From assembly GCA_965202585.1 (NCBI GenBank), contig OZ241833.1:36084001-36148000 (forward strand): DNA of 64,000 nt, written 5' to 3'. Every line of letters starts with the position of its first letter. Positions within the stretch are counted from its first letter, which is position 1. Both the position numbers and the translations under genes were made by a program. Shown piece by piece: positions 1 to 64,000 of the stretch. The notes beneath the pieces are model-generated. The model searched no databases and was not told the origin of the DNA. It worked only from the letters and a program-made list of their open reading frames with translations. The DNA comes from Thalia democratica. Lineage: Eukaryota.

Positions 1-1394
1 TCAGTGGAGCTCTTTAGTATCTATGTCTTGAATGTTCCTTTTTAATTTGAGCTTAGTTAAATATAATTTGTTTAGATTTCGCTCCTTTGAAGGTAATTAT
101 AACATAATGCTATTTATATTTCTGTTAATTATAAATTTATGTTACATATATTCATGGTGGTTTATAAAAAGATAAAAGTTTTTTATACAGCTTTTAAAAA
201 CCTTAACTGTATTTCGTTAATATGTAAGTATATAGAGCTGTATACAACTACAATCAAGTTTACTTATTTAAAATTTGCGACAAACTGTAACTGTTGAAAT
301 TTTAAATGCATATGTACTGGTAAAGGTATTTGTTTAAAATTAGCCAGTTTTCCACGGTGACATGCACGTTTTATTTTAAAATACTTTCAACTCACTTGCA
401 GTTAATGGAGAGAGACTTGCTGGGTGCTTCATTCAAATCGTGGCGATAAACAAAGTGAATTGATGAGTTGTGTTTTTTTGTTTCAATGGCTAATTGAAGT
501 TCAAATACATTTCAGGTTATTTTTATTAATCTTATAGAGATTTAAATAACAAAAAACGTAACTTAAATTTAAATGATACAGGAAAGCTAATTTTGAAAGC
601 TAAAATTCTTTTTTCTATTATATTAAAGTACACCACTTTTTTTTATAGAAGTAAATACCTGGTTTATGTAATTATAATATCAGTTTGTACTATTCTTATC
701 AAATAGATTTTGTTTATTATAAATGTTCACTGTGTGATTCATTTTTTTAATTTCAATGAAAATAAAGATTTTAAAAGAATATTTAGTACCTAATTCTAGT
801 TTCATTGTGGGTAAATATTCAAATCGATTAAAATAACTTTATGTAATCTCTTTTGAACACACTTTGTTTAAAATATAGGAGGGGATACTTGAGCTTTTAA
901 AAACCATTTTAAAGAGATACACATTACAAGTTTGAATACAATTTAAATTGTTTTTAGCTGTACACTAAAATTTTTTGGTCAAACAAAAACAAGTCAAAAT
1001 TTAAACTTTGATTAATAAATAAAGCCGTCTCTTATTGTGGTTACATATACAATTTTCACGTGTCATTGTAATTTTACTTCTAAATAAAACTTGATTTTGT
1101 GGTACATACATACTTTTTGTGGTTAAAAAGTATTAACTGTCATACAAGCATTTTTGAAAGCATTATTTGCTTACATAATGTAACTTTGTTTTTATATAAA
1201 AACTTTGTTATTGTTGTACTGGCTCATTTAGCTGTGTATAAGTACAAATATGATACTGTTTTTTAAAGTTCATAAATAAAAAAATAAGTATTTTGTAGTA
1301 CTTAATTACTTTGTTTTATTTTTTCTTTTAAATTTAAGACAACTTAAAAAAGTTTGACCACAACATGGTCTAATGATCAAGTGTGTAATCAAAG

Positions 1395-1455
1395 CTTTAC
1401 CTTGATTGAGTTTGGCACAAGAAAGTTCAGGCTTCCGCTTTTTCACTTCCGCCGG
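1395..1455 (-). promoter_or_regulatory. Candidate promoter and first non-coding exon of a leftward-transcribed gene
   Basis: On the minus strand there are two ETS-like motifs (CGGAAGTG, GCGGAAGC) in a local GC bump, followed about 40 bp later by a strong donor CAAG|GTAAAG (reverse complement of ctttaccttg, ~1395-1404). Motif-only evidence. Confidence 0.3.
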
Positions 1456-1589
1456 TTTTTTCTTTCTAAGATTAAATCAAAAATTTTAACTAGAAATTTT
1501 CAGATACCATGCATCCAATAATTCTTTGGTGTTAAATAACTTAATAAGTTTTTATGTACTAACTTTTGATAACTAATTTCTCACTCCAG

Positions 1590-1992
1590 CTGCCGGGGAT
1601 GAAAAATTCGTGAGAAGCTCGACGAGGCCCCCCAACATCCGGTTCACAAAGCAACCTGCAAACGACCACGTCATCAGAAGCTATGACGTCATTGAACTCG
1701 CGTGCGCGGGCGAAAGCGACGATGACGTCACGCTTCGCCCGGAGTGGTTCGTCAAGCCGCTGCTGCTGGATCCGGGGGAGGCGACTACCAGCTCTTCGAC
1801 GGGTGGGCGCGGAGCGAGTTCGTGGGAGTGGAGAAGTTTCGGGAGTTCTTCAACGGGAGCCTGACGGTTGCCGTGGCGACGGGGAGAATGTGACTGTGAG
1901 GCACGGTGATGACGTCAGCTTTGCCGTCAGGTGCTCCGTCGGTCGGGGCGATCTCGTGATTGTGAGCGAAGAGTTTCGGTTCACGCCTAAAG
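1590..1992 (+). pseudogene. Immunoglobulin-like domain exon with two apparent 1-bp deletions (pseudo-exon or assembly error)
   Basis: GC-rich island with branch point TACTAAC (1557-1563), acceptor ctccag|1590 and donor aaag|gttag at 1992/1993. Adding one G to each of the runs at 1774-1778 and 1881-1884 gives a 405-bp phase 1-1 exon: AGDEKFVRSSTRPPNIRFTKQPANDHVIRSYDVIELACAGESDDDVTLRPEWFVKPLLLDPGGGDYQLFDGWARSEFVGVEKFREFFNGSLTVAVATGENVTVRHGDDVSFAVRCSVGRGDLVIVSEEFRFTPK. This has the Ig hallmarks FTKQP, C..W..C and NGSLTV. Confidence 0.65.
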
Positions 1993-2944
1993 GTTAGAAA
2001 GTTTATATTTTAGTAAATGTATATGAAGAATTGAAAAAAAAAACAATTTATTTTGTTTAGCAATTTATAGAATTTTTTTTAAGAACATTTTTGTTAATGT
2101 ATGTTGTGTGTCATTGTGTTATAAAGTTTATACAACAGTCAAGTATAACAAAGTACTATAACTATTTTCGTCATTTGATTCGTTTAGTAACGATAGATAA
2201 TTAAAAAAAGACAATAGCAATAAAAAATATCTATGAACTTAGTTTAATGTATTCTGTCTAATTTAAGTTGAAAAACTGGATTAGACCTGAGAAAAGTAAT
2301 TTTAATATATTTACATGTTTGTTTAGTTTACATAATCGACCGCTTTGCTTGAAATTTGCATAGATAAAAAAATATTTTTTTTTTGTTAGTTTTAAAAATT
2401 AATTAAATGTTTACGGCTTATGTCAAAACAAGCCTATAGTCAAAAAAATTATTAACCCCTTTTTATTTACATTAGTGATTGTAGTTGAAGGTTTTTCCTT
2501 ACTGTATTTTGTATAGTAAAACATTCATAAAACAATAAAAAACTAAATTTGTGGCAACCACGCTTATATAACTACTGAGCATTAAATGCATAAAATATGT
2601 TTGAAAAACAAAAAATATTTTTTGTTAGCATAATTTTAGACGGTTTTAAGCATCAATACTTTGTCAGAAACTTAACAAAATTTTATCATTCAAACTAAAA
2701 TGTTGTTAATGCTTCATTATCATTCTTTATTTATTTATTAATACTTGTTTTATTTATAAAATCAATGATTAATCTACAGTACAAATAAAATTTATAATAT
2801 AACTTTTTTTTATATAAAGCTATTATACCGACTCAGTTGTGTTTAAAAATATTTCTTTTCAAATATTAAAGATTTTTTATAAACTAATAAGCCCAAACAC
2901 CATAAATAAACAAACTTCGCTTCAGTTTATAACTTTTTTCGCAG

Positions 2945-5662
2945 CAAATTTCTACCCGGTCGCTCACACCATCGTTCCCGCCGCCGTGTTGCTGGGGACG
3001 GGCGCCTCGTTGTTATGGAGCAGCGTGCGGGTCTACGTGGCCAAGGTTGCGGTGTGGCACGCCACCGCGCGGCAGAAAAGCGCGGAAAAAACCACCTACT
3101 TGTTCTTCGGCGTCTTCTTCGCCGTTTTCTCGTTCGCCGTCATCGTCGGCAACCTCGTCATCTCCTTCCTCGCTTCCGTGACGTCGTCGAATGACGTCAC
3201 GACGAGCAACATGACGTCGTACAATTCCACCGACTGCGGGCTGTTTTACACAATGGATGAAGCTCCCCAGAATTCCTCGTCGGAGGTGAACTCCCTTCCG
3301 AGGGAGAAAGTAAAGTTGGGCTTGGGCGTCTTCCTGGCCATGCAGCTGGTCGGCGCCCTCTCGTGCCTGTTCCTCTACGAAACCGAACCCAGTTTCCGTA
3401 GCAACGACATAGAAGCAGCAGAAGGGAAATTCCCTGAAGTTATGGATGAGAAAAGCACGTTGAGGCTGCTGAAGCTGATCTTCAAGGTTTTGAGGAGGGA
3501 CAAGCCCGCATTGCTGCTCATGCCCATCACCATGAGGGGGGGTTTTTTGTGGGCGTTCGTCATGGGCCAGTTCACCAGCGCCTGGATCTCTTGCGCCATT
3601 GGTTAGTAAATATTTTGTGAAATTTAGTTGATTTAGTTGAAATAAGTTTCTAACATAGAATTTTTTTGAATAGTTCTAGATATTGGTATAGTTTGAAATG
3701 TGAAAGCATAACTACTGTAAGTTTTTTTTTTCTTGATCTTCAAACTTTATAAGAATTAGAGAGAATTGTGTATTAAAAAAAATTCAGTCATATGGACAGG
3801 TATTTAAAACTTAAACTGTTGTTTATACCTAGATTAAGTTATTAAACTTTATAAATTTTCAGTTAAATTTTTTGTCTAAATATGTGTATATTAACAAGTT
3901 AAATTAAAGTTACTGTTCCTCAAGCAGAAAAGTAAAAATTCAAGAAAGCTAAATTTAATAAAAAATAAAAATACGGCAATGTAATGAAACTCAGAAGCTT
4001 AATTTTTCTTTTTTATTTATACCAAATGCGTTACAGGCACTTTAAGCTTTATTTTACATTTTAAGGAATTACTCACGTGACGAACTGCATGGCGGTGTTG
4101 GGGGCGGCGATGGCAATGAGCAGTTTCTCCTCCGCCTACCTCGCCAAAAAAATCCCCGTCTCCATGGTGATCCTGGTCCGGCCGCCCTGGAAACCTGCAT
4201 CCTCGTCGCCCTACTTGTGTGGCGGCCCAGTGACGTCATATGGGTTTATTACGTCATCGCAGGAGGGTTTGGGGTGACCAACGGAATCATGAAGTCACAA
4301 GTTGGTAGATTGATTAGAGTTGTATGAGCTGTTTGCAATAAGCTTTTGTTTTGTAGCGGGTTTAAGGTGTTTTATTTAGAAAAAATGTATTTGAAAATGT
4401 ATTATACTGATAAAGACACTTAATTAAGCTTCACTTAAAAACTTATAACTTTAATACAGACCCCAATAAACGACTCAAACTATAAGTTGTACTACACCAA
4501 GGTTTCCCTTTTTCACTTGCACAAATTTTCAGTAAACTAAATCATGATCGCCCCACTCATTTCAAACCCCATAATATCTAGTTAAGTTCTAAATCTTCAG
4601 TGAGTTGTGCCTGGGAGCTTATATTTTTTCTCAATACAAACCCGAGGTTCTGCAGTCTAAGTTTCAGATTTTTCGTGAAACGCATCTAAGTCACAGCTCC
4701 CTTCAAGTCCGCTGATTTGCCCAAGGGAGCGGAACAGAATATTTTTAGAAACTACTTGATTAACTTTTTACTTAGATTCTATAAGTCCTCTTTGTGAGTA
4801 TGAATTGAAATTAAACATAAAAAATTTAAAAATAGATTTAGAGCTGCATATAATTTTACATTAGAATTATAAGAGTTGTCTGATGTCTGATGAGCTTGTA
4901 TTTTCGTTTGTAGCAGCATAAAGGTGTTTTAATAAGTATAATGTAATTTAAATTGTGTTATATTAACAGAGACACTTGAATGTTCAACGAAGTAGTTTCA
5001 GTTAAAAACTTATAATTTTAGTACAGATTGCTGATCCCAATAAACAACTTAAACTATAATGTGTACTACATCAAGGTTTCCTTGATTCACTTGTGCAAAC
5101 GCCCCATTTTTAGTAAATTAAAATACTCATTTCAAGCTCCAGAATGCATAACATTATTAAGTTCTAAATCTTCTGTGAATTGTGCCTAAGACCTTTTTTC
5201 TCTTTAATAAGAACATCAGAACGTACAGTCGAAGTTTTTGTGAAACATATCTTAGTCAGCCCCCTGACTTGCTAAAATGTCTCCTAAGGGGGTTGTAGAG
5301 GGCCATAGGGGGCAACATAGGATACTTTGGCAAACTTCACGAACAACTTTTTACAAAGGTTTTAAAAGCACTTTTAAAGCTACGAGTTTAATTTAAACAC
5401 GACCGCAGTTGCCTCTTTAATTGAAATATTTTCAAAGGTTCCCGCGCTCTACTGCCTCATCTGGACTTCCGGTGACGACCTGGTCGCCAGCTCGGCCCTC
5501 CAGAGCCTGTGGGAGTCCCTTGCGGCGACCATATTGTACGGGTTGAGCGGAGTCATGCTCCCCGTCGCCCAGCTGGCTTTCGTCATGGCAACCACCACCG
5601 TGGGCACCGGGACGCTGCTGGTTGCTTGGAGGATGCGGGACAAGGAGTCGAGGTTTTGGTAA
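2945..5662 (+). pseudogene. UNC93A: UNC-93-like MFS transporter copy 1: exons 2945-3601, 4066-4300, 5438-5662; 5' exons missing, frameshift in the middle exon
   Basis: Translation ANFYPVAHTIVPAAVLLGTGASLLWS...FTSAWISCAIG|ITHVTNCMAV...KSQ|VPALYCLIW...SLWESL...RFW* aligns with UNC-93A family motifs recalled from memory (symbol means UNC93A-like). The exon at 4066 lacks one A at 4178/4179 (ctggtccggcc versus ctggtcacggcc at 51952), causing a frameshift. The two upstream exons present in other copies are absent. Confidence 0.85.
4400..5260. repeat. Diverged tandem duplication (~567-bp period) in a UNC-93 intron
   Basis: ttaaaaacttataa...cccaataaac...gtactac...caaggtttcc recurs at 4435 and 5002; the same arrangement is in the paralog at ~52200-53050. 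Confidence 0.7.
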
Positions 5663-8600
5663 ATGTTTTATCCGCTAGGTGGCGGTGTTGTTTTGAGCTA
5701 TGTTTTTTATGGGTTTTAAAAAAGGTTTAAAAGGATTTTTTAATAGATTAACTAGTTTAATTTAGTTTATTGTCAATAAGTAATTCTAGTTAATAAAATT
5801 ACCTGTGCTTTCAAAATTTAAGTAGCTTTTAAGTATAAAGTTTATGAAGGAATATTTGTTTTATACAGTTAGTTCTAGACTAGTTTGTTTATAGTAAAAG
5901 TGTTTTATTATTTTTAAAATATGAAGTTTAAAAATCTCATTTACTTAGTAGTTATTTAACAAGCTGTAATTTTCAAATAACCCTTTTATTTTCTGTAACT
6001 ATTTCTTTGACAAAGTTTTTATGTTGTTATATATGTTTTAATTTTTAAAAATTTTCTGTGTCTATGTAAAGTTGTTTGTTTCCTTATACACGTTTTAAAT
6101 TCCGTCTACATTTGTCTATCGATTTTATTTAATTTTTCTTTATACTATTGTTGGTGTTTAATAAATCTTTACATTTATTATTGTTGTTGTTTTGGATAAG
6201 ATCTAGAGACTGACATTAGACTTATTTATGTAATAAAAGCTGGATGTAAAATATGTTAGTTTAATTTTATGTTTCAAGTATAAAATTATAATTTAAAAAA
6301 TATTTTATTGTTTTAGACTTCTTTGTAGATTTTGTAGTTCAAACTTTTTAAAGTTTTAAATTGTTTTTACTTAAACTTATATTGTTGTCAAGTTTTATTT
6401 ATGCCACGTTATTTTTAAAAGTTACTTATATTTTTGAAACAAAGTTTTTTAGATAGTGTTTTTAGGCTCTTTATTATAAAAGATACATTACTCAATCTTT
6501 CTGTCTGATTTGTAAAAAATAGACTAAAGTAGCATTGATTTATTAAATAAGTATGAATTTTTTTATCCGTTATGTTCTTTGAAATGTTTTGAGCTTCGGG
6601 CTATTTTTAATATATCTCTTGGGTGTTAGTATTACTTTATATTTATTACTCGGTTTCTAAATAACTTTATACAGTCAATAAAACGTAGTGACTTGTAAAG
6701 TTAGCTGCCCATTATTCATCAAAAACAGTAAGTAGAAATTTTGTAAAGGTGAGTAAAGTTCACTGTTTGTATAAAATATCGCTGTTTAACACTTATTCCG
6801 GCAATTCAACAAAGTGTTTGTGTTTTCTCCATTCTAGTAACAATTTTGTGAGCTTTTAGGTTTAGATTATTCAACAAAAAAAATTTTCCAAGTTTTGACT
6901 TGCAAATTGTCAACTTGAAAATATTAATTTTAAATCAGGACTAGTGTATCAACAACAAGTTCTTACTCACAAACAATGACTGTTCTCAGAACATCTTATA
7001 AAGTTTGTTTCAACCAAAAGTTAACAAAATCTAGACTTAAAATTTCCGTTTAAAACTCCACTATACCTAAAGCTTATTTGAAACTTTCGTGACAGCTTTT
7101 AAATATTGAGCTTTTAAATAATAATTTTTGTTTTCCCTGTCATATACATCGTATCTCCTTGTGCAGGTAATTTTATTATTTTTATCAATGTTTTTAAGAA
7201 GGAGTTATATAATTTTTAGGATAATGTTATTTTTTCGATACTTAACAATTACCAAAAAGCAGCTTCATTATGTTGAAAATAAGAAAAAAAGTTGTAGAAA
7301 TGCTAATTAAGATTGGTCTTGAGATAGTTAATTTCGTTTAAGCATAAAATTTATTTAAATAAAAAACTACTGTCCTTATATTTTAATTTTTATAATTCTA
7401 GTCGCGGGCCCATTGTGATAAAAAATTCAAAAGTTAAAAACTTAAAGTATTAAGTTTTTTGATATGAGTGTTTATGAAAACGCTACAAACAAATAAATTT
7501 AAAAAAAAAGTATATTTAAAAGTAACCAAAGTGTATATATAGTCTTAAGGCAGTCAAACATAAAAAATAAAAGTAGGAATGAAATAATTTGTGTCGGTAC
7601 TTTATGATTACACTTAAGATACATTTTTAGATGATAACATATATTTAAAAAAAAATACACACAAAACTGTCTAGAGTTGTTTGAAAATACCAAGTTTATA
7701 AAATCGTGTTTTTAACTATTTTCTAGTCTTGCCTATTTAACCGTTTTCTGACTTTTCTAAAGTTCTAACAAATGAAAAAAAAACAGTAAGAAAATTAATT
7801 AAAACTTTGTGTGTTTAAATAATCAAGAATATAAATTTTCTTTTTATAAATCTAACTACTTAACAAATGTTTTATTTATAAATAACAACATTTTATTGTC
7901 CGTTACAACATGAAACACAACAAAAAGTTTAACAAATACTTTTTAGTGAATATTTCGAAAGCAGAAAGTAATAAAACTAAACTTTGTTTTTGAAAATTAA
8001 ATCAACTATAGCCCCAAAGGGGGCAACTTGGCTTAGTTTAGGAAACCCTTTTATGAATCTGTTCTGGATTTTTTTTTAAGTAGTGTTCAATAAAAATATT
8101 CAGAAAGTTTTACAAGTTTTGGTTCATGAAACTAGCGGGAAAATATTGCTTTGTTATTTCACTCACTTTTTGTAACTTAATTTTTTTTAATCTTTTGCTT
8201 ATTTTCTTAATTATTTATTTCGGTTTTCATCTTCAATGTAGTTTATTATAGATATTAACAACGGCCGGTGCTCAAATATGCACGAAGAGTCACTTTCTCG
8301 CAGTACCAACTTCGTACGGTAGAAAATCAACCGACGGGAGTAATTATGACTCCTTCAAGCATTACGCAGTTCAGGAAAGCTCATGTCTGGGTTGTAATTG
8401 ATTTTTGAGCTTGCTGCCGTTCAACATTATTGATTTACTGAGACCAACAGTAACAGTTGCGACTTTGAATGTATTGAAGTGTTTTATAAGGCCCGTATTT
8501 TTATTATTAAATTTTTATTTATAGTAATTTAAACTTTGTCTAACAAACGTTGCTTCGTATTACCATTAAGTATAAGCCTAAGTTGCTGTACAGATATGGA

Positions 8601-9042
8601 ATTTATGCATACATGCTTTGTTATCTTTATTAAGAGTTATTAAATTTAAAAGTACTGTTAAAAAATTGTATAAATTGCCAACGTACTGTATTTATTGAAT
8701 TAAACAATTCAATTAAATTGAAAAATTTCAAAATTAGAAAACCTGTATTTATTACTTAAAAAATAAGAATGGTTAAAAAACCAAACTTTTTTAAATTATT
8801 AAGACTCTAAGTTACCTATCAGTAGGATTTCATTAAATTAATTACTTATAGATAAATTTTTAAAAATACTCAAGAATTACATTCAATTGGTTATGTACTA
8901 TAGATGACGATCTTTTTTATTTTAAAATTAAACGCTTAAATATACGTTATCTAAATTGAACAGATTTATTTTAAAAATAGCAACAAATATTAAATTATGT
9001 ATTAGTCCAAAACAATAAGTTACTTAAACGTGTAAAGTGTTT

Positions 9043-10464
9043 TCAATAGATAATAAGCTTAGGTACTTTTACGCAACAAAAACCAATAATGTTTTCTGTC
9101 AACTCAAACTCTTCTTCACACCATTGATCTTTGCCAATGTCGTAGCACCAATATGATCGCGAGTAGGCACTGTAGGCAACAATCTTTTCACCGAATGAAA
9201 CAACTCTGAAGCGGCTTGATTTCTGATCTCTTCTCACCGGTCTCTTGATCAGCGCGAACTGCTGGCAGTCGGAATCAAAGACTTCGCAGCTTTCACGAGA
9301 GGGATAGAATGCGGGACGTGCGATTATGAACAGCTTGTTTCTGACGGCCACTTGTCCGTGATATTCTCTGGCGCCCAGCATGCTCGGCATTTGCGCCCAC
9401 TCGTTCGTCTCGTGGTCGTACGCTTCGACTGCGCGCGAGTGCGCTCCGTCAACAGTCCCGCCGGAAACGACCACTTTTCCTCGGTAAGCCGAACAAGCCG
9501 CGTTGTTTCTTCTGAGCATCATCTCAGCAATTGGTTTGAACGAGCAGTCTTTCGTGTCGAACATTCTTTCAGTGTCACTTGGATTATGGACATAAGCGTC
9601 GTTACGTTTATCTCTCCTTTCACCCCCACAAATATATATTTTGTCCATCAAAGCGCAAGCGCAAAAATTTTCCTGCTTCACGTCCTCTTGCGACACGCGC
9701 TGCCAAGTTTGGGTGAGCACAGAGTATTTATCAACCTGCGTTACGGTTCCGAACCCGTTGAAACCATAAAGAAAATAAACTTCTCCCCTCAGATAAACTG
9801 CTTTGAAGTGGGCTCGCGTTCTTTTCATTTGCAACGCGTCAGCTTTGGAGGGTTTAAAACTTCTACCGTCCACCTTGTGCGCGTTGGTGAAAAACATTTT
9901 TCCGAAGTAGCCTCCGCAGACGAGCACGTCAAACATGTCTTGACCGCAGTACCTGTGACGAGCGGAAAGTTTGCTTTCAACTTTTTTGCTGTCAACAACG
10001 TTTTGTAAAATTGCGGCGTGCTCGCCGTTTCCCGCAAAAGCCGAGCTTTCGCGCAGCAAACGCTCCAAGCTGCCGCTCGACAACAAACTGAGACGCACTT
10101 TTGCGAAGAGATCGCTCGCGAAAGCTCTTCTGCCTTCAAAGTCGCGGCTCAGCCAACCGTTGGCTGCGTTGACGACCTCAAGCTCGGAAGTGACATGCAG
10201 CGAAGAGCTTGAAAGCACTTTTGCAACCAGAGCAGAGCTCAGCTGCTGAAAGTTTTCAGTTTCAGCGACCACCGTGAAAAATCGTTCTATGTAGCACAGC
10301 AAAGCCTTAGAAAGGTTTTTTAAACTGAAGGTGACAGTTATCTCATAAAAGGCCGCCACATTCTTGAAACTTGTTTTCTCCTTGAAAACTTCGCAAATCT
10401 GGTTGCTTACTTCAACTTCACTCAGCAAAATCTTGCTTATCTTCAAATTTGAAACAGTTTTCAT
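9043..10464 (-). CDS. Kelch-like protein (BACK domain plus kelch repeats, no BTB), 473 aa, intronless; copy K1
   Basis: Intact ATG-to-TGA ORF. BACK-like segment NVAAFYEIT...LSSSSLHVTSELEVVNAANGWL...LFAKVRLSLL. Kelch repeats with GG/Y/W motifs (LVCGGY, KIYICGGE, VVVSGG, VEAYDHETNEWAQMPSM). Confidence 0.9.
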   Translation of the reverse strand: MKTVSNLKISKILLSEVEVSNQICEVFKEKTSFKNVAAFYEITVTFSLKNLSKALLCYIERFFTVVAETENFQQLSSALVAKVLSSSSLHVTSELEVVNAANGWLSRDFEGRRAFASDLFAKVRLSLLSSGSLERLLRESSAFAGNGEHAAILQNVVDSKKVESKLSARHRYCGQDMFDVLVCGGYFGKMFFTNAHKVDGRSFKPSKADALQMKRTRAHFKAVYLRGEVYFLYGFNGFGTVTQVDKYSVLTQTWQRVSQEDVKQENFCACALMDKIYICGGERRDKRNDAYVHNPSDTERMFDTKDCSFKPIAEMMLRRNNAACSAYRGKVVVSGGTVDGAHSRAVEAYDHETNEWAQMPSMLGAREYHGQVAVRNKLFIIARPAFYPSRESCEVFDSDCQQFALIKRPVRRDQKSSRFRVVSFGEKIVAYSAYSRSYWCYDIGKDQWCEEEFELTENIIGFCCVKVPKLIIY

Positions 10465-10563
10465 ATCTTCTGTTTTATGTGCATTTGTTAAAAAATCAAT
10501 ATAAATATTTTTTCAACTAAAAAAGATTGCTCAATTTACAGAGATGTAAAGAGTTTACTTAAA

Positions 10564-10739
10564 CAGGGATGTGCCAGTGTTAAGTATTTTATTTACAACC
10601 AGGTTTCAATGACAAAAAATTGCGACCTCTTCAAGTGAATTAAAATAGTAAGCAATGTTGCTAGCCTGTAATGTTGTGTGCAGTTTACTAGTTGCAATAA
10701 ACCTGGTTGCAAATAAAACAACTAATTTGCATATCTCTA
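10564..10739. mobile_element. Small MITE-like element upstream of kelch K1
   Basis: Imperfect TIR cagggatgtgc / gcatatctcta and internal inverted repeat ttttatttacaaccaggttt / aaacctggttgcaaataaaa. It lies in a ~250-bp segment bounded by a duplicated ttaaaaaatcaatataaa that is absent upstream of the G-type kelch copies. Confidence 0.5.
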
Positions 10740-10795
10740 TTTAAAAAATCAATATAAAGTAATGGATTTAGTTATTTAATATAATTAAAGTAGAA

Positions 10796-12107
10796 TAGGG
10801 GTAGGCAACTTTTTAATCGGCTGGCTGGGTCCGAAAAAAAATATTTTTTGGCGAGCCGAGCATTTTGAGTTATTAATCTACTGGATCCAGTATACGGATC
10901 CAACAGAATAATAAATTTTTAAAACCGGGTCTTAATTAGAAACTACTATTATTCGGCCAGATACTAATTTTATGCGTCTAATAGATTATTATTGCAAAAT
11001 CATTTCTTTCACAAAAATTTCACAAGTATGACATTTTAAGTGTTTATTAAGTACTCAGATTATTATATTTATTATAACCCTGAAAAGCACTAATACTAAT
11101 TATATAAATACAAAACTATGATTACTAAAAATTACTTGAGACAAACTTTGACTTGCTAAGTTTAGCATTAAGTTTTTAAATTCTTTAAATTTTGAATTTC
11201 TAAATGTAATGTCAAACTAAAGTTCATCGTCATATCAAACTTAATGAAAAATAAAATTATGATATAAATGTACTTCTCCGCTTATAACACTGACTGTTCT
11301 ATATTTGCAACTGTTGGTAAATACGTCAAGTTGTTCTTACTGAGACTGAAAAACACAGTATAAGTTTTAACTTTAATACCTTTTCTACAGAGTAATGTTT
11401 ATTAGCGAAAGTAACCTTTCTATTAAGTTGGTATTCAATTCGTTCACATGCCTAAACAAATGTAGCATGAATCTGAGAGACCATTCATATTTGAAAAATG
11501 ATTTGAATTATTTTAATTTCATTTCACTCAAAAATAACTAATTAGCGGTTTTCGGTCCCAAACGTGTCTTATGAATTTTTTAAACAATATAAAAATTTAA
11601 AGTTGAGTAGTTGACTGAAAACAGATGTGAACTGCTGTTTGGAAAATGATAAAAACTACTTTTTTTGATATCAATTTAAACAACTCTCTGTTTTTTTAGG
11701 AAGACTTTGACTTTTGACTCGTCAATATTTTATTAGTGTTATTAAAATGATAGACTGCCAAAGGTAGCTAAGTAAAATATCAGATTTAAATAAAAGTTTT
11801 GCTTTGGGTAATTTGAAAAAAGAATATTCCAACTGAGTTTGAACAAAACAAAAACATTAGGACAAAACGGTGTTTTTATAACTATACACAAATATAAAAT
11901 AAAAACATTTTCAAACATGCAACGAAGTCTAATTATTACAATTTGTGTAGTAAAAGTATGGTACAAAGTTTGTAACATTAAACTTTGCAGGCCAGTCATT
12001 TTCATCGGCGGGCCAAATTCCATTTAAAGTTTAAAAAAGTTAGCGGACCGGGCTTTTCAACTCTGCGGGCTTGATCCGGCCCGCGGTCAGTACATTGCCT
12101 ACCGCTA
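10796..12107. mobile_element. Non-autonomous hAT-superfamily DNA transposon
   Basis: 14-bp TIR taggggtaggcaac / attgcctaccgcta (perfect gttgcctaccccta in the paralog) and 8-bp TSD aagtagaa / aaatagaa. A decayed minus-strand frame (WSLRFMLHLFRHVNELNTNLIER, ~11400-11490) weakly resembles hAT transposase. Confidence 0.8.
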
Positions 12108-12389
12108 AAATAGAACGGCTGTACTAGCTTTTTGTAAAAATATAAATGAGCATGTATTAAGTAAATGGTAGTAAATATTATGTAATAATTCACCTGCTCG
12201 AATTTGTTTAGTTTGAAAAATTTTTTCTTCTTCGGCAACTCTGGCTCTGCAATACCCGACAAAATTTGTTTCATTTAAGTTTTTCCAAAGTTTTTCAGTT
12301 GTTGAGACTTTGCGTTTTTTCGATATAAAATTATTCATGTTTTAACTTAAAAAAAATCCTGCTTTATAAATTGGCCCTTTAATTAAAAA

Positions 12390-13480
12390 AATCCAATCTG
12401 TGCAAATAATTTTTCGTGCAAAATAGTCACTTCTGCAAAAATAACCCTTCGTTTAAAAGTGTCTTCGTGCAATTTTGTTTTCATGCAAAAATGCTTACGT
12501 GCAATTTTTTTCCCTCGTGCAAACTTGATACCTATTTATAGTTTCTGCCTATAATCTGTGAAACTCAATGTGGGTCAATTTTACATGAAGACAGTTTTTC
12601 ACGGAGGGTCATTGTGCATGAGTGGTAATTTTGCACTAAAGTAATAAAATTAAGTAATTTGAAAATAAAAGTGAGTAAAAAGAGCTACCGACCGAGGATA
12701 AAGGCTAAGGGTAACATTGATAGTAAAAAACAAACAATAAACTTATAAAGAAATTCAACCCGTGCAAAAGTGTTTCGTGCATAAGTGTAACTTCGTGCAA
12801 AAGTAGCTCTTCGTGCAAAATTGCTTCTTTTTGTATTTTTGACACTTACCAGTGGAATGTATCTTGTTGGAACGGGTCAACACTTCACGAGGGGACTAAA
12901 TTAAACGAAGACAATTTTACACGGAGGGTCAGATTTGCTCGAGTGACAGTTTTGCACGAACGGTCATTTTTGCACGTGAGTAAAAAAAACATAAAAAAAA
13001 ATACATATAAATAAACTAAAAATAAATCAACAAAAAAAGTAAGGAGAAAAAAAAAGTTGCTGACCGAGGGTAAGGGTTAGGGGTGACAGTGATAGTAAAA
13101 TAAAACTATTACTATAAAAAAAACAAGAAGAATGAATTAAAATAAATTAATATAAAAAAAGAGAAATGAAAAGCTACCGACCGACAGTAAGGGTTAGGGG
13201 TAACAGTGATAGTAAAAATAATACAAATAATAACTTATAAAAAATATAAAACTAATTAAAAAAAATAACTTACAGATCGAGAGTAAGGGTTAGTGATAAC
13301 AGTAATAGTAAAAAAAATAAATGACAATGAAAATAGAACAAAAATTTAAATTATAAAAAAAAAATTCAATTCCTTGAAATAAATTTTTGTGCAAAATTGA
13401 ACCTTTGTCCAAAAGTGTCTTTGTGCAAAAGTACCTTCGTGCAATTTTATACACTCGTGCAAATTTCACACCTACACGTA
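12390..13480. mobile_element. Cluster of foldback/MITE-like elements with CGTGCAAA subterminal arrays
   Basis: Arrays of ttttgcacga on left arms and tcgtgcaaaa on right arms. The internal motif ccgaccgag..taagggttaggggtaacagtgatagtaaaa occurs about 4 times. Paralog at ~59805-60880. Confidence 0.6.
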
Positions 13481-13756
13481 TCTTGTATCACACACTTTTA
13501 AAGCTAAAATATGCTAAAAATATAAACTTTGAAAGATGTTTATTTCTATAAGATATTATTTTAAATGGTTAATAATAATTTATACCCCTTACATAAAAAC
13601 TTAAGTAAAAAATTTTTACATAACTGTAGGTTAATAAATTTTTTTATTAAAAATATTTTTATATATTATTAGTTATATAATATGTTTTGGTTTTAAGAAA
13701 ACAAATAGAGAGATCTCAACTGCTGGAGGAGAAGTAATATATTTATTCTTTCAAAA

Positions 13757-13810
13757 ATTTATTTTACAAACTAAGTTTCGGTCAAAGACCTCTTCAGTGC
13801 TTAAATAAAT
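13757..13810 (-). ncRNA. Type I hammerhead ribozyme motif (left arm, antisense copy)
   Basis: Exact reverse complement of 13991-14044. Confidence 0.75.
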
Positions 13811-13990
13811 CTAAAAAAAGATATGTGACAGTCATGGAAAATAGCAATTGAACTATTATAAAAATAGAAATTAATATTAAAATTTGATTTGTTTAGTTTC
13901 TTAAGTAAAAATTTTCAGTAATATTTTGTTTTTATCTTAATTTTATTGTTCAATTGCTATTTTCCATGACTGTCACATATCTTTTTTTAG

Positions 13991-14044
13991 ATTTATTTAA
14001 GCACTGAAGAGGTCTTTGACCGAAACTTAGTTTGTAAAATAAAT
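13991..14044 (+). ncRNA. Type I hammerhead ribozyme motif (right arm)
   Basis: ATTTATTT AA GCA CTGAAGA GGTC TTT GACC GAAA C TTA G TT^ TGT A AAATAAAT. Contains the CUGANGA box, a 4-bp stem II with 3-nt loop, GAAA, a minimal stem III, a GUU cleavage triplet (after 14032) and stem I with an internal loop. Confidence 0.8.
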
Positions 14045-14439
14045 TTTTGAAAGAATAAATATATTATTAGTTATAATAAATATATATTTTTAATACTTTT
14101 AGATGAAAAAGATACACTTTTTTATAATATGATTACATTTAGATCGCATTTAAACTTATAACAAAAACTATTTTTGAAAGTATAGTTATAGTATTTCCAA
14201 AACATTTTTAAATAATTTAGATATTAAAATCATGTTTTATTAATCTTACAAAAAAATGTCTGCATAAAAAACAAAAAATCTAAAAAAAACTTTAATAATG
14301 TTTTTTTTTTCTCATTTAATAGAAAAAGTGAATTTAAAAAGATTATTTTGATCGTTTATTGTAATCACTTATAAATTATCAGTTGTCTTCAAAAAATGCA
14401 CCAGTGCACACTACTGTACACAAAATTTATTTTGGGGTT

Positions 14440-16270
14440 CATGAATCGTAACGTAAAAAATTATCCTAAATGTTGAAACTTTTACTAAATATTCTGCAGT
14501 TGATAATGAAAAATAAAAAAGGTCTTAGCTCTGAGTAGTTTTAAATGGTAGGTTTGAAACTTATACTAGGTGTTATAAAAAAAAAAGGAAATTATTAGTT
14601 CACAGGCCGTAAAAGGGGGCGTCAAAAAGCCATAGTTTAAAACTTAAACTAGATATTCTGAAGTTGATAATGAAGAGCAAAATTTAAAGTTTTTGGTGTT
14701 TTTAATGGTGAGTTTGAAACATTACTATATATTATCAAGCTTGCGAAAAATGTCGAAAACTTTCTTCAAGGTTTTTATGATTTTTTGTCATAGTTTTTAT
14801 AAGTACGAGTTTTTGGGACTGAGAAGGTTGAAAACTGTGCAAAACAATAATAGTACATTAAAAAAATACTGTTAAGCTACTATAAGTGTGTTTAAAAAAT
14901 AATAGTTTTGATGATGACAAAAAAATTATTTATATGGTAGAAAATTGTGTCAAATTAAAGTTTTCTTACTAAACATGTAAAATATTTTTAAAATTCCCAT
15001 TTTTTCCGGTTTTTAAGTGAACTTTGTTAGAAACTGCAGGTTTCTTAGTGACTTATATTAAAATTCCAGGTTTTTTAAGAAAGTTCTCAAATTCCAGCAC
15101 TTTACAGGTTTTATTTTATCTAAATTTTCAAATTAAAGGTTTTTCTATGTATTTGGATACCCTGTATTATATTTTATTATCACAGTTTAAATGACTATTA
15201 ACTTTTATGTTATTATGTATAAAAATGAGAGATCATCAGTTGCCTAAACAATCTGTAAAACATTTTTGAACACATAAATAGAAGGTATGTATAAAAAATT
15301 AAAAAATAATAAGCAAAACAAAAAGAAAAGTATTGAAAAGTTTTTGGCTTATAAAAATTATGCTTTAAACTAAAATTTGTTGCATTATACTGTAAAGTAT
15401 AAAATGTTATGTTAACCCTGTATTATAAAAAAAAATTGGGATCAAGAAGTCCTTAACTTGAAACTTTTGAGTTCATATTGGAGAGGAAAAAAAAAGTCTT
15501 AGTTCAATTTAATGGTAGGTTTAAAACTTATATCAAGAGTGCCAAAATTTTTCAAGAAATTTCTTCCAAATTTTTTTGTATTTTTTTAAGGTTTTTATAA
15601 GTACACATTTGTATGACTATTTTCAGTTCAAAGTTATGTTTAAGGTTAAAAACTGTGCAAAACAATAATAACTCATTAAAATTATACTGTTTAGATACTT
15701 TAAATGTTTTTTTTTAACTAAAAAAAATTGTTGATGAAATATATTTTTTTATATGGTAGAAAATCGTGTCAAATTTAAATTGTCTTATTTATTATGTAAA
15801 AAATGTTTAAAATTGCCATTTTTTCAGGTTCTTTAAAGAACTTTGTTCAAAAATGCTGGTTTTTTAGTTATTTTTATTAAAAAATCAAGTATTTTCCAGG
15901 TTTTAATTTGTCTAAATTATCTAATTACAGGTTTTTCCAGGTATTTTAGATACCCTTTGTTATATTTTATTATCACAGTTATAAATGTCTATTTTACTCT
16001 TATAAAATCATATATAAAGATCATCAGTTGCCTGATTTTTCTATAAAAAGTTTTTGAACAAATAAATAAAAAAGATCTACAAAAAAACAAAATAGTTACA
16101 ATCTAAACAAAAAAAAAATAAAGAAAAGAAAAGTATTGAAAAATCTATGGTTTAAAAAAGTATGGCTTAAATAACCTTATGCTTTAAACTAAAAACTGTT
16201 GCATTATATTGTAAAGTATGAAATGTTATGTTAACCTTTTGTTATAGAAAACAATTGGACTTTTAGGGGA
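14440..16270. repeat. Two diverged tandem units (~0.8-1 kb) containing MITE-like ttccaggttt arrays
   Basis: Anchors recur in order: atggtaggtttgaaac (14546/15513), aaactgtgcaaaacaataa, atatggtagaaaa, gataccct, gatcatcagttgcct, gaaaagtattgaaaa, atgttatgttaacc. Paralog at ~61400-63170. Confidence 0.7.
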
Positions 16271-18286
16271 CCACAAGGCTATGATTTGAAGCTTACACTA
16301 AATATTTTGATTGATGAGTTGATAATGAAGAACAAAAAAAAAGATATTTCGTAGTTTTTTGATAAACTTTGTTTGAGGGTAAAAAAAAATTTGGAAAACC
16401 CTACACTAGATAATACGGGAAATTTGAAATTTATTCTAGATATTTGCGCATTTAGGTACACAAAATTTTATTTTGCATTTTAGGGTGCACAGATTTTGAT
16501 AAGCTTCAAAACCATTGCTTTAGATAACTACTTGTAAGAAAGATAATTTTATCAATTTTTATATCTTTTTAGGTAAAGTTTTTTTAACTTGACCTTTAAG
16601 AAATTGTATTTTTTTATCAAGTAAACAAAATGGCTTTTTTTTTTGCCTGAGCCAAAGTTGTAATGTAATTAACCAGGAGAGTCACTAAAGTATTTTATTT
16701 ATTATTGTTGTCATTATTAATAGAAACTAATATTCATGAGGCTCGGGGTTAGCCGAACGGGGCGGAACAGCATTAGTTTCGATAATTTTTTCAAATAAAA
16801 CATAAACCAATATTAAACTGACAAAAAAAAATAATTTTGATCTAGCAAACCATTTTTTTTTGACAAAAGAAAAAAGTTACAAAGTATCTACATTTTTCTT
16901 TGTGATTAGATAAAATTTGATCTAAAATATTTAGAAGTTGTTAATAAATAAAAACATAAAAAAATTGTAGTTGTTAAATATGTTTCGGTAATTTTTAAAT
17001 TTAAATTTTAACTTAACTGTAAACTGCTCGTTGTAAAATAAATTTTAAATGATTGCTGTTTTAAGTAGATACATACTTTTTAAAGTATACTTTTTTTTGT
17101 TATAGATTGTTATTTCAAAGTTGTTAGTTATTATAATTTTGTTATTTAAAAGTTTAAAAACGCAAATGAATTATAAATTTAACAAATTAAACGTACAATC
17201 ATAAAAACTTCACAAATCATTATAAGTTATATAAATACAAACTAAATAATAAGCGTAACTATAATACTTAAAAAACTAAAGTTTAAAATTACATTTAAAG
17301 CTAAAATACAATATGAAGTTTTATTAAAAGCCTAGTAGATTAATAAAAATAGAAATAAAGTTGTTAAAAAACAATTTAAAGTAAACGTTTATCAGAAACA
17401 AGCTTTTTTTTACAATTTTTAAAACAATATGCATATTTGAAACTTGATGTAACTGACTGTTTCAGGTTATTTTTATATAATCTGTTTTATCACCTTACTT
17501 TTACAGTACTACCAATGCTCTAGCACTAGTTGTGTGTGTATTTTTTTATTCATAACAAGAAAGGTGCTACATGTAATCAAAATTAAATGATTGCAATCAC
17601 TATTATACAAACAGTTCAGCTTTCATATATATATATACTAATTTTTTATAATTATTTGAACTTTTTAGTGTTAGTGTAAAGAAATTAAAATTAAAGTTTG
17701 TCTATTTAAAATAAAAAAGGATGTCAAAAATTACTTATTCTTAATAATGTCAAGTATTTAAATCCTGAAGTAAAATTTTATGTAATTGATATATACTCTA
17801 CACTGAGTGTTTTTATTCTATTAAGTTTCATTATCATAAGTTTGCTTAAAACAAAGTATATAACTTGTTTATCAATAAAAAAATATTAATTTTAGTTTAC
17901 ATGTCATACACTCTGCTAACACAACTTGTGCTATTTAAAGTGATTCTATAAAATTGCTACCCTGTCAACTAATGTACAATAAGCAGTATAAATTTCAAGC
18001 TGAGTCAATAAATCTAGAACTCAATAAATCAAAGAACACTAAATTTTCATATTGTTATAAACTTTTAAGTATAATAGTTTGTTTTACTAGAATATTACAT
18101 GAAGATTTATACTTTATCTGTTTCATACTTGAAATTACAGTTTTGTTTAAAGTGTTTCCGCAACTTACTTTTAAGTTGATGTAATAAGCTATCTTAAACC
18201 CATTTCAACACTTACATATTAACAACTTATCAACTAATCTCTTTTAACAAACCAAATGTTTTCCACAGTTTTTTGTATATTAAACA

Positions 18287-19999
18287 ATGGCGTCTCTCGA
18301 GTTGGAAGTTGACTTGAACTGGGTGGAAGTTGCCGCCATTTGCGCTTTCACAACTTTCGTCGTCTGCAAGGCGGCAAGCGGCTCGGAAGAAGCAAATCTT
18401 CAAGATGGCTCGGAAGAAGCAAATTTCCAAGGTGGCGTGAAAAAAGAAGCAAATCCTCAGAATAAGAACGGAAACGTTTCGAAGCGAACTGATGTTATGT
18501 TTGTCGAGACGAAAACAGGTCATGGCGGTCCAAACACTAAAACTATCAGGCCCTCACCTTTCGTCAGTGGAGCTCTTGCAAGCGCTTCCCGTGTCAATAC
18601 TCCCCAAATCAAACCCGCTGAATGTAAAGGCGTTAACTTGACAAATTTGGGTGCTGAAGGCGCTGTGCCAAAATCAAACAAATCCATAGAGGCATCAAGT
18701 AGACCACTAGAGGCGCAAAAGCAGCGAAACAATCTGGAATCTGGTACAGAGCGTGAGTCTCAAAACCCAAAAGTTGTGCCTCTAAAGGTTGTTAAGTATA
18801 ATGTTGACAATACTGACACTTCGCTTTTACACAGTGAAATTGTAGCAGAAGAAAAAATTGATTACAGAGAAAAATCCGGACAGCCTGATAAGCCAAATGT
18901 TGAAAGCCTAGTAAAAAATGTTTCAAATGAGGTTCCTACAGCTGCACGAAAGCAAAATGCTGATTTGAGAGGTCCTACAAGTCCCAAAACTACTGAAGAT
19001 GTACAGCATACAGCACCTGTTTGTGAGGATGTAGTAACGGAGACCCATGAGTCAACAGGAGCCGTTAAAAATGTTCCTGCAGACCCTGCAGACCCTGCAG
19101 CAAGTGAAAATAGTGTTTCTTCAGTTGGAGATAGCCAAAAGCAGCAAGCCTCAAGTAAAGTTGAAAATAAAAACGATGATGAAAAACATGAAAGCCTCGA
19201 GGACTATGATGATAAAATGAACTCTAAAATATGTAACAAAAACAAATCTTCTGCTGTCAATACCACTGCGGACTCCAAGCAGCCATCTCAGTCTTCTGAA
19301 AATAAACCCATTGATAATGGAAAGGCAGTTGCAGAAAACGAAGATGATAGAACAAATGTCAAACATCAAAGTCAAACTGGCAGTCAAATTTCTGATGAAG
19401 TTGAGCAAAAATCTGAGACTGTAATACCAAAGAAAGCTGAGACTCCAAACTTGAATGCAGCTGTACCGAAAACAAAAGAAACTATAAAAAATAACCAGCA
19501 GTCCGCTAGTAAGCCTTCATCAGACCACCAAACTTCTGATAGTAATAATCTTTCAAAAACTGGTATTGATAAAGAAGACAAACCCAATGCCTCGGTTAAA
19601 ACTGTTAAAGAAGAGTTAATCAAGCTAGATGATGAAAAATCTATTGTTGTACCTTCAGCTGATGCCGAGAAAAAATCTCAAACGTTTGACAATAAACCTA
19701 ATGTGGCTGAAAAGTTTTCTAAAACTGATGATGAGGTAGTTTCAGGAACGGATAATAAAACTGAACTTGAAAAACTTGAAGACAGCCAAACGCAAATGCA
19801 ACAAGACTCGAATAAAATTGAAAATAGAAACAATGATGATAATCTCAAGGACTATGATGATAATACGAGGTCTAAAAAAGGTAACAAAAATCAGCCTCCT
19901 GCTGTCAAAACTTCTGAAAATGATGCCAAGGGTACAGGAGAAGCGGATAAAGATGATAAAAAAAGTATAACAATAAAAAATAATAACATATATTTATAA
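18287..19999 (+). CDS. 570-aa low-complexity (S/N/D/E/K/Q-rich) disordered protein with an N-terminal hydrophobic segment; 3'-truncated
   Basis: Long ORF in very AT-rich DNA. Upstream acceptor ttttccacag (~18269) and good start context aacaATGg. Internal repeats are present. The last ~7 codons come from an unrelated block joined at ~19978. No family recognised. Confidence 0.65.
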   Translation: MASLELEVDLNWVEVAAICAFTTFVVCKAASGSEEANLQDGSEEANFQGGVKKEANPQNKNGNVSKRTDVMFVETKTGHGGPNTKTIRPSPFVSGALASASRVNTPQIKPAECKGVNLTNLGAEGAVPKSNKSIEASSRPLEAQKQRNNLESGTERESQNPKVVPLKVVKYNVDNTDTSLLHSEIVAEEKIDYREKSGQPDKPNVESLVKNVSNEVPTAARKQNADLRGPTSPKTTEDVQHTAPVCEDVVTETHESTGAVKNVPADPADPAASENSVSSVGDSQKQQASSKVENKNDDEKHESLEDYDDKMNSKICNKNKSSAVNTTADSKQPSQSSENKPIDNGKAVAENEDDRTNVKHQSQTGSQISDEVEQKSETVIPKKAETPNLNAAVPKTKETIKNNQQSASKPSSDHQTSDSNNLSKTGIDKEDKPNASVKTVKEELIKLDDEKSIVVPSADAEKKSQTFDNKPNVAEKFSKTDDEVVSGTDNKTELEKLEDSQTQMQQDSNKIENRNNDDNLKDYDDNTRSKKGNKNQPPAVKTSENDAKGTGEADKDDKKSITIKNNNIYL

Positions 20000-20381
20000 A
20001 AAAAAACACACAAAACTGTCTAGAGTTGCTTGAAAATACCAAGTTTATAAAATCGTGTTTTTAACTATTTTTTAGTCTTGCCTATTTAACCGTTTCCTAA
20101 CTTTTCTAAAATTCTGGCAAATGAAAAAAAAAACCAGTAAGAAAATTAATTAAAACTTTGTGTGTTTAAATAATCAAGTGGTTAAAATTTTCTTCTTATA
20201 AATTTAACTACTTAACAAATGTTTTATTTATAAATAACAACATTTTATTGTCCGTTACAACATGAAACACAACAAAAAGTTTAACAAATACTTTTTCAGT
20301 GAATATTTCGAAAGCAGAAAGTAATAAAACTAAATTTTATCCTTTTAAATTTTGAAAGATAATTTGACTATAGCCCAAAAA
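19978..20381. repeat. Direct copy of the kelch-downstream block (matches ~55055-55459)
   Basis: aaataataacatatattt...aaaactgtctagagttgcttgaaaatacc...gactatagcccaaaaag matches the 55-kb variant. Confidence 0.85.
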
Positions 20382-20516
20382 GCATTCAAAATCGCAACTG
20401 TTACTGTTGGTCTCAGTAAATTAATAATGTTGAACGGCAGCAAGCTCAAAAATCAATTACAACCCAGACATGAGCTTGCCTGAACTGCGCAATGCTTGAA
20501 GGAGTCATAATTACTC
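20382..20516 (-). repeat. 135-bp inverted copy of 42084-42218
   Basis: Reverse complement of gagtaattatgactcc...cagttgcgattttgaatgc with one mismatch seen. Confidence 0.85.
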
Positions 20517-20891
20517 TTTCTACTACTTTCTACTATTTTCAAATACTCTTAAAAAATACTTCAAGTTTTTAATAACTGCCGTTTAAACTAAGTATTAAAA
20601 CAAAATTACTCCACTAATTTTAACTTTAAACAAATCTAAATTTGTTAACCTAAATTCTGCTTAAAAACTAAAATAAAACTACCGTTTTAACTAAGCATTA
20701 AGGATAATTGCTCTACTTAAAAGAAAAAATAATATTTTAACTTTAAACAAATCTGAATTCGTTAAGCTAAATTCCTGGCTCAGAAAGCTCGCTTTCTTAT
20801 GATTTTGCTTCGCAAAAAAGGCCCGCTTCGCGCTCGATCTTGCTTTAACTTCCAGACCTCGAAAGCTTCGCTTTCTTTTTACGTCCCAACC

Positions 20892-21617
20892 TCAGAAAGC
20901 TCCGCTTACTTTCGGTTTTGCTTTGCAAAAATAAGCACAACAGCGCGCTTCGCGCGCGATTGTGCGATCTTGCTTTGACTTCCATGCCTCCAAAGATTCT
21001 CTTTCATTGTACGTCCCAACCTCAGAAAGCTCCGCTTTCTTTCGGTTTTGCTTCGCAAAATAAGCACAACAGCGCGCTTTGCGCGCGATTGTGCGATCTT
21101 GCTTTCGGCCTCTCTTCGAACAGCGGTTTTCGACTTTTTTGCTGTCAACAACGTTTTGTAAAATTGCAGCACGCTCGTCGTTTCCCGCAAAAGCCGAGCT
21201 TTCGCGCAGCAAACGCTCCAAGCTGCCGCTCGACAACAAACTGAGACGCACTTTTGCGAAGAGATCGCTCGCGAAAGCTCTTCTGCCTTCAAAGTCGCGG
21301 CTCAGCCAACCGTTGGCTGCGTTGACGACCTCAAGCTCGGAAGTGACATGCAGTGAAGAGCTTGAAAGTACTTTTGCAACCAGAGCAGAGCTCAGCTGCT
21401 GAAAGTTTTCAGTTTCAGCGACCACCGTGAAAAATCGTTCTATGTAGCGCAGCAAAGCCTTAGAAATGTTTTTTAAACTGAAGGTGGCAGTTATCTCATA
21501 AAAGGCCGCCACATTCTTGAAACTTGTTTTCTCCTTGAAAACTTCGCAAATCTGGTTGCTTACTTCAACTTCACTCAGCAAAATCTTGCTTATCTTCAAA
21601 GTTGAAACAGTTTTCAT
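20892..21617 (-). pseudogene. Truncated kelch-like copy: first ~163 aa (BACK) fused in frame to 78 aa of repeat-derived tail
   Basis: The ORF matches K2 nearly exactly up to DSKKVE, then continues NRCSKRGRKQDR... from the F block. Junction at 21133/21134. Confidence 0.85.
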
Positions 21618-21640
21618 ATCTTCTGTTTTGAATGCATTTG

Positions 21641-23141
21641 TTAAAAAATCAATAAAAAAATAAGGGATTTAATTTTTAAAAATAATTAAAGTAGAAGAGA
21701 GGCGGGTATAAATAAAAGCTTTTCCTAAAAATGTCCAAAAGAACCAAACTTCGAAAAACTTACAGTTTACCGCTGCTGGGGATCGATCTACCGTGCCTGT
21801 ACGCGGCCCCCAACTCCACACGCTGTGCTACCAGTCCACTTTATTGTGCCGATGTAATATTATAAACTTAATATTAAACATATAAGTTCATTTTAAAATT
21901 TAATCCACTTTATCATTAAGAAAACTTAAAGTAAACGCTGAAGAAATAATAGAAGAATAATTAACACATTACTTTATAGTATTTACATAATTAAATAATT
22001 TTTAAAATGCGCTGTTTGAATTTAATCAAAATTTTGTCTATCAAAAAGTTATCTTAAAATATTAAAAAGTCTTTATTTCATCTTTTTAAATTAAGGAACT
22101 ACTGAGAAGGAAAATACGGAGTTTAAACGTATATTTGTACAATAAAGCCAGACTGTTGACCAACTCTTTCTTGTGACTTTGTATATAAGAAAACATTATC
22201 AAGAGATTTTAAATCTTAAAATGTTTCTTTTTTTTTTAATTTGAAATATAAACTTTATTTAAAATCGAAACTTAATCTGTTATTAAATTGTGATTTATTA
22301 CTGAGTTTAACACATTTGTTCAAATTTTTAATTTATAAGCTAAGTAAAGTTACATACCTTTTGTAAATAAATAAAAATGCAATTCGTTTTTTAACTTTAA
22401 AACCACCATTTCTCACTTCAAAAAAAACTATGTAATGGAAAGCGACACTTCTTTTTTTAAATATTTTTGTTTAGTAGTACAAGCTATTAAATTTAAAAGT
22501 TCGTAACCTTTAGTTTTTAACATGGCTTATAACTTTTATTTATGCTAAAACTATCATAGATCATCTACTTAACGATTAGATTTGTACTTAAAGATAGTTT
22601 TAAGTGAAGAAAAAGTTAATTATAACACTTAAAGTAAACGTTCTTATTAGTAGTTATAATAATTGTATATTAACACTTAGTATGCAGTTGTAAAAACTTA
22701 AGAACTTGTGTTGAAGTAAAAAAACATTACTGTACTTACAATATTTATATAGTAAAACTAGTTTTGTTACCTCATCAAACCAACCTATTTAAAAAACAAA
22801 CGCTTCTAATCCAACAAAGCTTTTACTGATAGTTTGAAAAACTGTTTGAAATTTAAAACAGTAATTCGTTTAATTATAAACATTTATACATTTCAAGTAA
22901 CTGTGCTGATGTCTGTAATCTTAGAAACAAATAATTTATTGTTAATGAATGTTAATAAGAACACAACAGCGTCGTTTAACATAAACAATAACAAAATAAG
23001 TTTTATAATTAATATGGATTACTGTAAATTACTTTCTTAGAGTGGTTTTCAGGTTAAATATATCTATGAAGTAAACAATAAAACAATTAAGAGGTACTTT
23101 AAATTGAAAACAGATTTTAATAAATGGCCAAGAGCATCGCA
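21641..23141. repeat. Block G (1.5 kb, kelch-upstream type 2), copy 1; other copies ~24845-26340, ~32655-34125, ~44220-45715
   Basis: Near-identical text in four places (gtagaagagaggcgggtataaataaaagc ... aatggccaagagcatcgcac). Confidence 0.9.
21770..21837 (-). other. tRNA-like / possible tRNA-derived SINE head inside block G (also 24974-25041, 32760-32827, 44350-44417)
   Basis: Minus strand GGACTGGTAGCACAGCGTGTGGAGTTGGGGGCCGCGTACAGGCACGGTAGATCGATCCCCAGCAGCGG has an A-box-like TAGCACAGCG and a B-box-like GATCGATCCC about 30 nt apart. I could not fold a clean cloverleaf. Confidence 0.3.
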
Positions 23142-23200
23142 CGTTGCCAACGGTTGCCAACGGTTGGCAACGGTTGCCAACGGTTGGCCAACGGTTGGCT
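23142..23200. repeat. ~5.5 tandem copies of a 10-mer (cggttgccaa / cggttggcaa) at an inversion junction
   Basis: cgttgccaa cggttgccaa cggttggcaa cggttgccaa cggttggcca acggttggct. Derived from the kelch palindrome agccaac-c-gttggct. Confidence 0.9.
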
Positions 23201-23370
23201 GAGCCGCGACTTTGAAGGCAGAAGAGCTTTCGCGAGCGATCTCTTCGCAAAAGTGCGTCTCAGTTTGTTGTCGAGCGGCAGCTTGGAGCGTTTGCTGCGC
23301 GAAAGCTCGGCTTTTGCGGGAAACGACGAGCGCGCTGCAATTTTACAAAACGTTGTTGACAGCAAAAAAG
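23187..23370 (+). pseudogene. Inverted internal fragment of the kelch-like gene (ANGWLS...DSKK)
   Basis: Part of ORF 23124-23612; matches kelch residues ~101-161 on the opposite strand. Confidence 0.85.
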
Positions 23371-24638
23371 TCGAAAACCGCTGTTCGAAGAGAGGCCGAA
23401 AGCAAGATCGCACAATCGCGCGCAAAGCGCGCTGTTGTGCTTATTTTGCGAAGCAAAACCGAAAGAAAGCGGAGCTTTCTGAGGTTGGGACGTACAATGA
23501 AAGAGAAGCTTTGGAGGCATGGAAGTCAAAGCAAGATCGCACAATCGCGCGCGAAGCGAGCTGTTGTGCTTATTTTTGCAAAGCAAAACCGAAAGTAAGC
23601 GGAGCTTTCTGAGGTTGGGACGTAAAAAGAAAGCGAAGCTTTCGAGGTCTGGAAGTTAAAGCAAGATCGAGCGCGAAGCGGGCCTTTTTTGCGAAGCAAA
23701 ATCATAAGAAAGCGAGCTTTCTGAGCCAGGAATTTAGCTTAACGAATTCAGATTTGTTTAAAGTTAAAATATTATTTTTTCTTTTAAGTAGAGCAATTAT
23801 CCTTAATGCTTAGTTAAAACGGTAGTTTTATTTTAGTTTTTAAGCAGAATTTAGGTTAACAAATTTAGATTTGTTTAAAGTTAAAATTAGTGGAGTAATT
23901 TTGTTTTAATACTTAGTTTAAACGGCAGTTATTAAAAACTTGAAGTATTTTTTAAGAGTATTTGAAAATAGTAGAAAATATTAAAAATTTTTTATATTTG
24001 TAATATTTTAATTATAATTTTATTTACTTTATTATAAATTATTATTAATTAGTATTTGCTTTATTTGGCTAGCACAAAAGCGCGCTCTGCGCGCGGTGTG
24101 CGATACTTTTAGCTACTTATTACAAACTATTTTCTTACTTATGTAGTTCTTTTTGTTTTATAGTTAAGTGAATAGATATATATATTTTTCCTTTTTACAT
24201 TATCTGTTTCAAACTAACTTGTTCTAACCCATAGTTTAAACATAAGTTTTCTAAAATTTTAAGAGTTTTTGATAGTATTTCAAAATTTTAAAAATTTCTA
24301 ACTAATAATTTTAATTTACTTATTTTATTATTTATCTGCCTTATTCGGCTAGCACAAAAGCGCGCTTTGCGCGCGGTGTGCGATACTTTTAGCTACTTAT
24401 TACAAACTATTTTCTTACTTATGTAGTTCTTTTTGTTTTATAGTTAAGTGAATAGATATATATATTTTTCCTTTTTACATTATCTGTTTCAAACTAACTT
24501 GTTCTAACCCATAGTTTAAACATAAGTTTTCTAAAATTTTAAGAGTTTTTGATAGTATTTCAAAATTTTAAAAATTTCTAACTAATAATTTTAATTTACT
24601 TATTTTATTATTTATCTGCCTTATTCGGCTAGCACAAA
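23371..24638 (-). mobile_element. Inverted copy of the H-F hairpin element with an extra 280-bp unit
   Basis: Reverse complement of 26330-27353. The motif agcacaaa recurs at 24071, 24351 and 24631 (280-bp period). Confidence 0.7.
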
Positions 24639-24821
24639 TCGTTCTATGTAGCGCAGCAAAGCCTTAGAAATGTTTTTTAAACTGAAGGTGGCAGTTATCT
24701 CATAAAAGGCCGCCACATTCTTGAAACTTGTTTTCTCCTTGAAAACTTCGCAAATCTGGTTGCTTACTTCAACTTCACTCAGCAAAATCTTGCTTATCTT
24801 CAAAGTTGAAACAGTTTTCAT
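24639..24821 (-). pseudogene. 5' fragment of the kelch-like gene (first ~62 codons)
   Basis: MKTVSTLKISK...RYIERF, then joined to inverted H at agcacaaa|tcgttc (aaa microhomology). Confidence 0.85.
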
Positions 24822-26329
24822 ATCTTCTGTTTTGAATGCATTTGTTAAAAAATTAATAAAAAAATAAGGGATTTAATTTTTAAAAATAATTAAAGTAGAA
24901 GAGAGGCGGGTATAAATAAAAGCTTTTCCTAAAAATGTCCAAAAGAACCAAACTTCGAAAAACTTACAGTTTACCGCTGCTGGGGATCGATCTACCGTGC
25001 CTGTACGCGGCCCCCAACTCCACACGCTGTGCTACCAGTCCACTTTATTGTGCCGATGTAATATTATAAACTTAATATTAAACATATAAGTTCATTTTAA
25101 AATTTAATCCACTTTATCATTAAGAAAACTTAAAGTAAACGCTGAAGAAATAATAGAAGAATAATTAACACATTACTTTATAGTATTTACATAATTAAAT
25201 AATTTTTAAAATGCGCTGTTTGAATTTAATCAAAATTTTGTCTATCAAAAAGTTATCTTAAAACATTAAAAAGTCTTTATTTCATCTTTTTAAAATAAAG
25301 AACTACTGAGAAGGAAAATACGGAGTTTAAACGTATATTTGTACAATAAAGCCAGACTGTTGACCAACTCTTTCTTGTGACTTAGTATATAAGAAAACAT
25401 TATCAAGAGATTTTAAATCTTAAAATGTTTCTTTTTTTTTTAATTTGAAATATAAACTTTATTCAAAATCGAAACTTAATCTGTTATTAAATTGTGATTT
25501 ATTACTGAGTTTAACACATTTGTTCAAATTTTTAATTTATAAGCTAAGTAAAGTTACATACCTTTTGTAAATAAATAAAAATGCAATTCGTTTTTTAACT
25601 TTAAAACCACCATTTCTCACTTCAAAAAAAACTATGTAATGGAAAGCGACACTTCTTTTTTTAAATATTTTTGTTTAGTAGTACAAGCTATTAAATTTAA
25701 AAGTTCGTAACCTTCAGTTTTTAACATGGCTTATAACTTTTATTTATGCTAAAACTATCTTAGATCATCTACTTAACGATTAGATTTGTACTTAAAGATA
25801 GTTTTAAGTGAAGAAAAAGTTAATTATAACACTTAAAGTAAACGTTCTTATTAGTAGTTATAATAATTGTATATTAACACTTAGTATGCAGTTGTAAAAA
25901 CTTAAGAACTTGTGTTGAAGTAAAAAAACATTACTGTACTTACAATATTTATATAGTAAAACTAGTTTTGTTACCTCATCAAACCAACCTATTTAAAAAA
26001 CAAACGCTTCTAATCCAACAAAGCTTTTACTGATAGTTTGAAAAACTGTTTGAAATTTAAAACAGTAATTCGTTTAATTATAAACATTTATACATTTCAA
26101 GTAACTGTGCTGATGTCTGTAATCTTAGAAACAAATAATTTATTGTTAATGAATGTTAATAAGAACACAACAGCGTCGTTTAACATAAACAATAACAAAA
26201 TAAGTTTTATAATTAATATGGATTACTGTAAATTACTTTCTTAGAGTGGTTTTCAGGTTAAATATATCTATGAAGTAAACAATAAAACAATTAAGAGGTA
26301 CTTTAAATTGAAAACAGATTTTAATAAAT

Positions 26330-27353
26330 GGCCAAGAGCATCGCACACCGCGCGCAAAGCGCGCTTTTGTGCTAGCCGAATAAGGCAGATAAATAATAAA
26401 ATAAGTAAATTAAAATTATTAGTTAGAAATTTTTAAAATTTTGAAATACTATCAAAAACTCTTAAAATTTTAGAAAACTTATGTTTAAACTATGGGTTAG
26501 AACAAGTTAGTTTGAAGCAGATAATGTAAAAAGGAAAAATATATATATCTATTCACTTAACTATAAAACAAAAAGAACTACATAGGTAAGAAAATAGTTT
26601 GTAATAAGTAGCTAAAAGTATCGCACACCGCGCGCAGAGCGCGCTTTTGTGCTAGCCAAATAAAGCAAATACTAATTAATAATAATTTATAATAAAGTAA
26701 ATAAAATTATAACTAAAATATTACAAATATAAAAAATTTTTAATATTTTCTACTATTTTCAAATACTCTTAAAAAATACTTCAAGTTTTTAATAACTGCC
26801 GTTTAAACTAAGTATTAAAACAAAATTACTCCACTAATTTTAACTTTAAACAAATCTAAATTTGTTAACCTAAATTCTGCTTAAAAACTAAAATAAAACT
26901 ACCGTTTTAACTAAGCATTAAGGATAATTGCTCTACTTAAAAGAAAAAATAATATTTTAACTTTAAACAAATCTGAATTCGTTAAGCTAAATTCCTGGCT
27001 CAGAAAGCTCGCTTTCTTATGATTTTGCTTCGCAAAAAAGGCCCGCTTCGCGCTCGATCTTGCTTTAACTTCCAGACCTCGAAAGCTTCGCTTTCTTTTT
27101 ACGTCCCAACCTCAGAAAGCTCCGCTTACTTTCGGTTTTGCTTTGCAAAAATAAGCACAACAGCGCGCTTCGCGCGCGATTGTGCGATCTTGCTTTGACT
27201 TCCATGCCTCCAAAGCTTCTCTTTCATTGTGCGTCCCAACCTCAGAAAGCTCCGCTTTCTTTCGGTTTTGCTTCGCAAAATAAGCACAACAGCGCGCTTT
27301 GCGCGCGATTGTGCGATCTTGCTTTCGGCCTCTTTTCGAACAGCGGTTTTCGA
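26330..27353 (+). mobile_element. H-F element: ~1-kb repeat with imperfect terminal inverted motifs and arrays of triloop hairpins (unclassified, non-coding)
   Basis: The left motif atcgcacaccgcgcgcaaagcgcgcttttgtgctag occurs twice (280-bp period). It is the inverse of the right motif aagcacaacagcgcgcttcgcgcgcgattgtgcgat, which also occurs twice within ~130-bp units. No TSD identified. Confidence 0.6.
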
Positions 27354-27424
27354 TTTAATTATCCATCCCACCCGCCCCAAAAATTATATCCAATATATAT
27401 TCTAAACTATTTTTTTAATTTCAG

Positions 27425-27700
27425 AAATTTCATGTTACGTCACTAACTCTTTCAGATGTTCATTTTAGTCGACATAAAATCGTTTAAAAATATGTATGAA
27501 AAATTTGCATAAAATTAGCATAACTTTTTTTTTTATTTCATGTTACGTCACTAACTCTTCCAGATGTTCGTTTTAGTCGACATAAAATCGTTTAAAAATA
27601 TGTATGAAAAATTTGCATAAAATTAGCATAACTTTTTTTTTTATTTCATGTTACGTCACTAACTCTTCCAGATGTTCGTTTTAGTCGACATAAAATCTTT
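27425..27700. repeat. 108-bp tandem repeat, 3 units (also 35210-35480 with 3 units, 46800-46965 with 2 units)
   Basis: catgttacgtcactaactc starts at 27431/27539/27647, 35214/35322/35430 and 46805/46913. Confidence 0.9.
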
Positions 27701-29016
27701 TGTTAACCTAAATTCCTGCGCTAAAAACTACCGTTTTAACTATGCATTAAGGATAATTGCTCTACTTGAAAGAAAAAATAATATTTTAACTTTAAAAACA
27801 TGTATAAAAAATTTGCATAAAATGATCTTAACTTTTTTTTTGAGTTGATTATCAAATTTAATATCTTTGGAACGTAACTTTAAATTACTGTAATGATGTT
27901 AATTCTTGATAAATAAAAGTGTTATACGTTTAAGAAATAAATAAAGTATTACACAACTGTAATAACTGATAAATATAACAAAGAAAGTCAATGTGCTATA
28001 ATGAAACATCACTTTTGTTTTTTTGAAGTTTGATAAATCATTGCAATCTAGTATTGGTTTGAGAAAAAATAAATTTTATTTTTAGCTTACGTTAGCAGCT
28101 TACTTAAAAATCTTAAAGTAAACATTAACGATTTTGTACAATAAACTAAAAAACGATAACGCTTTTAAATCAACTTTGGTTGAATTAAATTTCAAGTTAA
28201 ACTTTAAAAGCACTAATTGCTTTAAGTTAGTTCAGAAGCTTTTTAATGTGTTGAATAGATAAATTGATAGTTTTTAATGTTTCGGAATAAAACAATCGTA
28301 TGGTCCTGGACAAGACGTTAAAAGGTATCCATGATGTGCGACTCGATAACCGAAAGGTTTTTGTGGACCAGGTCCTAGAGCCAAATATTTTGAACGTCTT
28401 TTTTTTGTCTTTCAATAAACTATAAAGGTGTATAAATAAGTTGATTGTCTAATTAACATACTATCTTATGAGAATATTTTATAAATTGTTTTAACTTCTC
28501 AAATTTAACAAATCGTTTTTAATTTTTACTTCTCAAATTTATTTATAACTTAACGAATGACTATTTAAAACTGACATGGCAAGCTACTTTGCTAATAAAG
28601 TCAATCAGCGTTTAGACGTGTAAGCGGGTTGACGCCGTGAAGGTAACTGTTAGTTGCAGGCATATAGCTTATAGCTCAAGTCGACTCGAGGTGGCTGTTA
28701 AAGGTTGTATAGCAGACCTGATTGAATAAGTAGCGAGGGAAGGTAAAGCGAAAGCTTGTTATCATTCTCAATTAAAATAACTGATTAGTGTACTCCTTAG
28801 TAAAAGTATTAAATTTATTGGTATGTTTTAAATGTTTATTACTAACAAAAAAAAAAGATTTTTAATCTGTTCTTTACAATTTTGATGGTCAAGTTGTTCA
28901 GTACTTAAGTGAATTTATTAACAAATTTAGAGCTTAAGAACTACATAAGTTTTAAATAATACCTTTTGATAAGTTTCATTAACAACACTTTGATATTGTA
29001 TGTTTTGATTTTTAGG

Positions 29017-29087
29017 AAAGAAATAAAGAGATCACAACTACTAGAGGAGATTTATTCTTTCAATACATTTTTATGCAAACTAAGTTT
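29017..29087 (-). mobile_element. Older relic of the same Penelope-like pLTR family, truncated within the ribozyme (also 36802-36872, 48285-48355)
   Basis: aaagagatcacaactactagaggagatttattctttcaatac...caaactaagttt aligns with agagagatctcaactgctgggagagaag...atttattctttcaaaa...caaactaagtttcgg at 13707-13780. Confidence 0.55.
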
Positions 29088-29265
29088 AACATTTATAAAG
29101 GGTTTTATTTTGAAGACCATGAAAATGTTTTCAGCTTAACACATCAAAGTTGTTGATAAAGTCTTAAGAACAATCCGTATACTTTACTTAGCAGCTATCA
29201 AAGTTTCACTTTTAAGACATTGAGTTTTTTTTTCAGCATTAAAACATCATAATTGTTTTTAACAG

Positions 29266-29377
29266 ATTCGACAAGTTCAACTCAAAATATAATCCGATCG
29301 GGCAGAGCATTCTGAGGGAAGTTTACATAAAAACCGATAACCAGATTGGAGGAAAATATTTTGCACATGTTTGCAGG
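29266..29377 (+). pseudogene. AMPD: Isolated AMP deaminase exon, copy 1
   Basis: Acceptor ttttaacag|, donor agg|gttagt. Translation (R)[37 protein letters not shown] closely matches the conserved AMPD2 segment recalled as [37 protein letters not shown]. No other AMPD exon was found in the window. Confidence 0.85.
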
Positions 29378-29442
29378 GTTAGTATGAATTTCTATTTGTT
29401 TTGTTAATTAACAATAAAAAACATAACAATCATTAATTTTAG

Positions 29443-32400
29443 TTTCAGTCGCTGAATTATTGAATTTTTCTGCATTTATTTCACTTGAAGGTAAAGTTTG
29501 TTAGAATATTTTACAGTTTTAACATGTTTTAAAATGAACAAAACTAAAGACTATTTTAAAATTATTTTAATTAAAAAAAAAAACTGAAAACTAAATACGT
29601 TGTTAAGCTGTATCTACAATGCTTTTATTTTATTTTTAATGTTTATAGTTATTATTTGGTATGTTTTTTACTTGAATTTTTAACCGAGCAATTTGTTTTC
29701 GTTTTGTGTAACATAGCACTTTAACTAATGTATTCGCAAAAGTAAAAAAAAAAATATAAGTTTTCTTTTACTACTTTTGTTTTGAAATATCCTTTATGAA
29801 GATTTTTTGAATATTTATTATAAAACTAACAAAGCAATATCTACAGAGTATGTAATATAGTATAATAAATTGGTTTAAAACAAAAAATTTAAAACATTAT
29901 CAGCATTTCATTCTTTCAGTGGCAAAAAAAAAAGAAAGTTTGTTTTTTAATAAAATTTTGTAAACTAAATATAGCATTTGCAAATTAAGTAACAATATAC
30001 ATTTTTGAAAATATTTTGGTTTTATTTTTAAAAACTAGGAAAACAATTTTAATATTGTACAACGTTTAAAAGTTATAAATGCCGGTCAATTACAAAAAAC
30101 ACTACTGTTTGCGTTTATTATTATTTCAAAGCAGTTCAAAAATTTTAAGTTTTATATATTCTCTTTTAAAAAAGTTGTGAACTAATCAATAACTAATTTA
30201 ATTTCGTTAACTCTAACTTTATGTTTTTCATGATTGTCTCTATTTAAATAAAGTAATATTCTACAAGTAAGGTCTTACTTGTTAATTAGCTTGCTATTAG
30301 TGCTTAAAGTTTTAGTTAAAACTCTTTGTTTATTAAACAGAACACTTTTTAACCCTTTTACTTTACTAACCTTTTTAAGTTTAGAAGGCTACAAATAAAT
30401 TATGTTTTTATATCAGAACAATACAACTTAAACAAACAAAAAATTTATAAAATCACTATAGAAATATATTCTAACAACTCCAAATCGTAAATAACTTATC
30501 ACCAATGGGTTTTGCAAGTATTTCGTTGTTATTTAAACTCAATAATTTTAAAAATTAATAAACTACCTTGTTTCAGGTTTGCAAAGCAATTTGAACAAGG
30601 AAGTCGGGATGGTCGCTCTGGGTCTCTTGTACCTGACGTTTCTCACAACTTCCATGTTCTTGCCCCCCCTAGTGATGAACATGCTCGATTGCAGGAAAAT
30701 TCTCTGCATTTCAACTCTCGCGTATGCAACCTACACTGCCGGTTTGTTGGCGTTGTTGTCTATGAAATGTTTTTATTGACTACGAACTTTACTGTTTTTT
30801 AATACGAAACCTGCTTACAGTCGTTTAATGAAAAACTACTAAACATTCGTTTTGAATTCTTATATATTTCTTTATCTTAATTCACTTTTATAAAAAGTCT
30901 AATTAGCTTATGAAATGTAAGCCGTTATAAAATAATGCTTCTCAAAATCTATAAATTTAAAGTTCATACACTTAAACTTAATTTCTTAAAATTAGACGGT
31001 TAATAGTCTAAGGCTAATAAACCATTGTATTTACAACCGCTATATTTAAAAACTCAATTTGTAGGAACCACGCTTATATAACTACTGAGTATTAAATGCA
31101 TAAAATATGTTTGAAAAACAAAAAATATTTTTATTAGCATATTTTTAGACGGTTTTAAGCATCAATACTTTGTCAAAAACTTAACAAAATTTTGTCGTTT
31201 AAAATAAAATGTTGTTAATGCTTTATTATTATTCTTTATTTATTTATTAATACTTGTTTTATTTATATAAATCAGTGATTAATCTACAGTACAAATTACT
31301 ATTCTTATATAACTTTTTTTCATTCAAAGCTATTATAACGACTCAATTGTGTTTAGAAATATTACTTTTCAAATATTAAGAAAGATATCTTCAAGATATT
31401 TATAAACTAATAAGACCAAACACCATAAATAAACAAACTTCGCTTCAGTTTATAATTTTTTCGCAGCAAATTTCTACCCTGTCGCTCACACCATCGTTCC
31501 CGCCGCCGTGTTGCTGGGGACGGGCGCCTCGTTGTTATGGAGCGGCGTGCGGGTCTACGTGGCCAAGATTGCGGTGTGGCACGCCACCGCGCGGCAGAAA
31601 AGCGCGGAAAAAACCACCTACTTGTTCTTCGGCGTCTTCTTCGCCGTTTTCTCGTTCGCCGTCATCGTCGGCAACCTCGTCATCTCCTTCCTCGCTTCCG
31701 TGACGAGTGACGTCACGACGAGCAACATGACGTCATACAATTCCACCGACTGCGGGCTGTTTTACACAATGGATGAAGCTCCCCAGAATTCCTCGTCGGA
31801 GGTGAACTCCCTTCCAAGGGAGAAAGTAAAGTTGGGTTTGGGCGTCTTCCTGGCCATGCAGCTGGTCGGCGCCCTCTTGTGCCTGTTCCTCTACGAAACC
31901 GAACCCAGTTTCCGTAGCAACGACATAGAAGTAACAGAAGGGGAATCCCCCGAAGTTATAGAGGAGAAGAGCACGTTGAGGCTGCTGAAGCTGATCTTCA
32001 AGGTTTTGAGGAGGGACAAGCCCGCATTGCTGCTCATGCCCATCACCATGAGGGGGGGTTTTTTGTGGGCGTTCGTCATGGGCCAGTTCACCAGCGCCTG
32101 GATCTCTTGCGCCATTGGTTAGTAAATATTTCATGATATATAGTTGATTTAATTGAAATAAGTTTCTTTGTACAGAAACAAAATTTTTAAATAATTTTAG
32201 GCGTTGTGGTAGTTTGAAATGTGAAAGCATAACTACTGTAAGTTTTTTTTTTTCTTGATCTTCAAACTTTATAAGAATTAGAGAGAATTGTGTATTAAAA
32301 AAAATTCAGTCATACGGACAGGTATTTAAAACTTAAACTGTTGTTTATACCTAGAATAAGTTATTAAACTTTATAAATTTTCAGTTAAATTTTTTGTCTA

Positions 32401-32648
32401 AATATGTGTATATTAAAAAGTTAATTTAAAGTTACTGTTCCTCAAGCAGAAAAGTAAAAATTCAAGAAAGCCAAAAATTATATTAAATAAAAATACGACA
32501 ATGTAATGAAACTCAGAAGCTTAATTTTTCTTTTTTATTTATACCAAATGCGTTACAGGCACTTTAAGCTTTATTTTACATTTTAAGGAATTACTCACGT
32601 GACGAACTGCATGGCGGTGTTGGGGGCGGCGATGGCAATGAGCAGTTT
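29443..32648 (+). pseudogene. UNC93A: UNC-93-like copy 2: exons 29443-29490, 30577-30741, 31467-32117, then 32588-32648 truncated
   Basis: SVAELLNFSAFISLEG|LQSNLNKEVGMVALG...SMFLPP...TYTA|ANFYP... with a 6-bp in-frame deletion in the long exon. The next exon is broken after MAMSS by a junction to block G. Confidence 0.85.
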
Positions 32649-34112
32649 AATTTGAGATTTAATTTTTAAAAATAATTAAAGTAGAAGAGAGGCGGGTATA
32701 AATAAAAGCTTTTCCTAAAAATGTCCAAAAGAACCAAACTTCGAAAAACTTACAGTTTACCGCTGCTGGGGATCGATCTACCGTGCCTGTACGCGGCCCC
32801 CAACTCCACACGCTGTGCTACCAGTCCACTTTATTGTGCCGATGTAATATTATAAACTTAATATTAAACATATAAGTTCATTTTAAAATTTAATCCACTT
32901 TATCATTAAGAAAACTTAAAGTAAACGCTGAAGAAATAATAGAAGAATAATTAACACATTACTTTATAGTATTTACATAATTAAATAATTTTTAAAATGC
33001 GCTGTTTGAATTTAATCAAAATTTTGTCTATCAAAAAGTTATCTTAAAATATTAAAAAGTCTTTATTTCATCTTTTTAAAATAAAGAACTACTGAGAAGG
33101 AAAATACGGAGTTTAAACGTATATTTGTACAATAAAGCCAGACTGTTGACCAACTCTTTCTTGTGACTTAGTATATAAGAAAACATTATCAAGAGATTTT
33201 AAATCTTAAAATTTTTCTTTTTTTTTTAATTTGAAATATAAACTTTATTCAAAATCGAAACTTAATCTGTTATTAAATTGTGATTTATTACTGAGTTTAA
33301 CACATTTGTTCAAATTTTTAATTTATAAGCTAAGTAAAGTTACATACCTTTTGTAAATAAATAAAAATGCAATTCGTTTTTTAACTTTAAAACCACCATT
33401 TCTCACTTCAAAAAAAACTATGTAATGGAAAGCGACACTTCTTTTAAATATTTTTGTTTAGTAGTACAAGCTATTAAATTTAAAAGTTCGTAACCTTTAG
33501 TTTTTAACATGGCTTATAACTTTTATTTATGCTAAAACTATCTTAGATCATCTACTTAACGATTAGATTTGTACTTAAAGATAGTTTTAAGTGAAGAAAA
33601 AGTTAATTATAACACTTAAAGTAAACGTTCTTATTAGTAGTTATAATAATTGTATATTAACACTTAGTATGCAGTTGTAAAAACTTAAGAACTTGTGTTG
33701 AAGTAAAAAAACATTACTGTACTTACAATATTTATATAGTAAAACTAGTTTTGTTACCTCATCAAACCAACCTATTTAAAAAACAAACGCTTCTAATCCA
33801 ACAAAGCTTTTACTGATAGTTTGAAAAACTGTTTGAAATTTAAAACAGTAATTCGTTTAATTATAAACATTTATACATTTCAAGTAACTGTGCTGATGTC
33901 TGTAATCTTAGAAACAAATAATTTATTGTTAATGAATGTTAATAAGAACACAACAGCGTCGTTTAACATAAACAATAACAAAATAAGTTTTATAATTAAT
34001 ATGGATTACTGTAAATTACTTTCTTAGAGTGGTTTTCAGGTTAAATATATCTATGAAGTAAACAATAAAACAATTAAGAGGTACTTTAAATTGAAAACAG
34101 ATTTTAATAAAT

Positions 34113-35136
34113 GGCCAAGAGCATCGCACACCGCGCGCAAAGCGCGCTTTTGTGCTAGCCGAATAAGGCAGATAAATAATAAAATAAGTAAATTAAAATT
34201 ATTAGTTAGAAATTTTTAAAATTTTGAAATACTATCAAAAACTCTTAAAATTTTAGAAAACTTATGTTTAAACTATGGGTTAGAACAAGTTAGTTTGAAA
34301 CAGATAATGTAAAAAGGAAAAATATATATATCTATTCACTTAACTATAAAACAAAAAGAACTACATAAGTAAGAAAATAGTTTGTAATAAGTAGCTAAAA
34401 GTATCGCACACCGCGCGCAGAGCGCGCTTTTGTACTAGCCAAATAAAGCAAATACTAATTAATAATAATTTATAATAAAGTAAATAAAATTATAACTAAA
34501 ATATTACAAATATAAAAAATTTTTAATATTTTCTACTATTTTCAAATACTCTTAAAAAATACTTCAAGTTTTTAATAACTGCCGTTTAAACTAAGTATTA
34601 AAACAAAATTACTCCACTAATTTTAACTTTAAACAAATCTAAATTTGTTAACCTAAATTCTGCTTAAAAACTAAAATAAAACTACCGTTTTAACTAAGCA
34701 TTAAGGATAATTGCTCTACTTGAAAGAAAAAATAATATTTTAACTTTAAACAAATCTGAATTCGTTAAGCTAAATTCCTGGCTCAGAAAGCTCGCTTTCT
34801 TATGATTTTGCTTCGCAAAAAAGGCCCGCTTCGCGCTCGATCTTGCTTAAGCTTCCAGACCTCGAAAGCTTCGCTTTCTTTTTACGTCCCAACCTCAGAA
34901 AGCTCCGCTTACTTTCGGTTTTGCTTTGCAAAAATAAGCACAGCAGCGCGCTTCGCGCGCGATTGTGCAATCTTGCTTTGACTTCCATGCCTCCAAGGCT
35001 TCTCTTTCATTGTACGTCCCAACCTCAGAAAGCTCCGCTTTCTTTCGGTTTTGCTTCGCAAAATAGGCACAACAGCGCGCTTTGCGCGCGATTGTGCGAT
35101 CTTGCTTTCGGCCTCTCTTCGAACAGCGGTTTTCGA
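34113..35136 (+). mobile_element. H-F hairpin element copy
   Basis: Near-identical to 26330-27353. Confidence 0.6.
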
Positions 35137-37051
35137 TTTAATTATCCATCCCACCCACCCCAAAAATTATATCCAATATATATTCTAAACTGTTTTTTTA
35201 ATTTCAGAAATTTCATGTTACGTCACTAACTCTTTCAGATGTTCATTTTAGTCGACATAAAATCGTTTAAAAATATGTATGAAAAATTTGCATAAAATTA
35301 GCATAACTTTTTTTTTTATTTCATGTTACGTCACTAACTCTTCCAGATGTTCGTTTTAGTCGACATAAAATCGTTTAAAAATATGTATGAAAAATTTGCA
35401 TAAAATTAGCATAACTTTTTTTTTTATTTCATGTTACGTCACTAACTCTTACAGATGTTCGTTTTAGTCGACATAAAATCTTTTGTTAACCTAAATTCCT
35501 GCTCTAAAAACTACCGTTTTAACTATGCATTAAGGATAATTGCTCTACTTGAAAGAAAAAAATAATATTTTAACTTTAAAAACATGTATAAAAAATTTGC
35601 ATAAAATGATCTTAACTTTTTTTTTGAGTTGATTATCAAATTTAATATCTTTGGAACGTAACTTTAAATTACTGTAATGATGTTAATTCTTGATAAATAA
35701 AAGTGTTATACGTTTAAGAAATAAATAAAGTATTACATAACTGTAATAACTGATAAATATAACAAAGAAAGTCAATGTGCTATAATGAAACATCACTTTT
35801 GTTTTTTTGAAGTTTGATAAATCATTGCAATCTAGTATTGGTTTGAAAAAAAATAAATTTTATTTTTAGCTTACGTTAGCAGCTTACTTAAAAATCTTAA
35901 AGTAAACATTAACGATTTTGTACAATAAACTAAAAAACGATAACGCTTTTAAATCAACTTTGGTTGAATTAAATTTCAAGTTAAACTTTAAAAGCACTAA
36001 TTGCTTTAAGTTAGTTCAGAAGCTTTTTAATGTGTTGAATAGATAAATTGATAGTTTTTAATGTTTCGGAATAAAACAATCGTATGGTCCTGGACAAGAC
36101 GTTAAAAGGTATCCATGATGTGCGACTCGATAACCGAAAGGTTTTTGTGGACCAGGTCCTAGAGCCAAATATTTTGAACGTCTTTTTTTTGTCTTTCAAT
36201 AAACTATAAAGGTGTATAAATAAGTTGATTGTCTAATTAACATACTATCTTATGAGAATATTTTATAAATTGTTTTAACTTCTCAAATTTAACAAATCGT
36301 TTTTAATTTTTACTTCTCAAATTTATTTATAACTTAACGAATGACTATTTAAAACTGACATGGCAAGCTACTTTGCTAATAAAGTCAATCAGCGTTTAGA
36401 CGTGTAAGCGGGTTGACGCCGTGAAGGTAACTGTTAGTTGCAGGCATATAGCTTATAGCTCAAGTCGACTCGAGGTGGCTGTTAAAGGTTGTATAGCAGA
36501 CCTGATTGAATAAGTAGCGAGGGAAGGTAAAGCGAAAGCTTGTTATCATTCTCAATTAAAATAACTGATTAGTGTACTCCTTAGTAAAAGTATTAAATTT
36601 ATTGGTATGTTTTAAATGTTTATTACTAACAAAAAAAAAAAGATTTTTAATCTGTTCTTTACAATTTTGATGGTCAAGTTGTTCAGTACTTAAGTGAATT
36701 TATTAACAAATTTAGAGCTTAAGAACTACATAAGTTTTAAATAATACCTTTTGATAAGTTTCATTAACAACACTTTGATATTGTATGTTTTGATTTTTAG
36801 GAAAGAAATAAAGAGATCACAACTACTAGAGGAGATTTATTCTTTCAATACATTTTTATGCAAACTAAGTTTAACATTTATAAAGGGTTTTATTTTGAAG
36901 ACCATGAAAATGTTTTCAGCTTAACACATCAAAGTTGTTGATAAAGTCTTAAGAACAATCCGTATACTTTACTTAGCAGCTATCAAAGTTTCACTTTTAA
37001 GACATTGAGTTTTTTTTTTCAGCATTAAAACATCATAATTGTTTTTAACAG

Positions 37052-37163
37052 ATTCGACAAGTTCAACTCAAAATATAATCCGATCGGGCAGAGCATTCTG
37101 AGGGAAGTTTACATAAAAACCGATAACCAGATTGGAGGAAAATATTTTGCCCATGTTTGCAGG
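37052..37163 (+). pseudogene. AMPD: Isolated AMP deaminase exon, copy 2
   Basis: Same 112-bp exon, with a synonymous gca>gcc change. Confidence 0.85.
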
Positions 37164-37228
37164 GTTAGTATGAATTTCTATTTGTTTTGTTAATTAACAA
37201 TAAAAAACATAACAATCATTAATTTTAG

Positions 37229-39401
37229 TTTCAGTCGCTGAATTATTGAATTTTTCTGCATTTATTTCACTTGAAGGTAAAGTTTGTTAGAATATTTTAC
37301 AGTTTTAACATGTTTTAGAATGAACAAAACTAAAGACTATTTTAAAATTATTTTAATTAAAAAAAAAAAACTGAAAACTAAATACGTTGTTTAAGCTGTA
37401 TCTACAATGCTTTTATTTTATTTTTAATGTTTATAGTTATTATTTGGTATGTTTTTTACTTGAATTTTTAACCGAGCAATTTGTTTTCGTTTTGTGTAAC
37501 ATAGCACTTTAACTAATGTATTCGCAAAAGTAAAAAAAAAAATATAAGTTTTCTTTTACTACTTTTGTTTTGAAATATCCTTTATGAAGATTTTTTGAAT
37601 ATTTATTATAAAACTAACAAAGCAATATCTACAGAGTATGTAATATAGTATAATAAATTGGTTTAAAACAAAAAATTTAAAACATTATCAGCATTTCATT
37701 CTTTCAGTGGCAAAAAAAAAAAGAAAGTTTGTTTTTTAATAAAATTTTGTAAACTAAATATAGCATTTGCAAATTAAGTAACAATATACATTTTTGAAAA
37801 TATTTTGGTTTTATTTTTAAAAACTAGGAAAACAATTTTAATATTGTACAACGTTTAAAAGTTATAAATGCCGGTCAATTACAAAAAACACTACTGTTTG
37901 CGTTTATTATTATTTCAAAGCAATTCAAAAATTTTAAGTTTTATATATTCTCTTTTAAAAAAGTTGTGAACTAATCAATAACTAATTTAATTTCGTTAAC
38001 TCTAACTTTATGTTTTTCATGATTGTCTCTATTTAAATAAAGTAATATTCTACAAGTAAGGTCTTACTTGTTAATTAGCTTGCTATTAGTGCTTAAAGTT
38101 TTAGTTAAAACTCTTTGTTTATTAAACAGAACACTTTTTAACCCTTTTACTTTACTAACCTTTTTAAGTTTAGAAGGCTACAAATAAATTATGTTTTTAT
38201 ATCAGAACAATACAACTTAAACAAACAAAAAATTTATAAAATCACTATAGAAATATATTCTAACAACTCCAAATCGTAAAAAACTTATCACCAATGGGTT
38301 TTGCAAGTATTTCGTTGTTATTTAAACTCAATAATTTTAAAAATTAATAAACTACCTTGTTTCAGGTTTGCAAAGCAATTTGAACAAGGAAGTCGGGATG
38401 GTCGCTCTGGGTCTCTTGTACCTGACGTTTCTCACAACTTCCATGTTCTTGCTCCCCCTAGTGATGAACATGCTCGATTGCAGGAAAATTCTCTGCATTT
38501 CAACTCTCGCGTACGCAACCTACACTGCCGGTTTGTTGGCGTTGTTGTCTATGAAATGTTTTTATTGACTACGAACTCTACTGTTTTTTAATGTGAAACC
38601 TGCTTACAGTCGTTTAATGAAAAAATACTAAACATTCGTTTTGAATTCTTATATATTTTTATATCTAAATTCACTTTTATGAAAAGTCTAACTAGCTAAT
38701 GAAATGTAAGCCGTTATAAAATAATGCTTCTCAAAATCTATAAATTTAAAGTTCATACAACTTAAACTTAATTTCTTAAAATTAGATGATTAATAGTCTA
38801 AAGCTAATAAACCATTGTATTTGCAACCGCTAGATTTAAAAACTCCATTTGTGGCAACCACGCTTATAAAACTACTGAACATTAAATGCATAAAATATGT
38901 TTGAAAAACAAAAAATATTTTTTGTTAGCATAATTTTAGACGGTTTTAAGCATCAATACTTTGTCAGAAACTTAACAAAATTTTGTCGTTTAAAATAAAA
39001 TGTTGTTAATGCTTCATTATTATTCTTTATTTATTTATTCATACTTTTTTTTCTATATAAATCAGTGATTAATTTACAGTACAAATTAAATTTGTTATAT
39101 AAATTTTTTTCATACAAAGCTATTATAACGACTCAGTTGTGTTAAAATATATTACTTTTCAAAAAACAAGATATTTCTAAACTAATAAGACCGTTTTAAT
39201 AAACAAACTTCGCTTCAGTTTATAACTTTTTTCGCAGCAAATTTCTACCCGGTCGCTCACACCATCGTTCCCGCCGCCGTGTTGCTGGGGACGGGCGCCT
39301 CGTTGCTATGGAGCAGCGTGCGGGTCTACGTGGCCAAGATTGCGGTGTGGCACGCCACCGCGCGGCAGAAAAGCGCGGAAAAAACCACCTACTTGTTCTT
39401 C
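37229..39401 (+). pseudogene. UNC93A: UNC-93-like copy 3: exons 37229-37276, 38366-38530, then 39238-39401 joined directly to the 3' flank
   Basis: The long exon stops at ttgttcttc and continues cgctaggtggcgg, sequence normally ~12 bp after the stop codon. About 2.5 kb is deleted. Confidence 0.85.
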
Positions 39402-42400
39402 CGCTAGGTGGCGGTGGTGTTTTTAATTATGTTTTTTTTTGGTTTTGAAGTAGGTTTAACAAGGTTTTTTATTAGATTAACTAGTTTAATTTAGTTTATT
39501 GTCAATAAGTAATTCTAGTTAATTAAATTAACTGTGCTTTCAAAATTTAGATAGCTTTTAAGTACAAAATTTATGAAGGAATATTTGTTTTATACAGTTA
39601 GTTCTTGACTAGTTTGTTTATAGTAAAAGTGTTTTATTGTTTTTAAAATATGAAGTTTAAAAATCTCATTTACTTAGTAGTTATTTAACAAGCTGTAATT
39701 TTCAAATAACCCTTTTGTCTTCTGTAACTAAATTCTTTGACAAAGTTTTTATGTTTTTTATATATGTTTTAATTTTTAAGCGTTTTCTGTGTCTATGTAA
39801 AGTTGTTTGTTTCCTTATACACGTTTCAAATTCCGTCTACATTTGTCTATCGATTTTATATTTCTTATTTGATTTTTGCTTATACTATTGTTAGTCTTAA
39901 ATAAATCTTTTCATTTACATTTGTTATTGTTGTTGTTTTGGATAAGATCTAGAGACTGAGATTAGACTTATATTATGTAACTAAAGCTGAATGTAAAATA
40001 TGTTAGTTTAATTTTATGGTTCAAGTATAAAAATTATAATTTAAAAAATATTTTATTGTTTTAGACTTCTTTGTAGATTTTGTAGTTCAAACTTTTTAAA
40101 GTTTTAAATTGTTTTTACTTAAACTTATATTGTTTACAAGTTTTATTTATGCCACGTTATTTTTAAAAGTTACTTATATTTTTGAAACAAAGTTTATATT
40201 ATAGTGTTTTTAGGCTCTTTATTATATAAGATACACTACTTAATCTGTCTGTCTGATTTGTAAAAAATAGACTAAAGTAGCATTGATTTATTAAATAAGT
40301 ATGAATTTTTTTATCCGTTATGTTCTTTAAAATGTTTTGAGCTTGGCTATTTTTAATATATCTCTTGGGTGTTAGTATTACTTTATATTTATTACTCGGT
40401 TTCTAAATAATTTTATATAGTCAATAAAACGTAGTGACTTGTAAAGTTAGCTGACCATTATTCATCATAAACAATAAGTAGAAATTTTGTAAAGGTGAGT
40501 AAAGTTCACTGTTTGCATAAAATATCGCTGTTTAACACTTATTCCGGCAATTCAACAAAGTGTTTGTGTTTTCTCCATTCTAGTAACAATTTTGTGAGCT
40601 TTTAGGTTTAGATTATTCAACAAAAAAATTGTACCAAGTTTTGACTTGCAAATTGTCAACTTGAAAATATTAATTTTAAATCAGGACTAGTATATCAACA
40701 ACAAGTTCTTATTCACAAAAAATGTCTGTTCTCAGAACATCTTATAAAGTTTGTTTCAACCAAAAGTTAACAAAATCTAGACTTAAAATTTCCGTTTAAT
40801 ACTCCATTATACCTAAAGCTTATTTGAAACTTTCTTGACAGCTTTTAAATATTGAGCTTTTAAATAATAATTTTTGTTTTCCCTGTCATATACATTGTAT
40901 CTCCTTGTGCAGGTAATTTTATTATTTTTATCAATGTTTTTAAGAAGGAGTTATATAATTTTTAGGATAATGTTATTTTTTAGATACTTAACAATTACCA
41001 AATAGCAGCTTCATTATGTTGAAAATAAGAAAAAAAGTTGTAGAAATGCTAATTAAGATTGGTCTTGAGATAGTTAATTTCGTTTAAGCATAAAATTTAT
41101 TTAAATAAAAAACTACTGTCCTTATATTTTAATTTTTATAATTCTAGTCGCGGGCCCATTGTGATAAAAAATTCAAAAGTTAAAAACTTAAAGTATTAAG
41201 TTTTTTGATATGAGTGTTTATGAAAACGCTACAAACAAATAAATTTAAAAAAAAAGTATATTTAAAAGTAACCAAAGTGTATATATAGTCTTAAGGCAGT
41301 CAAACATAAAAAATAAAAGTAGGAATGAAATAATTTGTGTCGGTACTTTTTGATTACACTTAAGATACATTTTTAGATGATAACATATATTTAAAAAAAA
41401 ATACACACAAAACTGTCTAGAGTTGTTTGAAAATACCAAGTTTATAAAATCGTGTTTTTAACTATTTTCTAGTCTTGCCTATTTAACTGTTTTCTGACTT
41501 TTCTAAAGTTCTAACAAATGAAAAAAAAACAGTAAGAAAATTAATTAAAACTTTGTGTGTTTAAATAATCAAGAATATAAATTTTCCTTTTATAAATCTA
41601 ACTAATTAACAGTTGTTTTATCAATAGATAACAACATTTTATTGTCCGTTATAACATGAAACACAACAAAAAGTTTAACAAATACTTTTTAGTGAATATT
41701 TCGAAAGCAGAAAGTAATAAAACTAAACTTTGTTTTTGAAAATTAAATCAACTATAGCCCCAAAGGGGGCAACTTGGCTTAGTTTAGGAAACCCTTTTAT
41801 GAATCTGTTCTGAATTTTTTTTTAAGTAGTGTTCAATAAAAATATTCAGAAAGTTTTACAAGTTTTGGTTCATGAAACTAGCGGGAAAATATTGCTTTGT
41901 TATTTCACTCACTTTTTGTAACTTAATTTTTTTTAATCTTTTGCTTATTTTCTTAATTATTTATTTCGGTTTTCAACTTCAAAGTAGTTTATTATAGATA
42001 TTAACAACGGCCGGTGCTCAAATATGCACGAAGAGTCGCTTTCTCGCAGCTCCAACTTCGTACGGTAGAAAATCAACCGGCGGGAGTAATTATGACTCCT
42101 TCAAGCATTACGCAGTTCAGGCAAGCTCATGTCTGGGTTGTAATTGATTTTTGAGCTTGCTGCCGTTCAACATTATTAATTTACTGAGACCAACAGTAAC
42201 AGTTGCGATTTTGAATGCATTGGAGTGTTTTACGAGGCCCGTATTTTTATTCTAAGTAATTTAAACTTTGTCTAACAAACGTTGCTTCGTATTACCATTA
42301 AGTATAAGCTTAAGTTCCTGTACAGATATGGAATTTATGCATACATGCTTTGTTATCTTTATTAAGAGTTATTAAATTTAACAGTACTGTTAAAAAATTG

Positions 42401-44220
42401 TAGAAATTGCCAACGTACTGTATTTATTGAACTAAACAATTCAATTAAATTGAAAAACTTTCAAAATTAGAAAACCTATATTTATTACTTAAAAAATAAG
42501 AATGGTTAAAAAACCAAACTTTTTTAAATTATTAAGACACTAAGTTACCTATCAGTAGGATTTCATTAAATTAATTACTTATAGATAAATTTTTAAAAAT
42601 ACTCAAGAATTACATTCAATTGGTTATGTACTATAGATGACGATCTTTTTTATTTTAAAATTAAACGCTTAAATATACGTTATCTAAATTGAACAGATTT
42701 ATTTTAAAAATAGCAACAAATATTAAATTATGTGTTAGTCCAAAACAATAAGTTACTTAAACGTGTAAAGTGTTTTCAATAGATAATAAGCTTAGGTACT
42801 TTTACGCAACAAAAACCAATAATGTTTTCTGTCAACTCAAACTCTTCTTCACACCATTGATCTTTGCCAATGTCGTAGCACCAATATGATCGCGAGTAGG
42901 CACTGTAGGTAACAATCTTTTCACCGATTGAAACAACTCTGAAGCGGCTTGATTTCTGATCTCTTCTCACCGGTCTCTTGATCAGCGCGAACTGCTGGCA
43001 GTCGGAATCAAAGACTTCGCAGCTTTCACGAGAGGGATAGAATGCGGGACGTGCGATTATGAACAGCTTGTTTCTGACGGCCACTTGTCCGTGATATTCT
43101 CTGGCGCCCAGCATGCTCGGCATTTGCGCCCACTCGTTCGTCTCGTGGTCGTACGCTTCGACTGCGCGCGAGTGCGCTCCGTCAACAGTCCCGCCGGAAA
43201 CGACCACTTTTCCTCGGTAAGCCGAACAAGCCGCGTTGTTTCTTCTGAGCATCATCTCAGCAATTGGTTTGAACGAGCAGTCTTTCGTGTCGAACATTCT
43301 TTCAGTGTCACTTGGATTATGGACATAAGCGTCGTTACGTTTATCTCTCCTTTCACCCCCACAAATATATATTTTGTCCATCAAAGCGCAAGCGCAAAAA
43401 TTTTCCTGCTTCACGTCCTCTTGCGACACGCGCTGCCAAGTTTGGGTGAGCACAGAGTATTTGTCAACCTGTGTTACGGTTCCGAACCCGTTGAAACCAT
43501 AAAGAAAATAAACTTCTGCCCTCAGATAAACTGCTTTGAAGTGGGCTCGCGTTCTTTTCATTTGCAACGCGTCAGCTTTGGAGGGTTTAAAATTTCTACC
43601 GTCCACCTTGTGCACGTTGGTGAAAAACATTTTTCCGAAGTAGCCTCCGCAGACGAGCACGTCAAACATGTCTTGACCGCAGTACCTGTGACGAGCGGAA
43701 AGTTTGCTTTCAACTTTTTTGCTGTCAACAACGTTTTGTAAAATTGCAGCGCGCTCGTCGTTTCCCGCAAAAGCCGAGCTTTCGCGCAGCAAACGCTCCA
43801 AGCTGCCGCTCGACAACAAACTGAGACGCACTTTTGCGAAGAGATCGCTCGCGAAAGCTCTTCTGCCTTCAAAGTCGCGGCTCAGCCAACCGTTGGCTGC
43901 GTTGACGACCTCAAGCTCGGAAGTGACATGCAGTGAAGAGCTTGAAAGTACTTTTGCAACCAGACCAGAGCTCAGCTGCTGAAAGTTTTCAGTTTCAGCG
44001 ACCACCGTGAAAAATTGTTCTATGTAGCACAGCAAAGCCTTAGAAATGTTTTTTAAACTGAAGGTGGCAGTTATCTCATAAAAGGCCGCCACATTCTTGA
44101 AACTTGTTTTCTCCTTGAAAACTTCGCAAATCTGGTTGCTTACTTCAACTTCACTCAGCAAAATCTTGCTTATCTTCAAAGTTGAAACAGTTTTCATATC
44201 TTCTGTTTTATGTGCATTTG
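39402..44220. repeat. Third copy of the UNC-93 3' flank, intergenic block and kelch gene
   Basis: Colinear with ~5674-10490 and ~53446-57900. Confidence 0.9.
42776..44197 (-). CDS. Kelch-like protein (BACK plus kelch), 473 aa; copy K2
   Basis: Intact ORF with about a dozen amino-acid differences from K1. Upstream is block G rather than the hAT-containing block. Confidence 0.9.
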   Translation of the reverse strand: MKTVSTLKISKILLSEVEVSNQICEVFKEKTSFKNVAAFYEITATFSLKNISKALLCYIEQFFTVVAETENFQQLSSGLVAKVLSSSSLHVTSELEVVNAANGWLSRDFEGRRAFASDLFAKVRLSLLSSGSLERLLRESSAFAGNDERAAILQNVVDSKKVESKLSARHRYCGQDMFDVLVCGGYFGKMFFTNVHKVDGRNFKPSKADALQMKRTRAHFKAVYLRAEVYFLYGFNGFGTVTQVDKYSVLTQTWQRVSQEDVKQENFCACALMDKIYICGGERRDKRNDAYVHNPSDTERMFDTKDCSFKPIAEMMLRRNNAACSAYRGKVVVSGGTVDGAHSRAVEAYDHETNEWAQMPSMLGAREYHGQVAVRNKLFIIARPAFYPSRESCEVFDSDCQQFALIKRPVRRDQKSSRFRVVSIGEKIVTYSAYSRSYWCYDIGKDQWCEEEFELTENIIGFCCVKVPKLIIY

Positions 44221-45703
44221 TTAAAAAATCAATAAAAAAATAAGGGATTTAATTTTTAAAAATAATTAAAGTAGAAGAGAGGCGGGCATAAATAAAAGCT
44301 TTTCCTAAAAATGTCCAAAAGAACCAAACTTCGAAAAACTTACAGTTTACCGCTGCTGTGGATCGATCTACCGTGCCTGTACGCGGCCCCCAACTCCACA
44401 CGCTGTGCTACCAGTCCACTTTATTGTGCCGATGTAATATTATAAACTTAATATTAAACATATAAGTTCATTTTAAAATTTAATCCACTTTATCATTAAG
44501 AAAACTTAAAGTAAACGCTGAAGAAATAATAGAAGAATAATTAACACATTACTTTATAGTATTTACATAATTAAATAATTTTTAAAATGCGCTGTTTGAA
44601 TTTAATCAAAATTTTGTCTATCAAAAAGTTATCTTAAAATATTAAAAAGTCTTTATTTCATCTTTTTAAAATAAAGAACTACTGAGAAGGAAAATACGGA
44701 GTTTAAACGTATATTTGTACAATAAAGCCAGACTGTTGACCAACTCTTTCTTGTGACTTAGTATATAAGAAAACATTATCAAGAGATTTTAAATCTTAAA
44801 ATGTTTCTTTTTTTTAATTTGAAATATAAACTTTATTCAAAATCGAAACTTAATCTGTTATTAAATTGTGATTTATTACTGAGTTTAACACATATGTTCA
44901 AATTTTTAATTTATAAGCTAAGTAAAGTTACATACCTTTTGTAAATAAATAAAAATGCAATTCGTTTTTTAACTTTAAAACCACCATTTCTCACTTCAAA
45001 AAAAACTATGTAATGGAAAGCGACACTTCTTTTTTTAAATATTTTTGTTTAGTAGTACAAGCTATTAAATTTAAAAGTTCGTAACCTTTAGTTTTTAACA
45101 TGGCTTATAACTTTTATTTATGCTAAAACTATCTTAGATCATCTACTTAACGATTAGATTTGTACTTAAAGATAGTTTTAAGTGAAGAAAAAGTTAATTA
45201 TAACACTTAAAGTAAACGTTCTTATTAGTAGTTATAATAATTGTATATTAACACTTAGTATGCAGTTGTAAAAACTTAAGAACTTGTGTTGAAGTAAAAA
45301 AACATTACTGTACTTACAATATTTATATAGTAAAACTAGTTTTGTTACCTCATCAAACCAACCTATTTAAAAAACAAACGCTTCTAATCCAACAAAGCTT
45401 TTACTGATAGTTTGAAAAACTGTTTGAAATTTAAAACAGTAATTCGTTTAATTATAAACATTTATACATTTCAAGTAACTGTGCTGATGTCTGTAATCTT
45501 AGAAACAAATAATTTATTGTTAATGAATGTTAATAAGAACACAACAGCGTCGTTTAACATAAACAATAACAAAATAAGTTTTATAATTAATATGGATTAC
45601 TGTAAATTACTTTCTTAGAGTGGTTTTCAGGTTAAATATATCTATGAAGTAAACAATAAAACAATTAAGAGGTACTTTAAATTGAAAACAGATTTTAATA
45701 AAT

Positions 45704-46727
45704 GGCCAAGAGCATCGCACACCGCGCGCAAAGCGCGCTTTTGTGCTAGCCGAATAAGGCAGATAAATAATAAAATAAGTAAATTAAAATTATTAGTTAG
45801 AAATTTTTAAAATTTTGAAATACTATCAAAAACTCTTAAAATTTTAGAAAACTTATGTTTAAACTATGGGTTAGAACAAGTTAGTTTGAAACAGATAATG
45901 TAGAAAGGAAAAATATATATATCTATTCACTTAACTATAAAACAAAAAGAACTACATAAGTAAGAAAATAGTTTGTAATAAGTAGCTAAAAGTATCGCAC
46001 ACCGCGCGCAGAGCGCGCTTTTGTGCTAGCCAAATAAAGCAAATACTAATTAATAATAATTTATAATAAAGTAAATAAAATTATAACTAAAATATTACAA
46101 ATATAAAAAATTTTTAATATTTTCTACTATTTTCAAATACTCTTAAAAAATACTTCAAGTTTTTAATAACTGCCGTTTAAACTAAGTATTAAAACAAAAT
46201 TACTCCACTAATTTTAACTTTAAACAAATCTAAATTTGTTAACCTAAATTCTGCTTAAAAACTAAAATAAAACTACCGTTTTAACTAAGCATTAAGGATA
46301 ATTGCTCTACTTGAAAGAAAAAATAATATTTTAACTTTAAACAAATCTGAATTCGTTAAGCTAAATTCCTGGCTCAGAAAGCTCGCTTTCTTATGATTTT
46401 GCTTCGCAAAAAAGGCCCGCTTCGCGCTCGATCTTGCTTTAACTTCCAGACCTCGAAAGCTTCGCTTTCTTTTTACGTCCCAACCTCAGAAAGCTCCGCT
46501 TACTTTCGGTTTTGCTTTGCAAAGATAAGCACAACAGCGCGCTTCGCGCGCGATTGTGCGATCTTGCTTTGACTTCCATGCCTCCAAGGCTTCTCTTTCA
46601 TTGTACGTCCCAACCTCAGAAAGCTCCGCTTTCTTTCGGTTTTGCTTCGCAAAATAAGCACAACAGCGCGCTTTGCGCGCGATTGTGCGATCTTGCTTTC
46701 GGCCTCTCTTCGAACAGCGGTTTTCGA
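45704..46727 (+). mobile_element. H-F hairpin element copy
   Basis: Near-identical to 26330-27353. Confidence 0.6.
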
Positions 46728-48535
46728 TTTAATTATCCATCCCACCCACCCCAAAAATTATATCCAATATATATTCTAAACTATTTTTTTAATTTCAGAA
46801 ATTTCATGTTACGTCACTAACTCTTTCAGATGTTCATTTTAGTCGACATAAAATCGTTTAAAAATATGTATGAAAAATTTGCATAAAATTAGCATAACTT
46901 TTTTTTTTATTTCATGTTACGTCACTAACTCTTCCAGATGTTCGTTTTAGTCGACATAAAATCTTTTGTTAACCTAAATTCCTGCTCTAAAAACTACCGT
47001 TTTAACTATGCATTAAGGATAATTGCTCTACTTGAAAGAAAAAATAATATTTTAACTTTAAAAACATGTATAAAAAATTTGCATAAAATGATCTTAACTT
47101 TTTTTTTGAGTTGATTATCAAATTTAATATCTTTGGAACGTAACTTTAAATTACTGTAATGATGTTAATTCTTGATAAATAAAAGTGTTATACGTTTAAG
47201 AAATAAATAAAGTATTACACAACTGTAATAACTGATAAATATAACAAAGAAAGTCAATGTGCTATAATGAAACATCACTTTTGTTTTTTTGAAGTTTGAT
47301 AAATCATTGCAATCTAGTATTGGTTTGAAAAAAAATAAATTTTATTTTTAGCTTACGTTAGCAGCTTACTTAAAAATCTTAAAGTAAACATTAACGATTT
47401 TGTACAATAAACTAAAAAACGATAACGCTTTTAAATCAACTTTGGTTGAATTAAATTTCAAATTAAACTTTAAAAGCACTAATTGCTTTAAGTTAGTTCA
47501 GAAGCTTTTTAATGTGTTGAATAGATAAATTGATAGTTTTTAATGTTTCGGAATAAAACAATCGTATGGTCCTGGACAAGACGTTAAAAGGTATCCATGA
47601 TGTGCGACTCGATAACCGAAAGGTTTTTGTGGACCAGGTCCTAGAGCCAAATATTTTGAACGTCTTTTTTTTGTCTTTCAATAAACTATAAAGGTGTATA
47701 AATAAGTTGATTGTCTAATTAACATACTATCTTATGAGAATATTTTATAAATTGTTTTAACTTCTCAAATTTAACAAATCGTTTTTAATTTTTACTTCTC
47801 AAATTTATTTATAACTTAACGAATGACTATTTAAAACTGACATGGCAAGCTACTTTGCTAATAAAGTCAATCAGCGTTTAGACGTGTAAGCGGGTTGACG
47901 CCGTGAAGGTAACTGTTAGTTGCAGGCATATAGCTTATAGCTCAAGTCGACTCGAGGTGGCTGTTAAAGGTTGTATAGCAGACCTGATTGAATAAGTAGC
48001 GAGGGAAGGTAAAGCGAAAGCTTGTTATCATTCTCAATTAAAATAACTGATTAGTGTACTCCTCAGTAAAAGTATTAAATCTGTTGGTATGTTTTAAATG
48101 TTTATTACTAACAAAATAAAAAAAGATTTTTAATCTGTTCTTTACAATTTTGATGGTCAAGTTGTTCAGTACTTAAGTGAATTTATTAACAAATTTAGAG
48201 CTTAAGAACTACATAAGTTTTAAATAATACCTTTTGATAAGTTTCATTAACAACACTTTGATATTGTATGTTTTGATTTTTAGGAAAGAAATAAAGAGAT
48301 CACAACTACTAGAGGAGATTTATTCTTTCAATACATTTTTATGCAAACTAAGTTTAACATTTATAAAGGGTTTTATTTTGAAGACCATGAAAATGTTTTC
48401 AGCTTAACACATCAAAGTTGTTGATAAAGTCTTAAGAACAATCCGTATACTTTACTTAGCAGCTATCAAAGTTTCACTTTTAAGACATTGAGTTTTTTTT
48501 TTTCAGCATTAAAACATCATAATTGTTTTTAACAG

Positions 48536-48647
48536 ATTCGACAAGTTCAACTCAAAATATAATCCGATCGGGCAGAGCATTCTGAGGGAAGTTTACATAA
48601 AAACCGATAACCAGATTGGAGGAAAATATTTTGCCCATGTTTGCAGG
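48536..48647 (+). pseudogene. AMPD: Isolated AMP deaminase exon, copy 3
   Basis: Same 112-bp exon with intact splice sites. Confidence 0.85.
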
Positions 48648-48712
48648 GTTAGTATGAATTTCTATTTGTTTTGTTAATTAACAATAAAAAACATAACAAT
48701 CATTAATTTTAG

Positions 48713-51700
48713 TTTCAGTCGCTGAATTATTGAATTTTTCTGCATTTATTTCACTTGAAGGTAAAGTTTGTTAGAATATTTTACAGTTTTAACATGTTTT
48801 AGAATGAACAAAACTAAAGACTATTTTAAAATTATTTTAATTAAAAAAAAAAAACTGAAAACTAAATACGTTGTTTAAGCTGTATCTACAATGCTTTTAT
48901 TTTATTTTTAATGTTTATAGTTATTATTTGGTATGTTTTTTACTTGAATTTTTAACCGAGCAATTTGTTTTCGTTTTGTGTAACATAGCACTTTAACTAA
49001 TGTATTCGCAAAAGTAAAAAAAAAAATATAAGTTTTCTTTTACTACTTTTGTTTTGAAATATCCTTTATGAAGATTTTTTGAATATTTATTATAAAACTA
49101 ACAAAGCAATATCTACAGAGTATGTAATATAGTATAATAAATTGGTTTAAAACAAAAAATTTAAAACATTATCAGCATTTCATTCTTTCAGTGGCAAAAA
49201 AAAAAAGAAAGTTTGTTTTTTAATAAAATTTTGTAAACTAAATATAGCATTTGCAAATTAAGTAACAATATACATTTTTGAAAATATTTTGGTTTTATTT
49301 TTAAAAACTAGGAAAACAATTTTAATATTGTACAACGTTTAAAAGTTATAAATGCCGGTCAATTACAAAAAACACTACTGTTTGCGTTTATTATTATTTC
49401 AAAGCAATTCAAAAATTTTAAGTTTTATATATTCTCTTTTAAAAAAGTTGTGAACTAATCAATAACTAATTTAATTTCGTTAACTCTAACTTTATGTTTT
49501 TCATGATTGTCTCTATTTAAATAAAGTAATATTCTACAAGTAAGGTCTTACTTGTTAATTAGCTTGCTATTAGTGCTTAAAGTTTTAGTTAAAACTCTTT
49601 GTTTATTAAACAGAACACTTTTTAACCCTTTTACTTTACTAACCTTTTTAAGTTTAGAAGGCTACAAACAAATTATGTTTTTATATCAGAACAATACAAC
49701 TTAAACAAACAAAAAATTTATAAAATCACTATAGAAATATATTCTAACAACTCCAAATCGTAAATAACTTATCACCAATGGGTTTTGCAAGTATTTCGTT
49801 GTTATTTAAACTCAATAATTTTAAAAATTAATAAACTACCTTGTTTCAGGTTTGCAAAGCAATTTGAACAAGGAAGTCGGGATGATCGCATTGGGTCTCT
49901 TGTACCTGACGTTTCTCACAACTTCCATGTTCTTGCCCCCCCTAGTGATGAACATGCTCGATTGCAGGAAAATTCTCTGCATTTCAACTCTCGCGTATGC
50001 AACCTACACTGCCGGTTTGTTGGCGTTGTTGTCTATGAAATGTTTTTATTGACTACGAACTTTACTGTTTTTTAATACGAAACCTGCTTACAGTCGTTTA
50101 ATGAAAAACTACTAAACATTCGTTTTGAATTCTTATATATTTCTTTATCTTAATTCACTTTTATAAAAAGTCTAATTAGCTTATGAAATGTAAGCCGTTA
50201 TAAAATAATGCTTCTCAAAATCTATAAATTTAAAGTTCATACACTTAAACTTAATTTCTTAAAATTAGACGGTTAATAGTCTAAGGCTAATAAACCATTG
50301 TATTTACAACCGCTATATTTAAAAACTCAATTTGTAGGAACCACGCTTATATAACTACTGAGTATTAAATGCATAAAATATGTTTGAAAAACAAAAAATA
50401 TTTTTATTAGCATATTTTTAGACGGTTTTAAGCATCAATACTTTGTCAGAAACTTAACAAAATTTTGTCGTTTAAAATAAAATGTTGTTAATGCTTCATT
50501 ATTATTCTTTATTTATTTATTCATACTTTTTTTTCTATATAAATCAGTGATTAATTTACAGTACAAATTAAATTTGTTATATAAATTTTTTTCATACAAA
50601 GCTATTATAACGACTCAGTTGTGTTAAAATATATTACTTTTCAAAAAACAAGATATTTCTAAACTAATAAGACCGTTTTAATAAACAAACTTCGCTTCAG
50701 TTTATAACTTTTTTCGCAGCAAATTTCTACCCGGTCGCTCACACCATCGTTCCCGCCGCCGTGTTGCTGGGGACGGGCGCCTCGTTGTTATGGAGCAGCG
50801 TGCGGGTCTACGTGGCCAAGATTGCGGTGTGGCACGCCACCGCGCGGCAGAAAAGCGCGGAAAAAACCACCTACTTGTTCTTCGGCGTCTTCTTCGCCGT
50901 TTTCTCGTTCGCCGTCATCGTCGGCAACCTCGTCATCTCCTTCCTCGCTTCCGTGACGTCGTCGAATGACGTCACGACGAGCAACATGACGTCGTACAAT
51001 TCCACCGACTGCGGGCTGTTTTACACAATTGGTGAAGCTCCCCAGAACTCCTCATCGGAGGTTAACTCCCTTCCAAGGGAGAAAGTAAAGTTGGGTTTGG
51101 GCGTCTTCCTGGCCATGCAGCTGGTCGGCGCCCTCTTGTGCCTGTTCCTCTACGAAACCGAACCCAGTTTCCGTAGCAACGACATAGAAGTAGCAGAAGG
51201 GGAATCCCCCGAAGTTATAGAGGAGAAGAGCACGTTGAGGCTGCTGAAGCTGATCTTCAAGGTTTTGAGGAGGGACAAGCCCGCATTGCTGCTCATGCCC
51301 ATCACCATGAGGGGGGGTTTTTTGTGGGCGTTCGTCATGGGCCAGTTCACCAGCGCCTGGATCTCTTGCGCCATTGGTTAGTAAATATTTCATGATATAT
51401 AGTTGATTTAATTGAAATAAGTTTCTTTGTACAGAAACAAAATTTTTAAATAATTTTAGGCGTTGTGGTAGTTTGAAATGTGAAAGCATAACTACTGTAA
51501 GTTTTTTTTTTCTTGATCTTCAAACTTTATAAGAATTAGAGAGAATTGTGTATTAAAAAAAATTCAGTCATACGGACAGGTATTTAAAACTTAAACTGTT
51601 GTTTATACCTAGATTAAGTTATTAAACTTTATAAATTTTCAGTCAAATTTTTTGTCTAAATATGTGTATATTAAAAAGTTAATTTAAAGTTACTGTTCCT

Positions 51701-53434
51701 CAAGCAGAAAAGTAAAAATTCAAGAAAGCCAAAAATAATATTAAAACAAAATACGACAATGTAATGAAACTCAGAAGCTTAGTTTTTTTTTTATTTATAC
51801 CAAATGCGTTACAGGCACTTTAAGCTTTATTTTACATTTTAAGGAATTACTCACGTGACGAACTGCATGGCGGTGTTGGGGGCGGCGATGGCAATGAGCA
51901 GTTTCTCCTCCGCCTACCTCTCCAAAAAAATCCCCGTTTCCATGGTGATCCTGGTCACGGCCGTCCTGGAAACCTGCATCCTCGTCGCCCTACTTGTGTG
52001 GCGGCCCAGTGACGTCATATGGGTTTATTACGTCATCGCAGGAGGGTTTGGGGTGACCAACGGAATCATGAAGTCACAAGTTGGTAGATTGATTAGAGTT
52101 GTATGAGCTGTTTGCAATAAGCTTTTGTTTTGTAGCGGGTTTAAGGTGTTTTATTTAGAAAAAATGTATTTGAAAATGTATTATACTGATAAAGACACTT
52201 AATTAAGCTTCACTTAAAAACTTATAACTTTAATACAGACCCCAATAAACGGCTCAAACTATAAGTTGTACTACACCAAGGTTTCCCTTTTTCACTTGCA
52301 CAAATTTTCAGTAAACTAAATCATGATCGCCCCACTCATTTCAAACCCCATAATATCAAGTTAAGTTCTAAATTTTCAGTGAATTGTGCCTGGGAGCTTA
52401 TATTTTTTCTCAATACAAACCCGAGGTTCTACAGTCTAAGTTTCAGATTTTTCGTGAAACGCATCGAACTCACAGCCCCCTTCAAGTCTGCTGATTTGCC
52501 TGAGGGAGCAGAATACTTTTAGAAACTACTAGATTAATTTTTTACTGAGATTCTATAAGTCCTCTTTGTGAGTATGAGTTGAAATTAAACATAAAACATT
52601 TAAAAACAGATTTAGAGCTGCATATAATTTTACATTAGAATCATAAGAGTTGTCTGATGTCTGATAAGCTTGTGTTTTCGTTTGAAGCAGGATAAAGGTG
52701 TTTTAATAAGTAAAATGTATTTTAAATTGTGTTATATATCAAAGACACTTGAATGTTCAACGAAGTAGTTTAAGTTAAAAACTTATAATTTTAGTACAGA
52801 TTGCTGATTCCAACATACAACTTAAACTATAATTTGTACTACATCAAGGTTTCCTTGATTCACTTGTACAAACGCCCCATCTTTAGTAAATAAAATACTC
52901 ATTTCAAGCTCCAGAATTTATAACATTAATAAGTTCTAAATTTTCTATTAATTGTGCCTAAGACCTTTTTCTCTTTAATAAAAACATCAGAACGTACAGT
53001 CGAAGTTTTTGTTAAAAATTATCTTAGTCAGCCCCCTAACTTGCTAAAATGTCTCTTAAGGGGGTTGTAGAGGGCCATAGGGGGCAACATAGGATACTTT
53101 GGCAAACTTCACGAACAACTTTTTACAAAGGTTTTAAAAGCACTTTTAGAGCTACGAGTTTAATTTAAACACGACCGCAGTTGCCTTTTTAATTGAAATA
53201 TTTTCAAAGGTTCCCGCGCTCTACTGCCTCATCTGGACTTCCGGTGACGACCTGGTCGCCAGCTCGACCCTCCAGAGCCTGTGGGAGTCCCTTGCGGCGA
53301 CGATGTTGTACGGGTTGAGCGGAGTCATGCTCCCCGTCGCCCAGCTGGCTTTCGTCATGGCAACCACCACCGTGGGCACCGGGACGCTGCTGGTTGCTTG
53401 GAGGATGCGGGACAAGGAGTCGAGGTTTTGGTAA
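48713..53434 (+). CDS. UNC93A: UNC-93-like MFS transporter copy 4: exons 48713-48760, 49850-50014, 50720-51376, 51844-52079, 53210-53434; start codon not located
   Basis: All GT-AG junctions are phase-compatible (1,1,1,0). 1331 bp is open to TAA (~443 aa) with many hydrophobic helices. Family motifs LLNFSAF..LQS.LN, SMFLPP, LLG.GA.LLWS and KSQ..ALY...LWE are present. Only the extreme N-terminus is missing. Confidence 0.8.
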
Positions 53435-56400
53435 ATGTTTTATCCGCTAGGTGGCGGTGTTGTTTTGAGCTATGTTTTTTTGTTTCCTTATACACGTTTC
53501 AAATTCCGTCTACATTTGTCTATCGATTTTATTTTTGTTATTTAATTTTTGTTTATACTATTGTTAGTGTTAAATAAATCTTTTCATTTACATTTGTTAT
53601 TGTTGTTATTTTGGATAAGATCTAGAGACTGATATTAGACTTATATTATATAGTAAAATCTGAATGTAAAATATGTTAGTTTGATTTTATGGTTCAAGTA
53701 TTAAAATTATAATTTAAAAAATATTTTATTGTTTTAGACTTCTTTTTAGATTTTGTAGTTCAAACTTTTTAAAGTTTAAGTGTTTTTACTTAAATTTATA
53801 TTGTTGTCAAGTTTTATTTATGCCACGTTATTTTTAAAAGTTACTTATATTTTTGAAACAAAGTTTATATTATAGTGTTTTTAGGCTCTTTATTATAAAA
53901 GATACACTACTCAATCTGTCTGTCTGATTTGTAAAAAATAGACTAAAGTAGCATTGATTTATTAAATAAGTATGAATTTTTTTATCCGTTATGTTCTTTG
54001 AAATGTTTTGAGCTTCGGGCTATTTTCAATATATCTCTTGGGTGTTAGTATTACTTTATATTTATTACTCGGTTTCTAAATAACTTTATACAGTCAATAA
54101 AACGTAGTGACTTGTAAAGTTAGCTGACCATTATTCATCATAAACAATAAGTAGAAATTTTGTAAAGGTGAGTAAGTTCACTGTTTGTATAAAATATCGC
54201 TGTTTAACACTTATTCCGGCAATTCAACAAAGAGTTTGTGTTTTCTCCATCCTAGTAACAATTTTGTGAGCTTTTAGGTTTAGATTATTCAACAAAAAAA
54301 ATTTTCCAAGTTTTGACTTGCAAATTGTCAACTTGAAAATATTAATTTTAAATCAGGACTAGTATATCAACAACAAGTTCTTACTCACAAACAATGACTG
54401 TTCTCAGAACATCTTATAAAGTTTGTTTCAACCAAAAGTTAACAAAAACTAGACTTAACATTTCTGTTTAAAACTCCACTATACCTAAAGCTTATTTAAA
54501 ACTTTATTGACAGTTTTAACACAGTTGTCAAAACATTAAGCTTTTAAATAATAATTTTTGTTTTCCCCGTCATATATATCGTATCTGCTTGTGCAGGTAA
54601 TTTTATTATTTTTATCAATGTTTTTAAGAAGAAGTTATATAATTTTTGGGATGATGTTATTTTTTAGATACTTAACAATTACCAAAAAGCAGCTTCATTA
54701 TGTTGAAAATAAGAAAAAAAGTTGTAGAAATGCTGATTAAGATTGGTTTTTGAGATAGTTAATTTCGTTAAAGCATAAAATTAATTTAAACAAGAAATTA
54801 CTGTCTTTAAATTTTAACTTTTGTAATTCCAGCCGCGGGCCCATTGTGATAAAAAATTAACGTTAAAGTTTTAAGTTTTTTGATATGAGTGTTTATGAAA
54901 ACGCTACTAAACAAATAAATTAGAAAAAAAAATATATATGTATAAAAGTAACCAAAGTGTATATATAGTCTTAAGGCAGTCAAACATAAAAAATAAAAGT
55001 AGAAACTAAATAATTTGTGTCGGTACTTTATGATTACACTTAAGATACATTTTTAAATAATAACATATATTTAAAAAAAAAAACACACAAAACTGTCTAG
55101 AGTTGCTTGAAAATACCAAGTTTATAAAATCGTGTTTTTAACTATTTTTTAGTCTTGCCTATTTAACCGTTTCCTAACTTTTCTAAAATTCTGGCAAATG
55201 AAAAAAAAAACCAGTAAGAAAATTAATTAAAACTTTGTGTGTTTAAATAATCAAGAGATTAAAATTTTCTTCTTATAAATTTAACTACTTAACAAATGTT
55301 TTATTTATAAATAACAACATTTTATTGTCCGTTACAACATGAAACACAACAAAAAGTTTAACAAATACTTTTTCAGTGAATATTTCGAAAGCAGAAAGTA
55401 ATAAAACTAAATTTTATCCTTTTAAATTTTGAAAGATAATTTGACTATAGCCCAAAAAGGGGCAACTTGTCCTAGTTTAGGAAACCCTTGTATGGATCTG
55501 TTCAGGATTTTTTTAAGTAGTGTGCAATTAAAAAATTCAGAAAGTTTTACAAGTTATGGTTTATGAAACTAGCGGAAAAATATTGCTTTGTTATTTCACT
55601 TACTATTTGTAACTTAATTATTTATTTCGGTTTTCAACTTCAAAGTAGTTTATTATAGATATTAACAACGTGCGGTGCTCAAATATGCACGAAGAGTCAC
55701 TTTCTCGCAGTACCAACTTCGTACGGTAGAAAATCAACCGGCGGGAGTAATTATGACTTCTTCAAGCATTACGTAGTTCAGGCAAGCTCATGTCTGGGTT
55801 GTAATTGATTTTTGAGCTTGCTGCCGTTCAACATTATTGATTTACTGAGACCAACAGTAACAGTTGCGACTTTGAATGTATTGAAGTGTTTTATAAGGCC
55901 CGTATTTTTATTATTAAATTTTTATTTATAGTAATTTAAACTTTGTCTAACAAATGTTGCTTCGTATTAACATTAAGTATAAGCCTAAGTTGCTGTACAG
56001 ATATGGAATTTATGAATACATGCTTTGTTATCTTTATTAAGAGTTATTAAATTTAAAAGTACTGTTAAAAAATTGTATAAATTGCCAACGTACTGTATTT
56101 ATTGAATTAAACAATTCAATTAAATTGAAAAACTTTCAAAATTAGAAAACCTGTATTTATTACTTAAAAAATAAGAATGGTTAAAAAACCAAACTTTTTT
56201 AAATTATTAAGACTCTAAGTTACCTATCAGTAGGATTTCATTAAATTAATTACTTATAGATAAATTTTTAAAAATACTCAAGAATTACATTCAATTGGTT
56301 ATGTACTATAGATGACGATCTTTTTTATTTTAAAATTAAACGCTTAAATATACGTTATCTAAATTGAACAGATTTATTTTAAAAATAGCAACAAATATTA

Positions 56401-56450
56401 AATTATGTATTAGTCCAAAACAATAAGTTACTTAAACGTGTAAAGTGTTT

Positions 56451-57872
56451 TCAATAGATAATAAGCTTAGGTACTTTTACGCAACAAAAACCAATAATGT
56501 TTTCTGTCAACTCAAACTCTTCTTCACACCATTGATCTTTGCCAATGTCGTAGCACCAATATGATCGCGAGTAGGCACTGTAGGCAACAATCTTTTCACC
56601 GATTGAAACAACTCTGAAGCGGCTTGATTTCTGATCTCTTCTCACCGGTCTCTTGATCAGCGCGAACTGCTGGCAGTCGGAATCAAAGACTTCGCAGCTT
56701 TCACGAGAGGGATAGAATGCGGGACGTGCGATTATGAACAGCTTGTTTCTGACGGCCACTTGTCCGTGATATTCTCTGGCGCCCAGCATGCTCGGCATTT
56801 GCGCCCACTCGTTCGTCTCGTGGTCGTACGCTTCGACTGCGCGCGAGTGCGCTCCGTCAACAGTCCCGCCGGAAACGACCACTTTTCCTCGGTAAGCCGA
56901 ACAAGCCGCGTTGTTTCTTCTGAGCATCATCTCAGCAATTGGTTTGAACGAGCAGTCTTTCGTGTCGAACATTCTTTCAGTGTCACTTGGATTATGGACA
57001 TAAGCGTCGTTACGTTTATCTCTCCTTTCACCCCCACAAATATATATTTTGTCCATCAAAGCGCAAGCGCAAAAATTTTCCTGCTTCACGTCCTCTTGCG
57101 ACACGCGCTGCCAAGTTTGGGTGAGCACAGAGTATTTGTCAACCTGTGTTACGGTTCCGAACCCGTTGAAACCATAAAGAAAATAAACTTCTGCCCTCAG
57201 ATAAACTGCTTTGAAGTGGGCTCGCGTTCTTTTCATTTGCAACGCGTCAGCTTTGGAGGGTTTAAAACTTCTACCGTCCACCTTGTGCGCGTTGGTGAAA
57301 AACATTTTTCCGAAGTAGCCTCCGCAGACGAGCACGTCAAACATGTCTTGACCGCAGTACCTGTGACGAGCGGAAAGTTTGCTTTCAACTTTTTTGCTGT
57401 CAACAACGTTTTGTAAAATTGCAGCGCGCTCGTCGTTTCCCGCAAAAGCCGAGCTTTCGCGCAGCAAACGCTCCAAGCTGCCGCTCGACAACAAACTGAG
57501 ACGCACTTTTGCGAAGAGGTCGCTCGCGAAAGCTCTTCTGCCTTCAAAGTCGCGGCTCAGCCAACCGTTGGCTGCGTTGACGACCTCAAGCTCGGAAGTG
57601 ACATGCAGCGAAGAGCTTGAAAGCACTTTTGCAACCAGAGCAGAGCTCAGCTGCTGAAAGTTTTCAGTTTCAGCGACCACCGTGAAAAATCGTTCTATGT
57701 AGCGCAGCAAAGCCTTAGAAAGGTTTTTTAAACTGAAGGTGACAGTTATCTCATAAAAGGCCGCCACATTCTTGAAACTTGTTTTCTCCTTGAAAACTTC
57801 GCAAATCTGGTTGCTTACTTCAACTTCACTCAGCAAAATCTTGCTTATCTTCAAATTTGAAACAGTTTTCAT
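56451..57872 (-). CDS. Kelch-like protein (BACK plus kelch), 473 aa; copy K3
   Basis: Intact ORF with 5 amino-acid differences from K1 (C57R, G147D, H149R, G227A, F424I). Confidence 0.9.
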   Translation of the reverse strand: MKTVSNLKISKILLSEVEVSNQICEVFKEKTSFKNVAAFYEITVTFSLKNLSKALLRYIERFFTVVAETENFQQLSSALVAKVLSSSSLHVTSELEVVNAANGWLSRDFEGRRAFASDLFAKVRLSLLSSGSLERLLRESSAFAGNDERAAILQNVVDSKKVESKLSARHRYCGQDMFDVLVCGGYFGKMFFTNAHKVDGRSFKPSKADALQMKRTRAHFKAVYLRAEVYFLYGFNGFGTVTQVDKYSVLTQTWQRVSQEDVKQENFCACALMDKIYICGGERRDKRNDAYVHNPSDTERMFDTKDCSFKPIAEMMLRRNNAACSAYRGKVVVSGGTVDGAHSRAVEAYDHETNEWAQMPSMLGAREYHGQVAVRNKLFIIARPAFYPSRESCEVFDSDCQQFALIKRPVRRDQKSSRFRVVSIGEKIVAYSAYSRSYWCYDIGKDQWCEEEFELTENIIGFCCVKVPKLIIY

Positions 57873-58203
57873 ATCTTCTGTTTTATGTGCATTTGTTAAA
57901 AAATCAATATAAATATTTTTTCAACTAAAAAAGATTGCTCAATTTACAGAGATGTAAAGAGTTTACTTAAACAGGGATGTGCCAGTGTTAAGTATTTTAT
58001 TTACAACCAGGTTTCAATGACAAAAAATTGCGACCTCTTCAAGTGAATTAAAATAGTAAGCAATGTTGCTAGCCTGTAATGTTGTGTGCAGTTTACTAGT
58101 TGCAATAAACCTGGTTGCAAATAAAACAACTAATTTGCATATCTCTATTTAAAAAATCAATATAAAGTAATGGATTTAGTTATTTAATATAATTAAAGTA
58201 GAA

Positions 58204-59516
58204 TAGGGGTAGGCAACTTTTTAATCGGCTGGCTGGATCCGAAAAAAAATATTTTTTGGCGAGCCGAGCATTTTGAGTTATTAATCTACTGGATCCAGTA
58301 TACGGATCCAACAGAATAATAAATTTTTAAAACCGGGTCTTAATTAGAAACTACTATTATTCGGCCAGATACTAATTTTATGGGTCTAATAGATCATTAT
58401 TGCAAAATCATTTCTTTCACAAAAATTTCACAAGTATGACATTTTAATTGTTTATTAAGTTCTCAGATTATTATATTTATTATAACCCTGAAAAGCACTA
58501 ATACTAATTTTATAAATACAAAACTATGATTTCTAAAAATTACTTGAGACAAACTTTGACTTGCTAAGTTTAGCATTAAGTTTTTAAATTCTTTAAATTT
58601 TGAATTTCTAAATGTAATGTCATACTAAAGTTCATCGTCACATCAAACTTAATGAAAAATAAAATTATGATATAAATGTACTTCTCCGCTTATAACACTG
58701 ACTGTTCTATATTTGCAACTGTTGGTAAATACGTCAAGTTGTTCTTACTGAGACTGAAAAACACAGTATAAGTTTTAACTTTAATACCTTTTCTACAGAG
58801 TAATGTTTATTAGCGAAAGTAACCTTCCTATTAAGTTGGTATTCAATTCGTTCACATGCCTAAACAAATGTAGCATGAATCTGAGAGACAATTCATATTT
58901 GAAAAATGATTTGAATTATTTTAATTTCATTTCACTCAAAAATAACTAATTAGCGGTTTTCGGTCCCAAACGTGTCTTATGAATTTTTTAAACAATATAA
59001 AAATTTAAAGTTGAGTAGTTGACTGAAAACAGATGTGAACTGCTGTTTGGAAAATGATAAAAACTACTTTTTTTGATATCAATTTAAACAACTCTCTGTT
59101 TTTTCAGGAAGACTTTGACTTTTGACTCGTCAATATTTTATTAGTGTTATTAAAATGATAGACTGCCAAAGGTAGATAAGTAAAATATCAGATTTAAATA
59201 AAAGTTTTGCTTTGGGTAATTTGAAAAAAGAATATTCCAACTGAGTTTGAACAAAACAAAAACATTAGGACAAAGCGGTGTTTTTATAACTATACACAAA
59301 TATAAAATAAAAACACTTTCAAACATGCAATCGAAGTCTAATTATTACAATTTGTGTAGTAAAAGTATGGTATAAAGTTTGTAACATTAAACTTTGCAGG
59401 CCAGTCATTTTCATCGGCGGGCCAAATTCCATTTAAATTTTAAAAAAGTTAGCGGACCGGGCTTTTCAACTCTGCGGGCTTGATCCGGCCCGCGGTCAGT
59501 ACGTTGCCTACCCCTA
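58204..59516. mobile_element. Non-autonomous hAT transposon (paralog of 10796-12107)
   Basis: Perfect 14-bp TIR taggggtaggcaac / gttgcctaccccta and TSD aagtagaa / aaatagaa. Confidence 0.85.
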
Positions 59517-59804
59517 AAATAGAACGACTGTACTAGTTTTTTGTAAATTTATAAATGAGCATGTATTAAGTAAATGGTAGTAAATATTATGTAGTAATTC
59601 ACCTGCTCGAATTTGTTTAGTTTGAAATTTTTTTTCTTCTTCGGCAACTCTGGCTCTGCAATACTCGACAAAATTTGTTTCATTTAAGTTTTTACAAAAT
59701 TTTTCAGTTGTTGAGACTTTGCGTTTTTTCGATATAAAATTATTCATGTTTTAACTTTAAAAAAAATCCTGCTTTATAAATTAGCCTTTTATTTAAAAAA
59801 AAAT

Positions 59805-60880
59805 TCAATCTGTGCAAATAATTTTTCGTGCAAAATAGTCACTTCTGCAAAAATAACCCTTCGTTCAAAAGTGTCTTCGTGCAATTTTGTTTTCATGCAA
59901 AAGTGCTTACGTGCAATTTTTTTCCCTCGTGCAAATTTGATATCTATTTATAGTTTCTGCCTATAATCTATGAAACTCAATGTGGGTCAATTTTACATGA
60001 AGACAGTTTTTCACGGAGGGTCATTGTGCACGATTGGTAATTTTGAACTAAAGTAATAAAATTAAGTAAAGTAAAAGAGCTACCGACCGAGGATAAAGGT
60101 TAAGGGTAACATTGATAGTAAAAAACAAACAATAAACTTGTAAAGAAATTCAACCCGTGCAAAAGTGTTTCGTGCATAAGTGTAACTTCGTGCAAAAGTA
60201 GCTCTTCGTGCAAAATTGCTTCTTTTTGTATTTTTGACACTTACCAGTGGAATGTATCTTGTTGGAACGGGTCAACATTTCACGAGGGGACTAAATTGAA
60301 CGAAGACAATTTTACACGGCGGGTCAGATTTTCACGAGTGACAGTTTTGCACGAACGGTCATTTTTGCACGAGAGTAAAAAAACAGAAAAAAGAAAGTTA
60401 TAAAAAAAGAATAAGTAAAATAAAAATAAATCAACAAAAACAATCAGGAGATAAAAAAGTTACTGACCGAGGGTAAGGGTTAGGAGTGACATTGATAGTA
60501 AAATAAAACTAATAAATTACTATAAAAAAAAAACAAGAAGAAAGAATTAAAATAAATTAATATAAAAAGTGAGAAATGAAAAGCTACCGACCGACAGTAA
60601 GGGTTAGGGGTAACAGTGATAGTAAAAATAATACAAATAATAACTTATAAAAATATAAAACTAATTAAAAAAAAAAACTTACAGATCGAGAGTAAGGGTT
60701 AGTGATAACAGTGATAGTACAAAAATAAATGACAATGAAAATAGAACAAAAAATTAAAAGTATAAAAAAAATTCAATTCCTTGAAATAAATTTTTGTGCA
60801 AAATTGAACCTACGTCCAAAAGTGTCTTTGTGTAAAAGAACCTTCGTGCAATTTTATACGCTCGTGAAATTTTCACACCT
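59805..60880. mobile_element. Foldback/MITE-like CGTGCAAA cluster (paralog of 12390-13480)
   Basis: Same motif arrays as 12390-13480. Confidence 0.6.
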
Positions 60881-63865
60881 ACACGTATCTTGTATCACAC
60901 ACTTTTAAAGCTAAAATATGCTAAAAATATAAACTTTAAAAGATGTTTATTTCTATAAGATATTATTTTAAATGGTTAATAATAATTTATACCCCTTACA
61001 TAAAAACTTAAGTAAAATTTTTTACATAACTGTAGCTTAATAAATTTTTTTATTAAAAATATTCTTATATATTATTAGTTATAATAAATATGTTTTTAAT
61101 ACTTTTAGATAAAAAAGATACACTTTTTTATAAAATGATTACATTTAGATCGCATTTAAACTTATAACAAAAACTATTTTTGAAAGTATAGTTATAGTAT
61201 TTCCAAAACATTTTTAAATAATTTAGATATTAAAATAATGTTTTATTAATCTTACAAAAAAATGTCTGCATAAAAACAAAAAATATAAAAAAAAACTTTA
61301 ATAATGTTTTTTTTTCTTCATTTAATAGAAAAAATGAATTTAAAAAGATTATTTTGATCGTTTATTGTAATCACTTATAAATTATCAGGGGTCTTCAAAA
61401 AGTGCACACTACTGTTTACAAAATTTATTTTGGGGTTCATGAATCGTAACGTAAAAAATTATCCTAAATTTTTAAACTTTTACTAGATATTCTGCAGTTG
61501 ATATTGAAAAATAAAAAAGGTCTGAGTAGTTTTAAATGGTAGGTTTGAAACTTATACTAGGTGTTATAAAAAAAAGGAAATTATTAGTTCACAGGCCGTA
61601 AAAGGGGGCGTCAAAAAGCCTAGTTTAAAACTTAAACTAGATATTCTGAAGTTGATAATGAAGAGCAAAATTTAAAGTTTTTGGTGTTTTTAATGGTGAG
61701 TTTGAAACATTACTACATACTATCAAGCTTGCCAAAAATTTCGAAAACTTTCTTCAAGGTTTTTATGAATTTTTTCATGGTTTTTATAAGAACACGTTTT
61801 TTGGACTATTTGTAGTTTAAAGCTAAGATTAAGGTTAAAAACTGTGCAAAACAATGATAACACATTAAAAAAATACTGTTAAGCTACTATAAATGTGTTT
61901 AAAAAAATTAATTTTGATGATGACAAAAAAATTTATTTATATGGTAGAAAATTGTTTCAAATTAAAATTTTCTTACTAAACATGTAATTTTTTTTTTTAA
62001 TTCCCATTTTTTCAGGATTTTAAGTGAACTTTTTTTACAATTGCAGGTTTCTTAGTGATTTATATTAAAATTCCAGGTTTTTTAAGAAAATTCTCAAATT
62101 CCAGGATTTTCTAGGTTTTATTTTGTCTAAATTTTCAAATTACAGATTTTTCCAGATATTTGGATACCCAGTATTATATTTTATTATCACAGTTTAAATG
62201 ACTATTAACTTTTATATTATTATGTATAAAAATGAGAGATCATCAGTTGCCTTAAAATTCATTAAAACGTTTTAGAACAAATAAATAGAAGGTATGTATA
62301 AAAAATTGAAAAATAGTAAGCAAAAGAAAAAAAAAGTAAAAAGAAAAGTATTGAAAAGTCTTTGGCTTATAAAAATAATGCTTTAAACTAACATTTGTTG
62401 CATTATACTAAAAAGTATGAAACAATATGTTAACCCTGTATTATAAAAAAAAAATTGAGAGCCAGAAGTCCTAAATTGAAACTTTTGAGTTGATATTGGA
62501 GAGGAAAAAAAGTCTTAGTTTAATTTAATGGTAGGTTTAAAACTTATACTAAGATTGCCAAAAATTTTCAAGAAATTGTGCAAAACAATAATAAAACATT
62601 GAAAGATATTTTTAAGCTGCTTTAAATGTTTTTATTTAATCAAAAAAAATTGTTCATGAAAAATATTTTTATCTATATGGTTGAAAATCGTGTCAAATTT
62701 AAATTTTCTTATTTATTATATAAAAATTTTTTTAAATTCCCATTGTTTCAGGTTCTTTAGAGAACTTTCTTCAAAATGCAGGGTTTTTAGTTATTTTTAT
62801 TAAAAATTCAAGGATTTTCCAGGTTTTATTTTGTCTGAATTATCTAATTACAGGTTTTTCTAGGTATTCGGATACCCTGTGTTATATTTTATTATCACAG
62901 TTATAAATGACTGTTTCACTCTTATAAAGTCATATATAAGAGATCATCAGTTGTCTGATCATTCAATAAAAAGTTTTTGAATAAATAAATAATAAAGATC
63001 TACAAAAAACAAAATACTTACAATCAAAAAAAAAAAAAAGAAAAGAAAAGTATTGAAAAATCTATGATTTAAAAAAGTATGGCTTAAATAAACTTATGCT
63101 TTAAACTAAAAATTGTTGCATTATTATGTAAAGTATGAAATGTTATGTTAACCTTGTATTATAGAAAACAATTGGACTTTTAGGGGACCACAAGGCTATG
63201 ATTTGAAGCTTACACTAAATATTTTGATTGATGAGTTGATAATGAAGAACAAAAAAAAAGGTATTCCGCAGTTTTTTGATAAACTTTGTTTGAGTGTGAA
63301 AAAAAGTTAGAGAAACCCTGCACTAGATGTTACGGGAAATTTGAATTTTATTCCAGATATTCGCACATTAAGGTGCACAAAATCTTTATTTTGCATTTTA
63401 GGGTGCACAGATTTTGATAAGCTTAAAAACCACTATTTTAGATAATTACTTGTAAGAAATATAATTTTATCAGTTACGTATTTTTTTAGGTAAAGTTTTT
63501 TTTATTAATTTTACTGCAAGAAACTGTATTTTTATTATCAAGTAGACAAAATGGCTTTTTTTTTTTTGCCTGAGCCAAAGTTGTAATCTAAATAATCAAA
63601 AAAGTCACCGAACTATTTTATTTATTTTATTGTCACTGTTAATATAAAACTGATATTCATGAGGCTCGGAGTTAGCCAAACGGGGCGGAACAGCTATTCA
63701 TTAGTTTGAACATGAAGCAAATTATTTTAACTGCCAAGAAAATGAAGCTGAATGCAGTTTTGATGAAGGAAACCATATCTTCATTAGATGAAGAGGTTGA
63801 AGTGCTAATAAAAACACGGAGAAAATAAATTTTAGTACATACATTTAAAAAAACAGTATTTGATT

Positions 63866-63975
63866 AAGTTCTTTATTGTTTTAATGTTTTAACTGTAAAA
63901 GTTTGTTATTGTTTTAAGATTTTAATTGTAAAAGTTCTTTATTGATTTAAGATTTTAATTGTTAAAGTTCCTTAT
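63866..63975. repeat. 33-bp minisatellite, ~3.3 units
   Basis: An aagttctttattgttttaagattttaattgtaa-like unit starts at 63866, 63899, 63932 and 63965. Confidence 0.8.
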
Positions 63976-64000
63976 ACGTTGTTTTGTTTATTAAGATACA

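Follow-up and report, generated by a model that had tools for sequence, protein, structure and literature searches.

The 1,024 bp flagged at positions 26330-27353 has no standing as a unit of its own: it makes up the central third, dense with hairpins, of a 3,545-bp repeat. Throughout, "the window" is the whole stretch of 64,000 nucleotides that was analyzed, taken from an assembly of Thalia democratica that totals 801 Mb, where it lies on contig C9; it is AT-rich (~28% GC) and eukaryotic, and plain coordinates refer to it. In our judgment the sequence probably belongs to a species-specific, non-coding, interspersed repeat of 3.5 kb with ~150 copies, fragments of which entered or were cut at microhomology junctions and were amplified with the neighboring genes. 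Salp genomes are reported to consist of more than 80% repeats, much of them unclassified (PMC10686999), and among these the family is a concrete and well-delimited example. The most stable DNA mini-hairpin motif known is unusually concentrated in it, with a G4-prone tract directly after the hairpins, and independent duplication junctions recur there. Should that link be causal, the family would offer a natural system for studying the effects of non-B DNA on tandem gene duplication; should it not be, a false Helitron call has been removed and the true extent and ends are available for repeat annotation.

It is important to keep the scope of these comparisons in mind. Family coordinates are those of a 20-kb stretch at C5:16.6 Mb (L031 and L038), here called the reference. 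Sequence-level comparison covers ~320 kb of the genome, most of the ~150 copies being known as probe matches only, and for full-length copies the flanks on both sides were read for one copy.

The window copy corresponds to reference 9568-11801 and is an internal fragment without either family terminus. The initial annotation had described an element of ~1 kb; what it saw is the middle of a repeat that spans 26162-28490 here and 3,545 bp elsewhere. The longest stretch common to unrelated loci runs from reference 9087 to about 12631, and the full unit is found at C5:16628086-16631630 and also twice on C1156. It starts with ATATTTCAATATG... and finishes with ...GCAACAATA. These ends were defined by probes whose matching stops at one point in three to four clusters with unrelated flanks. 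Genome-wide, the left-terminal 28-mer (ATATTTCAATATG...) occurs at 8 places in four clusters, and a probe across the left flank of the reference matches its own cluster only; the right-terminal 28-mer (...GCAACAATA) has 9 occurrences, spread over three clusters or more, and the same probe moved 18 nt outward matches a single locus. In addition, a 1.5-kb copy at C9:34661998-34663523 has its middle deleted and keeps both ends. Sharp ends common to three to four clusters, together with this internally deleted copy, disfavor random breakage, and the best explanation is that an intact unit with sharp ends moved as one at least three times. The true ends that the initial annotation had wished to see defined can thus be given. 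The features within the window are collected in Table 1.

Table 1. Copies, parts and junctions of the repeat, in window coordinates; positions after an equals sign or the word "element" are those of the window copy
Feature	Position	Strand	Remarks
Window copy of the repeat	26162-28490	+	Homology with other loci begins and stops here
Partial copy (= 26737-27356), in rearranged block	20517-21137	+	Bounded by J2 and J1
Left 185 bp of a copy (= 26162-26346)	22958-23142	+	Cut 5' of GCGCGC hairpin, then new 10-mer repeats
Inverted copy (= 27356 back to 26366)	23367-24638	-	Extra 280-bp unit; cut 3' of the hairpin that ends 22958-23142
Second full window-type copy	33945-36274	+	Next tandem unit
Third full window-type copy	45536-47756	+	One 108-bp unit fewer
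Core, roughly the element of the initial annotation	26296-27362	+	Imperfect inverted repeat at bounds; several copies cut at edges
Left arm of internal inverted repeat	26303-26373	+	GCACA-cc-GCGCGC-aaa-GCGCGC-tt-TGTGC hairpin and CTAG
Right arm of internal inverted repeat	27283-27358	+	Holds the last GCGCGC hairpin
280-bp subrepeat, 1.5 units	26259-26693	+	Inverse GCGCGC hairpin and CTAG in each unit
Hairpin array	26995-27325	+	2.6 x 130-bp units; seven GCGNAGC motifs on minus strand
C-rich tract, G-rich on minus strand	27363-27378	-	Strongest G4-prone site in the element; junction hot spot
108-bp subrepeat, 2.5-3 units	27427-27750	+	Part of the right flank
Separate, extremely abundant short repeat	28303-28425		Nested in the right part
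J1	21128-21137		Element 27353-27356; to kelch exon region; imperfect 7-nt microhomology TTTC[G/A]A
J2	20517		Element 26737, away from hairpins; newly made copy of an element 10-mer
J3	23142		Element 26346, 3 nt before inner GCGCGC stem; then 5.4 new 10-mer repeats
J4	24638 (inverted copy)		Element 26366, 1 nt after J3's stem; microhomology 3-4 nt

The hairpins of the initial annotation are real, and its count of about 11 short stems is borne out by seven perfect stems and 4-5 imperfect ones in 26990-27345. Counting as a stem any perfect pairing of at least 6 bp, GC-closed, around a 3-nt loop, shuffled versions of this interval gave a mean of 0.017 perfect stems and a maximum of 1 (2000 shuffles), and 44 of the 47 GC-closed triloop stems of the window sit in copies of the element. 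As described, the array is built from units of ~130 bp, of which there are 2.6 in tandem with four hairpin types per unit, and its loops are pyrimidine on the plus strand (TTC, TCC or TTT). The minus strand presents seven heptamers, GCGAAGC or GCGGAGC, at stem tips within 330 nt. GCGNAGC is the canonical mini-hairpin consensus (PMC13037366), and the stability of a d(GNA) loop hinges on its C-G closing pair (PMC3201870). The likeness to this oligonucleotide literature thus lies in seven exact heptamers at stem tips, whereas that work deals with oligonucleotides and with a handful of sites in viruses or bacteria, and describes no array in an animal repeat (PMC13037366, PMC3201870); the stability of the motifs in our repeat would follow by analogy. 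Folded as single-stranded DNA, the array also scores better than its shuffles (z = -3.9 on the plus strand, -2.4 on the minus strand), a check that the initial annotation had proposed.

The left half of the core holds the inverse motif, GCGCGC-aaa-GCGCGC with CTAG 7 nt further on, as the initial annotation had noted, and it holds two such motifs: GCGCGC-aaa-GCGCGC (26350-26364) and GCGCGC-aga-GCGCGC (26630-26644), each followed by CTAG after 7 nt, the hairpins with their CTAG lying in 26343-26375 and 26623-26655. They repeat the GCGCGC hairpin of the right half in inverted orientation, so that the strand bearing the purine loops differs between the halves. An internal inverted repeat of ~70 bp has arms that are 78% alike in reverse complement; the halves of the core as a whole have a weak inverted likeness (about 20 bits over 570 nt with nhmmer). 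In all, the element contains subrepeats of 280, about 117, 130 and 108 bp, and the 280-bp array of the inverted copy (24053-24638) is expanded, with 2.1 units. Open reading frames in the element are short and repeat-derived, none with a family match. Variable positions make up 26% of hairpin stems and 25% of the sequence elsewhere, and no compensatory changes were found in 15 stems across 30 copies. Since the stems are no better conserved than their surroundings and do not co-vary, nothing in these data shows a function for the hairpins.

Could the core nevertheless be an element in its own right? It might be a foldback or TIR-type transposon of 1.07 kb (26296-27362), nested long ago in another repeat, with the cuts at its edges as termini. 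A 70-bp inverted repeat at the bounds speaks for this, as do copies from several clusters that are cut within a few nucleotides of both outer edges, and the loci C5:12.5, C6:76.96 and C7:51.0, which match the left inner probe perfectly and are absent among the flank-junction matches listed. However, the edges scatter (26296 or 26298 on the left; 27353, 27362, 27363 and 27371 on the right), the copies that were read show no target-site duplication, and sister copies of the same cluster run on into the flank, from which it follows that the cuts at the core edge are derived. Cuts near the edges were recorded at 26227, 26259, 26296 and 26298 on the left, and 27356, 27362, 27363 and 27371 on the right. 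The probe for the left inner end of the core has 153 matches genome-wide and that for the left flank-core junction 134; the right inner end has 123 and the core-right flank junction 114, so that the junction is kept in 134/153 and 114/123 cases, and about 90% of copies keep both. Reversed control patterns for the four probes gave zero matches. A variant subfamily, which reads TTCGTAC at its right inner end (C8:35.39-35.42), likewise keeps the junctions in those of its copies that are among the matches listed. An empty site, which the initial annotation had wanted to see, would join left to right flank without the core, and a probe for that joint has 0 matches in the genome; the loci on C6, C7 and C10 also lack the right inner probe and are therefore left-part fragments, with no solo cores among them. 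Foldback (FB-like) elements do resemble the sequence in having an inverted repeat with tandem subrepeats in its arms, but the one inverted repeat found here lies inside the family unit, has short arms of 70 bp with 78% likeness and is distant from the real ends, which speaks against the foldback alternative of the initial annotation. We regard a transposing core as unlikely.

The initial annotation leaned toward a Helitron or Helentron, and a non-autonomous rolling-circle element of this kind (Helitron/Helentron/HINE-like) would have its hairpins read by Rep/Hel, with bypass of termination producing variable right ends and arrays. Canonical Helitrons begin with 5' TC, finish with 3' CTRR, insert between A and T, where they leave no target-site duplication, and carry a palindrome of 16-20 nt some 11 bp ahead of their 3' end; HINEs have subterminal inverted repeats of 12-15 bp, set 2-4 nt inside the 5' end, and a short palindrome at a distance of 8-35 nt from their 3' end (PMC4067079). 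HINE/DINE-1 and the mollusc pearl/CvA elements insert at TT, have Rep/Hel partners and contain central satellite-like repeats (PMC4067079, PMC7492417). In Helentrons and HINEs the TT target goes with runs of T at the boundaries. Our repeat resembles HINE/DINE-1 in its central tandem repeats, its palindromes and the absence of an obvious target-site duplication (PMC4067079); like that group and pearl/CvA it is non-coding and interspersed, has flanking arms around a variable number of tandem repeats and tends to seed arrays. Head-to-tail arrays of 2.1-2.8 kb would suit rolling-circle replication. With canonical Helitrons it shares a GC hairpin followed a few nucleotides later by CTAG, and there are gene-fragment mosaics nearby.

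The ends, however, speak against such an element. They are not TC...CTRR, and the hairpin with its CTAG is internal in every copy and never forms a copy end. The two left flanks of the full unit that were read (the right flank was read for one copy) are ...AAAAC and ...CTTTTT, with C or T as the last base where a canonical Helitron would have A. The ~35 nt next to the right end hold no palindrome, and a GC palindrome is absent from the final 100 nt of the family unit. When the first 340 nt of the unit were compared with its last 520 nt by blastn with a word size of 7, no inverted match was better than chance, so that no subterminal inverted repeat joins the ends. Neither the canonical Helitron nor the Helentron/HINE is supported: the central tandem repeats of the latter are present, but its subterminal repeats and 3' palindrome were not found at the real ends, and the unit is 3.5 kb. 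Array junctions differ between arrays, where rolling-circle replication calls for a constant 3'-end-to-5'-end joint. As to an autonomous partner, which the initial annotation had suggested looking for, genome-wide probes found no longer element with the terminal 28-mers, and a search with PF14214 (Helitron_like_N) gave 0 matches in 801 Mb, a weak test without a positive control. Taken together, we consider a rolling-circle origin very unlikely.

Three further candidates were tried and set aside. An LTR element disagrees with the varying spacing of same-strand copies and with the lack of a coding interior. LINE-like 5' truncation disagrees with the variation of both ends and with the missing A-rich or microsatellite tail. 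A CRESS- or geminivirus-like origin was considered for a AATATTAC word at about 26718, which lies outside any stem-loop in AT-rich DNA.

The family is dispersed, as the initial annotation had expected, and the 153 matches of the left inner end fall on many loci of C5-C10. Logan contig depth is ~5,000 over 26215-27976, compared with ~150 for a junction present in ~5 copies, a ratio that agrees with roughly 150 copies. The same depths dispose of the idea that the core outnumbers its flanks: depth is even across the interval, and its peaks are cross-mapping subrepeats. Copies were placed at more than 25 loci, on at least six contigs of chromosome scale (C5, C6, C7, C8, C9 and C10) and on small contigs, mostly in local groups with a period of 2.1 to about 20 kb. 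They are mutually 94-99% identical, and sensitive nhmmer searches found no diverged copies in the ~320 kb of sequence read. A tree of 30 cores has one clade per genomic cluster on a star-like backbone, with about 4-6% divergence, and its shape suggests that each cluster was seeded once and then amplified locally.

The majority of copies are fragments whose ends are particular to their cluster, and flanks are never common to two clusters. On the reference, left ends lie at 9087, 9110, 9129, 9226, 9317, 9367, 9433, 9458, 9568 (the window), 9633 and 9687, and right ends at 10778-10788, 11016, 11204-11216, 11521-11551, 11765-11801, 11932, 12366, 12431 and 12631. Among the loci read, the copies are mostly inside tandemly duplicated gene clusters, namely those of RING-finger, kelch, PARP domain and UNC-93 genes; kelch is represented in the window by a BACK-Kelch gene (42776-44197, minus strand). 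Between the genes of the RING array, the element occupies the whole spacer, from 79 bp past one open reading frame to 51 bp before the next. Genes and element copies in the RING array at C9:34.73 are equally diverged (94-96%), which means that they were duplicated together.

A spacer filled so completely could suggest a functional intergenic module maintained between the tandem genes, be it an enhancer, a promoter or a structured RNA gene. In its favor, TTACGTCA and ATTTGCAT motifs occur in the 108-bp units, and metatranscriptome contigs cover the core and none covers 27365-28001. Against this, no relevant Rfam match was found at E<=1 in 20000-29000, the stems have neither excess conservation nor covariation, and the same module lies beside unrelated genes in either orientation; the metatranscriptome signal consists of low-depth contigs only, which may hold DNA, and is best treated as a hint. 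A selected function is, in our opinion, highly improbable.

A more serious competitor is that the sequence never transposed at all: it would be a complex satellite or duplicon that owes its spread solely to segmental duplication, unequal crossing-over and extrachromosomal circles that re-inserted. Its modular build of subrepeats, the cluster-specific fragment ends and the occurrence of left-part modules alone at some loci all fit, and so do the arrays. Head-to-tail arrays have periods of 2.1-2.2 kb (C9:28.78-28.88), 2.6 kb (C321), 2.7-2.8 kb (C8:50.84) and 4.4 kb (C9:27.2), and some arrays are large and homogeneous, for example that at C9:27.15-27.39 Mb. Yet the constant head-to-tail monomer that defines a satellite is found at some loci only, the family being also dispersed with defined ends, and the same sharp ends recur in three to four clusters with unrelated flanks, while the internally deleted copy keeps both. 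We therefore hold a purely satellite origin to be rather unlikely, and continue with the interspersed repeat whose fragments were amplified with their host genes.

How these fragments came to lie where they do may be read from the junctions. In the window, 24863-31047 consists of an old repeat, the element and a mosaic, placed exactly at the joint between successive UNC-93/kelch units. The left neighbor, 24863-26161, is made of old dispersed repeats (73-85% copies) that stop about 7 nt short of the element; the right neighbor strings together pieces of 90-350 bp, which are best matched at C9:34.65, 27.70, 35.99 and 36.03 Mb. The initial annotation had placed breakpoints at 20527, 21133, 23142 and 24638, all at ends or internal motifs of its element. 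All four are real element junctions, but the first of them (20517, element 26737) lies away from hairpins. J3 and J4 flank one GCGCGC hairpin on either side, and an independent fragment, L027, ends at 26356 in the loop of the same hairpin; two other independent fragments stop at the base of a different hairpin (27111 and 27114). Nevertheless, the more general claim that most breakpoints fall at hairpins did not survive a comparison with other copies: of the 33 distinct breakpoints in all copies read, 5 are near hairpins, compared with 13% expected (P=0.44), and junctions accumulate instead at 27356-27378.

FoSTeS/MMBIR is microhomology-mediated template switching at non-B DNA. The local rearrangements, with their microhomology, new 10-mer repeats and mosaic of copied pieces, are typical of replicative template switching of this kind. 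The resemblance extends to microhomologies of 3-7 nt, templated short insertions, inverted segments and chains of short copied pieces, and to breakpoints that adjoin palindromes and a G4-prone tract; the difference is that the mechanism is here read from junction sequence alone. The proposal that single-stranded hairpins seed template switching is accordingly upheld as to the look of the junctions, but not as to the hairpins, at which breakpoints are not enriched. Similarly, template switching fits the anatomy of the junctions by which the gene-fragment mosaic would have been assembled, whereas capture by a Helitron does not; that the element itself captured gene fragments finds no support.

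The clearest accumulation of junctions is at the C-rich tract, which has a G4Hunter score of -1.85 and belongs to the top 0.03% of 20-nt windows in the 64 kb. Five independent junctions lie within 23 nt (27356, 27362, 27363, 27371 and 27378; scan-statistic P=0.007). Four of the five are derived events in four different clusters, sister copies continuing normally, and several are tandem-duplication joints with microhomology, such as AGTT(T)AT in L027. The tract directly follows the hairpin block, and its G-rich strand is the strand of the GCGNAGC motifs. Please note that the link between hot spot and G4-prone tract was drawn post hoc, and that a causal role of the non-B module at the hot spot and at J3 and J4 is plausible rather than demonstrated. 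For comparison, G4 motifs are reported to be plentiful in published Salpa genomes (PMC10686999).

With these points in mind, the following course of events may be proposed. Fragments would have entered, and been cut at, junctions of replication-based, microhomology-mediated template switching between members of tandem gene clusters, and would then have multiplied with those genes. One strand of the module may be an obstacle to replication because seven GCGNAGC mini-hairpins directly precede a G4-prone tract on the same strand, and such an obstacle would account for the pile-up of junctions at the module's right border. We infer both the stalling and the template switching, as well as their direction. 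A bolder version, which we consider doubtful, would make the mini-hairpins and the G4-prone tract a built-in replication barrier: the repeat would spread without a transposase as stalled forks switch template at the right border, copying element fragments into junctions and repeatedly triggering tandem amplification of the adjoining RING, kelch, PARP and UNC-93 genes. If that were true, the family would be a self-propagating fragile site driving gene-family expansion.

Lastly, two smaller observations may be of use to annotators. The window stretch is present in marine metagenome runs; pattern scans of metagenomes for independent element copies gave no match, in collections from which records of the source genome may be absent. 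The short repeat nested in the right part of the window copy has a sharp start at 28303 and copies of 83% identity elsewhere among the loci read, and its word depth is about 750,000-1,000,000, compared with about 5,000 in the rest of the element.

Two of the rearrangement junctions in the window carry newly made tandem repeats of a 10-mer, placed exactly at the breakpoint (see the table). In one of them the element itself served as template, and we regard both as templated insertions, which are typical of slippage or polymerase-theta-type repair.

The DNA on either side of the window copy of the element (26162-28490) is composite. To the right, window 28491-31047 is a mosaic of pieces, positions within which are counted from the start of that stretch. 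To the left, window 24863-26161 is composed of two older dispersed repeat families, with 73-85% copies on contigs C2, C4 and C7 and at 27.7 Mb on C9 (OZ241833.1, the contig of the window); many of these copies share a common end point, ~7 nt short of the element start. The kelch (BACK-Kelch) gene copies of the middle units of the UNC-93/kelch array (window 42776-44238) are cut on their 5' side at 44238, which corresponds to 10505 in the outer units, and these copies should be without the BTB exon and promoter.

Features at junctions, beside the element and in the RING-finger array (L034 and L041 are stretches read from C9 around further element copies)
Feature	Positions	Sequence, match or location	Remark
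Junction 10-mer repeat	20512-20540	TACTACTTTC x3	template: element
Junction 10-mer repeat	23143-23197	GTTGCCAACG x5.4	
Mosaic piece	30-122	C9:34650596	97% identical
Mosaic piece	123-522	C9:27.698 Mb	90-94% identical
Mosaic piece	504-597	dispersed short repeat	
Mosaic piece	597-939	C9:35.993 Mb	87% identical
Mosaic piece	940-2557	C9:36.027 Mb	91% identical; paralog of UNC-93 upstream region
RING-finger gene	L034:2576-4081	C9:34.72-34.74 Mb	
RING-finger gene	L041:403-1602	C9:34.72-34.74 Mb	
RING-finger gene	L041:4408-5856	C9:34.72-34.74 Mb	

Nested in the element is a short repeat of ~120 bp (window 28303-28425), which starts sharply at 28303 and is present in enormous copy number, with a contig word depth of ~0.75-1.0 million compared with ~5,000 in the surrounding element. 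It contains the near-palindromic words GGTCCTGGAC and GGACCAGGTCC, has 83% copies at other loci read (C9:34.73 and C9:28.74 Mb), and probably represents a SINE- or MITE-like family. Each of the 108-bp subrepeats (window 27427-27750) includes a CRE-like word, TTACGTCA, and the octamer word, ATTTGCAT; these could reflect chance in AT-rich DNA or could form an enhancer-like module.

Elsewhere on C9, at 28.748 Mb, an ORF (L040:836-1279) is located ~500 bp past the right end of an element copy that is truncated on this side. The ORF matches the GIY-YIG nuclease weakly (E 9e-4, which does not reach the Pfam cut-off) and may be a fragment of a Penelope-like element that cut this copy. The RING-finger genes form a tandem array and share 94-96% of their DNA sequence; element copies are interspersed among them, and the array as a whole repeats with a period of 20.58 kb. 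Finally, dozens of copies of the element lie in a very homogeneous higher-order array (G000:C9:27150000-27392000), where spacings of 4,412, 8,956, 16,897 and 19,916 bp recur.
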